From a virus (taxonomy: Duplodnaviria; Caudoviricetes): 63,053 nucleotides of DNA. Shown in pieces: positions 1-63,053 of this stretch (its first letter is position 1; each line of letters opens with the position of its first letter). The notes under the pieces are model-generated. The model was not told where the DNA came from, searched no databases, and was given only the letters and a program-made list of their open reading frames with translations. The stretch lies in IMG/VR virus record IMGVR_UViG_3300044707_000482, positions 1 to 63,053 of that record. One strand, 5' to 3'. The translations under genes and the position numbers were made by a program.

Positions 1-343
1 CGGCACCACCCGCGGCGAGGCGACGTTTAACGACAGTGCGTACAACAACGGCGGCACCATCACCGGCGATGCGACATTCAACGACGAGTCGTTTAACAGC
101 AGCACTGTCGAAGGTGACGCGACGTTCAACGGCAGTGCGTCCAACGGCGGCACTGTCGAAGGTGACGCGACGTTCAACGGCAGTGCGTACAACTACGACG
201 GTCTTGTTACCGGCAACGCGACGTTTAATGGCAGTTCGATCAACTTCAGCACCGTTGTTGGCACGGCCACCTTCACTGGCTCGGCCTGCAACAGTGCCGG
301 CACGGCTGGCACGTTCGTCCCCAACCCACCGCCGTCCTGCTAA
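1..343 (+). CDS. 3' fragment of the GNATFN-repeat protein (full copy at 60482..61276)
   Basis: Identical to 60934..61276. Confidence 0.85.
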   Translation, partial: GTTRGEATFNDSAYNNGGTITGDATFNDESFNSSTVEGDATFNGSASNGGTVEGDATFNGSAYNYDGLVTGNATFNGSSINFSTVVGTATFTGSACNSAGTAGTFVPNPPPSC

Positions 344-357
344 TAGGAGATATCGCA

Positions 358-663
358 ATGCAACTTCCGCAGCCCGTTACGATCCAGCCGCCGACCTACA
401 CTCGCAGCAATGGCGAGGTGCGAGTCCAAAAGCCCGTTACGCTATCGGAACTGGACATCACCATCATTGACAACGCGAAGCGGAAGTCCTGCGTGGCGAG
501 GCTTCGTCCTTGCCCTTACCCGCTCACCTTGTGGGAGAAGGCCGCATACGACGCGGCAGGCGACTACACGCAGTCGCAGGTGGAGGCGAGAGTGCTGGAG
601 GCTCTTGGGCCTGACGTTAAGGCCGGGCTGGAGGCGTTGTTTGCGCCTCCGGCGCGGCGTTAG
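358..663 (+). CDS. Hypothetical phage protein
   Basis: 101-aa ORF with AGGAG RBS at ~345. Confidence 0.8.
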   Translation: MQLPQPVTIQPPTYTRSNGEVRVQKPVTLSELDITIIDNAKRKSCVARLRPCPYPLTLWEKAAYDAAGDYTQSQVEARVLEALGPDVKAGLEALFAPPARR

Positions 664-724
664 ACGCACTAATCTTGCGACGGAACTATCAAGCGATCCT
701 TGATGGTTGCCGACCAAACAGGCG

Positions 725-752
725 TAGACTCGCTGGACGGCGGGCGTAGACT
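725..752 (+). promoter_or_regulatory. Putative sigma70-type promoter TAGACT-N16-TAGACT upstream of the tRNA-like RNA
   Basis: Identical to the element at 1538-1565. Predicted start site ~759-760 matches the tRNA-like 5' end. Confidence 0.55.
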
Positions 753-759
753 AGGCGGC

Positions 760-884
760 GTGCTAGTGGCTGAGTGGTCTAAGGCTGAACTATCGGGTAA
801 CGCCGAGTCGTCGCTAGTCTCTGGAACCGTGCCCGCGACGGGGCTATACGGCCAGTGCCGCCCGTTCAAATCGGGTCTAGCACA
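760..884 (+). ncRNA. tRNA-like RNA with expanded anticodon/variable region
   Basis: Perfect 7-bp acceptor stem GTGCTAG/CTAGCAC, Leu/Ser-type D arm TGGCTGAGTGGTCTAAGGC, T arm GCCCG-TTCAAAT-CGGGT. No canonical 7-nt anticodon loop. Confidence 0.65.
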
Positions 885-912
885 ATGTCTGTAGAGGCGG
901 CCGAAACAGGCG

Positions 913-940
913 TAGACTCGTTTGGCTAGGTCGATAGGAT
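913..940 (+). promoter_or_regulatory. Putative promoter TAGACT-N16-TAGGAT (probably a leaderless mRNA starting at ATG 948)
   Basis: Shares the upstream CCGAAACAGGCGTAGACTCG context with the 725 and 1538 copies. Confidence 0.5.
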
Positions 941-947
941 GGCGGGC

Positions 948-1193
948 ATGGCGAGCAAGTGGATCAGCGTTGAGAAGAGCCTGCCCAAGTGGGGCGAAAC
1001 GGTGATCGTCGCTCACCGCAGATACAGTTGGTCAAACGCTAGGCACAAGTACAGCCGGCTCAAGAAACTCGGCGTTGTGGCAGCTACGTTTTGGGTGGAG
1101 GACGACAAAGGGCCGCACTTCAACAGTGGCGACGACAGGGTGGACGAGCCGGTGGCTTGGATGCCGCTGCCCGAGCCGCCGGAGGTGAAGTGA
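948..1193 (+). CDS. DUF551-like small phage protein
   Basis: WISVEKSLP...WMPLPEPP signature. Confidence 0.75.
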   Translation: MASKWISVEKSLPKWGETVIVAHRRYSWSNARHKYSRLKKLGVVAATFWVEDDKGPHFNSGDDRVDEPVAWMPLPEPPEVK

Positions 1194-1513
1194 TGACATA
1201 CCTAAACTATGACGATCACATCCGTGCGCAGGCTTCTCCTTGGGGCGGCGGCGTCGAAATCGGAGCGTGGCGGCGAATCACAGGCGGCCCCGTTGAGGTC
1301 GCTACCCTCCGTTGGGAGCCGATTGCCGACAACGCCGAGCGGCGGTCGCTGCTCACCATGCGGATGCAACAGGCTCAGGTGCTGATGGATGACCTGTGGA
1401 ATGCCGGGATTCGTCCGACAGAGGGAGCCGGGTCAGCCGGTGCCATGCGGGCGGCAGAGCATCACATTGCCGACCTGCGGCGAGTGGCGTTCAAGGCTCT
1501 TGGCATCGACTGA
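1193..1513 (+). CDS. Hypothetical protein
   Basis: TGATG-coupled start MTYLNYDD, with GGAGG upstream. Confidence 0.75.
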   Translation: MTYLNYDDHIRAQASPWGGGVEIGAWRRITGGPVEVATLRWEPIADNAERRSLLTMRMQQAQVLMDDLWNAGIRPTEGAGSAGAMRAAEHHIADLRRVAFKALGID

Positions 1514-1537
1514 CGCTAGAGGCGGCCGAAAGAGGCG

Positions 1538-1565
1538 TAGACTCGCTGGACGGCGGGCGTAGACT
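1538..1565 (+). promoter_or_regulatory. Putative promoter TAGACT-N16-TAGACT
   Basis: Exact copy of 725-752, followed by AGGAGG and ATG 1589. Confidence 0.55.
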
Positions 1566-1588
1566 GAGCGGCACCTAGGAGGTGACGC

Positions 1589-1855
1589 ATGAGCAAAGAG
1601 GATGACGACGCCCTGTGTGTTGCCCAGAACCGGCATATGGAGCATCCGCTGCGGACGGACAGAATCACGCTGGTTGTGAAGCATCGCGGCAAAGAACTGA
1701 AGTTTTGGCGGCACCTTCTTGGCCAAGCGTTCGACCGCTGCGAGGGTGTGTATTTGGCCGAAGGACAAGAAGACGGAGACGCACTTACTGCGGCGTACCT
1801 TGCTGGCGTTGAGGCTGGCAAAGAACTGGCGAAACAGCAAGAACCCAGCAAGTGA
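1589..1855 (+). CDS. Hypothetical protein
   Basis: 88-aa ORF with strong AGGAGG RBS. Confidence 0.75.
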   Translation: MSKEDDDALCVAQNRHMEHPLRTDRITLVVKHRGKELKFWRHLLGQAFDRCEGVYLAEGQEDGDALTAAYLAGVEAGKELAKQQEPSK

Positions 1856-1871
1856 CGCTACAGGCGGAAAG

Positions 1872-2026
1872 TAACGCCCCAACCGTACGCGAGAAGCGAC
1901 GGAAAACGTGTCTTATGCGATATGATTGGGGCGTCAGAAAAAGTACCTAGCATTTCTTACCGATCAGCGATCCCGGCGGGCATCGATCTCACTGATAACG
2001 GGGTGACGAGAACCCGCCGGGATCGT
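1872..2026. repeat. Two intergenic inverted repeats (hairpins)
   Basis: ACGCCCCAA...TTGGGGCGT and CGATCCCGGCGGG...CCCGCCGGGATCG. Confidence 0.75.
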
Positions 2027-2043
2027 TTTCTGGAAAATGGAAA

Positions 2044-2469
2044 ATGCCTGACATAGCCACCCGCCTGCGTCAGACGCGGGCCAACATGATCGGCACCGAC
2101 GACGAGCAGCACTACTGGGATTGCTACGACGCGGCGGCCGCGATCGAACGCCTGCGGCTCACCGACGAGGAGCGGGAGGCGATCTCCAGGGTGTACGATT
2201 TGCTGTGCGACCGCTCCCGCGAGCTGCAAAGCGCCACGCGGCTTGACGAGGCTCGCCCGCTGATTCAGTGGGCGAAGACACTGCAAGGTCTGTGGGAGCG
2301 GCTTTCCGGTTCGGCGGCGATTTCCGGAGCCGGAAAATCGGCCCCAGCAGCGAACACACCGCTCACGCTCACCGACGCGGAGCGGGAGGCGATTGCGTAC
2401 TATATCGGCACGGGCGGCCCCGACACGGTGGACGCCACGCTGCGGACGATACTGGAGAGGACGAAGTGA
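2044..2469 (+). CDS. Hypothetical protein with two LTDxEREAI motifs
   Basis: 141-aa ORF. Confidence 0.7.
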   Translation: MPDIATRLRQTRANMIGTDDEQHYWDCYDAAAAIERLRLTDEEREAISRVYDLLCDRSRELQSATRLDEARPLIQWAKTLQGLWERLSGSAAISGAGKSAPAANTPLTLTDAEREAIAYYIGTGGPDTVDATLRTILERTK

Positions 2470-2786
2470 ACCACAACGAGCCGATAGCGTGGGCGGTACT
2501 GCTCGCGGACGGCGACCGCATCTACGATGTCTACGCCATCGAAGAGGAAGCCAAGGCGATTGACGCGGTTGTGACGGGCAATCACGGCGTCGTCCCGCTG
2601 TGCCGCTCGCTCACGCTCACCGACGCGGAGCGGGAGGCCATAGCGTACGGCGTGATGCTGTGTGAGGCGACGGCCGGCTGCGCTAACGAACGGGCTACCA
2701 TTGACGGGGCCAGCCGTGCGGCGGACGTTCTACGCGGGCTGCTGGAGCGGAACGGTGCAGTAGACGGCCGCGAAACGGTGCGCTAG
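2466..2786 (+). CDS. Hypothetical protein with an LTDAEREAI motif
   Basis: GTGA overlap with the upstream stop; paralogous C-terminal motif. Confidence 0.7.
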   Translation: MNHNEPIAWAVLLADGDRIYDVYAIEEEAKAIDAVVTGNHGVVPLCRSLTLTDAEREAIAYGVMLCEATAGCANERATIDGASRAADVLRGLLERNGAVDGRETVR

Positions 2787-2803
2787 ATAAAGAGGCTTGA
2801 GAC

Positions 2804-3034
2804 ATGGGCGATACTGCCACACCACCCGAGCCTGCGATCCCGCCCGCGTGGCTGGCCCGACCCTACTGGGTCGATCCCGCTGGCGGCCACAGGTACGGAT
2901 TCCCCCGACTGTACGATCCCGCGACGGATGGCGATATGACCGAGTGGCTGATTGCGAATGGCTACCCGGAGTCGCTGGCGACGCAGGAGTTGGCGTGTAC
3001 GTTCACGGCCTGCACAGAAGATGGCGGGAAGTGA
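2804..3034 (+). CDS. Hypothetical protein
   Basis: 76-aa ORF after a promoter-like TAGACG-N17-TAGATA (2761-2789). Confidence 0.65.
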   Translation: MGDTATPPEPAIPPAWLARPYWVDPAGGHRYGFPRLYDPATDGDMTEWLIANGYPESLATQELACTFTACTEDGGK

Positions 3035-3083
3035 CAGTTTGTGTGTCGCCCCCAATCCGTTTCCGCAACACATCACATCTGAT

Positions 3084-3293
3084 ATGTCTCCCGTAGCGAC
3101 GTTCTCTTTCAACCTGCCCGACGAGCAGGGCGACTACGACGCCGCACGGCTGGGCAGCCAGGCACTGCTCGCCCTGTGGGAGATCGACCAGAAGTGCCGC
3201 AGCTTGATGAAGCACGGCGACCCGACGCCAGAGACGCGGAAGCTCGCGGAGGAGATACGGGGGATGATCCCAGGGGAGATGCTCGAGGTGTAA
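3084..3293 (+). CDS. Hypothetical phage protein
   Basis: ATFSFNLPDEQGDY...ALWEIDQKCRSLMKHG, resembling a common small phage protein. Confidence 0.65.
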   Translation: MSPVATFSFNLPDEQGDYDAARLGSQALLALWEIDQKCRSLMKHGDPTPETRKLAEEIRGMIPGEMLEV

Positions 3294-3333
3294 CTGCGTA
3301 TCGACAACGCCCTGTCGGTGGCACAGTGCATCA

Positions 3334-3855
3334 ATGCACCTCAGCCCCGAGCAGCAGCGTCTGGCAGAGCAAGCCATGGGCATTGTCCCAAAGGCGCTGG
3401 CAGCGTTTCGCTACCGATACCCATCTCTTCGCAAGCAGTACGCCCAGATCGACGCCCAGAGCGTGGCCTACCTAGCAATTTGCCGGGCTTCGGTAACGTA
3501 CGACGCCGCGAAGTCGCAGGTTACGACCTATTTCACCACTGCCATTCGCAACGCGATGCTCAAGGAGATCGACCGGAATCGCCGGGCGCGGTACGACTCT
3601 CCTGATCGGGTTCCGATGGAGATAGCGGAGGCCCTGGCGGTAGCGCCGAACAAGATCTCGGGCAGGCTCCAGGCGGCTGTTGCTCGCCTTCCTCCTAGGG
3701 CCAGGCGGCTGATTCACCTGCGATTCTTTCGCGGGCTAAGCCTCAGGGAGATAGGCGAGCAAGCAGGGCGTGATCCTAGGACAGTGAGGCGGCGGCTCGA
3801 CGACGCCTTGGAGCTTCTGCGAACTCTTTTGCAAAGCGAGCCTTTGCTGCCCTGA
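3334..3855 (+). CDS. Phage-encoded sigma-70 family RNA polymerase sigma factor
   Basis: Region 2-like AYLAICRASVTYD...TTYFTTAIRNAM and region 4 LPPRARRLIHLRFFRGLSLREIG...TVRRRL. Confidence 0.85.
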   Translation: MHLSPEQQRLAEQAMGIVPKALAAFRYRYPSLRKQYAQIDAQSVAYLAICRASVTYDAAKSQVTTYFTTAIRNAMLKEIDRNRRARYDSPDRVPMEIAEALAVAPNKISGRLQAAVARLPPRARRLIHLRFFRGLSLREIGEQAGRDPRTVRRRLDDALELLRTLLQSEPLLP

Positions 3856-4522
3856 GTGCCCGAGTGATGCTGTTGATGTTCCAGCGGTAGCCGTTGGGCC
3901 TGCGCCACTTGTACACGTGGTGCGTGATGGCCTCCAGGCTGTAGCCATCACTGCGGAGAGACAGCATCTCGAGAACCTGCCGACGTTCCTCTTCGTCGGG
4001 CAGGTAGTAGGAGTCCTTGCCCTTGCCGAGCTTCTTCCAGCCGATGGGGGCGTGCTTATTGTGGGGCTTGCCAGCCTTCCGCTTGGCTTGCAGGCTGTCT
4101 CGCGTCCGCTCTCGGATGAACTCCAGTTCCAGTTCGGCAAAGGCCGTGAGGATCGTGAACACACACCGGCCGATGGGCGTGCTGGTGTCGAGGCCCATGT
4201 CGAGGGAGTTGAACGAGACGTCCTTGGCTTGGAGCAGCCGCATGGTCTGGGCTGCGTCCACGACGGAGCGGAAGGCCCGGTCGAGTTTGGCCCAGACGAT
4301 CTTGTCGCCGGGCTGGGCGAGTGCCCAGAGCTTGCGGCCCTCCTCGCGTTCGAACATGGGGCTGGAGCCGCTGGTGGCTGAGTCGTAGAGCCAGCCGCCA
4401 AAGGTGTAGCCCTCCGGCTGGAGGACTCGCTGCACGTACTCCTCACACTTGGCCCGTTGGTTGGCTTCGGTCAGGGTCTGTCGGCCGGTTGAGGCCCGGC
4501 CATAGGCGTAAACGATGGGCAT
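3776..4522 (-). CDS. Serine recombinase (resolvase/invertase family)
   Basis: YAYGRAST catalytic motif, SGS...R, KLDRAFRS, AFAELELEFIRERT; AAGGAG RBS before MPIV. Confidence 0.9.
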   Translation of the reverse strand: MPIVYAYGRASTGRQTLTEANQRAKCEEYVQRVLQPEGYTFGGWLYDSATSGSSPMFEREEGRKLWALAQPGDKIVWAKLDRAFRSVVDAAQTMRLLQAKDVSFNSLDMGLDTSTPIGRCVFTILTAFAELELEFIRERTRDSLQAKRKAGKPHNKHAPIGWKKLGKGKDSYYLPDEEERRQVLEMLSLRSDGYSLEAITHHVYKWRRPNGYRWNINSITRALRAAKARFAKEFAEAPRRRRAAASLS

Positions 4523-4535
4523 TGGGTGTCTCCTT

Positions 4536-4742
4536 TCACGTGGGATACCAGTACCAGAACGCAACCATTCCAGCCCACACGGTCGGTGAGATGTACACCG
4601 ATGCGGTTGGGTCGCTCATGGTTGCCATGGCGAACAGCAGGACGCCGAGCCGGATGGCGTGTGCCGTCCAATCATCGTGCAATCCGAGCATGTCTCGCCA
4701 GCGTTCGCGAACCGTGAACCGTCCGATCTTGTAGTTCCACAT
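4536..4742 (-). CDS. Small membrane protein
   Basis: MWNYKIG start with AAGGAG RBS; two hydrophobic segments. Confidence 0.65.
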   Translation of the reverse strand: MWNYKIGRFTVRERWRDMLGLHDDWTAHAIRLGVLLFAMATMSDPTASVYISPTVWAGMVAFWYWYPT

Positions 4743-4752
4743 ACGAATCTCC

Positions 4753-5262
4753 TTAGTGTGATGGGCCTGGGATGTAGAGGGTGCCGTTGACCCATTCGCG
4801 GATGCCGACCAGGGCTTCCTTTGCGGACTTCCACTCCGTGCGGTGGGCGTAGGACTCGCCGTACTCGACTGCGACCACGTGGCAGTGGGCCAGCCCGTAG
4901 TCCCAGTCGATGCCGAGTGCGTCACGTGACGCCTTGTCGTGCATGCGAATCAGCACGTGCAGCATCCGGCTCGGCTGCTTGCTGGCGGGCGGCGTGCTGA
5001 CGGTGAGCAGCAGCCCGAGCCATCGGCCGTGAGCGGCATAGACCGACATCACCTTGCGCATTCCCTCTGAACTGCCGCCGAACCGCACGACCGCCGGAAG
5101 CCCGGTGCTTAGCCGCAGGTGGAGGGAGCGGTAGAACGCCCGCGCCTTGGCGCGGAACTTCGGGTACTTCTCCCAGTGCGGGTGCGAAACCCACTCCTTG
5201 AGCGTGCGGGCATCCTTGAACCTGCTCCAGTCCCATGCGGGCTTGGGTTTTCGCTTTGCCAT
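4753..5262 (-). CDS. Hypothetical protein
   Basis: MAKRKPKP start with GGAGG RBS; fills the gap in the operon. Confidence 0.7.
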   Translation of the reverse strand: MAKRKPKPAWDWSRFKDARTLKEWVSHPHWEKYPKFRAKARAFYRSLHLRLSTGLPAVVRFGGSSEGMRKVMSVYAAHGRWLGLLLTVSTPPASKQPSRMLHVLIRMHDKASRDALGIDWDYGLAHCHVVAVEYGESYAHRTEWKSAKEALVGIREWVNGTLYIPGPSH

Positions 5263-5263
5263 C

Positions 5264-6697
5264 TCACGCCTCCTCCCTTGCAATCGGCACGACACGTGCC
5301 CACTTGGGTATCGCCGCATGCCAGTGCGAGCCGACCCTGCCGGTGTAGGCCATCACCACTCGGGCGCGTGGCTTCCAGTCGGCAGTCCAGTAAGTCTCGG
5401 CATCGGTGACCATCACGATAGAGTCGGGCTTTTCCCGGGCCTCGATCTCCTTGAGCACGGACTGCATGTCCGTGCCGCCGCCGCCGTGCCAGTCGAACAG
5501 GCGGGTGGTAGCCACCCACTTGTTGCTCTGCACGGTGGTGTCAGCACAGTAGACCTTTACCCGGGACAGTTTCCGGAGCCCCTGAGCGATGACGGACAGG
5601 GCTCGGGCCTGGATGTCCGCTCGCATCATCGAACTGCTGGTGTCCACGACCACGACAGCGTGCGGCTGCACCGTGATGCGGCCGTGCAGCAGGGGCTGGT
5701 CGTCCCCTGGCGGCTGCTTGCGGGACCGCCGCCGGTGGGTGAAGTCACGCCCGCCGACCGGCGAGGCCACGCTGGTGCAGACGGCTGAACGCAGTTGGTC
5801 GAACGGGTCGGGCTGCGGGTTGAGCCGCTGCTTGATGGCCTGCTTGATTGCCCCAGGCACGGAACCAGGGTTGCTCTGCTCGGCCTGTGCAATGGCTGCG
5901 GCAGCATGGGCGGCCGCCATGTCGCAGCCGTAAGCGTCCCATGAGCCGTCGCTCTCTACCTCGTAGGGGCGTGGCTGGCCGTCAGCGCACGAGCCGCCCG
6001 TGCCCGGCGCACCGGGCTCCGTCGCGTCCTTGCCCTGCCCGTCCTCAGCCGAGCCCTCGCTGCCGCCAGCCGCATCCTCCTCGCCAGGGTCTTGGCTATC
6101 GTCGCCGTCTTGCCCGGCCCCATCGGAAGTATCGCTGCCGGATGGAGGCGAAGACCCCGCCCCATCGTCGCCAGAGTCGTCGTCATTGCCGTCCTCTCCT
6201 TGGTTGCTGGAACTGCTGCCGTCCTGGTCCTGGCCTCTGAGCTTCTCCGTGATGAGGCGGTAATACTCCTGCATCGAATGGTTGGGCGGGAAGTCCAGGG
6301 TGATGCCGAGCTTGGGAACCTTGGCCCCAAGATGCACGACCGCAGGCGGCCTGAGGTGTCGCATCATGGCGAGCGTCTGCTCGATCACCAGATCGGCGGC
6401 GATGTTGCAGATGTACCGCTCGGTCTCGGTCATGTGTTCGCCCAGCATCTCGACCGACCGCTTGTGGTGGTCGAAGATGAGGTGCAGCACTTCGTGGGTG
6501 ATGATGTACGCCGCCTGCCCGACGTCCGCTTTGGCGATGTACTCCGGGCTCCAGTAGAGGGTGCCTTGGGCATCGACCGCAGCGGTGCCGACTCTGGGTT
6601 CCTCCTGTTCTCGCAGGGCGTAGATGTACGAGGCGAGGTAGGGCACGTACTCGAAGGTATGTACCCGTGCCTTGCCCAACAGTTGTCGTGGTGTCAT
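5264..6697 (-). CDS. DUF2201-like metallopeptidase-VWA protein
   Basis: HExxH (THEVLH), NIAADLVI, acidic low-complexity linker, MIDAS-like VVDTSSSM, GGGGTD, VTDA. Confidence 0.85.
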   Translation of the reverse strand: MTPRQLLGKARVHTFEYVPYLASYIYALREQEEPRVGTAAVDAQGTLYWSPEYIAKADVGQAAYIITHEVLHLIFDHHKRSVEMLGEHMTETERYICNIAADLVIEQTLAMMRHLRPPAVVHLGAKVPKLGITLDFPPNHSMQEYYRLITEKLRGQDQDGSSSSNQGEDGNDDDSGDDGAGSSPPSGSDTSDGAGQDGDDSQDPGEEDAAGGSEGSAEDGQGKDATEPGAPGTGGSCADGQPRPYEVESDGSWDAYGCDMAAAHAAAAIAQAEQSNPGSVPGAIKQAIKQRLNPQPDPFDQLRSAVCTSVASPVGGRDFTHRRRSRKQPPGDDQPLLHGRITVQPHAVVVVDTSSSMMRADIQARALSVIAQGLRKLSRVKVYCADTTVQSNKWVATTRLFDWHGGGGTDMQSVLKEIEAREKPDSIVMVTDAETYWTADWKPRARVVMAYTGRVGSHWHAAIPKWARVVPIAREEA

Positions 6698-6972
6698 GCT
6701 GTCCTCCCTTCTGCTTTGTTGATTGCGGATGTCGCCCGCCTCAAAGTCTCGGTTGTGGTTTGCTCAGGATGATCAAACCACTTGCATACCAGCGATAGTT
6801 CCTGCGCTGCCTCCTTCAGGGCAGCCAGCAACTCCGGCGCAGCGGCGATGACAAATCGATCCTCCCACCCCCTTGCAGCACGGCTGCTTTGGTAGTGAAT
6901 GCGGGCTATGTCGCCGTGATCGCTGCCAATGGTGTCGTTACTGACCACCCACGGCCCAGGTGTATGACTCAT
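6694..6972 (-). CDS. Small HTPGPW-family phage protein
   Basis: MSHTPGPW...IAAAPELLAALK...AINKAEG. Confidence 0.75.
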   Translation of the reverse strand: MSHTPGPWVVSNDTIGSDHGDIARIHYQSSRAARGWEDRFVIAAAPELLAALKEAAQELSLVCKWFDHPEQTTTETLRRATSAINKAEGRTA

Positions 6973-7259
6973 CACTCCCTCCCTTCTGCTTTGGCGATGG
7001 CTGCGTCTGCGATGTTGCAGGCGTGGAACTTGGCAGCGCCATCTCCGTCTGTGTAGTTGCCGAACTGCATTCGCATAATCTTGAGTGCCTCCAGTAAGGC
7101 GGGGGCTGCGGCAATGAGCCGCACGTTGGCCGCCACTTCCGGGTTGGAGAGGTCGCGAGTTTTGCACGTAACAGTGGCTATCTCTCGCCACTGTGGGTAT
7201 GGCCTGTCCGAGATAATCGCGAAACCTCCGGAAGTCCAGGGGCCAGGTGTGTGTGTCAT
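6972..7259 (-). CDS. Small HTPGPW-family phage protein (tandem paralog)
   Basis: MTHTPGPW...LIAAAPALLEALK...AIAKAEG. Confidence 0.75.
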   Translation of the reverse strand: MTHTPGPWTSGGFAIISDRPYPQWREIATVTCKTRDLSNPEVAANVRLIAAAPALLEALKIMRMQFGNYTDGDGAAKFHACNIADAAIAKAEGRE

Positions 7260-7282
7260 CGTCGTGTCTCCTGTGGGGTGTA

Positions 7283-8386
7283 TCACTGCTGAACCAACGC
7301 CATCAACTTCGTCAGCACAGCCTTCGGCGGGCTCCAGCCATCGGGCCGCACGCCGCCATTGCTGACGGGATTCCAGAGCGACTTGAACTGCATGAGGAAG
7401 GACTCGATCTCATGCCCGCCGACCTCGATGAACGCAGCGGCAGCGTTGAGCCACCGCTCGGGTGAGGTGTTGTCCCGCAGCCCCTTCACCAGCCCGGTGA
7501 GCAGGCAGATGTTGGCGTCGGGCCGGTTCTCGTAGGTGTAGGTCTCGTCACCCTCGAGGATGGACTCTGGATTGATGAGGTCGAGCCGGTGCCAGTACTG
7601 CAAGAACGATCCGCCCGCCGCCTCGCCCACGCAGCCGTGTGCCAGGGCTCGGTACATGGGATCCTTCCGCTCGTAACCGGCCGCGTCGGCCGCCGCAAAG
7701 CAGCGAACGAGGTACGTCCAAGTGCGGGGATTGGGGAACGCCATCGTCTCGTCGTCGATGGGCAACTTCTCCCGGCAGTCGGGGGCTGAGCGGAGGAACG
7801 CCTCCACCACACTGCCGAACTGCGGGAGCATGTCCTCCCAGTGCGACGGCACGACCGGGAACTCGGGGGCCGTCCACTTGCAGCCCGCCCGCAGGCCGGT
7901 GAACCAATGCTCGTAGTCCACCTGCCATTCGTAGTGGAAGAACCGGGCCCGCATCGCCGGTGCCAGGGGCACGGCATTGGGGCACAGTTCGGGCGGGTTG
8001 CACGACCCGACGATGATCGTGCTGGCTGGCATCACGTAGTCACCGACCCGCCGCTCGGAGATCACCGAGAGCAGGCCAGCCTGCGTGGCAGACGGCACGT
8101 TGGTGACCTCATCCACGTGGACGAGAGCCTTGCCGTCCATGGTCTTCTGCACCCACGAGGTGGGCATCATGTTGACGACGCCCGCCTTGTGGTTGGGGAT
8201 GGGGTAGCCCGAGAAGTCTTCGGGCAGGTGGGTGGCGCCGAGCAGCGGCACGAACGTGCGGCCCAGGGCGGCGGCCAGTGCCTCCCAGGTGGAGGACTTG
8301 CCGACGCCGGTGCCGCCACGAACGAGGGTGGGGACGACCTGGGCGGCGAGCAACGCGGGGGCGTTGCCAAGAGTTGAGCGAGCCAT
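7283..8386 (-). CDS. MoxR-type AAA+ ATPase
   Basis: Walker A GGTGVGKS, Walker B VHVDE, sensor SCNP, arginine finger AMRARF, FPNPRTW. Confidence 0.9.
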   Translation of the reverse strand: MARSTLGNAPALLAAQVVPTLVRGGTGVGKSSTWEALAAALGRTFVPLLGATHLPEDFSGYPIPNHKAGVVNMMPTSWVQKTMDGKALVHVDEVTNVPSATQAGLLSVISERRVGDYVMPASTIIVGSCNPPELCPNAVPLAPAMRARFFHYEWQVDYEHWFTGLRAGCKWTAPEFPVVPSHWEDMLPQFGSVVEAFLRSAPDCREKLPIDDETMAFPNPRTWTYLVRCFAAADAAGYERKDPMYRALAHGCVGEAAGGSFLQYWHRLDLINPESILEGDETYTYENRPDANICLLTGLVKGLRDNTSPERWLNAAAAFIEVGGHEIESFLMQFKSLWNPVSNGGVRPDGWSPPKAVLTKLMALVQQ

Positions 8387-8400
8387 GAGAACCTCCGGGT

Positions 8401-8436
8401 GAAAGAAGGGGGCTGGGGCAACGTGCCGCCAGCCCC
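8401..8436 (-). terminator. Intrinsic-terminator-like hairpin plus U-rich tract
   Basis: GGGGCTGG...CCAGCCCC followed by CTTCTTTC on the minus strand. Confidence 0.55.
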
Positions 8437-8473
8437 GTGAAACCAGACTCCGCAGCGGGAAAACAGGGGCGAT

Positions 8474-8920
8474 TCACACCCAGGTGGTGCGGGCCTCGCG
8501 GGTACGAATCCTGTGGCCGTCGAACTCATGACGCCACTTCTCGCCCTCCTCCCCCTGCCACTCGATGAACGATCCGTTGGTGACGAACGGGGCGAGGGCC
8601 GTGAGGAAGTACTCTTGGTCGCCGGTCTTGCTGTCATAGGACAGCGAGAGGATGTCCCCTGCCGGGCTTACCTCACAGTCGAAGCCGACCTCCGTCAGGA
8701 CTGCGACCAGATCCTTGCACTTCTCTGGGTAGTTGGGATCCATCCAACTGAACCACCTCTTGAGGCAGACGCTCGGCCCTCCGTCCGGCGGCGGTCCGTA
8801 CGATCCGCCGCCCTTGATCGAGTCGTTGCTGTTGAGGTCGCACAGCGCCTTGTACGCAGCCTCCTGCTTGTCCTTCGGTACGAACACGTTGCTGTTGGTG
8901 ATGCGAACGTAGTATCCCAT
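8474..8920 (-). CDS. Hypothetical phage protein
   Basis: 148-aa ORF with AAGGAG RBS; WFSWM...YDSKTGDQ...IEWQGEEGEKWR. Confidence 0.8.
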   Translation of the reverse strand: MGYYVRITNSNVFVPKDKQEAAYKALCDLNSNDSIKGGGSYGPPPDGGPSVCLKRWFSWMDPNYPEKCKDLVAVLTEVGFDCEVSPAGDILSLSYDSKTGDQEYFLTALAPFVTNGSFIEWQGEEGEKWRHEFDGHRIRTREARTTWV

Positions 8921-8947
8921 CGCTTGAAACTCCTTGGGTGGTGTCGG

Positions 8948-9817
8948 TCAGACAGATGTAGCGAGCAGACGGTTGACGGCAACCGCCGCCTTGGTCTGCT
9001 CGATGGCGTCGGTGAGGTCAGTGATCGGCCGCCCGAACAGCGACTCGTACTGCTGCACCTTGGCCAGGAACTTGTTGGCTCGGTCGAGCCGGACGTTGAT
9101 GCTGCGGTCGGTCATGCCACCGTGCGCCTCGTTGACGTCTTGCATGATGGCTGACAGGCCGATGGTCACCTCGTCTCGCAGCAACTCCATCACGTGAGCC
9201 ACCGTGTCGGGGTCGGAGCCGATCTCGAACTGCGTGACCGTGAACTTGGGGCCGTCTGTGCCACGCACATGCTTGGCGAACGCACGATACTGCTCCAGGA
9301 ACCGGCCGTCGAGGAACCACGCCCCGCCATCGTCCTTGAGCGAGACCGCACCCCACGACCGCAGCCCCTTGACCAGCACCTGCGAGATGACAGGGCCGGG
9401 TAGGTAGAGCCGCATGAGATCGACCTGTTGGGTGACGGCCTCATGCAGGGCATGCGATTGCACCTCGAAGTTCTCGTCCAGGATGTTGACCCGCCACTGC
9501 GTGTCAATGCTGGCAGAGAACAGGAAGCGGTAGTCGTTGCGGGCAGTGCTGGGCACAACACGCACGCACTCAAAGGCATTGGGTTCGTCCAGTTGCCGCA
9601 CGGTGATGGGCTGCTTGCGCTTCCTGCCATACAGGCGAGTGCCCTCCTCCAGCATGGCCGACCGCAGGGTTGTGGTCACGGCAGGAACGGGCGGCACGAA
9701 CCGCTCGATGCCAGCCAGTGAGGCCGCATCGTAGACCGCGTGCCGCAGTTGCCTGCGGGTAGAGAGCAGGCAGATACCACCGAGACCGGCACCGATCGTG
9801 ATGTTGTCGCGAGTCAT
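8948..9817 (-). CDS. Hypothetical protein, possibly DUF3150/DUF6744-like (families often found beside AAA-VWA pairs)
   Basis: MTRDNIT start with AGGAG RBS; GGAWF motif and helical C-terminus. Family call is tentative. Confidence 0.65.
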   Translation of the reverse strand: MTRDNITIGAGLGGICLLSTRRQLRHAVYDAASLAGIERFVPPVPAVTTTLRSAMLEEGTRLYGRKRKQPITVRQLDEPNAFECVRVVPSTARNDYRFLFSASIDTQWRVNILDENFEVQSHALHEAVTQQVDLMRLYLPGPVISQVLVKGLRSWGAVSLKDDGGAWFLDGRFLEQYRAFAKHVRGTDGPKFTVTQFEIGSDPDTVAHVMELLRDEVTIGLSAIMQDVNEAHGGMTDRSINVRLDRANKFLAKVQQYESLFGRPITDLTDAIEQTKAAVAVNRLLATSV

Positions 9818-9827
9818 GTGTGTACTC

Positions 9828-10028
9828 CTAGTGGGGAATGATGTCCTTGGCCGCACGAATGAACCGGCGTTCCAGCACGACGTACCGTGCTGCAACCTCC
9901 GGCTCATCGCAGTCCTCGCTGTCGGCGGCACTCTCAGCGAGGGAGTGGATGATGAGTTCGATCTCGTCTGGCCGCAGCGAGAACTGCACCTTGGGATACG
10001 TGGTCTCATCCCGAGCAATAGTGTACAT
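9828..10028 (-). CDS. Hypothetical protein
   Basis: 66-aa ORF within the operon. Confidence 0.6.
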   Translation of the reverse strand: MYTIARDETTYPKVQFSLRPDEIELIIHSLAESAADSEDCDEPEVAARYVVLERRFIRAAKDIIPH

Positions 10029-10030
10029 GA

Positions 10031-10198
10031 TTACACCCTTTCAGCAATGGGCTCGAGCGTGCCGTGCCCGCCCTCCCAGTCGGCGGTGGACGGCAAGGCG
10101 TGCCCCGTGTAGATGACCACCTCGTTGTCCGGCCCCTCGTCGAACACGGCCTGCGGACAGAGGATGAGAATGCGGTCGATCAGTTCCTTGAGCGTCAT
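10031..10198 (-). CDS. Hypothetical protein (55 aa, MTLKELIDRILILCPQ...)
   Basis: Translated by hand; AAGGAG RBS. Confidence 0.6.
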   Translation of the reverse strand: MTLKELIDRILILCPQAVFDEGPDNEVVIYTGHALPSTADWEGGHGTLEPIAERV

Positions 10199-10210
10199 GC
10201 AAGACTCCTT

Positions 10211-10444
10211 TCAGAGGTAGGCGCGCCAGTCGAATGACAAAGCACGGGATCCCTTGGGCGATACGATTCCCTTCTTCCATAGCGACCGCACCAGCACGGT
10301 CACGTAGCCAGCACTGGCCCAGCCAAAGTGCTCGGCAATCTCACGGTACGAGGGCTGGAAGCCGTTCCGATCTACGGATCGGGCGACCAGACGGAGCAGC
10401 CGCTGCTCGGTAGCAGTCGGTGGCTTGCGTTGCTTGGTTTGCAC
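10211..10444 (-). CDS. LexA-like winged-helix DNA-binding protein (N-terminal domain only)
   Basis: GFQPSYREIAEHFGWASAGYV...LWKKGIV; GTG start with AAGGAG RBS; no peptidase domain. Confidence 0.8.
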   Translation of the reverse strand: MQTKQRKPPTATEQRLLRLVARSVDRNGFQPSYREIAEHFGWASAGYVTVLVRSLWKKGIVSPKGSRALSFDWRAYL

Positions 10445-10457
10445 GGCGATTCTCCTT

Positions 10458-10796
10458 TCAAAACAACCGCCAGCAGTACGACTGCACGTACGCCAGCAGT
10501 TCCGCATGCTCACTGATCGGGCATGCCTCGATGGCTTTGATGACGCGGTCGCAAGAGGCACTCAACTGGCTGGCGGCAGCACGGGAGCCGTCCATGCTGC
10601 TGTACAACTCCCACTCCGCCACGCCCTGCGGAGCGAGTGGTCGCAGACCTCTGGCCGCACGGTAGATGCGGGTCTGGAAGATACCGTCCGGCTCGGTGTC
10701 CATTGCACCGAAGGAACGCAAGTGAGACTGCGTCACTTCGAACTGGCGGATCGCTTCGCGAATGGCGTCAACGTGGGGCGTGGTGGTAGTGGACAT
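10458..10796 (-). CDS. Hypothetical protein
   Basis: MSTTTTPH start with AAGGAG RBS. Confidence 0.7.
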   Translation of the reverse strand: MSTTTTPHVDAIREAIRQFEVTQSHLRSFGAMDTEPDGIFQTRIYRAARGLRPLAPQGVAEWELYSSMDGSRAAASQLSASCDRVIKAIEACPISEHAELLAYVQSYCWRLF

Positions 10797-10798
10797 GC

Positions 10799-11050
10799 TC
10801 AACTCCTTGTTGCTTGGGTGATGCTGTGGCACCGCTCGTCCGTGATGAACGCGGTCCCGCCGGACAGCGTGACGGTGCCCTTACCGGCCATGACTACATG
10901 CGGCTGCGACTTCCGCTCCCGTGTTCGCACGGGCACATGGCATTCGATGTGTCGCACGGTGTGGCAGCAGCCCTGACTGTGGACAGTCATGACTGGATGC
11001 CCCGCCTGCTTGGACGCAGGCTTGTTGTAGTGAAACCAAAACGCTGCCAT
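10799..11050 (-). CDS. Hypothetical protein
   Basis: 83-aa ORF with AGGAGG RBS; FWFHYNKPAS...VMTVH. Confidence 0.65.
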   Translation of the reverse strand: MAAFWFHYNKPASKQAGHPVMTVHSQGCCHTVRHIECHVPVRTRERKSQPHVVMAGKGTVTLSGGTAFITDERCHSITQATRS

Positions 11051-11223
11051 CGTCTCCCTCCTTGCGTCAGCGTGACGCGCGTACGAGTTCCAGAATCAGT
11101 CGAACGATCAGCACAACCAGTTCCATCTGGTCAGGATTCATGTCATGCCTCCTTGCATGGGTGGTGGGACAGTGGGAACTTCCCACTGAACAGACTCCGC
11201 AGCGGGAAAACGCCGGGAAAACG

Positions 11224-11949
11224 TCAGGCCAGGGCCGGGAGGGCCACCGAGAAGTCGTGCCCCGCCGCCGGTGCAGCCGCCTGCTTGCGGGCTGGCTCGG
11301 CAGGGCGGGTGCGGCTCTTGCGGGCGGGCTTGTCGGCGGGCTCTGGCTTCGGAGCCAGGGATCCTGGCCGGGCGGGGTACACGTGCGAGGTGACGCCGTC
11401 GTCGGCGGCCAGCGGCATGATGGCGAACCGTGCCACGTGCCCGTCCTCTCCCTGCGTTGCGGCGTACACGCAGGACGCTGCGTCCTTGACGAACAGGACA
11501 ATGCCCTTGCCCTTGGCTGTGTCGTCGTTCATGGCGTGCGACAGGCTGCACAGTTTGCCGAGCAGGGCTGCGTCCAGTTTGACGGAGGTGTAGCCATCCG
11601 GCTCGTCGTGAATCCGCATCACGCCCTCGCAGTTCGGGAACCTGCCGCTGGTGTTGATGGCGACGGCTCCCTTCGCCCCGCCCCGCAGTTCATCCCCGTC
11701 GAAGCGGACGCCGAGCGGATGGGCAAACGCCTTGACGGGCGGGGCTGCAAGATCCTTAGCGTGTGCGAGGGCATCCACCTCGATGCCGTCCTCGTCGTGC
11801 CAGTGGACGGTCGCCAGGATGCGGCCGTCGGTGGCGGCCATGCTTGCGGACTGGCCGTCGCTCTTGCACTGGATGCTGCCCAGTGCGTAGCCCGATGACT
11901 CGCCGTCGCAGATCCGGGCGAGTTGCTTGACAAACACAGGAAGTTTCAT
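11224..11949 (-). CDS. DNA polymerase III beta-clamp-like (DnaN-like) protein, shortened
   Basis: YALGSI...MAATDGRILA, GRFPN, AIMPL resemble the beta-clamp domain II/III motifs. Confidence 0.6.
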   Translation of the reverse strand: MKLPVFVKQLARICDGESSGYALGSIQCKSDGQSASMAATDGRILATVHWHDEDGIEVDALAHAKDLAAPPVKAFAHPLGVRFDGDELRGGAKGAVAINTSGRFPNCEGVMRIHDEPDGYTSVKLDAALLGKLCSLSHAMNDDTAKGKGIVLFVKDAASCVYAATQGEDGHVARFAIMPLAADDGVTSHVYPARPGSLAPKPEPADKPARKSRTRPAEPARKQAAAPAAGHDFSVALPALA

Positions 11950-11965
11950 GGCGTTCTCCTTGGGT

Positions 11966-12006
11966 GAAAGAAAGCGGGGCCAGTGACCCAGTGTCACTGG
12001 CCCCGC
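11966..12006 (-). terminator. Intrinsic-terminator-like 14-bp perfect hairpin plus TTTCTTTC
   Basis: GCGGGGCCAGTGAC/GTCACTGGCCCCGC. Confidence 0.7.
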
Positions 12007-12030
12007 AGAACCAGACTCCGCAGCGGGCAA

Positions 12031-12993
12031 TCACATGGCGTCGTGCAACGCCTCGATGCCGAAGTGGCCGAGCAACTCAAACACTTCCGTCAGGCACTGC
12101 TCGGTCAGCCCGTACATCCGCAGTTCCTGCCATCGAATGTCGGTGTACTGCTGCTCGTACTCGTCGGCCTCGTCCATCGTCCGCTTGTCGCCCTCGTAGG
12201 CGAGGTCGCCCGAGTACGGGTCGCGAATGAGCGTGCCCTCCTCGTCGATCGTCGTGACCCCTGCCTGCCGCTCGGCCAGCAGGTCGCCTGCGTCGGCGTC
12301 GAGATCGAACTCGATGGTCTTGGTGTCCATGACGGGCTCCTCTGCCTTGTCCTCGACGGGCAGGTAGCGAGCGCCGCTGGCACCGAGATAGCCGATCGGA
12401 TTGCTCGCCTTGCTGCCCGACCGACCGTAGTCGTACCACCGTGCATAGCGGGAGGACTCGTAGTCGGTGTTGCTGTACCAGTGGCCGTCGTTCGTCCAGT
12501 GGCCGTCTTCCTCGTTCCAGATGGCGTACTCGCCGTCCGCACGCAGGAAGCACAACTTGTTGCCGCGATGGGCTTGCTCCTGCGTGTAGATCATCTCCGG
12601 CCGGGTGAAGAAGTCCGGGTCATGCTTGTGCATGGGCTTGAGAACCAGCTCGTTGAAGTGCCACGTGTCCGAGCGGTCGGAGTGGACGTTGCACTTGATG
12701 GAAATGATGCCGTTGTGGATGACGGCAAGATCACGGGACACAAGGAACGGGTGGCAGTTGGCCACCGTGCGGGAGCCGTGCGTGGCCCAGCGGAAGTGAA
12801 TCACCGCTTGGCACTGGGCGTAGGGCTCGAGGGCGTGGCGGAACTCATCGAACTTGCCGACGCCGTGCTTGACAACGAGTTTGCCGTCTTGCACGGCGGC
12901 GAAGCCCCACGAATGGTCGTTGCTGTCGAAGCCGTTCTCGTAGGACTTCCAATCGACGGGCGTCTCGGCGGGCTTGTAGATTGCGAGGCACAT
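12031..12993 (-). CDS. Class II (Ntn) glutamine amidotransferase with acidic C-terminal tail
   Basis: N-terminal MC, HFRWATHG, NCHPF, HNG, SDT. Confidence 0.9.
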   Translation of the reverse strand: MCLAIYKPAETPVDWKSYENGFDSNDHSWGFAAVQDGKLVVKHGVGKFDEFRHALEPYAQCQAVIHFRWATHGSRTVANCHPFLVSRDLAVIHNGIISIKCNVHSDRSDTWHFNELVLKPMHKHDPDFFTRPEMIYTQEQAHRGNKLCFLRADGEYAIWNEEDGHWTNDGHWYSNTDYESSRYARWYDYGRSGSKASNPIGYLGASGARYLPVEDKAEEPVMDTKTIEFDLDADAGDLLAERQAGVTTIDEEGTLIRDPYSGDLAYEGDKRTMDEADEYEQQYTDIRWQELRMYGLTEQCLTEVFELLGHFGIEALHDAM

Positions 12994-13043
12994 GGGCGAG
13001 TCTCCTTGGGTGATGATGGTTGGATGAGCGAATCGGAAGGGAG

Positions 13044-14312
13044 TCAGGCAGACAAAGTCTCGGGGATCAGGGGGGTCAACTTAGGGAGGGGCCCGGCAAC
13101 CGAGTGGTAGAAGTCCGCGTACGCCGACCGATGGGCGCGGAACCACGCGTCCAGTTCGCGGTACTCGCGGCGAGCGTTGGTCCTGCCGAGCCAGATCAGG
13201 AAGTTCTGCCAGTTGAGTTCCTTCCGCTGGGCGGTTGACTGGACGCAGAAGTCACGGACTGCGAGGCAGTAGCACAGGTTCTTGAGGAGCGTGGGCAACT
13301 GGCAGGACGGACGGAAGATGCGGAACTCGACCGTCTCATCCTTGACGTTGAGGGCGGAATACTTCCGCCCGTCGTACGCCTTATTGGGCAGGCCGTTGCT
13401 CACGAACCTGCGATGCTCGAAGAACTCCGCGTACGAGGTCACGCGACCGGCGACGTCAACGTGGAACGCAGTGTTGCCGGGATCATGGATGAAGCACAGC
13501 ATCTTGCCGAGCGTCAGGTTCGACAGGCTCTTGCGGTTGAGGTGAACGTGCATGCCGCACTTCGTCTTGTTCCACGCCGACACCGCACCCTTGCCGAGCC
13601 GCCCGCCAGGGAACGCCTTCTCCAGCACCTTGCGATGCTCGTCGAGCGTCATCGGCACGGTCACGAACTCCACGCCGGTCTCGTCCGGCAGAGATCCGTC
13701 CTGCTTGGCAATCGCACCGCGACCCGTGCGGGTCTTGTTCACGGTCGCCTTGTAAGCCGCATCGAAGGGGCCAAGCAGTGCTGCGGCCCCTTCGTTTGCG
13801 TTCGTGGCCGAGATGCACTCGAACTCGAACGCAACGGTGGGCGATGTCCGCTTGTAGGACAGGTTCCGCCAGCCCGTTTCTTCCAGGACGCACGCATCGC
13901 TGTCGAGCAGTTCGTCGTGGCCGCCAGTGCAGCGGTCGCAGAAATCGTCATCGCAGACCCCGTTGTCGCAGCGGGTATTGCCGTGCCGATCCTCGTTGTC
14001 CTCGTCGTACCCGTCGGTGTCGTACCCATCCCGGTCGAAGCCGTTGCAGTCGTACCCTTCGCGGTCATAGCCAGCGTCGTCGAATGGGCTGCCGTCCGCC
14101 GTGAACCCGCGACGATTGAACACCGTGCCCGTGAGGCGGTGGTGCCCGTCGCGGTGGAAGTCTTCGGCGTTGTAGCCCTCAGCATTGAATCCTTCGTGGT
14201 CGTGGCCATCGACGTCGAACCCGTTGCGGTCGTACCCCTCCGCATCGAAGCCCAGGGCGTTGAACCCCTCCGCATCGAACCCGTTCTCGTCGTACTGAAC
14301 TTCCTCGTTCAT
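13044..14312 (-). CDS. Amidoligase (COOH-NH2 ligase family) with N-terminal G(F/Y)Dxx repeats
   Basis: FEFE, DGSL, EFVT, CGMHVHL, KYSALN, TVEFRIF motifs; GGAGG RBS before MNEEV. Confidence 0.85.
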   Translation of the reverse strand: MNEEVQYDENGFDAEGFNALGFDAEGYDRNGFDVDGHDHEGFNAEGYNAEDFHRDGHHRLTGTVFNRRGFTADGSPFDDAGYDREGYDCNGFDRDGYDTDGYDEDNEDRHGNTRCDNGVCDDDFCDRCTGGHDELLDSDACVLEETGWRNLSYKRTSPTVAFEFECISATNANEGAAALLGPFDAAYKATVNKTRTGRGAIAKQDGSLPDETGVEFVTVPMTLDEHRKVLEKAFPGGRLGKGAVSAWNKTKCGMHVHLNRKSLSNLTLGKMLCFIHDPGNTAFHVDVAGRVTSYAEFFEHRRFVSNGLPNKAYDGRKYSALNVKDETVEFRIFRPSCQLPTLLKNLCYCLAVRDFCVQSTAQRKELNWQNFLIWLGRTNARREYRELDAWFRAHRSAYADFYHSVAGPLPKLTPLIPETLSA

Positions 14313-14327
14313 GGAATCCTCCACAGG

Positions 14328-14359
14328 AAAAAAGAAAGGCCGCCCCACAAGGGACGGCC
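14328..14359 (-). terminator. Intrinsic-terminator-like hairpin plus U tract
   Basis: GGCCGTCCC-TTGT-GGGGCGGCC-TTTCTTTTTT. Confidence 0.75.
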
Positions 14360-14390
14360 TGCACCGAACTCCAGACTCCGCAGCGGCGAA

Positions 14391-14519
14391 CTACCGCTGC
14401 TTCTTCTTGACCCGCTTCAACTTCTTGCGGGCCTCACGACACGTGCGTTCCTCCTTGACGCGCTCCGCCTTGACGAGACGCCACCATGCGTCGTTCCACG
14501 CCTGCTGCTTGGTTCCCAC
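14391..14519 (-). CDS. Small basic protein (42 aa)
   Basis: Translated by hand from a GTG coupled to the upstream stop; ends 4 nt before the repeat motif. Confidence 0.5.
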   Translation of the reverse strand: MGTKQQAWNDAWWRLVKAERVKEERTCREARKKLKRVKKKQR

Positions 14520-14959
14520 TAGGCGGAACCCAGTGCGTGAAGAAACACGCCAGCGTCAGCGGCCAGAGCCTGTGCCTTCATTGCATCCATGCTGGCGTTC
14601 AGGCCACGCCTGCCATCAAAGATCGCATCGCCAAGCAGGGAGCGGCTCTGCTCCAGATACTCGATGAGATCCGCCTTGCGTATGACACGGCACACCATCT
14701 CGCAGCCGTCCCACTCGCCCTCCACCGTGCGCCCGGATACCGAGCCAACCCACTGGCTTTCGGTTCTGTTGGTGCGGGGATTGTGCAGATACCACACGCT
14801 GGGGCTGCTTGCGGACTTGGTGACAATCGTTACGTCACCAAGTCCGCGACAAGAGCGCGTCCGCAGGGCACTGATCGCGGCCTCGCGTGTCGTGAACACG
14901 CCGAACACGTTCTCGCCTGCGTCACTCGACTCCATCGCAATGAACACGGTGTTCGTCAT
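14519..14959 (-). CDS. Hypothetical protein
   Basis: 146-aa ORF; VFGVFTTREAA motif; GGAGG RBS. Confidence 0.7.
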   Translation of the reverse strand: MTNTVFIAMESSDAGENVFGVFTTREAAISALRTRSCRGLGDVTIVTKSASSPSVWYLHNPRTNRTESQWVGSVSGRTVEGEWDGCEMVCRVIRKADLIEYLEQSRSLLGDAIFDGRRGLNASMDAMKAQALAADAGVFLHALGSA

Positions 14960-14962
14960 GGT

Positions 14963-15136
14963 TCAGCCCTCCTTCCTTGCAATGAGGGCGGCAATCTCGG
15001 CCCGCTCCTTGCCCGTGAGCGTGCGGAAATCCTTGAGGAACTCCTTGCGGGAGCGAGCCCCGAGTGCCTTGCTCGCTTCCCGGAGCGAGACGAAGTGCAT
15101 GAGGCGGGGATTGGGGACGTTGCTGTGAGTGCGCAT
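14963..15136 (-). CDS. Hypothetical protein
   Basis: MRTHSNV start with AGGAG RBS. Confidence 0.6.
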   Translation of the reverse strand: MRTHSNVPNPRLMHFVSLREASKALGARSRKEFLKDFRTLTGKERAEIAALIARKEG

Positions 15137-15216
15137 GGCATCTCTCCTGTAGGGAACCATCGAACAAGGCGACCGGAACACCCGGCCTGCCAGAAACCAG
15201 ACTCCGCAGCGGCAAA

Positions 15217-15447
15217 TCAGCGGAGGTTCCGCTTGGCCGCAGGCTGCGGGGTCAACACCGCATCGAGCCAGCGGTCGATGTCGAGGTTCTCTGCCACCTC
15301 GACCGCACGGGTGAGCGTGCGATACGGCCCCATCACGGGCGTCTGCTCGCTGATGAGATCAAGCAGATAGAACCCGTCCTTGCACTCGAACACTTCCGCC
15401 TGAGCGATACCGCCATCACGAACCACGAACGTCTTGTCACCGGCCAT
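15217..15447 (-). CDS. Hypothetical protein (repeat-bounded cassette)
   Basis: MAGDKTF start with GGAGG RBS. Confidence 0.7.
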   Translation of the reverse strand: MAGDKTFVVRDGGIAQAEVFECKDGFYLLDLISEQTPVMGPYRTLTRAVEVAENLDIDRWLDAVLTPQPAAKRNLR

Positions 15448-15559
15448 GGGAAAACCCTCCAAACGTGGAAACGAACACGCCCACCGCGAAGTGCGATGGG
15501 CGAACCTGCGAGTGCAGGATTGGGGGCAGTGGCAGTCCTGCCAGACTCCGCAGCGGGAA

Positions 15560-15967
15560 TCACTCGGCCTGGAGTTGGACATGGGCGAGCATGTCCTTGG
15601 CCGCCTCGCTGCGGATGGCGACGAACAGGGCACGGGCGAGATCCGCACGCATCGAGCCGCCGTACTCGCCGTTCACCCACACGGGAACCCACGTGCGGCC
15701 CTTCTTGTCCTTCTGGCCCGCACCCATCGCGATCCCGCCCGCGAACTCCTCCTTGGCGACCTTGGGCTTGTCAGCCTTCGCGGGAGCGGCCTTCGTGGCC
15801 TTAGCCTTCGCGGGAGCGGTCGCCTTCTGCGACTCACGCCACTTGGCCAGAGCCTCCGGGTTGCCCTTACGCTTGCCCTTCGGCTTCGCGGCAACCGCAG
15901 GGGCATCCTCGACACCAACCAGAGCCATCAGACCCTTGAGCAAAGCGTTCTTTTCGGCAGCAGTCAT
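15560..15967 (-). CDS. Hypothetical Lys/Ala-rich protein (repeat-bounded cassette)
   Basis: MTAAEKN start with GGAGG RBS; histone-H1-like PAKA tracts. Confidence 0.7.
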   Translation of the reverse strand: MTAAEKNALLKGLMALVGVEDAPAVAAKPKGKRKGNPEALAKWRESQKATAPAKAKATKAAPAKADKPKVAKEEFAGGIAMGAGQKDKKGRTWVPVWVNGEYGGSMRADLARALFVAIRSEAAKDMLAHVQLQAE

Positions 15968-16088
15968 GGGATCATCCTCCAACAAGGAACCATCGAACCG
16001 TCCGTGCAACATGCAACGGACACGTGAGGGAGCCGGAGTCGAACCGGCTCTTCGACCATCCCCCACCAACCAGACTCCGCAGCGGGAA

Positions 16089-16292
16089 TCAACGGTCGAT
16101 CACGACACGGCGAGGCTCAGGCCGACGCTCCATCGGCACATAGCCTTCGGGCTGCTCGTCGGTCGTGATGAGGTTGAACACGCCCATCCACTCGCGTGTC
16201 GTGCCGCCGCCCAACGCAGGGTTCTTGCGGGCCACACGACGCTCGCGACGATTGTTCCGTCCGTCGCCTACGGTCACCGGCTTGCTATCCAT
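16089..16292 (-). CDS. Hypothetical protein (repeat-bounded cassette)
   Basis: MDSKPVT start preceded by GGAGGACGACCG. Confidence 0.65.
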   Translation of the reverse strand: MDSKPVTVGDGRNNRRERRVARKNPALGGGTTREWMGVFNLITTDEQPEGYVPMERRPEPRRVVIDR

Positions 16293-16372
16293 CGGTCGTC
16301 CTCCACACATCGAGACATCGAACACGGCAGCCGAACGTCGGCCACCGAAAACCAGACTCCGCAGCGGGCTTT

Positions 16373-16606
16373 TCAGCAGATGGGACGGGCAACGACACGC
16401 TGGGCGGCGAGATCCCATTCGTACCGGTACAGGTCGATCTGCTTGCCCTCGCGTGCCATGTCGCAGACACAGGCGAACACGGCACGCATCACGAAGCCGA
16501 AGCCGCGATAGATTGGCGTCCAGTCCATGTCGTCGATGTGATAGACAGCGATCTCGCCGGCGTTGACATTGCAGGAAATCGTGTAGCCGTTGATGACGAA
16601 GGTCAT
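16373..16606 (-). CDS. Hypothetical protein (first repeat-bounded cassette)
   Basis: 77-aa ORF preceded by GGAGGACGACCG. Confidence 0.7.
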   Translation of the reverse strand: MTFVINGYTISCNVNAGEIAVYHIDDMDWTPIYRGFGFVMRAVFACVCDMAREGKQIDLYRYEWDLAAQRVVARPIC

Positions 16607-16949
16607 CGGTCGTCCTCCATGTCGGTAACGTGACGGTCACTCGCCGTCGATCGTTCCGACACAAACCAGACTCCGCAGCGAACGGACAGCGGATAAAAGG
16701 CGGATCGCGGCCCGGGTTCACGCCCTTCCTCGTGACCGTGAAACGGAAGTCGTTTGCCGCCCTGTAGATAGAACGCGTTGGAGCCTTCGGCTCCCCATGC
16801 CCCCCCGTCGCGTCACGCCTAGAGTTACGTTCCCCTCCTGGATTTTTTCGCCGTTTCATTGGCCCCCTCCTGCATAGGGGGTTGCTGGACTCCCGTCCAC
16901 CGCTACACTGGGCGCCTGTCCAGATGCCTCTGAGTGAAAGGAGATCCCA

Positions 16950-17324
16950 GTGATTCAAGGAACGGTGACGGGCAACGTCGGCAAGGATCCCGTGCTGCGT
17001 ACCACGCAGTCGGGCAAGCAGGTGGCGTCGTTTTCGGTGGCTTCGACCGCCAAGAAGGACGGGCCGACGACCTGGGTGGATGTGGTCTGCTTTGACGAGC
17101 AGGCCGATGTGGTGTCGCAGCGGATCAAGAAGGGCGACCGGGTCGTAGTGACGGGCCGGTTTGGCCTGGAGACCTACGAGAAGCGTGACGGCTCCCAGGG
17201 GACTTCCCTGCGGTTGCTGGCCGACGAGGTGGGTCACAGTCTCCGGTGGCCCAAGCGGGAGACTGTTGGGGCGGCGGTGGCCGACGATGGGGAAGTCGGC
17301 GGCGGCGACGAAGTTCCCTTCTGA
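16950..17324 (+). CDS. ssb: Single-stranded DNA-binding protein
   Basis: GNVGKDP, FSVA, W.DVVCF, KGDRVVVTG; acidic DEVPF tail. Confidence 0.95.
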   Translation: MIQGTVTGNVGKDPVLRTTQSGKQVASFSVASTAKKDGPTTWVDVVCFDEQADVVSQRIKKGDRVVVTGRFGLETYEKRDGSQGTSLRLLADEVGHSLRWPKRETVGAAVADDGEVGGGDEVPF

Positions 17325-17378
17325 GCATCGCGATTAGGGTGGGCCGAGAAGGGATGCTCGGCCTCACCCGGTGGCGGT

Positions 17379-17612
17379 TTGAAAGTGATTCACCAGTGCA
17401 ACCCGCCGATTTGGGTCACAACGCCGCTGGGCGAGGGCCACGCCCTGTTTCTGCTGGACTACGGCCCCAGCATCAACACGGTCTGGGTGGTGCATCAGTT
17501 CGACACGGGGGCGGTGGTTCACGTGGACTCGAGCGAAGTGCGGGTGATGGGCAACGCGATGTGGGGCATCGAGCATCCGGCCCCTCCGACGCGAGTTCCC
17601 CAGCACAAGTAG
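17379..17612 (+). CDS. Hypothetical phage protein
   Basis: NPPIWVTTPLGEGHALFLLDYG. Confidence 0.65.
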   Translation: MKVIHQCNPPIWVTTPLGEGHALFLLDYGPSINTVWVVHQFDTGAVVHVDSSEVRVMGNAMWGIEHPAPPTRVPQHK

Positions 17613-17790
17613 AGGATGCCCTGTCTCGGATTCACCGGGAGTTCCGGGAGCAGTGCATTCGCGACGGCACTTATCGGCCGGTGACAAAGGAGGAGCTGGA
17701 GCGGGGGCTTGCCAAATGGAAGGCCGAGTGCAATCGCCCGCCCAGGCATGTTCGCAAGCGCAAGCATCCACCCAAGGGGACGGCTGACTG

Positions 17791-18051
17791 ATGGGCGACT
17801 TTTCTCTGGCGACGGCCGTTCTGATCTTCGTCACCTACGTGGCGGTGGACATCCTCTACGCCGCGTACATCATCTGCGTGGAGAAGCGGCAGGCGTTGCA
17901 GGCGGCGGCGATCTCTGCTGTGCTGTACTCGCTCCTGGCGTTTGGGGTCATCACGTACTCCCAGAATCCCCTGTATCTGATCCCGCTCGCGGCTGGGGCG
18001 TTCGTGGGCACGTACGTGACGGTCTGGTGGAGCCGCATGTCGGGTCGGTAG
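17791..18051 (+). CDS. Small three-helix membrane protein
   Basis: Hydrophobic 86-aa ORF; GAFVGTY. Confidence 0.75.
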   Translation: MGDFSLATAVLIFVTYVAVDILYAAYIICVEKRQALQAAAISAVLYSLLAFGVITYSQNPLYLIPLAAGAFVGTYVTVWWSRMSGR

Positions 18052-18059
18052 TGGGCTAG

Positions 18060-18070
18060 GGCCATAAATC
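18060..18070 (+). promoter_or_regulatory. Putative late promoter GGCCATAAATC
   Basis: Same motif at 38399 and 57031, each directly before a gene block. Confidence 0.5.
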
Positions 18071-18074
18071 CCGT

Positions 18075-19517
18075 ATGGCCGAACCGACTGGCGAATTTGA
18101 TGCTGCTGCGCTGGGGGAGCTCCTGCCTCAGTTGTTTGACGAGGGCGCCGGGCCTGTCCGGCCGCTGTCGGACTTGAGCGATGCGGTGAGGGCCGAGCGC
18201 GCAGCCCGCCCATGGCCAGAAGGCAAGCCGTACCCGACGACCTACGAGTTCGGCGGGAGTCCTGACCAAGAGCCGGACCCGGATGGGGTGGCCCGCTCGC
18301 AGGGGATCATCCGGGACATCTACGCCCGGCACGGCATTCCGCTCGACACGCCGCTAAAAGAAGCCGCCGAGTATATCGGCGACCGGGCGGCAGACAGCGG
18401 CGCGGGCCAGTCCATGTGGGCGAACCCGGAGGAGCGTGAGGAAGCCCAGTACCAGTACGCCGCCCAGGGCCGCACAAAGAACGAGGTCGCCAAGAGACTG
18501 AACGACTCCCAGCACCTCATGGACCCCGAGACTGCGAGGTACTACCGGGACTTTGCCCGAGACCAGGACTTCCTGGTGCGGCTCACCGAACCGCCTGTCT
18601 TTGGCACCGACGGCGCTGGCGGCCGTTACGACGTAGGCCCGCACAAGGAAGCTCTGGCGTACTGGGACAGCACCCGGAACAACTCTCCGCTGTGGTCGGA
18701 CTACCACCGCAACAACAAAGACGGGGCATGGATCGCCCTTGCGTTGAGCGACCCAGACGCCCTGGTGGGCTCCACCTTCATGGGCCTGGAGCAGTCGCCG
18801 GACTTCATTCGGCTTGCGGGGAGCGGCGAGTCGGACGGGGCGGCTGGGGCATTCCGGGACATGCGGGGCGTGCATCGCGACCACCAGCGATACCGCGCCC
18901 ACTCTCCTGCCCCGATTGGCAACTTGCCATCTGCCGCGACAGTCGAGGACCGCCAGCGAGCGATTGCCGAGCTCCAGGCCCAGACCAGTGCCGCCGCCAT
19001 TCCGGTCGCTGCGGAGCGGTGGGCCAGGACGACAGGCTGGGTGCCTCCGGGAGTCGTGCAGGACGTCGGTGACGGGCTTATCAGCACGCTCGATGCGACG
19101 TTCGCGATCCCGGTGGTGGGCGCCGCCGCCAAGGGCACGAGCCTTGGGCTCAAGGCCGCCAAGGTCGCTGGTAAGGGCTGGACAAAGCCAGCCCTCCAGC
19201 AGTTCGGGCGACAGACGGCCGCGAGCTTTGGCTGGGACCAAGTGCCCGAACAGGGCCTGAACCTGGGGATTCCTGTGGCCATTGCCCCTGAGTTCGAGGC
19301 CGCGCGGCGATCTAAGCCGGGCTATTGGAGGGGCTCAACGGACAAGGATGAGGTCCAGGCCGCCATGAAGTCGCCCGAGAAGTTGCAGGAGGCCAAAGAC
19401 GCTCGCAAGCAACTCTACGAGACGGCCGACCCGGAAAGAGTATCGGCAGCGCGGGCGAGGGTCAAAGATAGGCTGATTCGCGAAGGGCGATTGCCCTACG
19501 AGCCACTCATCGACTAA
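18075..19517 (+). CDS. Hypothetical protein, probably virion-associated
   Basis: 480-aa ORF heading the head module. Confidence 0.7.
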   Translation: MAEPTGEFDAAALGELLPQLFDEGAGPVRPLSDLSDAVRAERAARPWPEGKPYPTTYEFGGSPDQEPDPDGVARSQGIIRDIYARHGIPLDTPLKEAAEYIGDRAADSGAGQSMWANPEEREEAQYQYAAQGRTKNEVAKRLNDSQHLMDPETARYYRDFARDQDFLVRLTEPPVFGTDGAGGRYDVGPHKEALAYWDSTRNNSPLWSDYHRNNKDGAWIALALSDPDALVGSTFMGLEQSPDFIRLAGSGESDGAAGAFRDMRGVHRDHQRYRAHSPAPIGNLPSAATVEDRQRAIAELQAQTSAAAIPVAAERWARTTGWVPPGVVQDVGDGLISTLDATFAIPVVGAAAKGTSLGLKAAKVAGKGWTKPALQQFGRQTAASFGWDQVPEQGLNLGIPVAIAPEFEAARRSKPGYWRGSTDKDEVQAAMKSPEKLQEAKDARKQLYETADPERVSAARARVKDRLIREGRLPYEPLID

Positions 19518-19534
19518 CCGCCAGGAGCGCAAGC

Positions 19535-20647
19535 ATGTCCGAAGAAGCCGTAGCCGACATTGAGGAAACCTCCGGTGCAGAAGTCGAATCGTCTTCGGCG
19601 TCCGAATCGTCGGTGGACTCCGCTGCGCCTCCCCAGGCGGCTGCTGCTCCGGCGGCTGCGGAAGCACCTCAGAAGCAGGTATGGGACGCCTTCCGCTCTC
19701 TCCCTGACTTCAAGGGGGCGGATGACGTCGCGATTGCTCGCCGCCTGTATGCCTCAATGGAGCGAGAGAAAGCAGCTTCACATGCTCTTGCCCAATACCA
19801 GCAGTACGTTCCCATCGCCCAGCAGTACCTCCAAAACCGGGAACCCTTCGAGCAATTCCAGCAGCACCGAGAAGCCTTCCAGCGATGGCTCGCCTCCCAG
19901 CAGCAGCCCGCCGCAGCAGAGAAGACCACCGCTGCGGAGGCGGTGAAGAAGTGGTGGAGCCCGCCGGAGGTCCGCGAGTCGTACAAGCAGTACCTCATCA
20001 AGGACGAAAACGGCCGCGAGGTGATCTCGCCGGAGGCTCCGCTCGACGCCAAGCACGCCCTGTACGAGTACCAGAAGTACAAGGCCGACTTCGCCCAGAA
20101 GTTCCTCACCAACCCGGAGGACGCGCTCGGGCCGATGGTGCAGGAGATCGCCCAGCGGCAGGCGCAGGAGATCGTCCAGGCCCAGATGGAGCAGGCCCAG
20201 CAGCAGCAGTACGTCTCTGGCCTGGAGACCGAGAACCGGGACTGGCTGTACGACGAGCAGGGCCAGCCGACCGAAGAGGGCGTAGCAGCCCAGCGGTACA
20301 TCGAGGAGGCGTCCGCGCTGGGCATCGGTTCACCGCAGGCTCGGTGGGACTACGCCACGAAAATGATCGAGCGTGATTTGCTGGAAAAGTTGCGCACGCA
20401 GCAGGGCGATCAGCAGCGCAGAAGTGCGTTTGAGGCTGGATTGCCGCAGGTTTCGCAGGCGCCGCCGCAGCAAATGCCTGCTGCCGATGTGCCAACTCAA
20501 GCGCAAAAGGACATAGAGTTTCTTAGAAGGGAAGCGTCCCGTAACCCGAGTCGGGCTGCGGGGTCAAGCGACCCGAGAACTCCGCAAGCCCCACTGACTT
20601 TTGAGCAGCGTCTGGCGAAGCAACTCGCCAGGGACGGCCTCAACTAG
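19535..20647 (+). CDS. Putative capsid scaffolding protein
   Basis: Acidic, Q/A-rich coiled-coil protein immediately upstream of the major capsid gene. Confidence 0.65.
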   Translation: MSEEAVADIEETSGAEVESSSASESSVDSAAPPQAAAAPAAAEAPQKQVWDAFRSLPDFKGADDVAIARRLYASMEREKAASHALAQYQQYVPIAQQYLQNREPFEQFQQHREAFQRWLASQQQPAAAEKTTAAEAVKKWWSPPEVRESYKQYLIKDENGREVISPEAPLDAKHALYEYQKYKADFAQKFLTNPEDALGPMVQEIAQRQAQEIVQAQMEQAQQQQYVSGLETENRDWLYDEQGQPTEEGVAAQRYIEEASALGIGSPQARWDYATKMIERDLLEKLRTQQGDQQRRSAFEAGLPQVSQAPPQQMPAADVPTQAQKDIEFLRREASRNPSRAAGSSDPRTPQAPLTFEQRLAKQLARDGLN

Positions 20648-20659
20648 GAAAGGTAGCAC

Positions 20660-21778
20660 ATGGCGTCGAGCGTAGACTGGGCCCGTTCAATCGGAACGAC
20701 CTTGACCCTGCACCTCAAGGAAGAGGAGCAGACGACGTTCCGCAAGTTCAAGGTCTTCGCGGCGCTCCAGGCGAACGGCAACGTCGCCATGAATCAGGGA
20801 GGTCGCGGCTTCGACTGGCAGGTGCGCTACAGGAACGTCCCCGTTTCGGCGTACACGGGCGAGTCGCCTCGAGTCTTCTCTCGCCACGCGCTCTGGCAGA
20901 GAGCGAACCTCCCGTATCGCGGGTATTCCGTGACGGATCAGATCAGCAAGCGGGAGATGCTGGAGAACAGGGGTCAGGCCCAACTCATCGACGTCGCGGG
21001 CAAGATGGCGAACCGGCTGCGTGAGTCGATGGAGGAACACCTCGCCAAGGAGGTGTTTATCGACGGCACGGCCGCCGGTAACGAGAACCGGTGGCACGGC
21101 CTTGAGAGCATGTTCTCCGTCAACGGCACGGTGAACATCGCGACTGGTGCCCAGCGGACGGCCAACGCCGCCGACATCTTCGGGTTCCCGAACGACGAGT
21201 ACGCGGGCCTCAAGACTGGCCTGGGCCAGTACGCTGGCTCGCAGCTTGCCACCGGTTCGTGGCCCCGAGTTGCCGCCGACCCCGAGTACGACTTTTGGTC
21301 GCCCCTGGTGTGCAACTACACCAGCACGGCCTTCGGCGGTGCGACGGCGACCTGGAAGGATCAGTGCATCGAGGCGATCCGCGAGTCGGTCCATCACGCC
21401 AAGCGGAACGACACCCGCGAGAACCAGATCGACATGATCCTTCTCGACCGGACCCTCTACATCCAGTTCCTCAACCGGCTCGACAGCCGCGAGCGGGCGA
21501 TCGTGTCGAAGACGAACGGCCTCAAGTCGTACGGCTTCGGGGATGTGGTCGAAATCGACGGCATCGAAACCGCGAGCGACTACGCCGTTCCGTCGGGGGT
21601 TGGTTACGCCCTCTCCATCGGCAACATGGAGATGAAGGTGATGACCGGCCAGCTCCTCGAGGCTGAGGGACCGTACTACAACGAGGAGCTCTCTTCGTAT
21701 CGCTACGCCGTGTCCGTCTTGGCGAACATCAAGATGAAGTCGCCCAGGAATTTCGTGAAGTTCGCCGCCCTCGCCTGA
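20660..21778 (+). CDS. Major capsid protein
   Basis: 372 aa, strong codon bias, position after scaffold, HK97-like features (GLESM, PRNF near C-terminus). Confidence 0.8.
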   Translation: MASSVDWARSIGTTLTLHLKEEEQTTFRKFKVFAALQANGNVAMNQGGRGFDWQVRYRNVPVSAYTGESPRVFSRHALWQRANLPYRGYSVTDQISKREMLENRGQAQLIDVAGKMANRLRESMEEHLAKEVFIDGTAAGNENRWHGLESMFSVNGTVNIATGAQRTANAADIFGFPNDEYAGLKTGLGQYAGSQLATGSWPRVAADPEYDFWSPLVCNYTSTAFGGATATWKDQCIEAIRESVHHAKRNDTRENQIDMILLDRTLYIQFLNRLDSRERAIVSKTNGLKSYGFGDVVEIDGIETASDYAVPSGVGYALSIGNMEMKVMTGQLLEAEGPYYNEELSSYRYAVSVLANIKMKSPRNFVKFAALA

Positions 21779-21808
21779 CCAAGAGCCTAAGAAGGAGTTC
21801 CCTAGCAG

Positions 21809-22345
21809 ATGAGTACGCTGACTGCTGATCCCGGATTCAGTCGCGGCCAGACGCTCGGCGTCACCGTGACGATGTACGAGGCCGAGAACGGTGACGGCTC
21901 GACCGTCATCGGCACCCGCAAGGTGTTCCGCGACGAGAACCCGACCACCGGTGCCCTTAACAGCAACCGGACCGTCGAGTGCATCGCCGTGAAGAACACC
22001 AGCGGCAGTGCCCTGCTTCCTGGTGCGGTCGCCAAGTTCAAGGATGCGGCGATCCTCTCGGAGGTGGACGGTCTGGCCACCACCTCGACTGCCCTCATGG
22101 GCGTCGTGGACGAGTACCTCCCGGCGGCGGGCGTGCCCAACAACGAGGTGTTCTGGCTCGTCGTGCGCGGCCCCTCGACGGTGACCAAGACGGCGACCAG
22201 CGTGGCGGCTGGTGCCTCCTACGGCCTGTCCGCTACGTCTGGTTCGGCTGCGGCTCAGTCCACCAACCCGCTGCTCGGCTACGCCATCGCTACGAGTGCC
22301 ACGGCCTCCGGGCGGATTCTGGTTCGCACGGCCGCTGGCTTCTGA
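21809..22345 (+). CDS. Capsid decoration/cement protein
   Basis: Follows the MCP; FWLVVRGP; terminator downstream. Confidence 0.65.
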   Translation: MSTLTADPGFSRGQTLGVTVTMYEAENGDGSTVIGTRKVFRDENPTTGALNSNRTVECIAVKNTSGSALLPGAVAKFKDAAILSEVDGLATTSTALMGVVDEYLPAAGVPNNEVFWLVVRGPSTVTKTATSVAAGASYGLSATSGSAAAQSTNPLLGYAIATSATASGRILVRTAAGF

Positions 22346-22370
22346 TTCGAGTCATCAACGTCGCGATGTT

Positions 22371-22405
22371 GGCCGCAGGAGGGACCGTTCCCCCCTGCGG
22401 CCTTT
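22371..22405 (+). terminator. Rho-independent terminator after the capsid genes
   Basis: GGCCGCAGG...CCTGCGGCC-TTT. Confidence 0.7.
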
Positions 22406-22425
22406 CGCGTAAAGGGGTGTGACGA

Positions 22426-24387
22426 ATGGCTGGCTGGTGGGATTCGGTGGCAAAGAAGCTGACCAAGTCTGCGGGCAAGACGCCGCTGGCTGGTTCGCCC
22501 CCTCCGGCCCAAACGCCCGGCCCGGCGGCGTTCCATCCCAATCTGCTGCCGACCTCGAAGGTGATCCATTCGTCTGGCGGCAAGGCGGTATTCACGAACG
22601 ACGGCCTTGAGTACCACGACATCCCAAATCTTCAGTACCCGAAGGTTCTGTCCTATGGCGACCACACGAAGGCCGTGAATGAGCTCGTCGCAAGTGGCAT
22701 CGTCAAGTACGACCCCACTACGCAGCAGTATTGGCACGGCGGCACGCTGGTTGGGGCAGGAAACGTCGGGCCCTGGGCCCCAACGACCCATGGCCTCGTC
22801 TCGCTGGTGAGCGAGCACGGCGCTGGCGTGCCGACTGGGCCTACAGCGTTAGGGGTCGTGCCGATGCCCAAAACGGCTACGTCGGATGACGGCCAGTTTG
22901 TCCTTGGGCCCCTCGATGACACTGACATCACCATGCCAGGGGCAGCGGACGACCCTTGGGCTGTCGCGGCATCCGCGCCACAGCCGCGCCTGGAGGACTT
23001 TGCCGTATCGCAAGCCGATGCAGCAGCCAGGGCCGCCCGCAAGCCAGGGGAGAACATTCGGGAGTACGTGGCCCGCCTGCGGGAAATGGCAGCTAGCGCC
23101 GATGAGTCCGCATGGTGGGTTGGCCCCGCCGATCGAGAGGCTGTGGCGAATGCCGTGAACGCACTGGAAGGCCAGATGGTCCGCGATCTTGACGATGGGC
23201 TTGTTGGCCCAGCGCCCGATGGGCCGGACATTGCAGCACAGCGAGCCCGCTGGGACGCCATGCGGCAGGATTACTTCGACGGCGCCGACTATCAAGGTCA
23301 CGACAATGCCGTCAACGCGCTGGTAGAGAGGGGCATCCTTCGCAGGGAAGACGAGGCCGTCCTGGGCCCGAATGGAGAGGTGTTTGAAGACGGGCAGGGA
23401 ATGTACAGGCAGGACGAGCTTGGCGACCTTATCGCGAAGCATCTTGGCGACGAGTTTCTTGGTGACGTTGCTGGCCGACGAACGGCCGCCACACAGGACT
23501 ACCTCAACTACCTGTCCGCAAATGGCGTAGACCAGCGCACGATTGATGACATCGCCTCCGGCGCCCTGCCAATGGACCCCGCATCTCGGGCTTCCCGGGC
23601 AGAGCAGATGGGCCTGGACTACACCTGGACGCTGAACAGGCAGGCATATCCGCTCCAGACGGAGTTCAAGGGATTCACGGGGGCCGCACTATCGCAGCCG
23701 GAAAAGCGGCGGCACGGTCGCGGCGTGACGCAGAAGATTGACCTCACGCCCAGCAAGGAAGGGCTCGTCTACACGGCGTTAACGCCGGGCGGCGCCAATG
23801 CGGGCGTGCAGATGCCGCGCAATCAAGTGACCAACTATCCGCTGTGGGGGCCAAATCGTGGCATTGCGGGGATTGATGAAATGCCCCAAGCCACGCAGGA
23901 CTCTTTCGAGCAGGCGGCTAAAGCTGCTCGAGGCTACAAAGGCGCAGGACTTCCTTCGCAGCTTCCGCAGCCTGTTGGCGGCGCGGGTGCCACGCCACAG
24001 CAGACGCGCCGACTGTCGATCAACAAGGTGAGAGACACGAAAGAAGCCGCGAGCCTCAGCAGCAAGCACCAGTGGAGCAAGGACGCGGACAGGATTCCGC
24101 ATTTCCCGGAGGCCGAGAATCGCAAGCTCTACACCGAGCCACTAATGGGCGCCGGAGGGCCTGGGCAGCGAGTCCTGGGAACGCTTGTTACTGACGAGAC
24201 GCCGCTCGCTGTCGCCTTCACGCCAGCAGGTGCCCGTCAAATGCGGCGGGCCGACCTCGCCGCCCTTGATCCGCGATTCAAGCGTTACCGCAACCTGCTG
24301 CAAGGACTGGCGCCGCCCATCGCCGTTGGCTCTGGGGCCCTAGCGGTCGGAGCAGCAGGCAGCAGCCCCAGAACGGAGATGAGATGA
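22426..24387 (+). CDS. Large putative internal virion protein (MAGWWDSVAKKL leader; polyvalent-protein-like segment)
   Basis: 653-aa ORF; LPMDPASRASRAEQMG motif. Confidence 0.7.
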   Translation: MAGWWDSVAKKLTKSAGKTPLAGSPPPAQTPGPAAFHPNLLPTSKVIHSSGGKAVFTNDGLEYHDIPNLQYPKVLSYGDHTKAVNELVASGIVKYDPTTQQYWHGGTLVGAGNVGPWAPTTHGLVSLVSEHGAGVPTGPTALGVVPMPKTATSDDGQFVLGPLDDTDITMPGAADDPWAVAASAPQPRLEDFAVSQADAAARAARKPGENIREYVARLREMAASADESAWWVGPADREAVANAVNALEGQMVRDLDDGLVGPAPDGPDIAAQRARWDAMRQDYFDGADYQGHDNAVNALVERGILRREDEAVLGPNGEVFEDGQGMYRQDELGDLIAKHLGDEFLGDVAGRRTAATQDYLNYLSANGVDQRTIDDIASGALPMDPASRASRAEQMGLDYTWTLNRQAYPLQTEFKGFTGAALSQPEKRRHGRGVTQKIDLTPSKEGLVYTALTPGGANAGVQMPRNQVTNYPLWGPNRGIAGIDEMPQATQDSFEQAAKAARGYKGAGLPSQLPQPVGGAGATPQQTRRLSINKVRDTKEAASLSSKHQWSKDADRIPHFPEAENRKLYTEPLMGAGGPGQRVLGTLVTDETPLAVAFTPAGARQMRRADLAALDPRFKRYRNLLQGLAPPIAVGSGALAVGAAGSSPRTEMR

Positions 24388-24650
24388 GCGACCGCATCCG
24401 CAAGCTCCGCTCTGAGGTATGGGCCCGCAAGGAGGGCCAAGACCCCGAAGGCGGCCTCAATGCCAGGGGCCGGGCGGCCTACAACCGGGCTCACGGTGCC
24501 AGCCTCAAGCCTCCGCAGCCGGAGGGCGGGTCACGCCGAGACTCCTTCTGCGCCCGAATGAAGGGCATGAAGGCGAAGCTGACCAGCAAGAAGACGGCGA
24601 ACGACCCAGACAGTCGTATCAACAAATCCCTTCGTGCATGGAAGTGCTGA
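24384..24650 (+). CDS. DUF6321-like basic phage protein
   Basis: WARKEGQDPEGGLNARGR...RRDSFCARMKGMK...SLRAWKC. Confidence 0.75.
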   Translation: MSDRIRKLRSEVWARKEGQDPEGGLNARGRAAYNRAHGASLKPPQPEGGSRRDSFCARMKGMKAKLTSKKTANDPDSRINKSLRAWKC

Positions 24651-24651
24651 C

Positions 24652-25209
24652 ATGGCTGGCTGGTGGGACTCTGTCGCAAAAAAACTTGCAGAGCCAGCGG
24701 CGAAGGCTCCGCTGGCCGGTCCTCCACCGCTGCCTGCCGCTGCCCCTCGCCGCCACCCCATGGCCGACGCCTGGGATCGCCGGGTGCATGACTTTGCCAA
24801 GCGTTCCGGCGCACTGCCGCCGCCAGATCCGGGTGCCGTGCGACTGTACCGGGCAGGCGCGATCCCTGCGGACTCTGTGCCGCGATCGGCTGGCGACGTC
24901 ATCACGGGGCCGTTCGGCCAGCAGATGACCAGGGCCGAGTTCGACGCACTTAAGGGCGAGGGCCACAGCAATCCGCTTGGGGCGGAGGGGCGATGGTTCA
25001 CGGACGCCGCCACCGAACTGGACTTCTACCTCAGAGAGAACGACCTGGACCCCGCCTACTACGTCGATGTCCCGTCCGGGCAGGCCATGCAATATCGAGT
25101 GGACAAGACGCCGTTTACAAAGAACAGCCGCAACCACGAACGCGAGTTTGTCCTGCCGCCGGAGCAGGCCAACCAAGCCGTGCGACTGCTGGACGGACTC
25201 GCTAAATGA
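24652..25209 (+). CDS. Putative ADP-ribosyltransferase-fold protein with MAGWWDSVAKKL leader
   Basis: VRLYRA, GRWFT, YYVDVP, EREFVLP. Confidence 0.55.
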   Translation: MAGWWDSVAKKLAEPAAKAPLAGPPPLPAAAPRRHPMADAWDRRVHDFAKRSGALPPPDPGAVRLYRAGAIPADSVPRSAGDVITGPFGQQMTRAEFDALKGEGHSNPLGAEGRWFTDAATELDFYLRENDLDPAYYVDVPSGQAMQYRVDKTPFTKNSRNHEREFVLPPEQANQAVRLLDGLAK

Positions 25210-25877
25210 GCGAAAAAACCTGCACCGACTGCGGCGGCATCTTCCCGCACACGACCGACCACTTCCGCAAGAAGCAGGACGGCACGTGGGATGCCCGGTG
25301 CTTGATGTGCCGTGCCCGTGCCAACAAGGGAAAGAAGCTGAAGCGTTCCAAGCAGGACATGGCCCGCATCGAGTCGGGGGCTCTCAATGCCTTCACGAAG
25401 GCGGCTGCTCGGGGCGGCGCAAACATCCCGCACTCGAGCGAGTTGCTGGAGACGCTGATGGAGTACTTCGGCGGCACCAGTGGGTTCGCCGCCATGATGG
25501 TCAAGCAGTACTTCGATTCCCCGCCCGGCGGGTCGCACCGCACGAAGTTGATAGAAGGAATAACCAGACTAGTCACGAAGAACACAGAAATGGGCGGCGC
25601 CAAGAAGCCGCTGACGCAGTGGAGCGACGAGGAACTTGAGCAGGAACTCGACCAGCGGCTCCGCACGATTGCCGTAAGCATTGAAGGGAGATTCATCCAT
25701 GGCCCGCCGGAAACCCCAGCAGATTTCGCCCTTGCCGTCAGTCAAGCGATTGGGCACGTTCCAGCAGAACGAACTGCGGGAGATGCAGGCGGAACTGTCG
25801 AGCCGCCGCATCGAGTCCCTGAAGCTGTACCGGCCGACGGATCAGCAGGAGGAAGTCCACAAGTGTCGGGCCAGTGA
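25206..25877 (+). CDS. Putative terminase small subunit with N-terminal zinc ribbon
   Basis: CxxC...CxxC; directly upstream of TerL; SDEELEQEL motif. Confidence 0.55.
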   Translation: MSEKTCTDCGGIFPHTTDHFRKKQDGTWDARCLMCRARANKGKKLKRSKQDMARIESGALNAFTKAAARGGANIPHSSELLETLMEYFGGTSGFAAMMVKQYFDSPPGGSHRTKLIEGITRLVTKNTEMGGAKKPLTQWSDEELEQELDQRLRTIAVSIEGRFIHGPPETPADFALAVSQAIGHVPAERTAGDAGGTVEPPHRVPEAVPADGSAGGSPQVSGQ

Positions 25878-27399
25878 AGTCCTAGTGCTGGGGGGCAATC
25901 GCTCGGGCAAGTCGCTCTGCACGTTCGTGGAGGACGCTCGGGCGGTGTGCGGCCAGGATCCGCACGGCAAGTACCCGGAGAAGGACGGGATCCTTGTCAT
26001 CGTTGGCAAGGACTGGAAGCACATCGGGCTGGTGGTCTACCCGATTCTTTTCATGGCTGGTGCGTTCAAGATCATCAAGGACGAGGCGACCGGCCAGTGG
26101 CGGGCCTTCAACCCCACGACGGATGCGGCCCGAGCCAAGGAGGCCAAGCCTGCCCCGCCGCTCATTCCCCCGCGACTGGTCGCGAAGAAGTCGTGGATCC
26201 TCAAGTCCGCTCGCTACATCCAGTCCTGTACGCTGGTCAACGGCTGGCAGATTTACTTCTTCTCGTCAGAGGGTGAGCCGCCGCAGGGCTTCCAGGCCAA
26301 CAGGGTCCACATCGACGAGGACGTCAACAACGGCGATGCGTGGGTGCCCGAGATGCAGGCCCGCCTCTCCGACCGCAAGGGTGTATTCACGTGGTCGGCC
26401 ATGCCGCACTCGCGGAATGACAGCCTCCAGTCGCTGGCCGAGCGAGCCGACATGCTGGCCGAAAAGGGCCAGGAGAACCCCGACATCGTCAAGTTCCAGT
26501 TGCGATTTTTGGACAACCCGCACATCGACAGCGAGGAGAAGCGGAAGCGAATCGAAGGCTGGGCGGCCTTGGGCGAAGACGTCCTTCGCATGCGCAGCGA
26601 AGGCGAGTTCATCACCGACTCGATCCTCTGCTACCCGACGTTTGCCACGCACGTGCATGGCTACGACCGGACGTCGCTCGAGAACAACGTCGTGCCGTCC
26701 GACTGGTGCCGATACGTGGCCATCGACCCTGGCCATGCCGTGACGTCAGTCCTGTTTGCCGCCGTGCCGCCTGATGAGTCGATGCTGCTGGTCTACGACC
26801 AGCTCTACATCCGCAACTGCAACGCCATCATCTTTGGCGAAAAGATGCAGGAGAAGTGTCGGGGGCAGTCGTTCCAGGCGTTCATCATCGACATGCACGG
26901 CGGTCGGCTGCGGGAAATCGGCTCGGGCCGCCTGCCGGTGGAGCTGTACACCGAAGAACTCAAGAAGCGGGAGGTGGCCAGCATCACGACCGGCCACAGT
27001 TTTCTTGCTGGCTGTGATGACATTCCGGCCCGCATGGCGGCCGTCCAGAACTACCTCCACATCCGGCCGGAGGGCACCCCGACGCTGCGAATCCTGCGGG
27101 GGGCGGTGCCCGATTTGGAGCGGGAAATCAAGCGGTACAAGAAGAAAACCCAGCTAGTTGGCGGCACCTACATCGTGACGGACCAGCCCAACACCAGGGG
27201 GGAAGTCCACGCCTGCCAGTGCCTGGAGTACCTCTGTGCGTATCGACCTCGCTACCACAAGCCTAAGTTGGAGACCGGACCAGAGCCCTGGTTCGTGGAC
27301 TGGGCGCGGAAGCTGCAAAAGAAGCGAGCCGCCGAGTCCGAAGACTACATCTTTCTAGGCCCGCAATCAGGAGCACGGTATGGAAGTCGCGTCGTTTAG
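25699..27399 (+). CDS. terL: Terminase large subunit
   Basis: Walker A GGNRSGKS, Walker B VHIDE, nuclease motif AIDPG. Confidence 0.92.
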   Translation: MARRKPQQISPLPSVKRLGTFQQNELREMQAELSSRRIESLKLYRPTDQQEEVHKCRASEVLVLGGNRSGKSLCTFVEDARAVCGQDPHGKYPEKDGILVIVGKDWKHIGLVVYPILFMAGAFKIIKDEATGQWRAFNPTTDAARAKEAKPAPPLIPPRLVAKKSWILKSARYIQSCTLVNGWQIYFFSSEGEPPQGFQANRVHIDEDVNNGDAWVPEMQARLSDRKGVFTWSAMPHSRNDSLQSLAERADMLAEKGQENPDIVKFQLRFLDNPHIDSEEKRKRIEGWAALGEDVLRMRSEGEFITDSILCYPTFATHVHGYDRTSLENNVVPSDWCRYVAIDPGHAVTSVLFAAVPPDESMLLVYDQLYIRNCNAIIFGEKMQEKCRGQSFQAFIIDMHGGRLREIGSGRLPVELYTEELKKREVASITTGHSFLAGCDDIPARMAAVQNYLHIRPEGTPTLRILRGAVPDLEREIKRYKKKTQLVGGTYIVTDQPNTRGEVHACQCLEYLCAYRPRYHKPKLETGPEPWFVDWARKLQKKRAAESEDYIFLGPQSGARYGSRVV

Positions 27400-27736
27400 C
27401 CCGCCGCCGGTGAGCATCGGAGATTGCGTCTACTGGTATCACGATCCGCTCACATGCGCCGAGCCGACGCTGGGCTGGGTGGTGCAGCGTCCCGGCGCTC
27501 ACACCGTCAGCATCCTGACGTTCAGCCCGTTCTCTGGCTTCCAGGAGAAGCCCTCCGTTCGTCACCGGGAGGATCCCGGCCTGCAAGAGAACTCCGAGTG
27601 GCGGCAGTGGGGCTGCTGGGAGTACACGCCGCAGACGACCCAACTCAAGAAACTTGACAGCCTCACGGCCAAGGTGGCTGGTCTGACCGAGCAGGTGGCA
27701 CTCGCCAGGAAGCAGAATGGAACCCAAAACCGGTGA
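27380..27736 (+). CDS. Hypothetical protein
   Basis: 118-aa ORF between TerL and portal with AGGAG RBS. Confidence 0.75.
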   Translation: MEVASFSPPPVSIGDCVYWYHDPLTCAEPTLGWVVQRPGAHTVSILTFSPFSGFQEKPSVRHREDPGLQENSEWRQWGCWEYTPQTTQLKKLDSLTAKVAGLTEQVALARKQNGTQNR

Positions 27737-29738
27737 AGACGCCCTGCGTGCGATTGCACAGGGGTGGCTGAAAAAGATCGAGCTGTCGCTGAAGCACAAG
27801 CGTCCTTTTTCGGAGGACGCCAGGGAGGCGATGTGCTTCTTCGACGGCCCGCATAACTGGTTCTGGAAGGACACGTACGCCCGGCACGAGTACGGCTACA
27901 ACCGGACGATTGCTCCGCCTGCGTTTCGGATGCAGTGCAATCGGGTGTTCGAGGCCGTCAAGCTCTTTGGCAGCGTGATCTATCACCGCAATCCGGTTCG
28001 CACGGTGGCTCCGGCGCAGTATCCGTTCGTCACGCCGGAGGTGATCGGCGCTATGGACGAGCCGTCCATGATGCTCTACCAGCAGGCCGCCGAAGAGACG
28101 ATGCGGCGCACGGAGGTGCGGAAGACCGTCTCCCTGCTGATGGAGCGTTATCTCAACTACACCCCCAACGAGCTTGACCTCAAAACCCACAGCCGCCGGG
28201 TCGTGGACGAGGCCATCATCAAGGGCATGGGTGTGTGGTGGACGGAACTCGTCACTCTGCCGGGAACCGACTACCGGGTAGTGGGGTCGTTTGCCGACAG
28301 CGTGGACAACCTCACCCTCGACCCCGACGCCACCGAGATCGAGGACATCACGTGGTGCGCTCGCCGTTGCACGCATCCGATTGATGTCGTGGCTCGCCAG
28401 TACGGCCTCGACCGGGAGCAGTTGAAGGGCCACCTTGACGGCTCCAAGCCTCTGGGGACGGAGTCGGACGACCAAATCTTCGGGGACGAGGAGCATCCCT
28501 ACAAGGGCCGCCGGGTCGGCAAGAGCAACGAGCTCGTCACCTACTGGAAGATCTGGAGCAAGACGGGCCTTGGCGACCGGCTCAAGGACGCCCCCAAGGA
28601 ACTGGTGGGGGCGTTCGATGAGGTGGGCGACAACTGCTACATCGTGGTCTGCGAGGGCATCCCGCATCCGCTCAACATGGCTCCGGCGATCCTGGAGCAG
28701 TCGGTGGATGAAGGCACTGGGGTTCCGCCCGACCTGTTCCGTGCCGTGCAGTGGCCGATCCCGTTTTGGTCCGAGCCAAATGGGTGGCCGTTCGTGCCGC
28801 TCGATTTCCACCGCAAGCCCGGGTACGTGTGGCCGATCAGCCACATCAAGCCCGGCATCGGTGAACTCCGGTTCTTGAACTTCGCCCTGTCGTTCATTGC
28901 CCAGCGTGTGGCGACCAGTTGCGAGACCCTGCTTGGCGTGAGCAAGGCCGCCGACCAGGACATCAAGGATCAACTGCTGGCTCCGTCCGAGCGTGGCTTC
29001 AAGGTCGTGGAGATCAGCGAGACGCTAGGCCGCAGCGTCAACGACCTCATCAGCGTATTCCAGTTGCCTGAGGTGACGCCCGAGCTCTGGAAGATCATTC
29101 AGTCGGTCACCGATATGTTCGACAAGCGGGTCGGCCTGACCGAGCTCACGTACGGCATGACGCGGTCGCAGTTCAGAAGTGCCGCTGAGGCGACCGTGAA
29201 GTCGGAGCAAATCAGCGTCCGGCCCGACGATATGGCGAACCGTCTGGAGGACGCCATGAGCCTGCTGGCCCGCCACGAAGCCCTGGCGGCCCGCTGGTTG
29301 CTCGAGGCTCAGGATGTGGAGCCGATCCTTGGCCCGCTTGGCGCGGCGGCCTGGGCGCAGCACATCTCGCCCCTGGAGCCGACGCAGGTGGCCCGGGAGT
29401 TCGAGTATCGGGTCGAGGCCGGGAGTGCCCGCAAGCCAAACAAGGCCACCCGTGTCGAGCAGATGCAGGCCGCCCTCCAGACGCTTGGCCCGATCCTCCA
29501 GGGTTTGGTCGGCATGGGCATGGTGGACCCGATGAACGCTCTCATCAGCGACTGGGCGGCCAGCCTGGACATCGACGCTCGCCCCTACCTCATTCCACCC
29601 CCGCCACCGCCGCAGCCTCCTGCGCCGCCTCCTGGCATGCCAGGGCCGCTGCCTGAGGGAACGCCGGAGGGTGGACCGCCGCCGGAGGCCGCTCCTCCTG
29701 GCGACCTGCCGCAGATGCCTCCGGAGATGATTGCATGA
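27717..29738 (+). CDS. Portal protein
   Basis: 673 aa after TerL; P22-like organisation (A...G.GVW, LDPDA, SAAEA, VEAGS); Pro-rich tail. Confidence 0.8.
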   Translation: MEPKTGEDALRAIAQGWLKKIELSLKHKRPFSEDAREAMCFFDGPHNWFWKDTYARHEYGYNRTIAPPAFRMQCNRVFEAVKLFGSVIYHRNPVRTVAPAQYPFVTPEVIGAMDEPSMMLYQQAAEETMRRTEVRKTVSLLMERYLNYTPNELDLKTHSRRVVDEAIIKGMGVWWTELVTLPGTDYRVVGSFADSVDNLTLDPDATEIEDITWCARRCTHPIDVVARQYGLDREQLKGHLDGSKPLGTESDDQIFGDEEHPYKGRRVGKSNELVTYWKIWSKTGLGDRLKDAPKELVGAFDEVGDNCYIVVCEGIPHPLNMAPAILEQSVDEGTGVPPDLFRAVQWPIPFWSEPNGWPFVPLDFHRKPGYVWPISHIKPGIGELRFLNFALSFIAQRVATSCETLLGVSKAADQDIKDQLLAPSERGFKVVEISETLGRSVNDLISVFQLPEVTPELWKIIQSVTDMFDKRVGLTELTYGMTRSQFRSAAEATVKSEQISVRPDDMANRLEDAMSLLARHEALAARWLLEAQDVEPILGPLGAAAWAQHISPLEPTQVAREFEYRVEAGSARKPNKATRVEQMQAALQTLGPILQGLVGMGMVDPMNALISDWAASLDIDARPYLIPPPPPPQPPAPPPGMPGPLPEGTPEGGPPPEAAPPGDLPQMPPEMIA

Positions 29739-30274
29739 CCTTGCCTCCCGAGATTGCCGCCGCTGGCCCGGCCGTGCAGTCCCACTACGTCCGTCTGGTC
29801 GAGAACGGGCAGACCGAGCGGTTTGCTGCCATGTGTGCCCTCCAGCAGCCTCCTGGGACGCGAGGAACCGACCGGGCCTTCATGCAGGGCCGCTACGCCC
29901 AGGAATGGCTCAACAGCATGCCCAAGAAGCAGGCAGACTGGATGATCCGCGAGGCCGGTGCGGCGGGCATAAATACCAGTGGACGCTTCTACATGGGCGG
30001 CCTCGCGGACAAGCGTGGCCACCTTGACCCAGAGGCGTGGGTAGACAGCACGGCAGACGTTCTCAAGGTGGCGAAGAAGCGGGACTTGGAAGTTCACGGC
30101 ATCGTGGACTACGTGCCTCCGCAGAAGCCGCCACCCAAGGAGGTGGACATCAACCCCCGCATCCTTCGTGAGCATGTTCGCAAGGAGATGAAGGCCAACC
30201 CCAAGCTCAAGCGAGGCGAGGCCATCGAGAAGGTCAAGGACCGGATCGTCCCGCACTGGAAAAGGAAGAAGTAA
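29735..30274 (+). CDS. Hypothetical protein
   Basis: 179-aa ORF, ATGA-coupled to portal. Confidence 0.75.
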   Translation: MTLPPEIAAAGPAVQSHYVRLVENGQTERFAAMCALQQPPGTRGTDRAFMQGRYAQEWLNSMPKKQADWMIREAGAAGINTSGRFYMGGLADKRGHLDPEAWVDSTADVLKVAKKRDLEVHGIVDYVPPQKPPPKEVDINPRILREHVRKEMKANPKLKRGEAIEKVKDRIVPHWKRKK

Positions 30275-30603
30275 TGCCCCAGAAGCTCGAGCGACTGAAC
30301 TCCGTGACGGGCTCCGTCACGGCCACCAACAGTGCGGCCACTAGCCCGAAGATTCCGTTCGGGGCGGTGTCGGGGGGCATGATCCATGTCAGTGCGGTGT
30401 CGAGCGCCACGACGATCACGTGGCACGTGGCATTTGGCCAGGAGGAGACCCCAGTGCCGCTGAACGCCGACGGCGCTGCGGTGACCACCACGATCGCCGC
30501 AAGCAACGCCTACACACTGCCCGACGCCCTGTTTGGTGCGCCGTACATCGTAGCGGTTGTCAACGCAGGCACGGCCACGCTCCGAGTCAGCGTCAAGGGC
30601 TGA
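30274..30603 (+). CDS. Small beta-rich virion protein
   Basis: 109-aa T/A/S-rich ORF, TAATG-coupled. Confidence 0.7.
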   Translation: MPQKLERLNSVTGSVTATNSAATSPKIPFGAVSGGMIHVSAVSSATTITWHVAFGQEETPVPLNADGAAVTTTIAASNAYTLPDALFGAPYIVAVVNAGTATLRVSVKG

Positions 30604-30628
30604 TCGTCCAGTATCGCAGGGAGCGTCG

Positions 30629-31513
30629 ATGTACTACTGCGGCCAGGACGTTCTTGAGTACCTGATGAACTCCGTCGGTGGCGGAGCCCAGGACAGCGAG
30701 CATCGCCTTTTGCGGGCTGCGGCGCATCACGCCCACCGCGATGTCACGAACGCCCGGGACTGGAACTGGCACATCACCAAGGCCACGCTCACCTCGCCGT
30801 TGGCTGGCGGCGGCCCAGGCTTTACCTATGCACTGCCAGCCAACTTTCGGAACATGGACTCCATCATTCCGCCGATCAACAGCCCGTCGGCGGTGAAGTA
30901 CGTCAGCCCGATGGAGTGGGAGCGGATCAACATCGTGCTGCCGTCGCTCAACTCACCCCTGGTGTGGACGGTCGTTAAGCACCCTACCCTGCCCGGCCGG
31001 TGGGCCATCAAGGTGGTGGGTGACCCTGACACCACCCAGACACTGACCTACACCTACCGCCGCAAGCCGTCACCGCTCCGGTACATGGGCTACGAGCCCG
31101 CAAGCAGAGACGGGTCGCTGTCGGCCAACGGACTGGTCAAGCGGTACGGCACGGCGACCGCGTTCCCGGAAGGCCCGGCGGGCATCAACCCCTACGCGGC
31201 AGAAGAGGTGCTGGGCGCCTCAGGCAGTCTTGTCGGCACGCCACCCGCAAACGCCAAGACGGTCGTGTCGGACTACCTCGACGTCAGCGACACGATGTTC
31301 ACGGCCGTTCTTTCTGGTGCAGAGGTCTGGGTTGCCAGGATGATGGGCAAGAACGTCGAGGGCTCGATGGCGGTGTACGCCCGAGACCTGCGAATGGCTT
31401 TCGAGGCTGACAATCTCGCGCCGATCAGCGGCACTCGCCCAGACGGCGTCGTCGTGAGTGGAGCCCGCGCACTGGGCTACTACTCGCCCTCCGGCCCGGA
31501 CACGGGGGTGTAG
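30629..31513 (+). CDS. Putative head-tail adaptor (tail tubular protein A-like)
   Basis: DWNW, YALPANF, YTYRRKP pattern; position in the module. Confidence 0.65.
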   Translation: MYYCGQDVLEYLMNSVGGGAQDSEHRLLRAAAHHAHRDVTNARDWNWHITKATLTSPLAGGGPGFTYALPANFRNMDSIIPPINSPSAVKYVSPMEWERINIVLPSLNSPLVWTVVKHPTLPGRWAIKVVGDPDTTQTLTYTYRRKPSPLRYMGYEPASRDGSLSANGLVKRYGTATAFPEGPAGINPYAAEEVLGASGSLVGTPPANAKTVVSDYLDVSDTMFTAVLSGAEVWVARMMGKNVEGSMAVYARDLRMAFEADNLAPISGTRPDGVVVSGARALGYYSPSGPDTGV

Positions 31514-31515
31514 CC

Positions 31516-31881
31516 ATGGCGGAGCCTATGTGGGCCGGACTGGTCACAAACGCCAGCCCTTATGTCCTCCCTCCCGGCGGGGCCGTCGAGCAGACGAACC
31601 TCGTCACCTCGACGCCCGGGCAGTTGACGAGTCGCGATGGCATGCGGCCTGTCTCCTTCACGGCGGCGGCTCCGGAGATTCGGGACTGCTACCCCTACGT
31701 GTTCAGTAACTCCGTACGGCTGCTTGCGCTGAACGCCAGCGGGCAGATCGTGGTGCTGACCACGCCCGCGTACGGAACGGAGCTGTCCAGCCCCCTCGAT
31801 CCATCCCTTAGCCCGACTGCCAACCAAGTGCAGAGCAGCTACACCGGCGCCTTCTACGACCACGCAGGAGAGCCGCCGTGA
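31516..31881 (+). CDS. Tail protein resembling the N-terminus of podovirus stabilization/nozzle proteins
   Basis: WAGLVTNASPYVLPPGGAVEQTNLV...GQLTSRDG. Confidence 0.55.
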   Translation: MAEPMWAGLVTNASPYVLPPGGAVEQTNLVTSTPGQLTSRDGMRPVSFTAAAPEIRDCYPYVFSNSVRLLALNASGQIVVLTTPAYGTELSSPLDPSLSPTANQVQSSYTGAFYDHAGEPP

Positions 31882-34847
31882 CTGTGATTGCCTCTGGGTT
31901 CGCTGCCACCAAGCCCGTCTCCTGCGCGCAGGGCAGGTACGGAGAGCTCATCATTGCGCAGGGCGGTGGCGTGCAGCCCAAACGCTGGACGGGCTCTGGC
32001 ACGGCCACGAATGCTGGCATTGAGAAGCCAGCGGCCGCGCCTGCCATCTCGCTCAACACCACCAAGCGGTACTACGTCGCCCGCACGGACGTCCACAAGC
32101 CAGGGGCCGTGTACAACGCGCCGCCGGAAGTCACGTTCACGACGCCCAGTTCGCCCCCCACTGGCTTCCGGGCCGCGAAGGCTCAGTCATATCTCAATCA
32201 GTCAGTGGTCGGGGAGATCTTGGTTACGGACGGCGGCAAGCACTACCCCGCCTGTCCGTCTGTTGGCCTGAGCGCGACGCACGGGATTAACGCGGGCCTG
32301 ACGGCGGTGCTGGATGGCACGCCCCCGCCAGCCGACGCCATCACGCACTACGAGATTATCCAGGGGCCGCCGTACGACGATGAGACGGACTACCCGACAA
32401 ATCGGAAGACGCTGTGGTCGGCATGGGGCTCAATCGAGATCCCTATCGCGAACGGCTCGGGCACAATTGCCCGCACCATCTGGGTGTACCACAACGCATG
32501 CGGACTGGGCCCTGGCAACATCGCCAGCTACGTTTCGGTTTCGCTGTCCCAGTCGTACACCATCACTGGCGCCACCGGCTCCGGCGCCATTGCGCGGGTG
32601 AACTTTTACGGGCAGCGAGTTTTTGAGACCAAGTGCGTCAACGGCACCGCTTTCTCTTGGTCGCACACTGCGTACATGGTGCGGTCAGTGACGGTCAAGG
32701 AGCGCGGATCTGGCTACAGCACGACCGATCCCGTCGTGATCACGCTCCCTCCAGTCACGACGCTGGACACGGGCACTGGCCAGATGACGGGGACCGTGCC
32801 GTCATCAAAGAATCTCATCATCGAGGGCTATCCGCCCGGGCACGCCAATAACTCCTCGACGCCTCGCTTCGCCGTCAAGCAAATCAACATCACCAGCGGC
32901 GGCAGCGGCTACGTCGTGGCCCCCGAGATCAAGATCAACTCCTCGTCGGGGTTTGGGGCGTACGCCACCAGCCGTGTCACCAACGGCGCCGTGACGCAAG
33001 TCACGCTCGAGTCGGGTGGCGGCGGATACAAACTGGTTCCTTCCGTGCAAGCTGTGGCGGGCGGGGCGGAGGCGTTTGCCGTCGCTCGGCCGCACTTGCG
33101 GGGCAAGTACCAGTGCTACTACCGGTACGTTGACAACACCACTGCGGCCAACGGCGGGCCGATTCCCAGCAACCTGTCGCCCGTCCTGGAGGTAGACGCT
33201 GGAGATGGTGCGCAGTCCATGACCTGGACGGCCACTGCACCATCAAACACTGACGGCCGCACCCTGACGGTGGAACTGTGGCGCACGACCGGCAACCAGG
33301 CGATGACCTTGTATCGCGTCGGCACGGGCGTGTCGCTGGTGGATGATCTGACCGACGAGGAGGTTCGCGATCCCAAGCGGGCTGGGTACGCCGCCATGCC
33401 GATCGTGCTGCCCAACGGCGAGCTGAACGCCAATCGCTTTACCCCGCCGCCGAACAACAAGGCCATTGTGGTTCGCTACCAGGACCGCTTCTGGTACGGC
33501 GTGGACACGGGGGGCTCGGAGCCCAACTCGATCTACTTCTCGGAAGTGGACGAGCCGGAGAGCGTGCCTGACGTCAATGAGCTTGTCCTCCAACAGAACG
33601 CCCGAGACGGAGATGCTGTTACGGCGTTGGTGCCGTTTGGCGGCTCAATGCTCGTCATGCAGTCTCGGCACGCCTACTCGCTGTCGTTCAGCAAGCAGCC
33701 GCTCCGGGACGCAGACGTCTCGCCCATCGCCAACAGGGGGTGCCTGGGGCAGCGGTGCTGGGACATCCACGAGGGCGTGTGCTACGTGCTGGACCAGTAC
33801 GGCGTGTACTCCATCTCGCCGCAAGGGGAGCTCCAGGACATCTCTTCCCCCATCAACGACATCGTCCGCACGCAACTGGACTGGGCCAACGCCGCCTGGA
33901 ACTTCGTTTTGGTAGACGCCGTGCGCAAGGTGGTGCGGGTGTTCGTGGCCTTCAAGGCCGACGGCTCGACGGGCTATCCGACCCGTGCGTTGTGCTACTC
34001 CATCAGCACGGGCACGTGGTGGGTCGAGCGCTACCCGCATCGCATCTCGGCTGGCACCACGCTGCCGCTGTCGAACGGTGACTATCGCTGCGTGTACGGC
34101 GCTCAGGGCGGCGCCTTCCTGCTGGGCGAGGGCCACCTGGATGCGGCTCGCGGAGCGATCTCCACCGTCACCATCACCAACAAGGGGGCGGGATACCGCA
34201 CGCCTCCGACCGTGACGGTCGCTGGCGGTGTGGGCGGCGAGCTCCAGGCGGCCATCAATGCCAGCGGACAGGTCAGCGGCATCTGGATTATGCACTCGGG
34301 GCATGGGTACACCAGCGGCTCGCTGACGATCTCGGCACCGGACGACCCCAACTGCGCTGCCCCAGTCCAGGCGACCGCTACGTTCACGGCCACGACCAAC
34401 GCCAGCAACACGGCCATGTTTCCCGTGTACCGGTACAAGACCGGCAACCGTGCGTTCCCGACCGACGCCACCTCGAAGACAGGCGGTTCGGTGCAGCCTC
34501 GCGACATCAGCCTGACGTACCGGCCCCAGCCTGCCCGCTGCGACATCGCGGCTCGGCTGTACTACAACAACTCCCAGCACGCCCGGCCCAACGTGGCCTA
34601 CCGCAATCGAGGCGTGGGCTTTGTGGCCAACACGGTGGACGGCGCGTCCCGGCTGGACATGGCCGCCCAGACCACCAAGACCGGCTACGACAGCGGGGTG
34701 GCGAAGGCTGTGTTTGCCAGCCGCAGCCTGGACGACATCCAGTCCTCAGACCGCCACGTAGCGGTGGAGCTGGTCGGTGCCCGCAAGAACGCCCAGCCGG
34801 TCGTGATCTACGCCCTCGACATCTACGGCACCGCCGAGAAGGGGTAG
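31878..34847 (+). CDS. Tail nozzle/stabilization-like protein with inserted ITxxGxGY modules
   Basis: 989 aa; propeller-like YQDRFWY, IYFSEVDEPES, GDAVTALVP; repeated GSGY...P.V motifs. Confidence 0.7.
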   Translation: MTVIASGFAATKPVSCAQGRYGELIIAQGGGVQPKRWTGSGTATNAGIEKPAAAPAISLNTTKRYYVARTDVHKPGAVYNAPPEVTFTTPSSPPTGFRAAKAQSYLNQSVVGEILVTDGGKHYPACPSVGLSATHGINAGLTAVLDGTPPPADAITHYEIIQGPPYDDETDYPTNRKTLWSAWGSIEIPIANGSGTIARTIWVYHNACGLGPGNIASYVSVSLSQSYTITGATGSGAIARVNFYGQRVFETKCVNGTAFSWSHTAYMVRSVTVKERGSGYSTTDPVVITLPPVTTLDTGTGQMTGTVPSSKNLIIEGYPPGHANNSSTPRFAVKQINITSGGSGYVVAPEIKINSSSGFGAYATSRVTNGAVTQVTLESGGGGYKLVPSVQAVAGGAEAFAVARPHLRGKYQCYYRYVDNTTAANGGPIPSNLSPVLEVDAGDGAQSMTWTATAPSNTDGRTLTVELWRTTGNQAMTLYRVGTGVSLVDDLTDEEVRDPKRAGYAAMPIVLPNGELNANRFTPPPNNKAIVVRYQDRFWYGVDTGGSEPNSIYFSEVDEPESVPDVNELVLQQNARDGDAVTALVPFGGSMLVMQSRHAYSLSFSKQPLRDADVSPIANRGCLGQRCWDIHEGVCYVLDQYGVYSISPQGELQDISSPINDIVRTQLDWANAAWNFVLVDAVRKVVRVFVAFKADGSTGYPTRALCYSISTGTWWVERYPHRISAGTTLPLSNGDYRCVYGAQGGAFLLGEGHLDAARGAISTVTITNKGAGYRTPPTVTVAGGVGGELQAAINASGQVSGIWIMHSGHGYTSGSLTISAPDDPNCAAPVQATATFTATTNASNTAMFPVYRYKTGNRAFPTDATSKTGGSVQPRDISLTYRPQPARCDIAARLYYNNSQHARPNVAYRNRGVGFVANTVDGASRLDMAAQTTKTGYDSGVAKAVFASRSLDDIQSSDRHVAVELVGARKNAQPVVIYALDIYGTAEKG

Positions 34848-34851
34848 TCGC

Positions 34852-36327
34852 ATGGCCGGATTCAGCAACCAGCGGCAGCAGTTGCGCAATGCTCTCCTCG
34901 CGGCGGGCCTGACGCCCGATGCTGCCACGCAGATTGCCAGCATCTTGGGCAACAGCAGCCAGGGGATGTACCACGCCGGGCCGGTGGAGGTGGATAGCAC
35001 TCCAGACGACCTGCGGTTCGTGGACCCGGACAAGCGGACGCAGCGATTCCCGCACCTGGACTTCCGCGAGGGCGACCCAGACCATCGTCCGCAGCGTACG
35101 GCCAACTCGGAGGAGCGGCAGGAAAAGCAACCTGAGCCGAACGTGGTTCCCGTCATTGTGCCGCAACAGACGGACGCCAACTTCCGCGTTGCTCCGGGCT
35201 CGCTCACAGACATTGCTGGCAATGGTCAGGCGGCGCAGGTCAACGTCAACAACGTCGTGGCGGCCCGGCCTGTAGCGGGCCTGCCGATTGCCATGCTGGA
35301 CTCACAGGGCAATCGTCTTGTAGGAAAGGCGCCCCGCGCTCAGGTCGGCCAGAACGACGGCACCGCCCGAATGGACGTCCAGGAGACAGGCCGGGAGGTT
35401 CTCTGGAACCTCCAGTTGCTGAACCGCTCGGACTACAACGTCGTCACCAAGATCGAGTACGTCACAGGCAAGGGGCTCGAGGTCACCTACGAACGCATCA
35501 AGGCGTGGGATCAGCAGAAGAAAGAAGTGGACACCATCCCCGTCGAGGAACGGCCTGTAGTCACGGACATCATCGACGACGAACGGGGCCTGCGGGGCCG
35601 CCGCCGAATCATTCCCGTCTTCGAGTCGCGAGGGGAGTCGCACAGCTACTTCAACACGTACCGGATCGGGACGTTTGAGGATGACTGGCCGATCGGCGAG
35701 TCCAAGGAAATCACGCAGGTTTGGCCAGAGTCCGGCCTCAAGGTCGATGTCTGGAACTACACGCACGCCATCGCGGACACTCCGGGCGAGAAGTACGTCC
35801 TGTTCGCCGCCAGGACCGAGAGTGTGGTTCCTCCGGAGCCCGAAGACCCGGAGGAGGAGGTGCCAGATGCGACTCGGCTGGACGACCCACAGCCGAAGGT
35901 GACCGAAGGCCCGGTGTTCGACGTCAACGGCGAGCTCGTAGAGAAAGAACCCGACGGAGTTCATGAGCCCGAAGTCGAGTACGTGGCCATCGAGATCCAG
36001 AACGCCACAGAATGCACGGCCTTCAACTCGCTCAACGGCCTAACGGTGGACCTGCTGGACGGATTCGCTGCCGACGCTCCGTCGGCCCTGTCGTACGAGA
36101 CGAGCGATGAGGGCGCGGAGCCGTGCCTTAAGTGGCGCTCGTGGCCCGTTGAGGTCTTGACGGACGTTTCGCTCGAGTCCAATGGACTGGTTTTTTCTCG
36201 TGCCCGCCTGTACGTGCTCGCCGAGTCCCCGCTTGACCCCGTCGTGATCCCAGTTGATCAATGCCCGCCGTACTACCCCCCTGGATTTGAGCCGGACCCG
36301 CCGCCAGAGGGGGGCTCCGGGACTTAG
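34852..36327 (+). CDS. Tail-associated protein
   Basis: 491-aa ORF in the tail module. Confidence 0.65.
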   Translation: MAGFSNQRQQLRNALLAAGLTPDAATQIASILGNSSQGMYHAGPVEVDSTPDDLRFVDPDKRTQRFPHLDFREGDPDHRPQRTANSEERQEKQPEPNVVPVIVPQQTDANFRVAPGSLTDIAGNGQAAQVNVNNVVAARPVAGLPIAMLDSQGNRLVGKAPRAQVGQNDGTARMDVQETGREVLWNLQLLNRSDYNVVTKIEYVTGKGLEVTYERIKAWDQQKKEVDTIPVEERPVVTDIIDDERGLRGRRRIIPVFESRGESHSYFNTYRIGTFEDDWPIGESKEITQVWPESGLKVDVWNYTHAIADTPGEKYVLFAARTESVVPPEPEDPEEEVPDATRLDDPQPKVTEGPVFDVNGELVEKEPDGVHEPEVEYVAIEIQNATECTAFNSLNGLTVDLLDGFAADAPSALSYETSDEGAEPCLKWRSWPVEVLTDVSLESNGLVFSRARLYVLAESPLDPVVIPVDQCPPYYPPGFEPDPPPEGGSGT

Positions 36328-36329
36328 TC

Positions 36330-38024
36330 ATGCCGCTGTACACGTACAACAACAGCCTGCTTGTTCGCGCGCGCGGCTTGGCGGCGTCGGAGATCTATTG
36401 CTGCGGGTCGTGCGACTGGCCGCGATTTCTCAACGTGACCATTTCTGGCGTGCCCAATGGCTACACGGTTCGCTCAGTGAACTCCGCGCAGCCGCCTCCT
36501 GGCGGCGGGTTCGCGCCGGAATGCGACGACGTTGACCTCACCCCGCAGGTCTTGTTTGGGGGCAGCAGCTTTCGTCCCGCCGGGTGGGGGTCATACAAGA
36601 TGGACGACATGAATGGCACGTTCACTGCGGAGTTTTCGCCGGACGGTTGCAACTGTCTGAGTTGGGGGGGTTTTATCCCCGTCACGTATCGCGGCTCCGG
36701 CCCGGACCTCGAAACCGGTGCCTGCCTGACGGCTCTCGCGTCGATGTCCATTCGCATGTGCCGCCTCACGCCGGTCATAACGCTCACGATCAGCCCGCCG
36801 TCTGACCCCGCAGGCTCTACTGCCACCGGCGAAGTGACGGGAGTGACGGCTGGCGCTCTCAGCGCCGTTTCGGTGACGAACGGTGGCTCGGGCTATGCCG
36901 CCTTCGAGGTAGTTCGCGTCGAGCCTGCAATGGCCGTTGATGTGTACACCTCGACTGGGTCGGGCGCGGAGTTCTCTGTGGTGATGAGCGAGGGAGTGGA
37001 CTCCAACGGCGACCCAGCGTGGTCTGCGTCGTCTATCACGGTCACCGACCCGGGCGCAGGGTACTCGTTCGGTGACTTTGCGTCGCTCTACACGACAGAT
37101 GGCACAGGAGGGTCTTCTGCCTCTATCCAACTCAGACTGACTCGCATCGAGCCTACTGTCACCGTATCCGTTACCTCTACTGGCGGAAGTGGCGCCGAGC
37201 TCGAGGTTACGCTAACCGAGACTACCGACTGGAATGGTGAGGCCGTCTGGCAGGTGGCCTCCGTTACGGTGATCAATGGAGGAACAGGGTATGACAGCTC
37301 CGACTCGCTGACGTTTGTCGTCACGGAGGGCAGCGAACTTCCATTTGGCGCGTACGCCACCCTGTCTGTCACGGGTGGCGTCATTGACGGGGTGTACATC
37401 TGGGATGGCGGCCTGTACGCACACACCGACGGCACAATCGCGGGCGTCCAGATTCTCGAAGGCGGATATTTCTGGAAAGAGGAAACCACCAGCAATGTGG
37501 TCGTGGACGAGCCAGCGGTAATCATTACCTCCAACAACGGCGACGGCGGCCAGATAGAGGCCGTCATCGACGACGACCCTAACTCCGCCACGTTTGGCCA
37601 GGTTGTGGGGCTGACGATTGTTAACGGCGGCAGCAGCTACGTGCTGAACGACCCGTTCTGGGAGCTGTCTTTTTCGATCGCGTTCACGCCGATTGGCGGA
37701 ACTCTGTTTCCGCTCAGTGGCCCAACTCGCGGACTGCACGAAGGCCCTCCTGTGTCAGACGTCTTTTTTAGCGACGGCGTAGATCTTTCGGGGCACGAAG
37801 GGCCTCTGGGCGACAGGCTGGCTTTTCAGTCGTGCGGCATGGAGCTGCTCAATAAGTCCTACAACGCCTATTACGCGGCCGTGCCGAGCGGCTACGCCAT
37901 GGGCAACAACGGGGCCATATTCAACTACGGCGGGCCGGGTCCGTCGGGCCCGATCGCAAATGTTTGGCTGCGCGCCGTTGATCTAGGAGAGGGGCAATTA
38001 ACCGTCGCCATCTCGCCCGCTTAG
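36330..38024 (+). CDS. Tail fibre/receptor-binding-like protein with VTNGGSGY repeats
   Basis: Cys-rich N-terminus; repeated GSGA and NGG.GY modules. Confidence 0.65.
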   Translation: MPLYTYNNSLLVRARGLAASEIYCCGSCDWPRFLNVTISGVPNGYTVRSVNSAQPPPGGGFAPECDDVDLTPQVLFGGSSFRPAGWGSYKMDDMNGTFTAEFSPDGCNCLSWGGFIPVTYRGSGPDLETGACLTALASMSIRMCRLTPVITLTISPPSDPAGSTATGEVTGVTAGALSAVSVTNGGSGYAAFEVVRVEPAMAVDVYTSTGSGAEFSVVMSEGVDSNGDPAWSASSITVTDPGAGYSFGDFASLYTTDGTGGSSASIQLRLTRIEPTVTVSVTSTGGSGAELEVTLTETTDWNGEAVWQVASVTVINGGTGYDSSDSLTFVVTEGSELPFGAYATLSVTGGVIDGVYIWDGGLYAHTDGTIAGVQILEGGYFWKEETTSNVVVDEPAVIITSNNGDGGQIEAVIDDDPNSATFGQVVGLTIVNGGSSYVLNDPFWELSFSIAFTPIGGTLFPLSGPTRGLHEGPPVSDVFFSDGVDLSGHEGPLGDRLAFQSCGMELLNKSYNAYYAAVPSGYAMGNNGAIFNYGGPGPSGPIANVWLRAVDLGEGQLTVAISPA

Positions 38025-38389
38025 TGTGTCAGTTCGAGCAAGGCCGCTGCCGCCACTGCGGGCTGGCAGAGTCGCCCATGCTCGTCCTTTGCCCGTCGCG
38101 ATCACGGCGCGGCGAAGTGCCTTCGGCCGCACGGAAGGCAGTCAACTTCGCCGCCTCCCTGGCGAGCCACGTAGCCGCCGGGATGCCGCAGGCCAGCGAG
38201 GAAGAGGTGGCCCGCCGGTTCGCCATCTGCCAGGGCTGCGAGCACTACGACGGCAAGGCGTGCAAGCAATGCGGGTGCCCGGTCGTCCGAGAAAAGCAGT
38301 TCATCAGCAAACTGGCGTGGGCGGATCAGTCCTGCCCGGTGGGGAAATGGGGGCCGGTCGCGAAAGCGGCCGAGAACGCCGGAAAGTAG
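38024..38389 (+). CDS. Cys-rich DUF6171-like protein
   Basis: RFAICQGCEH...CKQCGC...CPVGKW. Confidence 0.7.
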   Translation: MCQFEQGRCRHCGLAESPMLVLCPSRSRRGEVPSAARKAVNFAASLASHVAAGMPQASEEEVARRFAICQGCEHYDGKACKQCGCPVVREKQFISKLAWADQSCPVGKWGPVAKAAENAGK

Positions 38390-38398
38390 GTCTGGGCC

Positions 38399-38409
38399 GG
38401 ACATAAATC
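38399..38409 (+). promoter_or_regulatory. Putative late promoter GGACATAAATC
   Basis: Intergenic, before the ejection-protein block. Confidence 0.5.
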
Positions 38410-38418
38410 TAGCGAGGG

Positions 38419-38850
38419 ATGTCCATGACGCCTATGCAAATGACTCGCTATACCGGCCCGTCGTACTCGCAGAGCGGAAGCTCTAGCACTTCGTACGACT
38501 ACGCCGGGCTGGACGAACACATCAAGCGGCAGGATGCCCTTGGGGCGGCCCGGGACGAGAAGTTCAATGCCCTGTATTCGGGCGACGTCCAGGCTGGGGT
38601 CGGGGCTGGCAATCGCATTCGCGACCTACTGAAAGCCGTCCGCGCCCACGCTCCCGGTGCTGACGAACGCGATCCGCATCACATCGTCAATCCGCTGGTT
38701 CGGATTTCCAGCACTAGCGGATCCAGCAGCATGTCTGGCGATTCGGGCAGCGGCGAGTTCATGCCGGAGGCTCCTGGTGTTGAGCCGCAGGTGCCGCCAG
38801 CCAATGCAGCTCTGGGCCGCAGGCCCAACAGATTCGCTGGTCAGGTCTAG
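38419..38850 (+). CDS. Putative internal virion protein
   Basis: S/G-rich 143-aa ORF. Confidence 0.65.
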   Translation: MSMTPMQMTRYTGPSYSQSGSSSTSYDYAGLDEHIKRQDALGAARDEKFNALYSGDVQAGVGAGNRIRDLLKAVRAHAPGADERDPHHIVNPLVRISSTSGSSSMSGDSGSGEFMPEAPGVEPQVPPANAALGRRPNRFAGQV

Positions 38851-38861
38851 GAGCAAGAGCA

Positions 38862-39200
38862 ATGGCCGGATATGGCGCTATGGGGCTCGGGGCCTACGAC
38901 ACCCACAACATGGAGCATGAGACCACGCGCAAGCAGAAGCAGGCGTGGGCCCAACAGCAGGCCGCTGCACAACAGCAGCAGCAGGCCAACTGGAACCAGG
39001 GTCGCGAGATGTTTGAGCGTGGCCTGCTGGGCCAGGAGCAGGCCCGCAAGCAGTACGACTCGCAGACGGCTCGGGACATCGGCGGCCAGAAGTACCAAGT
39101 GCTGGGCGGGCTGCTCAAAGGCATCGTCAGCGGGAACGCCAGCGGCATGGATGGATATGGCGGCGGCACGGGTTGGCAGCGAACCATGCGACGGGGGTGA
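38862..39200 (+). CDS. Putative internal virion protein
   Basis: Q/G-rich; AGGAG RBS. Confidence 0.65.
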   Translation: MAGYGAMGLGAYDTHNMEHETTRKQKQAWAQQQAAAQQQQQANWNQGREMFERGLLGQEQARKQYDSQTARDIGGQKYQVLGGLLKGIVSGNASGMDGYGGGTGWQRTMRRG

Positions 39201-39565
39201 ATGCCGTGCAAGCCAAGCCTGCTGGCGGCCTTTTGGGCGGCCTCTCCAAGAACCCCAACGTCAGCGCCTATGCCAAGGGGCGGCAGATGGAGAACGCCGC
39301 CGCTCTTGGCTTCGAGAACGCACAGCGGTCACAGAAAGCGGACGTTGACCAGATGCAACAGGAGAGCAGCCAGCGGCAACTGCGGTCGTCGAATGCTGCG
39401 TCGCAGGCCGCCAATCAGTCGCAGGAGCGCATCGCGGCCAGCAATGCGAACACGCGATCTTCGGTGTTCGACACCTCGATGGGTTTTGACTACGCCGCCC
39501 TCCAAAAGCGGCGCAACCTGGACTTGCAGCAGGCGTTGCTCAACGGCGTGGCCAGGAGCTTCTGA
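39197..39565 (+). CDS. Putative internal virion protein
   Basis: Q/A-rich; GTGA-coupled start (start position uncertain). Confidence 0.6.
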   Translation: MNAVQAKPAGGLLGGLSKNPNVSAYAKGRQMENAAALGFENAQRSQKADVDQMQQESSQRQLRSSNAASQAANQSQERIAASNANTRSSVFDTSMGFDYAALQKRRNLDLQQALLNGVARSF

Positions 39566-40107
39566 TGGCCATTGGCGCCGATTCATCACTGCGGATGCCC
39601 ATGAGTTCGCCCATTCGGCCGTCCGCTCGACCGGCTGCGCCGCAGCAGCACAGCACCTCCAGCGGCTACCGGCCGTTCGCCATCAACGATCGTGCAGTCG
39701 CCGACATGACCAATAACCAGCGAGCGGCTGGCGTTGGTGCGGGCGCCGCCGCGATCCGGGCGCAGGATCGGTCGGGCATCTCTCGCGGCAGGGGCCAGCA
39801 GTACATGGCCGACATTGCGGAGGCGTCGGGCCGTGAGGCCGCCGATGCTGCGGCGAACGCCACCGAGTCGGCGGCCGGGTTTGCCAACCAGAGCGCTCAG
39901 CGAGCCTACGAGAACACACGCGAAAGCGAGCGGATCGCCAACGAGGGACTGCTGGAGCGGTTGCGGTCGGCTCAGTCCTCCGAGCGGCTGGCTCGTCGCA
40001 ACAACGCCCAGGACATGTACGAGGCATACCGGCGGGGCCAGTTCGGCCTCGACTCCCAGCGATTGGATTTGGCGCCATTGCTGGCCCGACTGTTTGACGA
40101 CCTGTGA
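39565..40107 (+). CDS. Putative internal virion protein
   Basis: A/Q/R-rich helical ORF, TGATG-coupled. Confidence 0.65.
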   Translation: MAIGADSSLRMPMSSPIRPSARPAAPQQHSTSSGYRPFAINDRAVADMTNNQRAAGVGAGAAAIRAQDRSGISRGRGQQYMADIAEASGREAADAAANATESAAGFANQSAQRAYENTRESERIANEGLLERLRSAQSSERLARRNNAQDMYEAYRRGQFGLDSQRLDLAPLLARLFDDL

Positions 40108-40121
40108 CAAGGAGTGCGCAC

Positions 40122-40394
40122 ATGGACGCTGGCGAACTGGACATTGAAGACCTTCCGCCGAAGGCTCTTCGGAAGTTGATCCGCAGCATGATGGCCAAGG
40201 TCGGCAAGCCTCGCGATGCGAAGTCCGACGAGGACGCCGACGAGGAGCGTGAGGCTCTCGCGGACCTCAAGGAAGAGACCAAAGGCAAGGCCCCAAAGAT
40301 CCCGGTGATCGAGGACGATCTCCCGCCCGAGCTTCGTGCTGACGAGGACGACGAGGACGAGACGCCCAAGAAGGCGAAGCGAAAGGGCAAGTAA
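40122..40394 (+). CDS. Small highly charged protein
   Basis: D/E/K-rich; AAGGAG RBS. Confidence 0.65.
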   Translation: MDAGELDIEDLPPKALRKLIRSMMAKVGKPRDAKSDEDADEEREALADLKEETKGKAPKIPVIEDDLPPELRADEDDEDETPKKAKRKGK

Positions 40395-43300
40395 TGAGCG
40401 TCACGGAAGCAATTCTTCGTCGCGTTCGCGAGGCGTCCCAGCGGACAGCCGCTGCTGGCGCCATGCCCGCGCGTGGCTTTGTGCCTAAGCAGCCCACGCC
40501 GACCGTAGATCTCACACTTCGTCGAAACCTGATCGAAAAGGCGAGGCGGGGCGAGCCGCTGTCTGATCGCGAGATGGAGATTGTCCGCAGGGCCTCGCTC
40601 GAGCAGCAGGCTGGCCTCCAGGAACCTTTAGGCGATGTGGCCGCACAGGCTGAGGCCCCCGCCGTTGCAGTCCCCGCCGCCAACGCAGACGCCGTTCCCC
40701 AAGGGGCCGTCGCCGTTATGGGCGATGGCGGCAAGTTCTATCTGGTAGACGCCGGAGGGAACGCGCTCGAAGAGGTTGCGCAGGTCCGGCGGAACATCTA
40801 CTCCCTGCCCAACGGCACCATGCTGCAACTGGCCGACGACGGTGCAGGATTCGAGGTGCTGCCCGGTGACCTGACTACGACCAGCGGCCGTGCGGCCGAC
40901 AACTTGGAGGCGTCCGGCGTCGAGCTGAGCCCGACAGGCGCCAGGGGCAGGGGCCGCCAGAAGAAGGGGCCGTCGAAGATCGACAAGCTGGCCGACGACA
41001 TTCGCCAAGCGACCACTCCGGCTGCTGGCGAAGAGGCCCTCGCCAACACCAAGGCAATCCGCGCACGGATTGACGCTCTACAGCCCGAAGAGCTGGATGC
41101 GCTCCTGTCGCACCCGTCGCTGGCGGAAGGCATTGAGTCTGTGGCTGCGAAGAGAGACCCCGCTGCCCGGGAGGCCGCCATCAGCCGGGCTCGAGAGCGG
41201 CTCAAGGCTGTGCGCAACGAACCGTCTACTACTGATCGCGCAGCCGGGCAACTCGTGGAAGCGAGTCAGGCACGCGATGCCGCTCGCGCGCCAGCCACAG
41301 CCAACCCGGCAGCGCCGACCGCCAGGGTCGCTTTCGAGCAAGCCCGCGATGCTGCGAGGTCATTGCTTCCCGCTGGGGATTTCAACGCAGCCGCTGCGGC
41401 CTACAACGGGCTCTCTCCTGATGCCCGCGCTGCACTGCTTGCCAGTTCTCGGGACGGCACGGCTAAGGCCATCCTCGATGCTGCCGACCTTTTTGTTCGC
41501 CGCCAGAACCCAGACCTTGACGGCGATGCCTTGATGGTGGCACGCACAAAAATCCAGCGTGACCTTAAGGCGGGCGCTGCGTTGCCGGACGAACTGGTCC
41601 AGAGCATTTCGGCGCCGACGAACGAGCTTGACGCCCTGTTTATCAATCTTAACGGTGCCATGAAGGCTGGGGACACGGAGGCCGCAGATGCCCTGCGCGC
41701 ACAAATCCAGGCCGCCGCACAGTTGGACCCCGAAGCCGCCCGTCAGGCCCAGCGGTCTTATCTCGGCCGCCGGGCCCTTGCTGATGGAATCGGCCGCTCA
41801 ATGCAGGCCGACCGGATTTCCACAGAGGCCGCTGCGCTCCGCTCTGCCGAGATCGCTCCTTCGCCCCGCCCTGTGCTTGCCCCTGGAGCCCGCCAGCCCG
41901 AAGTGCAGGCGTTCGACCGACAGCCCAACGAGATGCCCACCGACGCAGACGAGGCCCGCTCGCTTGGTCGCGAGGCTGCACTGGAGCGGGCCGACAGGGC
42001 CCCGCTGGGCGGCATGGCAGATGACGCTCGCCGGGAAGTCTTTGGCGACGATCTGCCCGTCTTCTTGCGAGGGAGGGATCGCAATCCTCCGCTGGAGACT
42101 CGCAGGCGAAACGAGCGGCCGGACACTCGCGACGTCGATTCCGTCGCCAAGGCCGAGCAGTTGGAGCAGGAGGTTGCTCAGGCTCAGCAGGCCGTTGATG
42201 CCGCCGCTGACCCGGCGGCTCGCGTGGCCGCCCTGGCCCGACTCCAGAAAGCCTACTCCGCGATTGACAAGGCATACCCGCCGCGATTGGTCAACGACAG
42301 GACGGGCGAGGTCATCGCTCGCGTTACGCCAGCGCAGCGTCGCGGAGAGGGAATCCCGAAGGGCTATCGCCTCGAGACCGGCCGCCGGGCGTACGCCGAC
42401 AGCAGCGTCAACAAGGCCAGCTCGCAGGACACCCTTGAAGACTTGTTCTTTGCCACCACCGGCTTCCGTCGGCGGGGCCGCAGGGCCATTTCAAACACCA
42501 ACGCCGATGGCATGAGCGCCCAGGATCTCGGCGCCTCGCTGGACGATGCTCGCCTGGAGTTTGGCGACGACGTCTCTGAGTTTATTGACGACATCGACGG
42601 GGATTTCTCGTTCCGCGACGAGGTCAACGAACTGCTCGATACCCCGCCAGCGGGCCGCAAGCAGCAGGTCAGGGGAGGCCAGCCGCAGCAGAGCCGGGTG
42701 AGGGGTTCGCTTGAGCGAGGGTTTGGCGGCCGCAATCCGCTTGAATCTGGCATGACCGCAGAGGAGGTTGCCCGCGAGGTCGCATCTCGCGTTCGCGGCC
42801 TGCGTCCCGGCACGGCAACCTACGAAATGATGGTCGAGAGGTTCGCCAAGGCCGTGCAAGACACGTATGGCACTCCCCGCAACAATCCGATCGGCGCCAT
42901 GGAGGCTCGAGGGGCTGCTCCCCGAACCTCCCGGCCCGAAGAGCCCGACGCGACTGTCATTCTGGACAGCAGCTCTACCGCCTCCGAAGCCGCAGAGGCT
43001 TACGCCAGGGGATTCCAGGCAGCGAAAAAGGCTGGCAAGTCCGATGACGAGGCTGTGGCGGCAGGCAACGCCGCTCGCAAGCAGTGGGGCCAAGAACTCA
43101 AGGCCGCCAGGACCGGCACGCTTCCGCCAGTCTCGGGCGACGACCTGCCCGCGACATCCGGCTCCCTCGACGATGCCGCCAGCACTCCCGCCGCCACTCC
43201 CGAAGATGCCAAACTGGATGCCTCTGCGACCGACCTTGGGGCCGTCGAGGGGGATTTGCCTGCACCTAGCCCGGCCGCCCAAAAGCTCGATGCTGAGGCC

Positions 43301-44131
43301 ATGGCGGAAATCCAGGCTCGGGCCGATGTGGTCCGCGACGAAGCCTACGAGGCTGGCATTGCCAATGGTCTGTCAAAGCGTAAGGCCCAAGACGAGGCCA
43401 ATGCCTTGCGGAAGGCATACGTAGACGAGCAGGTGGAGCGAGCCAAGCGGGCTGGTGCATCCGCCCCGCAAGCGGCCGCTGGCGACCTGCCGCCGCCGAA
43501 GGGCGACGTTGACGCTGCCCCAGCCGAATCAGCCCAGGCCGTCCCGGATCCTGAGATCGGTCGCGTCGATCCGGCCGACCTTCCTCCTGCCGCCGATGAC
43601 CTTCCGCCACCAGCCGGTGACGTTGACGCACCAGCCGCCACGCCGGACGCCGACACACCGCCGAAGGCTGGCGATGACCTCCCGGCCCCAGAGGGCGACC
43701 TTGAGGCCGACAGGCCCAGGGCCGAAGGCGACACGCCCCCGCGAGGCAGGGACGGCGACGAGGGTGGCAGGCCCGCGCCAGAGTCGCTCCTGCGCAGGAT
43801 CCGCAATGCGGGGTGGAAGTGGGGCTCCCGCGCCGCGATTGGCGGCGGTGTCCTCTGGGGTCTCGGCAGGCTCGCTGGCACCTCGAACGCCCCTGGCGGC
43901 CCGCACGTACCTCCACCCGGTGCCGGTGGTGGTGGCGGCGGCGGCGGCAATGGCCCTCCAGGCGGCCTCCCTGTGCCCTTCCCTCCCGGCGGGCAACCAG
44001 GGGCCGGAGACCCGGTGGCCGCAGCAGAGGCCGAGATCGAAGCTGCCTTGGAGAGCCTGAGGCGTGGCGAGAACCTCACGAGCCGACCCCCTCAGTACCA
44101 GACCTTCCAGCAATACAACCAGTTCGGTTGA
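40394..44131 (+). CDS. Large internal virion (ejection) protein
   Basis: 1245-aa Ala-rich ORF with DLPPP repeats and a C-terminal hydrophobic/Gly-rich segment. Confidence 0.7.
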   Translation: MSVTEAILRRVREASQRTAAAGAMPARGFVPKQPTPTVDLTLRRNLIEKARRGEPLSDREMEIVRRASLEQQAGLQEPLGDVAAQAEAPAVAVPAANADAVPQGAVAVMGDGGKFYLVDAGGNALEEVAQVRRNIYSLPNGTMLQLADDGAGFEVLPGDLTTTSGRAADNLEASGVELSPTGARGRGRQKKGPSKIDKLADDIRQATTPAAGEEALANTKAIRARIDALQPEELDALLSHPSLAEGIESVAAKRDPAAREAAISRARERLKAVRNEPSTTDRAAGQLVEASQARDAARAPATANPAAPTARVAFEQARDAARSLLPAGDFNAAAAAYNGLSPDARAALLASSRDGTAKAILDAADLFVRRQNPDLDGDALMVARTKIQRDLKAGAALPDELVQSISAPTNELDALFINLNGAMKAGDTEAADALRAQIQAAAQLDPEAARQAQRSYLGRRALADGIGRSMQADRISTEAAALRSAEIAPSPRPVLAPGARQPEVQAFDRQPNEMPTDADEARSLGREAALERADRAPLGGMADDARREVFGDDLPVFLRGRDRNPPLETRRRNERPDTRDVDSVAKAEQLEQEVAQAQQAVDAAADPAARVAALARLQKAYSAIDKAYPPRLVNDRTGEVIARVTPAQRRGEGIPKGYRLETGRRAYADSSVNKASSQDTLEDLFFATTGFRRRGRRAISNTNADGMSAQDLGASLDDARLEFGDDVSEFIDDIDGDFSFRDEVNELLDTPPAGRKQQVRGGQPQQSRVRGSLERGFGGRNPLESGMTAEEVAREVASRVRGLRPGTATYEMMVERFAKAVQDTYGTPRNNPIGAMEARGAAPRTSRPEEPDATVILDSSSTASEAAEAYARGFQAAKKAGKSDDEAVAAGNAARKQWGQELKAARTGTLPPVSGDDLPATSGSLDDAASTPAATPEDAKLDASATDLGAVEGDLPAPSPAAQKLDAEAMAEIQARADVVRDEAYEAGIANGLSKRKAQDEANALRKAYVDEQVERAKRAGASAPQAAAGDLPPPKGDVDAAPAESAQAVPDPEIGRVDPADLPPAADDLPPPAGDVDAPAATPDADTPPKAGDDLPAPEGDLEADRPRAEGDTPPRGRDGDEGGRPAPESLLRRIRNAGWKWGSRAAIGGGVLWGLGRLAGTSNAPGGPHVPPPGAGGGGGGGGNGPPGGLPVPFPPGGQPGAGDPVAAAEAEIEAALESLRRGENLTSRPPQYQTFQQYNQFG

Positions 44132-44141
44132 GGAGAACCCC

Positions 44142-45530
44142 ATGGGCTTGCGACCAGACGAACGAGAAGACTTCGCCCGGCAGTTTGCTGCGGCTCAGGA
44201 TCCCTCGCACCGCGAGGAGATCCTCCAGCGTGCCGCTGGCTTCGGGCCCGGTGAAGCCCTTGGCGTGATGCGGCTGGCGGAAGCACGCAAGGCGAGGGGG
44301 CCGGTGCCTAACGTCACTCGCCCGCCGGTCGCATACTCGCCGCCCGCCGCACCTGCGCCCCAAGGCATCGCGGACGATGGCCCCGAGATCGCCTTGCCGG
44401 TCGATGCTCCGCAGCGGCCTGTCATGGTCGATATGAAGCCGGAGGACCGTGCTAGGGCCGCCGCCGAGCGGGCGTTTGCGGGCAACGCTCCTGCTGCTCC
44501 GGCCGTTGCTGCGGCTGCACCACCCGCCCCTGCCGCCCCGCCTCCTCCTGCGCCACCGCTGGCCCGTCAGCCCGATCCGGCGGCCCAGCCCGAAGCGCCA
44601 GGCATGCCTCAGGCTGCTGGGCCACAGGCCAATCGCGACGCGGCAATGCAGCGCAAGTTTGCTCTCGACATGACTGTTCGGTATGTGCATCTACTGCCGC
44701 CGAGCCAACGCAATGCAATCCTTGCGGCAGGTGAAATGCCCGGAGGAATGGAGAAGCTTCGGGAGTTCGGCCGCCTGCTGCGAGCGCAAGACCTGCAAAA
44801 TCGTCGGCTTACGGCCAAGCAGCGTGCAAACGACTACAACCTGAGCCAGGACAACCGAAACCCCAACATCGCTCCCGGCATGCGGATCCGCAGCCTCATG
44901 CGCGCTGTGGACGAAAACAATCCCATGGCGGCGGCAGCGGTGAACGAAATCGCTGGCAATCCGATGGGGGCGGCGAGGTTCGGGGCCATGGACATCACGC
45001 AGCGGGCTGGCGATTCACAGGTCCAGGCGGCGAAGGCAGAGGCAGCAGGGAGGGCTGCGGAGGCGGCCGCTAAAAACCCCGAAACGCCACCGAAGCTGAT
45101 CGGAGAAGAGGTTCAGCAACAACTGAGCACGGCCCTTGCTGTAGCGGATCCTACTCAGCGATACGAGTCCGTCTACCAAGTGGTCAAAAAGCTGCACCCC
45201 GAGAGCGGTGAAGGTCAATGGGCCGCAATCACTCAGAGCTACATTGCCGCCCACATGTTTCGGACCAACGGTGCGCAAGACCCGGCTGTCCTTAATCACC
45301 TCAACACGCTGCGCAAAAACAAGCCTGCGTTCATTGACTTTGCCGTCCGGCATCTTGGCATGAACCCGCAGCAGGCAGAGCTGTACTACAACAGCGGCCA
45401 AGCAACTCCCGAGCAGCAAGGCCAGCAGGCCGCGCAGGGCATGCAAGACGCCGCCACCGGAGCCGCAGGTTGGGCTAGTGGATTCTGGCGAGGTCTCACG
45501 GGCGGCGGCCAGCCAAATCCACAGGGGTAG
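44142..45530 (+). CDS. Internal virion (ejection) protein
   Basis: MGLRPD start with AGGAG RBS; A/P/Q-rich. Confidence 0.7.
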   Translation: MGLRPDEREDFARQFAAAQDPSHREEILQRAAGFGPGEALGVMRLAEARKARGPVPNVTRPPVAYSPPAAPAPQGIADDGPEIALPVDAPQRPVMVDMKPEDRARAAAERAFAGNAPAAPAVAAAAPPAPAAPPPPAPPLARQPDPAAQPEAPGMPQAAGPQANRDAAMQRKFALDMTVRYVHLLPPSQRNAILAAGEMPGGMEKLREFGRLLRAQDLQNRRLTAKQRANDYNLSQDNRNPNIAPGMRIRSLMRAVDENNPMAAAAVNEIAGNPMGAARFGAMDITQRAGDSQVQAAKAEAAGRAAEAAAKNPETPPKLIGEEVQQQLSTALAVADPTQRYESVYQVVKKLHPESGEGQWAAITQSYIAAHMFRTNGAQDPAVLNHLNTLRKNKPAFIDFAVRHLGMNPQQAELYYNSGQATPEQQGQQAAQGMQDAATGAAGWASGFWRGLTGGGQPNPQG

Positions 45531-45536
45531 TGCTGC

Positions 45537-48500
45537 ATGAGCCTGTTCGCAGACGACATCTTCGGGCAGGCTGTCGGCCCCGCCACGCGACGGCGGAAGG
45601 CCGCTGGCCCCGCTCCGTTGTTTGGCGATGTGTTCGGCGGCGTGCCTCCCGACCAGGAGGAAGTCAGCCCCGAGTTGCAGGCGTCTGTCCTGGGTGAACT
45701 GGGCGAACTGACCGGCGGTACGCTGTCTCGCGTAGGTGACGCACTGGCCATGCCGGGCGACTACTTTCGCGGGCTGCTGGCCGGGAGTCCTGGCGAGCGG
45801 GTGACGGGTCGTGAACTGCTGCGCGACATGGGTCTGGCTGGGCAGGAAGACACGTGGGGCAACTTCCTGTCGGGCCTGGCCGTTGAGGTGGGAACCGACC
45901 CCTTGGCCATGCTAAGTGGCCCGGCCAAGGCGTTGACTCCCGCAGGCCGTGCTGCCCAGAAACTCGGTTTGCTGGACAATGCCCCAACCGCCGCCACCCG
46001 CAAGGCCATTCAGAGCGGGGCACTGGCGACTGCGGACGCACGGAAGGCTTTGCCGACCGTTGTGCAGCGCACTGCCGATAAGTTGGAGGCCACTGGCCGA
46101 ACGCTCAGCACGCTTGATCCGGCCACTGTGGGCAGGCCGCTATACGGCACTCGCACCGCTCGCCGGGCCATCACGCTCGACGACACGATCAAGTATGCCG
46201 ACAGCCCGCAAGCGGCCGAGCGTGAGGCCAGGGCGCTGCTGGGGGACACGGAGTTCAACCGCATCCGCAACCAGCGGCTGGCCGACAGTTTCGGCATCGG
46301 CTTGCCATTCCAGAACCCTAGTATCACGGGCGATTTCCTGGGCAAGGGCTTTGGCGACAACTACGCCGACGTCTTGGACACGCTTGGGCAAGCCTACCGC
46401 TGGAGCCCCGTTGGGCGGCAAATGTCGGCCCTGTTCGACAACAAGGTCGGCGGTGCCGTCGATGCCGAAGATCAACTCACCAACATTGCTTCCTTTAGGG
46501 CCAGGGAGCAGGCAGGTGGCGTAGCCGATAGCGCACACACCCTGCTGCTCTCGCGGGTGCAGCAATCGCACCCTGAGGTCTTCTCGGAGGACGGCAACCG
46601 CATCCTGGGTCGCTACCTCGAGGGGCCAGCGGCGATGCGGCCCGGCGACGAGGCGTACGTGCAGGCCAGGCCCGAACTGCTCAACTACGCCAACTGGTGG
46701 AAGAACAATCGGCAGGATTACCTGACCGGCGCCCGGGAACTCGGCCTCACGGCAGAGCAACTGGCCGACAAGTACGGCATCGAGTATCTGCCCCGCCGGG
46801 CGGATGCGGTGCTGGAGATGGAGTCTCGCCGCAACCGCCAACTGAACAACGCACTCTCGACGTTCACGGGCGACATGCTCCGCCGCACGGACGCCATGCA
46901 GGTGCCCGGTGGTCGCGAAACCATCCTGCGGCTGTCTCGCGACCCGGTGGTGGCGGGCGGGAAGCGGACGGCCACGACCGACACTGCCGCCGCCGTCCAT
47001 ATCCTCAAGGAACTCCAGCCGCTGGTGCCGCCAGGCGGACCAGACATCACGCTGGAGCAGGCCGAGAAGATTGCTCGCGTGCTGCACAAGTTGCCGTCAG
47101 AGGCACTCGACCGAGCGCCGCTGTTTGGGCAGCACCCGACCGAAATGATCGGCTCGTACATGCGCAACCGCAACGAGAGCATGGCGACGGCCAAGACGCT
47201 GTACGACTCCCTGGCGACGTTCGCTGAGGACGGTCTCTACACCGACATCCCGGGCGGTCGGCACATCTCCATGGAGGACGCGATCAAGCGTCTGGGATTG
47301 CGGTCATACGACGATTCTGCCGACGATCTCATGGACATCGTCGGTGATGGCGCTGCCGCGCGTGCCGTCAACGCTCGCCCCTTGTCTGGCGCCTCCAAGC
47401 AGATGCGTGAGCGCATCGCTGGGCTGCGGGGCATAGCCGACCCAGACCAAGTCAAACTGTCTGAAATCAGCATTCCAGAGGAGCATGTCAACCGGCTGCT
47501 CAGGGCACGGGACGTCTTCTCGGTGGACGAGGCTTCTGGCTCGCTGCTCCAGCAGCTCGACCACATCACCGCCGCCTGGAAAGGCTCAATCCTCACCTGG
47601 CCTGCCCGGGCGGTGCGCGATCTCTATAGCGGCGCCACCAGCAACTGGCTGGAGGGCGCCCTCGACCGCCGGTCTGTGCGGGCCGCCAGGGGGTTGCTGT
47701 CATCGGGGCCGGGCGACCAGACGTTCCTGGCGGAACTCCAGTCCATCCCTCGCTACCAGGGCATGGGGGCCGACGCCGTCAACCAGTTCTATTCGGACCT
47801 CGCAGGCACCGGGCTCGTCGCAGGCGGCTCGTCCACGGACATTGGCCTTGGACTCACTGGCAGGCGGGCCCTTGACGCCGCCCTGCCGGGAGCCACGCCG
47901 GTCAACGCTGGCACGATCCTTGGCGAGTTAGCCCCGCAGTCCGGCCGCACGTGGACCGAGTTTGCCCGAGACTTCGGCACGTGGCGGTCTAGCCTCAAGC
48001 CGCTGGCCGAGACGAAGAACCCCATCCTCCGTGCGGGCGAGCAGATGAACTCGCTGACGGACGGCATCAATCGCCTGAGCGGTTACCTTGCCTTGCTCAA
48101 GCAGGGCTTCACGCCGGAGGCTGCGGCCAGGGCGATGAAGCGGGCCCACGTGGACTATACGAGCCTTAGCGGCTTCGAGCGCAACGTACTCCGCCGGGTT
48201 TTTCCTTGGTACTCCTACCAGAGCAGGATTTTCGGGGAGGTGTTGCGGCAACTGTCCGAGCAACCCGGCGGCCGGTACGGGCAACTGGTGCGAGCCACCG
48301 AGTCAGTGCAGGACGATGTGGACGACGACGCCTACATCACCAGCGACCTTCGTTCGCAGTTTGCCGTGCCGATCCCGGAGGAGTGGGGCGGCGTTCCGGC
48401 ACCGGGCACGCAGACCTACCTCACCGACCTCGACTTCCCAGGCTTCGATCAGATCAACATGCTCGAGACTCCCGGCACGGTCTCAGGTGCCGCAACCGGC

Positions 48501-49052
48501 ACGATGCGGCAGGTGGGCATGCAATTGCATCCCGGGCTGCGGACTCTGGCGGAACTCATGTCGGGCCAGGACTTCTTTACCCGCCGCCCGGTTGGCGAAA
48601 GCACCAGCACGCTGGATTCCATTCTGCGATCTGTCACGGGCAACCCAGACGCCAACGTCCCGGCCATCATCGAGAAGCCCGTCGAGATGATGCCGTTCGT
48701 CGGTCGCCCGCTATATGCCGCACGCTCGCTCCTGGACGATCGCGGTGGGCAGTCGCTTGCCCAGCGAGCCATCAAGACCAGCCTCAACGCCACGACCGGC
48801 CTGAAGGTGCGAGACAAGACGCAGGAAGACATCCTCCGCGATCAGGTGCGGCAGCTCCAGGAAAGCGTGGACCCTTACACCCGCGAGTTCACGACGAGCT
48901 ACATCCCCGAGAACCTCCAGCCCTACGTGCCCAACTGGGCGCTCGACCGCATGGCCGTCTCCCGGTCGCTCGACCGCGAGCGTCGGGCGGCTCGCCGCAA
49001 GCCGCGACGCAAAGAGCGTGAACGCTCGGCCACCGGCCAGCTATTCGAGTAG
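45537..49052 (+). CDS. Large internal virion (ejection) protein
   Basis: 1171 aa; TDPL near the N-terminus; C-terminal DYTSLSGFERNVLRRVFPWYSY typical of large podovirus core proteins. Confidence 0.75.
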   Translation: MSLFADDIFGQAVGPATRRRKAAGPAPLFGDVFGGVPPDQEEVSPELQASVLGELGELTGGTLSRVGDALAMPGDYFRGLLAGSPGERVTGRELLRDMGLAGQEDTWGNFLSGLAVEVGTDPLAMLSGPAKALTPAGRAAQKLGLLDNAPTAATRKAIQSGALATADARKALPTVVQRTADKLEATGRTLSTLDPATVGRPLYGTRTARRAITLDDTIKYADSPQAAEREARALLGDTEFNRIRNQRLADSFGIGLPFQNPSITGDFLGKGFGDNYADVLDTLGQAYRWSPVGRQMSALFDNKVGGAVDAEDQLTNIASFRAREQAGGVADSAHTLLLSRVQQSHPEVFSEDGNRILGRYLEGPAAMRPGDEAYVQARPELLNYANWWKNNRQDYLTGARELGLTAEQLADKYGIEYLPRRADAVLEMESRRNRQLNNALSTFTGDMLRRTDAMQVPGGRETILRLSRDPVVAGGKRTATTDTAAAVHILKELQPLVPPGGPDITLEQAEKIARVLHKLPSEALDRAPLFGQHPTEMIGSYMRNRNESMATAKTLYDSLATFAEDGLYTDIPGGRHISMEDAIKRLGLRSYDDSADDLMDIVGDGAAARAVNARPLSGASKQMRERIAGLRGIADPDQVKLSEISIPEEHVNRLLRARDVFSVDEASGSLLQQLDHITAAWKGSILTWPARAVRDLYSGATSNWLEGALDRRSVRAARGLLSSGPGDQTFLAELQSIPRYQGMGADAVNQFYSDLAGTGLVAGGSSTDIGLGLTGRRALDAALPGATPVNAGTILGELAPQSGRTWTEFARDFGTWRSSLKPLAETKNPILRAGEQMNSLTDGINRLSGYLALLKQGFTPEAAARAMKRAHVDYTSLSGFERNVLRRVFPWYSYQSRIFGEVLRQLSEQPGGRYGQLVRATESVQDDVDDDAYITSDLRSQFAVPIPEEWGGVPAPGTQTYLTDLDFPGFDQINMLETPGTVSGAATGTMRQVGMQLHPGLRTLAELMSGQDFFTRRPVGESTSTLDSILRSVTGNPDANVPAIIEKPVEMMPFVGRPLYAARSLLDDRGGQSLAQRAIKTSLNATTGLKVRDKTQEDILRDQVRQLQESVDPYTREFTTSYIPENLQPYVPNWALDRMAVSRSLDRERRAARRKPRRKERERSATGQLFE

Positions 49053-49856
49053 CACAGGCGTCTGCGGAATCTGTCCTCGCACCTGGGACCAGTCGATATA
49101 GAACCGCTCGGCCAGCCCGACCGTCTTGTGTCCCAAGTGCAGGCGAGCCTTGCCGGGCTGGAGGATCTCCACGTGCGTGGCCCCCGACCTCCTGAGCCAC
49201 TTGCTGGACCCGGGCAGGTCAAGCCGCTTGAGGAATCGCCGCAGCCGCCGCCACCCCGACTCCTTGACCATTGCCCAGCCCAGCACTCGCCCATCGGGAG
49301 AGCCCTCCAGCATTGCAGTGACTGCCGCCATGCAGGCCGGAGTCAACTTTTTTGACAACGGCACGCCGGTCTTCCCCTGCGTCCAGGCAACCGTGTCGCC
49401 AAAGAAATCCGACCGCCGGAGGTTCCACAAGTCCTCCTGGCGAGCCCCTGTCTCGTACCCGAGCAGCAGCCAGCACCTCAGGAAAACCCCGAGCCTTGCC
49501 CCCGATCGCAGCAAAATCCCGTCGTCTTGGAAAGTGGCCTTGACGGCCGTACAGCACTGCTCTAAAGTCCACGCCCGAACTGGTGGCCTCGACACTTTGA
49601 TCTTGACGAGACCACGCGGCATGGAATCCACTAGCCCACGTTCATAAGCAAAACGCCACAGGCTCAGGATGAGCACTCTCTCGGGAGCAACGGTCACGGA
49701 GCGGACCTCCGATAGCCTCTTGCGGAGGTATCGGTTGCACCACTCCACGCTGACCCAGCGGCACCCGGCAGCAGCCGCTCGGACTCGCCGAGCGTAGGAC
49801 TGGTTCACGATTCGCTCGCGGAGATACGCCTCCGCCACCCTTGGAAAAGACTTCAT
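49041..49856 (-). CDS. Tyrosine recombinase/integrase-family protein
   Basis: TGARQEDL (R), KT (K), WLRRSGAT (R), LGH (H), FY (Y). Confidence 0.8.
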   Translation of the reverse strand: MKSFPRVAEAYLRERIVNQSYARRVRAAAAGCRWVSVEWCNRYLRKRLSEVRSVTVAPERVLILSLWRFAYERGLVDSMPRGLVKIKVSRPPVRAWTLEQCCTAVKATFQDDGILLRSGARLGVFLRCWLLLGYETGARQEDLWNLRRSDFFGDTVAWTQGKTGVPLSKKLTPACMAAVTAMLEGSPDGRVLGWAMVKESGWRRLRRFLKRLDLPGSSKWLRRSGATHVEILQPGKARLHLGHKTVGLAERFYIDWSQVRGQIPQTPVLLE

Positions 49857-50826
49857 GTTTCTCGCCACCCAAAGCAATGGAGTGCAAGAAACCGAACAGG
49901 TGCGCACGGATGGTCAGGCCAGCACAGCCGATACGATCGGCACGGCTTTCGGCTTGAACATCACGAACGTCCTGTCCGGAGGCACACCATCGCTCCTTTC
50001 TGTTGATCTTCGGCGGGGAGAGCCTAACGCCGACTATCACGCTGACCAGACGTACAGGTCATGCAGCACGATCAAAACATTCCTTGACTCGCCGCTCCTG
50101 TACCACCAGCGGTACATCGCCAAGACGCTCCCGCCGTTCAGCAGCCCGGCCATGTCGCACGGCACGATGCTGCATTCGTGGCTGGAGCATGGCGACGACT
50201 TCCTTGAGTCGCTGGTGGTGCCTCCAACTGAAAGGCTAACCGCGACGGGCCTGCTGGGCAAAGATGCCGAGAAATGGGCCGAAAACGAGGCTCCTCCCGG
50301 CAGCACGCTCATTTCGCCCAAGGAGAAGGCCCAGCTTCTCGCTGAGGTGGCGGCCATCCGGCGTCACCCGGCCTGCGTCGAGATGCTCGACCAGATCGTC
50401 GATCGCGAGGCCAGCGTCCGCTGGGTCTCGCCGGACGGGCACTACCTCAAGTGCCGCTACGACGCCCGCACTCCAGACTTCTGGATCGACCTCAAGACGA
50501 CCAGCGAGCAGGACATCCTGGCTGGCTTCTGGAGTCCGGTGCTGAAGTACCGATACCACCTGCAAGATGCGTGGTATCGCTGCGGCATGGAGGCGTGTGG
50601 CCTAGAGCCCGCCCCGCTGCGGTTCATCGTTGTCAGCACATCGCTGCCGCACGACTGCCAAGTCGTGACGCTTCCCGACGCCATCGTTGCGGAAGGTCGG
50701 CGGCTCATGGACCGAGCGCTCGCTGACTTGCGAGTGCGAGAAGACCTCGACTGGTGGTTGCCGGACACGCACGGCGAGGTTGTGGAGTTGTCTTTTCCGG
50801 CTCATGTCATGGGGAGGATTTCGTGA
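49855..50826 (+). CDS. RecE/exonuclease VIII-like PD-(D/E)XK nuclease (DUF3799-like)
   Basis: NADYHA, SCSTIK, GTMLH..LE, KCRYD, IDLKTT, YHLQDAWY; start uncertain. Confidence 0.85.
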   Translation: MFLATQSNGVQETEQVRTDGQASTADTIGTAFGLNITNVLSGGTPSLLSVDLRRGEPNADYHADQTYRSCSTIKTFLDSPLLYHQRYIAKTLPPFSSPAMSHGTMLHSWLEHGDDFLESLVVPPTERLTATGLLGKDAEKWAENEAPPGSTLISPKEKAQLLAEVAAIRRHPACVEMLDQIVDREASVRWVSPDGHYLKCRYDARTPDFWIDLKTTSEQDILAGFWSPVLKYRYHLQDAWYRCGMEACGLEPAPLRFIVVSTSLPHDCQVVTLPDAIVAEGRRLMDRALADLRVREDLDWWLPDTHGEVVELSFPAHVMGRIS

Positions 50827-51539
50827 ACAGGGTATTCGACGCATCGGTGTGGAACGCCAACAGCGACCACGTGGATCAGATTTCTGAGGCCATGGCACAA
50901 GCCTTCGGCCAGTTGAGCAACGTCGTGCGGAACAAGGTTTCGCACTTCGCCAAGAAGGGCAAGGACGGCAAGCCGGTCCCCGACTACGCCGACCTTGCTT
51001 CGTGCTTTGAGTGCATCCGTGCCGCCTACGCCACGAACGGCCTGTCCGTGCGGCAGACGTTCCATCCGTACGGCGAGGACGGGACGATCTATCTCGTCAC
51101 GACCGTGCGGCACAAGAGCGGTCAGTTTGAGCGGTCCTACCTGCCCATGCCGGGCCGGGTGCCGCCACAGGAACTCGCCAAGGCGGCGACGTACCTCAAG
51201 CGAATCGCCCTGTGTGCCATCACGGGGATCGCTGCGGACGATGACGATGACGGCGAGCAGGCCGAGCGGTCGCATGCAGCGGCTGCGGCCGACAGCGAGA
51301 AGCGATGGGAGAAGGCCATTGCCTCCAAGTTGGGAGAGGCCAAGAAGCCCGACGCCGTCGCCGCTGTTCTCGACCAGATCGCCAGGGGCTCTGCCAGCGG
51401 GCATCTATCTGAGGCTGCGGCCACGCGACTGCGGGTCATGGCCAACGAAACGGCGGCCAAGCTCCAGCCGAAGCCGGTCGTTGAGGTGACGAAGGACTCC
51501 AACAACAAGAAGTCGCCGCAGCCTGCGGCCGTTTCGTGA
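50823..51539 (+). CDS. erf: ERF-family single-strand annealing protein
   Basis: YADL, TTVRHKSGQ, TYLKRIALCAITGIAADDDDDG. Confidence 0.88.
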   Translation: MNRVFDASVWNANSDHVDQISEAMAQAFGQLSNVVRNKVSHFAKKGKDGKPVPDYADLASCFECIRAAYATNGLSVRQTFHPYGEDGTIYLVTTVRHKSGQFERSYLPMPGRVPPQELAKAATYLKRIALCAITGIAADDDDDGEQAERSHAAAAADSEKRWEKAIASKLGEAKKPDAVAAVLDQIARGSASGHLSEAAATRLRVMANETAAKLQPKPVVEVTKDSNNKKSPQPAAVS

Positions 51540-51865
51540 TGAATCAGGCAGGGGCGAAGCCTTCCTCCACCGGCGAGCCGGACGCCGTCAGCCCCATCCG
51601 GCACCAACACACCATGTTTCAGTACGAGCAACTACACGCGGTCTCGATGGCTGTCTCTGGGCGTGCCCAGGCCGGAACCCTCGACCACGAAAGCGCACTC
51701 AAGTTCTGCACCCATCTGCTGCCGCAGTTGCTGGTTGAGTTTGAGATTGCCCGTCGCGTCGAGGATCGGCTGGCAACGATGTTTCCGGCTGCGGCAGAGC
51801 CGGAACCTGTGCTACCGCCCAAGTCAGCCCGCCGAGCCCGCAAGCCACGAAAGGGGAAGCGCTGA
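51536..51865 (+). CDS. Hypothetical protein
   Basis: ORF coupled between erf and the helicase. Confidence 0.6.
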   Translation: MMNQAGAKPSSTGEPDAVSPIRHQHTMFQYEQLHAVSMAVSGRAQAGTLDHESALKFCTHLLPQLLVEFEIARRVEDRLATMFPAAAEPEPVLPPKSARRARKPRKGKR

Positions 51866-53385
51866 TGGTCATGCTCCGTGACTACCAGAAGAGGGCCGTC
51901 CACGCAGTCTGCAAGGCCGCCAAGGCCGGGCACCGTCGCATCGTCGTGTGCCAGCCGGTCGGCAGCGGCAAGACGGAGGTGCAGGCGGAGCTGTGCCGCC
52001 TTGCCCGATACCCGCTAGGGATCGTGCCGCTGGTGGATCTCATGCGGCAGAACCGCGACCGGCTGGAGCTGCGGCTCGGAGAGCAGTGCGACATCGAGCA
52101 GGGCGGCAACTACGCGGAGTCCATCGAGGGCCTGCGAAACCGCGTGATCGTCGGCTCCCGAGACAGCCTGCTGTCGAGCAATCGGTACAAGGCCCGGGCC
52201 TACGATCGCGTCACGCTGGTGCTGGTGGACGAGTGCCACGTGGGCATCACGCCTCGCATGGAGGAGATGCTCCGGTGGTTTGAGGATCGAGGGGCCACGA
52301 TCGTCGGCTTCTCGGCCACGCCCTACAAGGGGAAGGGCAAGGCACTGCGGTACTGGCCGCGCCCGCAGATTGTGTACTCGCTGATGGAGGGGATTAGCGA
52401 CGGCTACCTCGTCGGCCCAACCTGCTTCCTGTCGGAGGCCAAGTCGTTCGATCTCTCGCTGGTCGAGGACGTTGCGGGCGAGTGGAATGAGGAGCGACTG
52501 GCTGCTGTACTCGCGGCCGAACACTTTGCCCAGGAGGTCTCGAGCCTCGTCCTCCAGACGCACAAGGGCCAGCCCTCTGTGATCTACGCCGCTCACGTTC
52601 GGCAGGCCAGCCTACTGGCGGAAGTGTTCCAGCGGTACGGGGCGAAGGTGGCCATCGTCCACTCCAAGCAGAACCCGCTGGTTCGCAAGGAGAACATGGA
52701 TGCTTTCGTTGGCGGCGAGACCAACATCATCATCAACGTGGGCGTCCTGGGGTACGGCTGGGATTTCCCAAGGCTGCGAAACATCTATATGGCGGCCCCG
52801 ACACGCAGCCTCTCACGCTATGAGCAACGGCTCGGTCGCGGAACCCGTCCGCTGCCGGGAGTCGTTCACTCCGAGATGACCCGCGACGAGCGGCTGGCGG
52901 CCATTCGGAACAGCGACAAGCCCACGTTCAACCTGTACGACATCACCGACGCCAGCCGCAGCCACCAACTGCTCTCGGCCCTGGACGTTCTGGATGCCAA
53001 GTGCCGCAAGTCGGCCAAGCGGCGGCAGACGATCCGGGATCTCCTGACGTCTGATGGCGTCGATGCCGTCGAGGCCATGCGTCAGGCCGACGAAATGGAG
53101 CATGCCGAACTGGCCCTCCAGGCACAGGAACTGATCGAGAAGCGGAAGCGCCTGGTCGTCGGCGTGACCTTCGACCATGAGACCCGCGACCTGTTCTCCG
53201 AGCCGGAGGGCAAGAAGAAGCGTGGCTGGCGGATGCTTTACGGCAAGTACAAGGGCCAGCCCATCGACAGCCTTCCTGCCAGCTATCTGGCCTGGGTGCT
53301 GGACTCGACCAAGAAGGACTCTCCGTTCAAGTCTGCGGTACGGCACGCACTGGCTAAGCGCAAGGAAGCGACGGCCACTCACTGA
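51865..53385 (+). CDS. SF2 DEAD/DEAH-box helicase with C-terminal DUF3820-like domain
   Basis: LRDYQ, GSGKT, DECH, SAT, GWDFP, QRLGRGTR; C-terminal GKYKGQPI..LP.SYL.W. Confidence 0.92.
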   Translation: MVMLRDYQKRAVHAVCKAAKAGHRRIVVCQPVGSGKTEVQAELCRLARYPLGIVPLVDLMRQNRDRLELRLGEQCDIEQGGNYAESIEGLRNRVIVGSRDSLLSSNRYKARAYDRVTLVLVDECHVGITPRMEEMLRWFEDRGATIVGFSATPYKGKGKALRYWPRPQIVYSLMEGISDGYLVGPTCFLSEAKSFDLSLVEDVAGEWNEERLAAVLAAEHFAQEVSSLVLQTHKGQPSVIYAAHVRQASLLAEVFQRYGAKVAIVHSKQNPLVRKENMDAFVGGETNIIINVGVLGYGWDFPRLRNIYMAAPTRSLSRYEQRLGRGTRPLPGVVHSEMTRDERLAAIRNSDKPTFNLYDITDASRSHQLLSALDVLDAKCRKSAKRRQTIRDLLTSDGVDAVEAMRQADEMEHAELALQAQELIEKRKRLVVGVTFDHETRDLFSEPEGKKKRGWRMLYGKYKGQPIDSLPASYLAWVLDSTKKDSPFKSAVRHALAKRKEATATH

Positions 53386-53393
53386 GAGGCGGC

Positions 53394-53798
53394 ATGGGCA
53401 AGGGACTGTCTGATGGACGTTACATCTGTGAGATCGGCATGTCGCTGGCTGTGGCGCAACTACTGCGCTCCGGCTATCAAGTCGCTCTCCCGATCATTGA
53501 TGACGGCTATGACATCTTGGCCTTGGATGGTCGCCGCTGCTGGCGGATCCAAGTCAAGGCAACGGCTCGCACTTCCGGGAAGAACCGATCCCGGGTGCGC
53601 ATATCGCGTGGCGGCCGCAAGCAGTTGCGATATGACGCGACTCAGGTCGATGCGTTCGTTATCACGAACATATCGACCGGGCTACTGCTCTGCGTGCCGT
53701 TTGCCAAGGCAGCGGGCCGCAGTTGGATCAACCTTGCCATTGGCGAACAGTACGCCGACTTCAACCTCCTGAGGAGAGTTAAGCCGAACAAGCACTGA
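53394..53798 (+). CDS. PD-(D/E)XK endonuclease (intron-associated/homing-type family)
   Basis: GE...A, YDIL, RIQVKA, Y....VDAF. Confidence 0.75.
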   Translation: MGKGLSDGRYICEIGMSLAVAQLLRSGYQVALPIIDDGYDILALDGRRCWRIQVKATARTSGKNRSRVRISRGGRKQLRYDATQVDAFVITNISTGLLLCVPFAKAAGRSWINLAIGEQYADFNLLRRVKPNKH

Positions 53799-53811
53799 CA
53801 GACAACTTAAA

Positions 53812-54060
53812 CGGCTGCGTGGGTTGGGAAAACCTCTGGCACGCAGACGCATGACCCACGACCAGAAGGGATCGTGACGAAAGTGGGTACGGCCAGCCGC
53901 AAGCGACAGGGCCAAGTCACGCGGGCAGCAGGATGCTCGATAAGCAGGTCGCAAGCCTCCGCCCCTGCGGCAAGGAGGACACCCGAAAGCGTCCTAACGA
54001 GCAGCGGACAGGGTGGCGGCTAACCCCAGCATCACGCTGGGGATTAGTCGCCGTCCACCC
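53812..54060 (+). ncRNA. Candidate structured non-coding RNA or replication-origin element
   Basis: Nested helices, several GNRA-like loops and a long 3' hairpin; no convincing ORF. Confidence 0.45.
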
Positions 54061-54093
54061 ATTGCGAGCCTTCAAGCAACAGACAGGGCCTCC

Positions 54094-54390
54094 ATGACAC
54101 AGGACTTAGCGCAACAGGAAGAAGGGGTGGTTGATCAGATGAAAGGGTTTTTGTCACTGGCGATTGGAAAGTTGATGGCATCCAACGACGCTCTGGCAAC
54201 GGCTGGCCGATTGGCTGGACGCCTCCGGCGGCGGCGGCCGGTCTTCGTTGAGGAAATCACTGACGTTCGCGACCCGGGCGGATCGCCGCTGATTCGGTGG
54301 TCGGTGATCTTGCAGTCCCGCGAAGACGCCCTGGAGTTTGACGGTGCGGTCCTGCGTCTAGCCCGAGCAGTCTCGGAGGAGGAGGAGTGA
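54094..54390 (+). CDS. Hypothetical protein
   Basis: ORF coupled to the downstream HNH gene. Confidence 0.55.
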   Translation: MTQDLAQQEEGVVDQMKGFLSLAIGKLMASNDALATAGRLAGRLRRRRPVFVEEITDVRDPGGSPLIRWSVILQSREDALEFDGAVLRLARAVSEEEE

Positions 54391-55079
54391 GCCATGCTGT
54401 GCTATCTGCCTTTGCTGACAAGTTCCAGTTTTGTGCGGTGTGCTGGAGCCGAGAAAGGCTTCACATTCACCATCTCGTCGGAGGCGCCGGAAGGAAGCAC
54501 GACCGCAGAAACCTTCTGCGTCTGTGCATGTGGTGCCATCACGGTCTTCACTCAGGCGGGGTGCATAACCTCACGCCAGGGATGTGCCTTGCTGCCAAGC
54601 GTGAGGTGGATGACTCCCACTACGACCCGACGTTTCTCGCCAGCCTGCGGCACCGCAGGCATCTTGGCTACGGCCCGGAGGTGTATCCGGGACGCGTTCT
54701 CTGGCATCGCAGCCGCAATGGGATTCCGCAGGAGCTGATCGACATGGCAATCAACAGTCGCCGCAAGGGCAAGGTCGGGGAGCTCGAGGCCGCCAGTGAG
54801 CTGAATCGCTTGCTGCCGAAGTCGTTGGCTCGTCGGGCACAGCAGCACAGCGGCACCGAGAGTGCGTCCGACCTGATTGCTCCTGGCCTCCCGGGCCTGT
54901 GGCTGGAGGTCAAGCGGGTGCAAAAGCTGAACCTCACTGAGGTGATGGATAAGTCGAGGGAGCAGTGCGGGGCGCTTGTGCCTGTGGTGCTTCATCGCAA
55001 GAACGACGCGGAATGGCTGGTGACATTTCCGCTTGAGCAGATCCAGCAGTTCGTGCAGCAGATTCAAGGAGGGATGTGA
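54387..55079 (+). CDS. HNH endonuclease fused to a Holliday-junction-resolvase-like PD-(D/E)XK domain
   Basis: CAVC..HIHH...NLLRLCMWCHHGLH, then MAINSRRKGKVGELE...SDL...WLEVKR. Confidence 0.8.
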   Translation: MSHAVLSAFADKFQFCAVCWSRERLHIHHLVGGAGRKHDRRNLLRLCMWCHHGLHSGGVHNLTPGMCLAAKREVDDSHYDPTFLASLRHRRHLGYGPEVYPGRVLWHRSRNGIPQELIDMAINSRRKGKVGELEAASELNRLLPKSLARRAQQHSGTESASDLIAPGLPGLWLEVKRVQKLNLTEVMDKSREQCGALVPVVLHRKNDAEWLVTFPLEQIQQFVQQIQGGM

Positions 55080-55372
55080 TGCCTAAGAATCATGAGTTTC
55101 TCATCAACAAGGTGCGATGGCTGTGGCGATACGCCCGGCTTCGTGGGTCTGCGGACGGCTATGCGTTCGTCAAGACGCCGAAGACTCCAAGCACGCCTGA
55201 GCGAATCCTGATCGACGAGCGACTGTCTGGCCGCAAGCGGCTTGAAATCGAGATCCACGAATTCCTTCATGCGGCAAATCCCACGCATGACGAGGAGCAT
55301 GTCACCCAGCAGGGGCGCGACCTGTCTCGCATCCTGTGGGCGTTGGGCTACCGGCCCAAGGAGGGGCAATGA
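55076..55372 (+). CDS. Small HExxH (zincin-like) protein
   Basis: ILIDERL...IHEFLHA...EEHV. Confidence 0.7.
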   Translation: MMPKNHEFLINKVRWLWRYARLRGSADGYAFVKTPKTPSTPERILIDERLSGRKRLEIEIHEFLHAANPTHDEEHVTQQGRDLSRILWALGYRPKEGQ

Positions 55373-55839
55373 AGGTAGATCTTGAGTGGTTCGAGGTCAG
55401 TCGGGCCGCACTGGTTGGCGTCTCTCGCAACGTCGAGGCGATGCGCAAGCAGTGTCAGAATCGCAGCACGGTGCCCGACGACTGGGGCATCCACATCCTT
55501 GGTGCGCTGGGCGAGTGCGCGTTCGCCAAGGCAACGAACAGGTACTGGAACGGCAGCGTCAACACCTTCAAGCGTGGCGGCGACGTTGGTCGCATCCAGG
55601 TTCGGACCCGAGCAAGGCACGACCACGATCTGATCGTGCGACCCCAGGACAAGAGTGAGGATGTCTTCGTCTTGGTGACGGGCGGCCCCAGCAGCTTTGA
55701 GATTCAAGGCTGGTGCGTAGGCGAAGAGGCCAAGCAGGATGCGTTCACTGCCAATCATGGCGGCTACGGAGAGGCGTACTTCGTGCCAGCCAAGTCCCTG
55801 CGGACCCCAGAGCAACTCGTAGTGGGAGGTGAGGAATGA
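55369..55839 (+). CDS. Hypothetical protein, possible nuclease fold
   Basis: GALGECAFAK...GDVG..QVRT...IQGW. Confidence 0.7.
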   Translation: MKVDLEWFEVSRAALVGVSRNVEAMRKQCQNRSTVPDDWGIHILGALGECAFAKATNRYWNGSVNTFKRGGDVGRIQVRTRARHDHDLIVRPQDKSEDVFVLVTGGPSSFEIQGWCVGEEAKQDAFTANHGGYGEAYFVPAKSLRTPEQLVVGGEE

Positions 55840-56351
55840 AGAAGACGATCATGCAGACCTACACCGGCAAGCTCATCGACTTGTCGCACTTCCGGCCGAG
55901 TGACGTTCGGCTCCCGGACATCGCCCACGCTCTCGCTTGCATCAATCGCTTTACCGGGCACAGCCGGGTGCCGTACTCGGTCGCCCAGCACAGCGTTCTG
56001 GTCAGTGAGCTGACCCCGCCCGAGCATGCCCTCTGGGGGCTTTTGCACGACGCCAGCGAGGCATACCTGGGGGACGTTGCCACGCCGCTCAAGTCCATGC
56101 TCGACGGCTATCGCGAGCTTGAGGAGGACGTCCAGCGGTCGATCGCCACGCACTTCGGCCTCCAGTGGCCGATGCCAGGGGCCGTTCACGTGGCCGACCG
56201 GCAGGCCCTGATGGCCGAGAAGCGAGACCTCATAACGGTGAACAACGACTGGGGAATCGATGCCCAGCCTGCGGCAGTTGTGGTAGTGCCCTGTGGATGG
56301 GCGCATGCCAAGGAGCAGTTCGAGAAGAGGTTTAAGGAGTTGTACCGATGA
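55836..56351 (+). CDS. HD-domain phosphohydrolase (YfbR/YfdR-like deoxynucleotidase)
   Basis: DIAHAL..INRFTGH, YSVAQHS, LLHDASEAYLGD. Confidence 0.9.
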   Translation: MKKTIMQTYTGKLIDLSHFRPSDVRLPDIAHALACINRFTGHSRVPYSVAQHSVLVSELTPPEHALWGLLHDASEAYLGDVATPLKSMLDGYRELEEDVQRSIATHFGLQWPMPGAVHVADRQALMAEKRDLITVNNDWGIDAQPAAVVVVPCGWAHAKEQFEKRFKELYR

Positions 56352-56704
56352 AGACTGTGGAGCGGTCGAAGGTGATGTACGAGAGCGGTGCGGTGCGGTC
56401 GAGCGATGCTGAGGAGACTCGCTATGACCTCATTACGCCGGTTGGATTGGCAGCGGTGGCACGGGCGTGTGCGGAAGGTGCGCAGAGGTACGGCGACTTC
56501 AACTGGGAGAAGGGCATGCCCGCAAACGACATGCTCAATCACGCCATCAGGCACCTGTACATGTTCCTTGGAGGGGACAGGGCGGAGGATCACTTGGGTC
56601 ATGCGGCGTGGAATGTCATGGCGGCAATCCACTCCCTCGAGGTCTGGCCGGAGATCAACGAGGGCACCTTGCGTTCCGGCTTTTTGGAACCACCGGGAGG
56701 TTGA
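56348..56704 (+). CDS. DUF5664-like dATP/dGTP diphosphohydrolase-domain protein
   Basis: SGAVRS, RYDLI, GAQRYGDFNWEKG, DHLGHAAWN. Confidence 0.85.
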   Translation: MKTVERSKVMYESGAVRSSDAEETRYDLITPVGLAAVARACAEGAQRYGDFNWEKGMPANDMLNHAIRHLYMFLGGDRAEDHLGHAAWNVMAAIHSLEVWPEINEGTLRSGFLEPPGG

Positions 56705-57238
56705 ATGCGAGACGTCGCCGTAACGGACTACGACGACCAGGGGATTGTTGAGCACTGCGAAGCCGGGTGGAGGCGGTTTTGCTGTGACGCCATAGCCAGG
56801 GCGTACTTTCACCTGCGGGCCTTGGGCCGCCGGGCGGCCGGGTGCGGCGGTGCGGTGCGTTGGCCGCGAGACAGGATGGCCAAGGAGGTTCTTCGGCGGC
56901 AGGTAGCCGCCTGCACGTGGGTTTTCAATGGCACTGGCGGCGAGTTCACCTTCGACCAGACCTGCGCGGACGTTGGCCTAGACCCGGATTTGCTGCGTCG
57001 GAAGTTCGTGTCCGCGTGCGGTCTTCCCAGGGACATAAATCTATTGGTCCGCATGGTCCAGTCCAAGAAGGAGCGCTCCCGTGATCTCTCTCTCAGACAA
57101 GATTCGCCTGCTTGTGGAGTGGGCTCCGGGCTTGTCGCTGCTGTCCGCGCTGTCCGCAGCTCGGACGCCCGCCGACCGGGCCGACGCGGCGCTCAAGCTC
57201 ATGCAGTTTGTTGCTACCAAAACGGCCACTCCGATTGA
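56705..57238 (+). CDS. Hypothetical protein
   Basis: GGAGG RBS; FTFDQTCADVGLDP motif; 3' end overlaps the next gene. Confidence 0.6.
   Translation: MRDVAVTDYDDQGIVEHCEAGWRRFCCDAIARAYFHLRALGRRAAGCGGAVRWPRDRMAKEVLRRQVAACTWVFNGTGGEFTFDQTCADVGLDPDLLRRKFVSACGLPRDINLLVRMVQSKKERSRDLSLRQDSPACGVGSGLVAAVRAVRSSDARRPGRRGAQAHAVCCYQNGHSD
57031..57041 (+). promoter_or_regulatory. Putative late promoter GGACATAAATC
   Basis: Precedes the membrane/peptidase block starting at 57081. Confidence 0.45.
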
Positions 57239-57356
57239 CGACGAGGTCGTGGCTCGGCTGCGAGCCTTGCTCCAGACCAAGGAGGGCTACGAACTGTTTG
57301 AGTACGTGGTCGGGCTGGTCTCTGCATTGACGGTCAAGGAGGCTCTGGCGTCGTGA
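57081..57356 (+). CDS. Hypothetical protein
   Basis: AAGGAG RBS; T.TPIDD motif. Confidence 0.7.
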   Translation: MISLSDKIRLLVEWAPGLSLLSALSAARTPADRADAALKLMQFVATKTATPIDDEVVARLRALLQTKEGYELFEYVVGLVSALTVKEALAS

Positions 57357-57958
57357 CCCTGGAGCAGCTTCTCCGTACTGCGGCGGTGGTGGCGGCGGTG
57401 GTCGTCCTGGCGGCTCCGTATCAAGACCTCATCGTGGCCAAGGCCCGGGCGGCCGCAGGCTGGATTCAGTCGCACGCGGGTGGTATCAGTCGCGTGGTGG
57501 CCGCCTTGCTGATCGTAGCGGCTGCGTGGGGGAAGTTCCCGACCCCGACGTTCATGGTTGACCTTCCCAGGGCTGGGGTTGCCGTCCCCGAGCCGAGCAT
57601 TGCCCTGCGTGCGTTGGTTGGTCCCGTGCGGCAAGCCCTCGAAGGGGCCACTCCGCAGGCCCGGGCGGCGTGGTCGGATGTCTGGAGCAAGGCCGCCAAG
57701 GTCGTGGAGGCCGAGACGGCGGAGAAAGACCAGATCTTCAAGGACGTTCCGTCGCTTCGGATCCTGACCGTAACGGCCCTGGACATCGGCTGGCGGCGGC
57801 TGTCGGGCGTCGCCCCTGGCTCGCTGCCAGGGCTTAAGGCGGGCGTCGAGGAAGCACTGGCGTCGGCCGTCGGCAAGGACGCAAGGCCCCTCACGGACGA
57901 AATGCGGGCCTCCTACGTGGATGTGGCCATGGCTCTGGCGTGGGCTGGGCAGAGGTGA
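57353..57958 (+). CDS. Membrane-anchored protein
   Basis: Two N-terminal hydrophobic helices. Confidence 0.7.
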   Translation: MTLEQLLRTAAVVAAVVVLAAPYQDLIVAKARAAAGWIQSHAGGISRVVAALLIVAAAWGKFPTPTFMVDLPRAGVAVPEPSIALRALVGPVRQALEGATPQARAAWSDVWSKAAKVVEAETAEKDQIFKDVPSLRILTVTALDIGWRRLSGVAPGSLPGLKAGVEEALASAVGKDARPLTDEMRASYVDVAMALAWAGQR

Positions 57959-57961
57959 CCG

Positions 57962-58885
57962 GTGGCGAACTACCATTCGTTTGGCTACGTCCCGGATCCG
58001 GCTGGGGCAGAGAGGTTTGCAGCCTCGCTGCCTCACCCGACGTTCTCGTCTGCGGCCCCTGACTGCACGGCCAGCGGCAAGGACGTCTTCCTGTGGCCAG
58101 CCCTCCTGCAATGCTCCCCCCGCTGGAAGCGAGGGAGTCAGGGTTCGGTGGGTTCGTGCGTCGGCTGGGCGGCCAGCCTGGGGGTGGACGTCACGGCGGC
58201 CTGCGACATCGCCTACCGGCATGAGCCAGAGGAGTGGCGGGGCCGCACCATCGAAAGTTCCCTGTACGGCTTCTCCCGTGTCGAGGCGCGTGGGCAGAAG
58301 GTGAACACTGGGGGCGACGGCTCGACTGGCTGGCACGCCGCCAAGGCCATTCGCGAGCTTGGGTGCCTCCACTACGGCGTGGACTACGGCGGCGTGGTGA
58401 TCCAGGAGAAGGGCAAGGAGGCGAGGGACAGAGACTGGGGCCGCAATGGAGTGCCAGACAAGCTCGAGCCTTTCGCGAAGGAGCGGCGGTGCAGCGAGGT
58501 GACGCTGGTCACCACGTTCGAGGAGGCGGCCGCTGCCATCTCCAACGGCTTCCCGGTCGTGGTCTGCTCGGGAGTCGGCTTTAGCATGACCCGGGACGAC
58601 GACGGCTTCTGCCGCCCTGGTCCGACTTGGTGGCACGCCATGCTCCTGGCAGCGGTGAGGTGGGGCAAGCGGCCCGGCCTCAAGTGCTTCAACTCCTGGG
58701 GGGACAGTAACACTCGCGGCAAGCACTACCCCGAAGACCTGCCTCCTGCGATTGCCAACTGCTCGTTTTGGATCGACGCCGACGTCTGCACCCGCATGCT
58801 GTCGGGTCGCGACTCCTACGCCTATGCGGGGTACAGCGGATTCCGCGTGACCCAGATCCCCGACTGGACTGGAGGTGCGCTGTGA
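57962..58885 (+). CDS. Papain-like (C1 family) cysteine peptidase
   Basis: QGSVGSCVGW (Q/C), WWHAM (H), NSWG (N). Confidence 0.85.
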   Translation: MANYHSFGYVPDPAGAERFAASLPHPTFSSAAPDCTASGKDVFLWPALLQCSPRWKRGSQGSVGSCVGWAASLGVDVTAACDIAYRHEPEEWRGRTIESSLYGFSRVEARGQKVNTGGDGSTGWHAAKAIRELGCLHYGVDYGGVVIQEKGKEARDRDWGRNGVPDKLEPFAKERRCSEVTLVTTFEEAAAAISNGFPVVVCSGVGFSMTRDDDGFCRPGPTWWHAMLLAAVRWGKRPGLKCFNSWGDSNTRGKHYPEDLPPAIANCSFWIDADVCTRMLSGRDSYAYAGYSGFRVTQIPDWTGGAL

Positions 58886-59178
58886 GGCCGCTCCTTGTGT
58901 CCCTTGCCCTGCTGGCGGGCTGCGTTCCCGGAGACGATCCGTCCATCACGGCAGACCTTGCCGTCGAGACGGCCTGTGGGCTTGCCCGCAGTGAAGCGGA
59001 TACGCCAGACGATGTGGCCCCGAAGCCGGGCGACCCGTGCCCCAACTGCAACGGTCGCGGGTACGTCGGGGACGGCACTGTGCGCGTAACTTGTCAGGCG
59101 TGCGGCGGCGGCAAGGTGGTGAAGTCAGTCCTGGTGCGAGAGTGCCAGGGGGGGCAGTGCAATCTGCGGGGCCTGTGA
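58882..59178 (+). CDS. Putative lipoprotein with DnaJ-type zinc finger
   Basis: Lipobox LLAGC; CPNCNGRG...CQACGGG; GGAGG RBS. Confidence 0.65.
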   Translation: MRPLLVSLALLAGCVPGDDPSITADLAVETACGLARSEADTPDDVAPKPGDPCPNCNGRGYVGDGTVRVTCQACGGGKVVKSVLVRECQGGQCNLRGL

Positions 59179-59180
59179 GC

Positions 59181-59531
59181 ATGGACGAGCTGACTGATTA
59201 CGTCCGGCGCAGGCTCCCGATCAAGGCTCGGCTCATCGGACCGGAGCGGCTGCGAGCAATCGTAGAGATGGCTGTGTCGCGATGGCCCGCCGACGAACTG
59301 TCCGGCTGTCAGCGCGGCTCTTCGCAAGAGGAGGCACTGCTCCAAACGCTGTCCCAGCAAGTCGGCTTGAGTTACCAAGCCACTCGCCCAGGCGACAACA
59401 CCTACGGGTTTGTCTGGGTGTTCCTGCTCTCGGCGGTTCTTTCTGGGGTGGTGCAAGCGATCCTTCGGTGGTGGCTCGAGAAAGAAGGCAATCGCCACTC
59501 GATGGCGGCATGGAAACGGGGGGCGGCATGA
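59181..59531 (+). CDS. Membrane protein
   Basis: C-terminal TM segment YGFVWVFLLSAVLSGVVQAILRWW. Confidence 0.65.
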   Translation: MDELTDYVRRRLPIKARLIGPERLRAIVEMAVSRWPADELSGCQRGSSQEEALLQTLSQQVGLSYQATRPGDNTYGFVWVFLLSAVLSGVVQAILRWWLEKEGNRHSMAAWKRGAA

Positions 59532-59779
59532 GCGGAGAGAGCGTGTATGAGGTAGGGCTGCGAGCCCTGGAGCGGTACGGATTTGGCCTGGTTTTGGCGT
59601 CTGCCGTGCTGTGGTTCGTGCGTATCGACATTGTCTTGCCAATGGTAGAGTCGCACCGAGAGTTCCTCCGGGAGATGTCGGACACCCAGCGGCAGATTTC
59701 GGCAGCGGTGGCAGAGCAAACGCGATTGCTTTACGCACTCCAGCCACCGCACGGCGGCCCAGCGGATGCCAGGGATTAG
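59528..59779 (+). CDS. Holin-like single-TM protein
   Basis: LERYGFGLVLASAVLWFV followed by a coiled coil. Confidence 0.55.
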   Translation: MSGESVYEVGLRALERYGFGLVLASAVLWFVRIDIVLPMVESHREFLREMSDTQRQISAAVAEQTRLLYALQPPHGGPADARD

Positions 59780-59782
59780 GCA

Positions 59783-60046
59783 ATGCAAGACAAGGACTTC
59801 AAGGCCGACATCCACAGCAGGACGGCGGCAGACTGGACGCTAGAGAATCCCTTCCTCCCGAAGAACGACCTTGGTGTCGAGATGGATACCGGTCGCATGA
59901 AGCTCGGAGTGGGCCAGCGATGGGCGTCCACGAATCACCTTCCGCCGCCCGGGTTCGTGGGCTTCACGAACATCGTCGCCCTCACCCAGGCGGCGTACAC
60001 CGCACTCGCCGTGAAAGACCCCCAGACCCTCTACATCATCACCTAG
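59783..60046 (+). CDS. Short protein resembling a hyaluronidase/upper tail-fibre N-terminal domain
   Basis: TAADWTLENP.L...GVEMDTGRMKLG and LTQAAYTALAVKDPQTLYII. Confidence 0.7.
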   Translation: MQDKDFKADIHSRTAADWTLENPFLPKNDLGVEMDTGRMKLGVGQRWASTNHLPPPGFVGFTNIVALTQAAYTALAVKDPQTLYIIT

Positions 60047-60047
60047 C

Positions 60048-60446
60048 ATGGCTGCGGCAGTCGGCACAACCAGCGTCCTTTTTCGCGTCGGCAGCGGCTC
60101 GCCGTCGAAGGTGTTCCTGGGCAGCGCGTCGGTGCAGAGCGTGCCAGGCGCGCCGGAAATGATCGAATGCTGTGCCGATGGCAACTCGCTGGTGGTGTTC
60201 TACCCGCCCACTGACGGTGGCCTCCCCATCTTGGACTATGAAATCTGGGTCGATAACGCACCGCTGGACGACCACGCCCAAGGCGCCGTTGTCACCGGCC
60301 CCGTGTACGACCCTAACTCTCCTGCTGGCTCGCTGACAATCACCGTTGAGGGCGAGTCCTTCAACGGCCTGGATGTGTCAGTGCGCGCCCGCAATGCTAT
60401 CGGCTACGGCCCGCTGGCCGCTGACATTGTCGGCCAAGTCTGCTAA
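60048..60446 (+). CDS. Fibronectin type III-like domain protein
   Basis: VPGAP, P.DGGLPILDY, VRARNAIGYGP. Confidence 0.75.
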   Translation: MAAAVGTTSVLFRVGSGSPSKVFLGSASVQSVPGAPEMIECCADGNSLVVFYPPTDGGLPILDYEIWVDNAPLDDHAQGAVVTGPVYDPNSPAGSLTITVEGESFNGLDVSVRARNAIGYGPLAADIVGQVC

Positions 60447-60481
60447 CGGCTTCACATCACCCTACTCTTGCGACATTCACC

Positions 60482-61276
60482 ATGCCGATGAATCAGAGAC
60501 TGCTGCGTCCGCTCGCGAAGGGCAGAACTCTGTACTTCAACGCTGCGGTCGATAGCGACTGGGCCACGCTCGGCAACTGGTGGACGAGCGGTGCGTTCAC
60601 CACGCAGGCGTCTGCCCTGCCGTCTAGCGGCGATAGTGTTGTTCTCAGTGCAACGTGCGACACTAACAGCGGCAGTGCGCCGACTGTTGTGAACTTTACG
60701 CTCGATGACCCTTATTACGACGGATTCTATATCGAAGTTGCAATCACCGTCACCGGCAACGCGACGTTCAACGGCGAGTCGTTCAACGGCGGCACCGTCA
60801 GCGGCAACGCGACGTTCAACGACATTGCGTACAACAGCAACATCGTCACCGGCTACGCGACGTTTAATGACAGTTCGTCCAACAGCAGCACCGTCACCGG
60901 CAACGCGACGTTTAACGACTATGCGTCCAACGGCGGCACCACCCGCGGCGAGGCGACGTTTAACGACAGTGCGTACAACAACGGCGGCACCATCACCGGC
61001 GATGCGACATTCAACGACGAGTCGTTTAACAGCAGCACTGTCGAAGGTGACGCGACGTTCAACGGCAGTGCGTCCAACGGCGGCACTGTCGAAGGTGACG
61101 CGACGTTCAACGGCAGTGCGTACAACTACGACGGTCTTGTTACCGGCAACGCGACGTTTAATGGCAGTTCGATCAACTTCAGCACCGTTGTTGGCACGGC
61201 CACCTTCACTGGCTCGGCCTGCAACAGTGCCGGCACGGCTGGCACGTTCGTCCCCAACCCACCGCCGTCCTGCTAA
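60482..61276 (+). CDS. Repetitive beta-helix-like virion/adhesion protein
   Basis: More than 10 tandem ~12-aa G(N/D)ATFNxxxxN repeats. Confidence 0.8.
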   Translation: MPMNQRLLRPLAKGRTLYFNAAVDSDWATLGNWWTSGAFTTQASALPSSGDSVVLSATCDTNSGSAPTVVNFTLDDPYYDGFYIEVAITVTGNATFNGESFNGGTVSGNATFNDIAYNSNIVTGYATFNDSSSNSSTVTGNATFNDYASNGGTTRGEATFNDSAYNNGGTITGDATFNDESFNSSTVEGDATFNGSASNGGTVEGDATFNGSAYNYDGLVTGNATFNGSSINFSTVVGTATFTGSACNSAGTAGTFVPNPPPSC

Positions 61277-61290
61277 TAGGAGATATCGCA

Positions 61291-61596
61291 ATGCAACTTC
61301 CGCAGCCCGTTACGATCCAGCCGCCGACCTACACTCGCAGCAATGGCGAGGTGCGAGTCCAAAAGCCCGTTACGCTATCGGAACTGGACATCACCATCAT
61401 TGACAACGCGAAGCGGAAGTCCTGCGTGGCGAGGCTTCGTCCTTGCCCTTACCCGCTCACCTTGTGGGAGAAGGCCGCATACGACGCGGCAGGCGACTAC
61501 ACGCAGTCGCAGGTGGAGGCGAGAGTGCTGGAGGCTCTTGGGCCTGACGTTAAGGCCGGGCTGGAGGCGTTGTTTGCGCCTCCGGCGCGGCGTTAG
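61291..61596 (+). CDS. Hypothetical protein (copy of 358..663)
   Basis: Identical copy in the terminal repeat. Confidence 0.8.
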   Translation: MQLPQPVTIQPPTYTRSNGEVRVQKPVTLSELDITIIDNAKRKSCVARLRPCPYPLTLWEKAAYDAAGDYTQSQVEARVLEALGPDVKAGLEALFAPPARR

Positions 61597-61692
61597 ACGC
61601 ACTAATCTTGCGACGGAACTATCAAGCGATCCTTGATGGTTGCCGACCAAACAGGCGTAGACTCGCTGGACGGCGGGCGTAGACTAGGCGGC

Positions 61693-61817
61693 GTGCTAGT
61701 GGCTGAGTGGTCTAAGGCTGAACTATCGGGTAACGCCGAGTCGTCGCTAGTCTCTGGAACCGTGCCCGCGACGGGGCTATACGGCCAGTGCCGCCCGTTC
61801 AAATCGGGTCTAGCACA
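61693..61817 (+). ncRNA. tRNA-like RNA (copy of 760..884)
   Basis: Identical copy in the terminal repeat. Confidence 0.65.
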
Positions 61818-61880
61818 ATGTCTGTAGAGGCGGCCGAAACAGGCGTAGACTCGTTTGGCTAGGTCGATAGGATGGCGGGC

Positions 61881-62126
61881 ATGGCGAGCAAGTGGATCAG
61901 CGTTGAGAAGAGCCTGCCCAAGTGGGGCGAAACGGTGATCGTCGCTCACCGCAGATACAGTTGGTCAAACGCTAGGCACAAGTACAGCCGGCTCAAGAAA
62001 CTCGGCGTTGTGGCAGCTACGTTTTGGGTGGAGGACGACAAAGGGCCGCACTTCAACAGTGGCGACGACAGGGTGGACGAGCCGGTGGCTTGGATGCCGC
62101 TGCCCGAGCCGCCGGAGGTGAAGTGA
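61881..62126 (+). CDS. DUF551-like protein (copy of 948..1193)
   Basis: Identical copy. Confidence 0.75.
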   Translation: MASKWISVEKSLPKWGETVIVAHRRYSWSNARHKYSRLKKLGVVAATFWVEDDKGPHFNSGDDRVDEPVAWMPLPEPPEVK

Positions 62127-62446
62127 TGACATACCTAAACTATGACGATCACATCCGTGCGCAGGCTTCTCCTTGGGGCGGCGGCGTCGAAATCGGAGCG
62201 TGGCGGCGAATCACAGGCGGCCCCGTTGAGGTCGCTACCCTCCGTTGGGAGCCGATTGCCGACAACGCCGAGCGGCGGTCGCTGCTCACCATGCGGATGC
62301 AACAGGCTCAGGTGCTGATGGATGACCTGTGGAATGCCGGGATTCGTCCGACAGAGGGAGCCGGGTCAGCCGGTGCCATGCGGGCGGCAGAGCATCACAT
62401 TGCCGACCTGCGGCGAGTGGCGTTCAAGGCTCTTGGCATCGACTGA
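62126..62446 (+). CDS. Hypothetical protein (copy of 1193..1513)
   Basis: Identical copy. Confidence 0.75.
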   Translation: MTYLNYDDHIRAQASPWGGGVEIGAWRRITGGPVEVATLRWEPIADNAERRSLLTMRMQQAQVLMDDLWNAGIRPTEGAGSAGAMRAAEHHIADLRRVAFKALGID

Positions 62447-62521
62447 CGCTAGAGGCGGCCGAAAGAGGCGTAGACTCGCTGGACGGCGGGCGTAGACTGA
62501 GCGGCACCTAGGAGGTGACGC

Positions 62522-62788
62522 ATGAGCAAAGAGGATGACGACGCCCTGTGTGTTGCCCAGAACCGGCATATGGAGCATCCGCTGCGGACGGACAGAATCA
62601 CGCTGGTTGTGAAGCATCGCGGCAAAGAACTGAAGTTTTGGCGGCACCTTCTTGGCCAAGCGTTCGACCGCTGCGAGGGTGTGTATTTGGCCGAAGGACA
62701 AGAAGACGGAGACGCACTTACTGCGGCGTACCTTGCTGGCGTTGAGGCTGGCAAAGAACTGGCGAAACAGCAAGAACCCAGCAAGTGA
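62522..62788 (+). CDS. Hypothetical protein (copy of 1589..1855)
   Basis: Identical copy. Confidence 0.75.
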   Translation: MSKEDDDALCVAQNRHMEHPLRTDRITLVVKHRGKELKFWRHLLGQAFDRCEGVYLAEGQEDGDALTAAYLAGVEAGKELAKQQEPSK

Positions 62789-63053
62789 CGCTACAGGACG
62801 GAACCTGACGCCCCAACCGTATGCAAGAACCGCCGAAAAACGTGTCTTATACGATACGATTGGGGCGTCAGAAAAAGTGCCTAGGGTTTCTTACCGATCA
62901 GCGATCCCGGCGGGCATCGATCTCACTGATAACGGGGTGACGAGAACCCGCCGGGATCGTTTTCTGGAAAATGGAAAATGAGTGACATCACCACCCGCCT
63001 GCGGCAGACGCGGGCCGACATGATCGGCACGGCGGACGAGCAGCACTACTGGG

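Follow-up and report, generated by a model that had tools for sequence, protein, structure and literature searches.

A repeated 15-nt signal paired with RNA stem-loops in the leftward gene arms of an uncultured lake phage and related phages

The PeSLs, the promoter-early stem-loop cassettes of T4-like phages (PMC2839356, PMC4122927), are the closest described analogues of the repeats considered here. The comparison of such cassettes with integrons is one that the PeSL authors make themselves (PMC2839356, PMC4122927), and exchange at these repeated regulatory motifs by general recombination is documented (PMC2839356). A second precedent is phage phiEco32, where the gp36 holoenzyme is described as recognising a single conserved element, tAATGTAtA, with starts 6–8 bp downstream; gp36 is reported to be without homology to region 4, and the missing -35 element is explained on that basis (PMC8948821). 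Dispersed repressor sites provide a third, of which those of the L5 type are given as 13–14 bp long, numbering 20–30 per genome and oriented with transcription (PMC6550527), with 18–30 such sites reported for phiC31 and L5 (PMC4557955).

The repeats in question lie in the leftward, minus-strand gene arm of W, an uncultured lake phage represented by the window, the whole 63,053-nt stretch of DNA that was analysed. A scan of the window finds nine copies of the signal, CCGCTGCGGAGTCTG(G), within 8443–16681, and every one of them is on the minus strand, intergenic and co-oriented with its flanking genes. The form CCGCTGCGGAGTCTGG is present as seven exact copies and two with one mismatch, again all on the minus strand, and the only other matches in W have three mismatches (19929+, 24506-, 44402- and 48534+); no match with up to two mismatches occurs in the approximately 47 kb outside the 8.3-kb arm stretch. 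At up to three mismatches, 13 matches are found against 1.85 expected, a number reached in none of 100 shuffles, and across the whole virus record the signal scores 0 forward and 9 reverse, with 0 in either direction for the reversed-pattern control. The repeats are not due to chance, since five complete relatives each carry 8–14 co-oriented copies within one stretch of 7–8.5 kb (reversed-pattern control 0–1).

Each cassette follows the order stop codon, signal, variable stem-loop, pyrimidine tract, RBS and start codon, and signal and RNA hairpin precede nearly every gene unit of this one arm, in W and in its relatives. Copy 1 (TCGCTGCGGAGTCTGG, 16666..16681, minus strand as are all the following, one mismatch) heads the arm within a 343-nt region divergent from the SSB gene and has no upstream gene on its strand; the gap between the first signal copy and the start of the opposite-strand SSB gene is approximately 270–370 nt in W, G003 and G005. 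The divergent region also holds a single-copy 21-mer, AAAATCCAGGRGGGGWACGTA (16826..16846, minus strand), which is conserved in both the close and the distant phage family and is a candidate for the primary promoter or a regulatory site of the arm. Six copies are found 3–5 nt past a stop codon, namely copy 2 (16352..16367, 5 nt past that of gene 16373-16606), copies 3 and 4 (16070..16085 and 15541..15556, 3 nt each) and copies 5, 6 and 7 (15197..15212, 14371..14386 and 12011..12026, 4 nt each); the gap is 18 nt at copy 8 (11190..11205, last base T) and 15 nt at copy 9 (8443..8458). Genes 16373-16606, 16089-16292, 15560-15967 and 15217-15447 have a signal copy on each side.

All nine copies are followed by a stem-loop on the same strand and then by an RBS. 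Unit 1 has a two-tier stem-loop without a T tract (16616..16665), the 3' arm of which abuts the RBS of gene 16373-16606 and the structure of which is retained in relatives with an altered sequence. Single stem-loops occur in unit 2 (16325..16347), unit 5 (15168..15191) and unit 8 (11170..11188, without a T tract), and two each in unit 3 (15999..16050, the first with a T-arm-like loop, GGTTCGACTCC, although ARAGORN and Rfam are both negative here) and unit 4 (15478..15518). Three pass a terminator-like scan: the second stem-loop of unit 4 (15502-15478), that of unit 6 (14337..14360), whose 10-bp stem followed by TTCTTTTTTC has the clear look of an intrinsic terminator and is kept ahead of an amidoligase-like gene in relatives, and that of unit 7 (11974..12006), with a 14-bp stem followed by TTTCTTTCAC. 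Copy 9 stands ahead of a MoxR-like ATPase gene, and the sequence before it, CCCCTGTTTTC, is the left portion of the distant family's signal; the stem of unit 9 (8409..8436) is maintained in the orthologous spacers of relatives through compensatory changes. The initial annotation had described the nine copies, their confinement to this arm, their intergenic and co-oriented placement, the short gaps after six stop codons, the hairpin and RBS that follow, the three terminator-like hairpins and the bracketing of the first four genes, and all of this is borne out.

Over the collected units, 149 of 160 have a fold of -10 kcal/mol or below. In 121 of 151 the sense strand folds more stably than the antisense strand, and G-U pairs account for 275 of 2664 in the stem-loops; the stem-loops are selected at the RNA level, as sense RNA. 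They begin 0–13 nt after the signal, most commonly 6 nt past the 15-mer, and T followed by G is favoured at +20/+21. In 16 of 151 units the signal is only 10–39 nt from the start codon, which leaves no room for a hairpin, and the gaps of the W arm that have no signal have no stable hairpin either. The signal is almost invariant, unlike its flanks, with an information content of 1.3–2.0 bits per position and mostly less than 0.7 bits in the flanks over 155 unique instances, which are drawn from related phages and hence are not independent; upstream conservation amounts to a weak preference for C/G at -11..-9 and to TGATT, the context of the stop codon. Comparison of W with the fetched relatives gives only 9 HSP ends (at least 80% identity, at least 120 nt) inside the arm.

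All of these phages, in the close and the distant family, encode an ECF-like sigma factor. That of W is a 173-residue protein (3334..3855, plus strand; Sigma70_r4 9.3e-11, Sigma70_r2 2.4e-5) whose gene is convergent with the end of the leftward arm. Its identity is 65–75% in five of five close relatives and 47–48% in three of three members of the distant family, whose signal differs, a pattern that fits co-divergence of reader and signal. The sigma factor is the candidate reader, and the best explanation, offered tentatively and with somewhat less than even confidence, makes the signal a single-element promoter specific to the phage. In anatomical terms, the nine copies form the constant component of a modular regulatory cassette, composed of the 15-nt signal, the RNA stem-loop, a pyrimidine-rich tract and the RBS, that stands at the start of each expression unit over the first 8.3 kb of the arm. 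The signal is envisaged as one contiguous element, a -10-like GAGTCT with a conserved upstream extension, read by host RNA polymerase that has been reprogrammed by the phage sigma factor. With such a promoter, every mRNA would start at the foot of its stem-loop, and the stem-loop may stabilise the 5' end as well as, in units with a T tract after it, attenuate the transcript. Because identical 15-mers flank the units, they may also act as joints for the gain, loss and swap of cassettes among related phages.

Within the signal, GTCTG resembles the -10 of RpoE/AlgU-type ECF promoters, and the commonest hairpin start (6 nt past the 15-mer) and the T-G at +20/+21 are where a start 7–8 nt past the -10 hexamer would fall. 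The arm has no excess of sigma-70-like sites (1 found against 2.1 expected), and no other repeated motif was found in it that could provide alternative promoters. The geometry of the hairpin-less units matches that of the GGCGTAGACT elements on the plus strand of W, in which TAGACT is 27–29 nt upstream of the ATG start codons of two ORFs, those at 948 and 1590; these elements share with the signal the skeleton GCG-NAGNCT, a likeness noticed after the fact, and the class is found in W but not in G001 or G003-G005. Against the promoter reading, the signal is G+C-rich, the sigma factor has a region 4, yet there is no conserved -35 element, and the invariant CCGCTGCG would fall in the spacer, which is not normally read by sigma factors. 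Moreover, transcripts starting just upstream would meet the terminators, so that an extra read-through mechanism would be needed, for which nothing was identified. The four alternatives of the initial annotation had included neither a phage-specific promoter, the commonest explanation for such repeats, nor the phage sigma gene.

The terminators are the point at which locally acting antitermination, the main rival though a rather unlikely one, has to be considered. Here the conserved element, either in the nascent transcript or in the non-template DNA strand of the elongation complex, would load a phage or host factor before each terminator or stem-loop, such that polymerase from a promoter at the arm head reads on; in a variant, a Q-like factor is loaded at a promoter immediately before its terminator. 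The proposal, already made in the initial annotation, is compatible with the position of the signal directly 5' of stable stem-loops selected as sense RNA and with the pairing of signal and hairpin across the W arm. It gains from the more distant phage family, in which the same positions are occupied by another signal with partial similarity, in most cases ahead of a strong terminator (strong T tracts after about 15 of 20 real units, by eye, compared with 3 of 9 terminator-like hairpins in W and 34 of 149 in the close family). Only 10–25 nt remain there between the terminator-like hairpin and the RBS. The genes that follow the terminators, in W and in the distant family, therefore could not be expressed without read-through. 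The first copy would also be in a leader position, downstream of the 21-mer, which is possibly the real promoter. Lambda-type antitermination works through nut boxA/boxB or through the pR'-QBE-tR' arrangement, with one or two sites per operon in lambdoid phages, and the distant-family signal, in which a small palindrome or hairpin, CCCTGATTTCAGGG, comes first and a linear conserved part (GTTCTTTG in one subgroup) after it, has a likeness to boxB and boxA. However, known processive systems need one or two sites rather than 8–14, the boxA-like wording is absent from G008 and G007, and no covariation supports the distant palindrome as an RNA helix (by eye). The W-type signal is unlike boxA and includes no conserved hairpin, the 16 hairpin-less units carry the signal nonetheless, and about three quarters of close-family hairpins are without a T tract, so that the signal would be superfluous there under antitermination. 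The sole arginine-rich, N-like candidate (16089-16292, RRERR) has no homologues in the relatives.

A perfect dyad of 14 bp, such as dimeric helix-turn-helix proteins bind, is also present in the distant-family signal and is in line with the improbable alternative that a phage DNA-binding protein occupies one asymmetric site per spacer and thereby blocks or tunes the transcription of the arm, in the manner of the L5 and phiC31 repressors, whose dispersed sites are the precedent (PMC6550527, PMC4557955). The sites in W are likewise co-oriented, intergenic and asymmetric, with one in the control region at the arm head, and the arm encodes small helical or HTH-like proteins. Among them a 57-aa three-helix protein (14963..15136, minus strand), found in 21 loci and one of the most widespread arm genes of the close family, is a speculative candidate for a signal-binding protein, but its model matches no DNA-binding fold (best Foldseek E 3.3). 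The initial annotation had suggested stoperator-like sites, possibly for the LexA-like protein; such sites are compatible with the findings and the LexA_DNA_bind match is genuine (10211-10561, E 6.9e-9), but this gene seems a poor candidate for the binder, because in gene-order strings W is without an HTH gene present in most relatives at the corresponding position, whereas the signal is invariant. Operators would leave the tight coupling to an RNA hairpin unexplained, and the sites are limited to 8.3 kb of one arm whereas stoperators cover both. There is no sign of lysogeny beyond the 248-aa resolvase, and a scan of bacterial genomes gave no multi-copy prophage-like matches among the matches listed.

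That a stable RNA hairpin adjoins the conserved stretch in every spacer could also point to RNA processing, in which a host or phage endoribonuclease cuts a polycistronic transcript at or beside the signal to give mRNAs that start with a protective stem-loop. A relatively A/U-rich segment lies between the conserved part and the hairpin (GAGUCUGGUUU; GAGUUCUUU or GAUUACUU in the distant family) and resembles the single-strand-specific sites of RNase E-type enzymes. In phage 7-11, a 5' end upstream of the sigma gene is attributed to processing or to stalling of reverse transcriptase at a hairpin (PMC8948821). Host RNases of the RNase E type, however, do not need 10–15 invariant G+C-rich nucleotides, the leader copy before the first gene would have no obvious use, and no nuclease candidate was identified in the arm. 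Processing sites, also among the earlier proposals, are thus compatible with the findings but are decidedly improbable.

Least probable, and very much so, is a role of the signal as a crossover site for the movement of gene cassettes by the resolvase-type serine recombinase (3776-4522, Resolvase E 3.9e-31), whose gene ends the arm, or by another recombinase. Cassettes do differ between phages at the signal: signal-bracketed single-gene units (protein clusters 17, 26 and 37) occupy different slots in different relatives, cluster 7 changes slot relative to clusters 10/30, and a 99%-identical strain contig (record 30) has approximately 540 extra nt exactly at copy 4 (15541-15556), with the signal on both sides. 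Serine-recombinase sites usually consist of paired 12-bp half-sites. Here conservation extends over no more than 15 nt, all to one side of the hairpin, and the dyad is 9 bp, so that there are no paired half-sites. At signal junctions the following gene is different in 297 of 438 locus pairs (68%), but at junctions without a signal this is also the case in 211 of 397 (53%), and exchange is therefore not restricted to the signal. Cassettes that are paralogous within a genome have only 28–36% amino acid identity, which makes them old and speaks against recent hopping, and no joints going back on themselves, as a circle junction would, were seen in the contigs examined. W has Erf-like and exonuclease genes, and general recombination at such motifs is known for the PeSLs (PMC2839356). 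The integron-like array served by the serine recombinase that had been envisaged is not supported; gene order does break at the motif, but not only there.

The PeSLs and the W cassettes, as far as the PeSLs are described, have in common a small composite of a conserved transcription signal and a G/C-rich stem-loop that recurs ahead of small genes whose function is unknown, within a plastic, early-type region, with insertions, deletions and replacements between close relatives at the elements. The PeSLs, for which mini-circles have been demonstrated, have a consensus sigma-70 promoter and a stem-loop that acts on transcription from upstream of the element, whereas in W the conserved element is upstream of the stem-loop, is a single 15-nt block without a sigma-70 consensus and is accompanied by the phage's own sigma factor. 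With phiEco32 as reported, the promoter reading of W shares a short, contiguous, repeated element used by host core polymerase and a small phage sigma factor; W differs in having region 4 yet no conserved -35, in its unrelated sequence and in the hairpins or terminators that follow directly. The published Cluster A stoperators and phiC31 sites are similarly numerous, asymmetric, located in short intergenic spacers and oriented with transcription, with one in a control region, but they are described as 20–30 sites spread genome-wide in temperate phages with an identified repressor, in contrast to W, where nine sites share a single stretch of 8.3 kb, each of them is linked to an RNA stem-loop, and there is neither an identified repressor nor evidence of lysogeny. 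The lambda nut system resembles W in placing a conserved cis element shortly before a terminator, the distant family adding the combination of a hairpin-like and a linear part, but W and its relatives have 8–14 sites, no conserved N- or Q-like gene was found in them and the W-type element is without its own hairpin. To call the repeats a candidate for an undescribed system was too strong, given that PeSLs, stoperators and phage-sigma promoters, which follow the same general design, have all been described; most likely the signal serves transcription control and is specific to the phage, an element whose kind is known but whose form is new.

The leftward arm of the window, that is its minus-strand gene stretch, carries nine copies of a repeated 15–16-nt signal, CCGCTGCGGAGTCTGG, all of them in minus-strand orientation within 8443–16681 and numbered here from copy 1 (16666) to copy 9 (8443). 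Seven of these are exact and two have one mismatch, and they lie at all the positions picked out in the initial annotation. A scan of both strands of the whole record with the motif returned 0 forward and 9 reverse matches, with 0/0 for the control; nothing else in the 63,053 nt matches at two mismatches or fewer, and the next-best matches have three. When up to three mismatches are allowed, 13 matches are observed against 1.85 expected, a number that none of 100 shuffles reaches. Location of the nine contexts and of the downstream genes bore out the earlier description of the copies as intergenic and co-oriented with the genes, with a stop codon 3–5 nt before the signal in six of them and with each of the first four arm genes bracketed by copies. 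The signal, in which the segments GAGTCT and CCGCTGCG can be distinguished, contains the 9-bp dyad CCGC-T-GCGG; overall it is asymmetric, and it is co-oriented in every case.

The window (63.9% G+C) is a whole IMG/VR virus record, estimated to be 99% complete, and no close relative was found among 50,697 deposited phage records. The exact 16-mer is present in 49 IMG/VR stretches, 25 of which are fragments of phages of about 60 kb, with about 62–64% G+C and at least three copies at two mismatches or fewer. Within each locus the copies are all on one strand, except for a single 2-mismatch match each in L049 and L052. The five complete relatives have 8–14 co-oriented copies each, confined to one stretch of 7–8.5 kb, and outside their arrays there are three 2-mismatch matches and no others. 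Across 155 unique instances the 15 bases CCGCTGCGGAGTCTG hold 1.3–2.0 bits each and the flanks little information: positions −12 to −6 hold less than 0.7 bit, and TGATT/GCTGA are the only enriched upstream words. Since the 15-mer is nearly invariant whilst nucleotide identity between the arm of the window and those of its relatives seldom reaches 80%, the block must be under strong purifying selection. A GANTC methylation site within the signal was considered and dropped, as one relative has GGCG in place of GGAG in several copies. No description of the signal was found in the literature searched, where the motif as a word returned unrelated papers only, mammalian and enterovirus studies among them.

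Each copy heads a composite unit, in which the signal is followed by a variable stem-loop, a pyrimidine-rich tract, a ribosome binding site (RBS) and the start codon of the next gene, with a median of 63 nt between signal and start codon. In 109 of 165 unique instances a stop-like triplet ends 0–6 nt ahead of the signal, usually with the wording GCTGATTCC. The helix starts 0–13 nt after the 15-mer, most commonly at 6 nt, and a folding energy of −10 kcal/mol or below is reached by 149 of 160 units (median −23, against −15 when shuffled); z-scores for the folding of whole units range from −3.1 to +1.2. Signal and start codon are separated by just 10–39 nt in 16 of 151 units, which must therefore be without a hairpin. 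The stem-loop and RBS that the initial annotation had placed after each copy in the window are all present, whereas gaps of the same arm that have no signal contain no comparable hairpin. Copy 1 always stands at the head of the arm, which in the window is a 343-nt region divergent from the SSB gene (16950–17324).

The stems of orthologous spacers are preserved through compensatory changes. In 121 of 151 units the sense RNA folds more stably than the antisense (Wilcoxon p = 1.7e-16, a value that overstates independence because the instances are related), and 275 of 2664 stem pairs are G-U; together these features indicate that the stem-loops act as RNA in leftward transcripts. That the units would serve as sites at which such transcripts are processed, one of the proposals made at the outset, is very improbable. 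An intrinsic terminator consists of a G+C-rich stem followed by a run of T, an appearance shared, as had been noted, by three of the nine stem-loops in the window, and in the close family at least five T are found within 8 nt of the stem in 34 of 149 hairpins. Pairing between the signal and the RBS region was uninformative, with uniformly high pairing probabilities in this G+C-rich RNA. Rfam returned nothing at E ≤ 1 in 8000–17200 and only two chance-level matches in 600–2300. The first stem-loop after copy 3 (16030–16050, minus strand) has a T-arm-like loop (GGTTCGACTCC) with a possible acceptor-like helix around it; ARAGORN found no tRNA, and Rfam likewise had nothing for this loop. A terminator-like hairpin at 22370–22405 on the plus strand (GGCCGCAGGAGGG...CCCCCCTGCGGCC TTTCG), after the gene 21809–22345 of the virion module, has no upstream signal, and thus signal-free hairpins do exist on the other arm.

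Whilst the observation itself is solid, two readings of its mechanism stand out, namely a promoter and a read-through signal. The first draws on a gene that the initial annotation had passed over, which lies at 3334–3855 (+), convergent with the end of the arm, and encodes a 173-aa ECF-like sigma factor (Sigma70_r4, 9.3e-11; Sigma70_r2, 2.4e-5). All eight relatives examined have kept the sigma factor, and the homologues found at the sensitivity used were confined to metagenomic relatives of the lineage. We tentatively regard the signal as a phage-specific promoter recognised by this protein. A phage sigma factor needs cognate sites, and a contiguous, invariant and co-oriented block ahead of every unit has the look of a phage promoter; the signal heads the arm, the start codon is sometimes only about 20–30 nt away, and no other repeat or sigma-70-like site is available within the arm. 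A sigma-70 scan of 3000–19000 gave a single site, on the other strand, where 2.1 were expected. Of a −10 hexamer, GAGTCT retains the A and the last T, and a transcription start 7–8 nt after it would coincide with the favoured T-G and with the usual foot of the hairpin.

ECF promoters are bipartite, with −35 and −10 elements separated by a spacer of 16–17 bp. The arm has a cognate sigma gene and a GTC-containing −10-like part, but a conserved −35 is absent at the expected distance despite region 4 of the sigma factor, and the invariant part of the signal would fall within the spacer. A search for the pattern GGAAC-N15-17-CG was noisy, and the GGAAC...CGTC found after copy 1 is part of the hairpin and is not conserved, relatives having GGCAC, GGAGC or GGATC. 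There is a precedent for a phage sigma factor with single-element promoters in phiEco32 (PMC8948821). The plus strand of the window also has repeats, GGCGTAGACT, of the same skeleton and at the same distance from ATG as the signal, which speak for the promoter reading. Of the five copies (721–752, 909–918 and 1534–1565, repeated at 61654–62498), four form two tandem pairs spaced by 22 nt (TAGACT-16 nt-TAGACT) and the fifth stands alone. They precede the ORFs at 948 and 1590, at 27–29 nt from the start codons, and are upstream of the sigma gene. They look like host-type promoters ahead of the operon whose last gene encodes the sigma factor; they were not found in the relatives G001 and G003–G005. 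In the resulting cascade, host-type promoters would drive production of the sigma factor, which would in turn switch on the leftward arm.

The two ends of the record, 1–2120 and 60934–63053, are 91% identical copies of each other (185 mismatches in 2120 nt). The genome is probably circular or terminally redundant, of about 60.9 kb, with an assembly that ran on beyond its start across two strain variants; IMG/VR classes it as 'linear'. Tandem 48-nt repeats at 3–470 and 60482–61276 (+) code for a repetitive protein with the pattern GDATFNGSAxNGGT.

A phage RNA polymerase was also sought as the reader of the signal, and scans of the large ORFs against Pfam and PHROGs found no such family. The 1245-aa protein of the virion module (40394–44131, +) is of low complexity, rich in Ala, Asp and Pro, and matches nothing; it has the motifs NPDLDGD and DIDGD, but motifs of the DxDGD type do not mark it as a polymerase, and it is probably an internal or ejection protein. 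The 1171-aa protein encoded at 45537–49052 (+) is mostly helical and has more than 100 metagenomic homologues, one of which is labelled as deriving from a Synechococcus MAG, a weak hint to the host. Its AlphaFold model is confident (pLDDT 81, pTM 0.82), yet no fold match was found in the PDB (best E 0.62, TM <0.1), and it was set aside as a polymerase. The 989-aa and 653-aa ORFs had no sequence match in the PDB.

A more distant sister family, represented by the records G006–G008 and related fragments (loci L205, L204, L206, L208–L211 and L201), has an SSB 58% and a sigma factor 47–48% identical to those of the window, and has no copies of the window-type signal at the equivalent positions of the leftward arm. 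In their place, after the stop codon, is CCCYTG(W)TTTCAGGGG-YY-GGCGA(G/T)T..., also written CCCYTGWTTTCAGGGG-YY-GGCGA(G/T)T. This element has a 14-bp dyad within it and is followed by a hairpin, a T tract, an RBS and ATG. There are six copies in G006, five in G008 and two in the half-complete G007, with none in the controls. The right-hand part of this element aligns with the signal of the window (GCTGGCGAGTTCT against GCTGCGGAGTCT), and its left part, CCCCTGTTTTC, precedes copy 9 in the window, so that the two signals are best seen as diverged versions of one element. On this comparison each signal appears to change together with the phages' own proteins. In the divergent region ahead of the arm a single-copy 21-mer, AAAATCCAGGRGGGGWACGTA (16826–16846, minus strand), is worded identically in both families despite their differing signals, and may be the primary promoter of the arm, an operator or an origin element.

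Strong T tracts end about 15 of 20 real sister-family units when judged by eye from the printed sequences; a script counted 8 of 22, with some helix ends misplaced and two false positives included. A plain promoter is ill-suited to terminators directly downstream, a difficulty that is most serious in this second family. A read-through signal, by which polymerase would be enabled to pass the terminators, accounts for the coupling of the signal to them and for the hairpin-plus-linear layout of the second family. Such antitermination, already among the first proposals, is possible but doubtful, as there are 8–14 copies per arm, units without a hairpin exist, many hairpins of the close family lack a T tract, and a conserved N- or Q-like gene was not found. 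The 67-aa ORF at 16089–16292 (minus strand), whose arginine-rich N-terminal stretch (GRNNRRERRVARK) includes RRERR, was considered as an N-like protein and rejected, being an orphan with no homologues in the fetched relatives. It is rather unlikely, though conceivable, that each unit is a self-contained switch, a cis-acting signal with its own terminator or stem-loop at which a local phage factor would re-license the polymerase at each gene boundary; antitermination would then be repeated and non-processive, and each gene would be a portable cassette with its own gate, exchangeable from phage to phage at the 15-mer. A 57-aa conserved arm protein is modelled as a three-helix bundle, with no significant match in the PDB. 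Operator or stoperator-like sites, at which a repressor would bind, would fit the orientation of the copies as well as the dyad of the second family, but confinement to one arm and the RNA hairpin do not suit such sites and make this proposal improbable.

The products of the arm are mostly small proteins without a family match, together with a LexA-type winged helix protein and, at the arm end, a 248-aa resolvase. Of two adjacent genes at 12031–14312 (minus strand), one has a product resembling an amidoligase (E 7.5e-4) and the other a class-II glutamine amidotransferase (E 3.8e-3); both matches are weak and below the Pfam threshold, and the pair are neighbours in relatives too. Beyond the last signal, 5264–8386 (minus strand) encodes a MoxR-like AAA ATPase (7283–8386), which tblastn locates in 175 phage records, with many N4-like genomes of 70–78 kb among them, and a DUF2201 metallopeptidase/VWA protein (5264–6697), a type of partner also seen in N4-like phages. 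On the other strand, at 55836–56704, a dNMP phosphatase-like gene (PHROG E 1.3e-62) adjoins a gene for a dATP/dGTP diphosphohydrolase N-terminal domain (Pfam E 3e-19), a pair that may have to do with DNA base modification or with editing of the nucleotide pool; the scanned ORFs showed no PurZ-like gene.

Gene-order strings for 25 loci and the window reveal a conserved backbone, with signal-bracketed single-gene units in differing slots, and a 99%-identical strain contig has about 540 extra nt exactly at the copy at 15541–15556, with the signal on both sides. By crude gene calls the next gene differs in 297 of 438 comparisons (68%) at a signal, but it also differs in 211 of 397 (53%) without one. 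Matches of at least 80% identity between the window and its relatives are few, with only nine endpoints for mosaic joints. No RNA run was listed for the window, and in the contigs of four DNA runs most skips had just 21–41 letters matching on their shorter side, at 85% likeness, and were not counted. An integron array combines an IntI tyrosine integrase and attI/Pc with attC sites, in which inverse core sites flank the hairpin; in the crossover sites of serine recombinases (res/hix) the central crossover lies between two inverted half-sites of about 12 bp. The integron-like array first suggested is not supported, with no IntI-like gene adjoining and conservation only 5' of the hairpin, nor are serine-recombinase sites, with a dyad of only 9 bp and flanks that are not conserved; the conserved block has neither architecture. 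Where cassettes recur within one genome, they are old paralogues. Given this, and the changes that occur without a signal, exchange would come about incidentally, through general recombination at the identical 15-mers, and dedicated cassette recombination is a most improbable purpose for the element. Exchange by general recombination at repeated elements has been proposed for the PeSLs, the promoter-early stem-loop cassettes of T4-like phages (PMC2839356, PMC4122927).

The signal, in its two diverged versions, provides a precise and easily searchable regulatory marker for an abundant lake-water phage lineage that is uncultured and has no cultured relatives in the phage collection searched. Together with the phage sigma factor it offers a testable model of the temporal programme of phages known only from metagenomes. 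If it is a promoter, the two form a compact orthogonal expression pair, and if it is a local read-through signal before each terminator, the genes are gated one by one in an unusual manner. Either way, repeated regulatory motifs mark exchangeable gene cassettes beyond the T4-like phages.

The closest described systems are the PeSLs, the single-element promoters of phage sigma factors, the stoperators and phiC31 repressor sites, and the lambdoid antitermination sites. A lambda-type nut site combines a boxA consensus with a boxB hairpin, occurs once or twice per operon and is served by an N-like protein. Unlike the conserved-sequence boxB, the hairpins of the window are variable and there are nine copies, and wording like that of boxA is seen only in one subgroup of the distant family. 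L5-type stoperators, as they are characterised in PMC6550527, are sites of 13–14 bp without dyad symmetry, oriented with transcription, of which 20–30 are spread genome-wide over both arms. The present site is 15–16 nt long, co-oriented and asymmetric, but contains the 9-bp dyad, and its nine copies are restricted to 8443–16681, a confinement shared by the five relatives; it thus resembles the stoperators and phiC31 repressor sites in layout and differs from them in distribution. Stoperators belong to temperate phages with a cognate immunity repressor, whereas the window has the 248-aa resolvase and a sub-threshold Phage_integrase match (E 0.006), no repressor was identified in it, and a scan of bacterial genomes gave single matches only, among the matches listed. 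The PeSL has a sigma-70 consensus early promoter within the repeat, whilst the repeat of the window has no −35/−10 pair. Both have a stable stem-loop of the terminator or attenuator type in the same composite, here in the order signal then stem-loop. Where PeSLs are associated with indels and replacements in close relatives and with mini-circles, there is here one clean insertion of about 540 nt, together with slot changes and a modest enrichment (68% against 53%). The idea is the same and the promoter type is different. The unit departs from every family compared in at least one defining feature, and is best filed as a variant of the repeated phage regulatory cassette in an uncultured lake-phage lineage.
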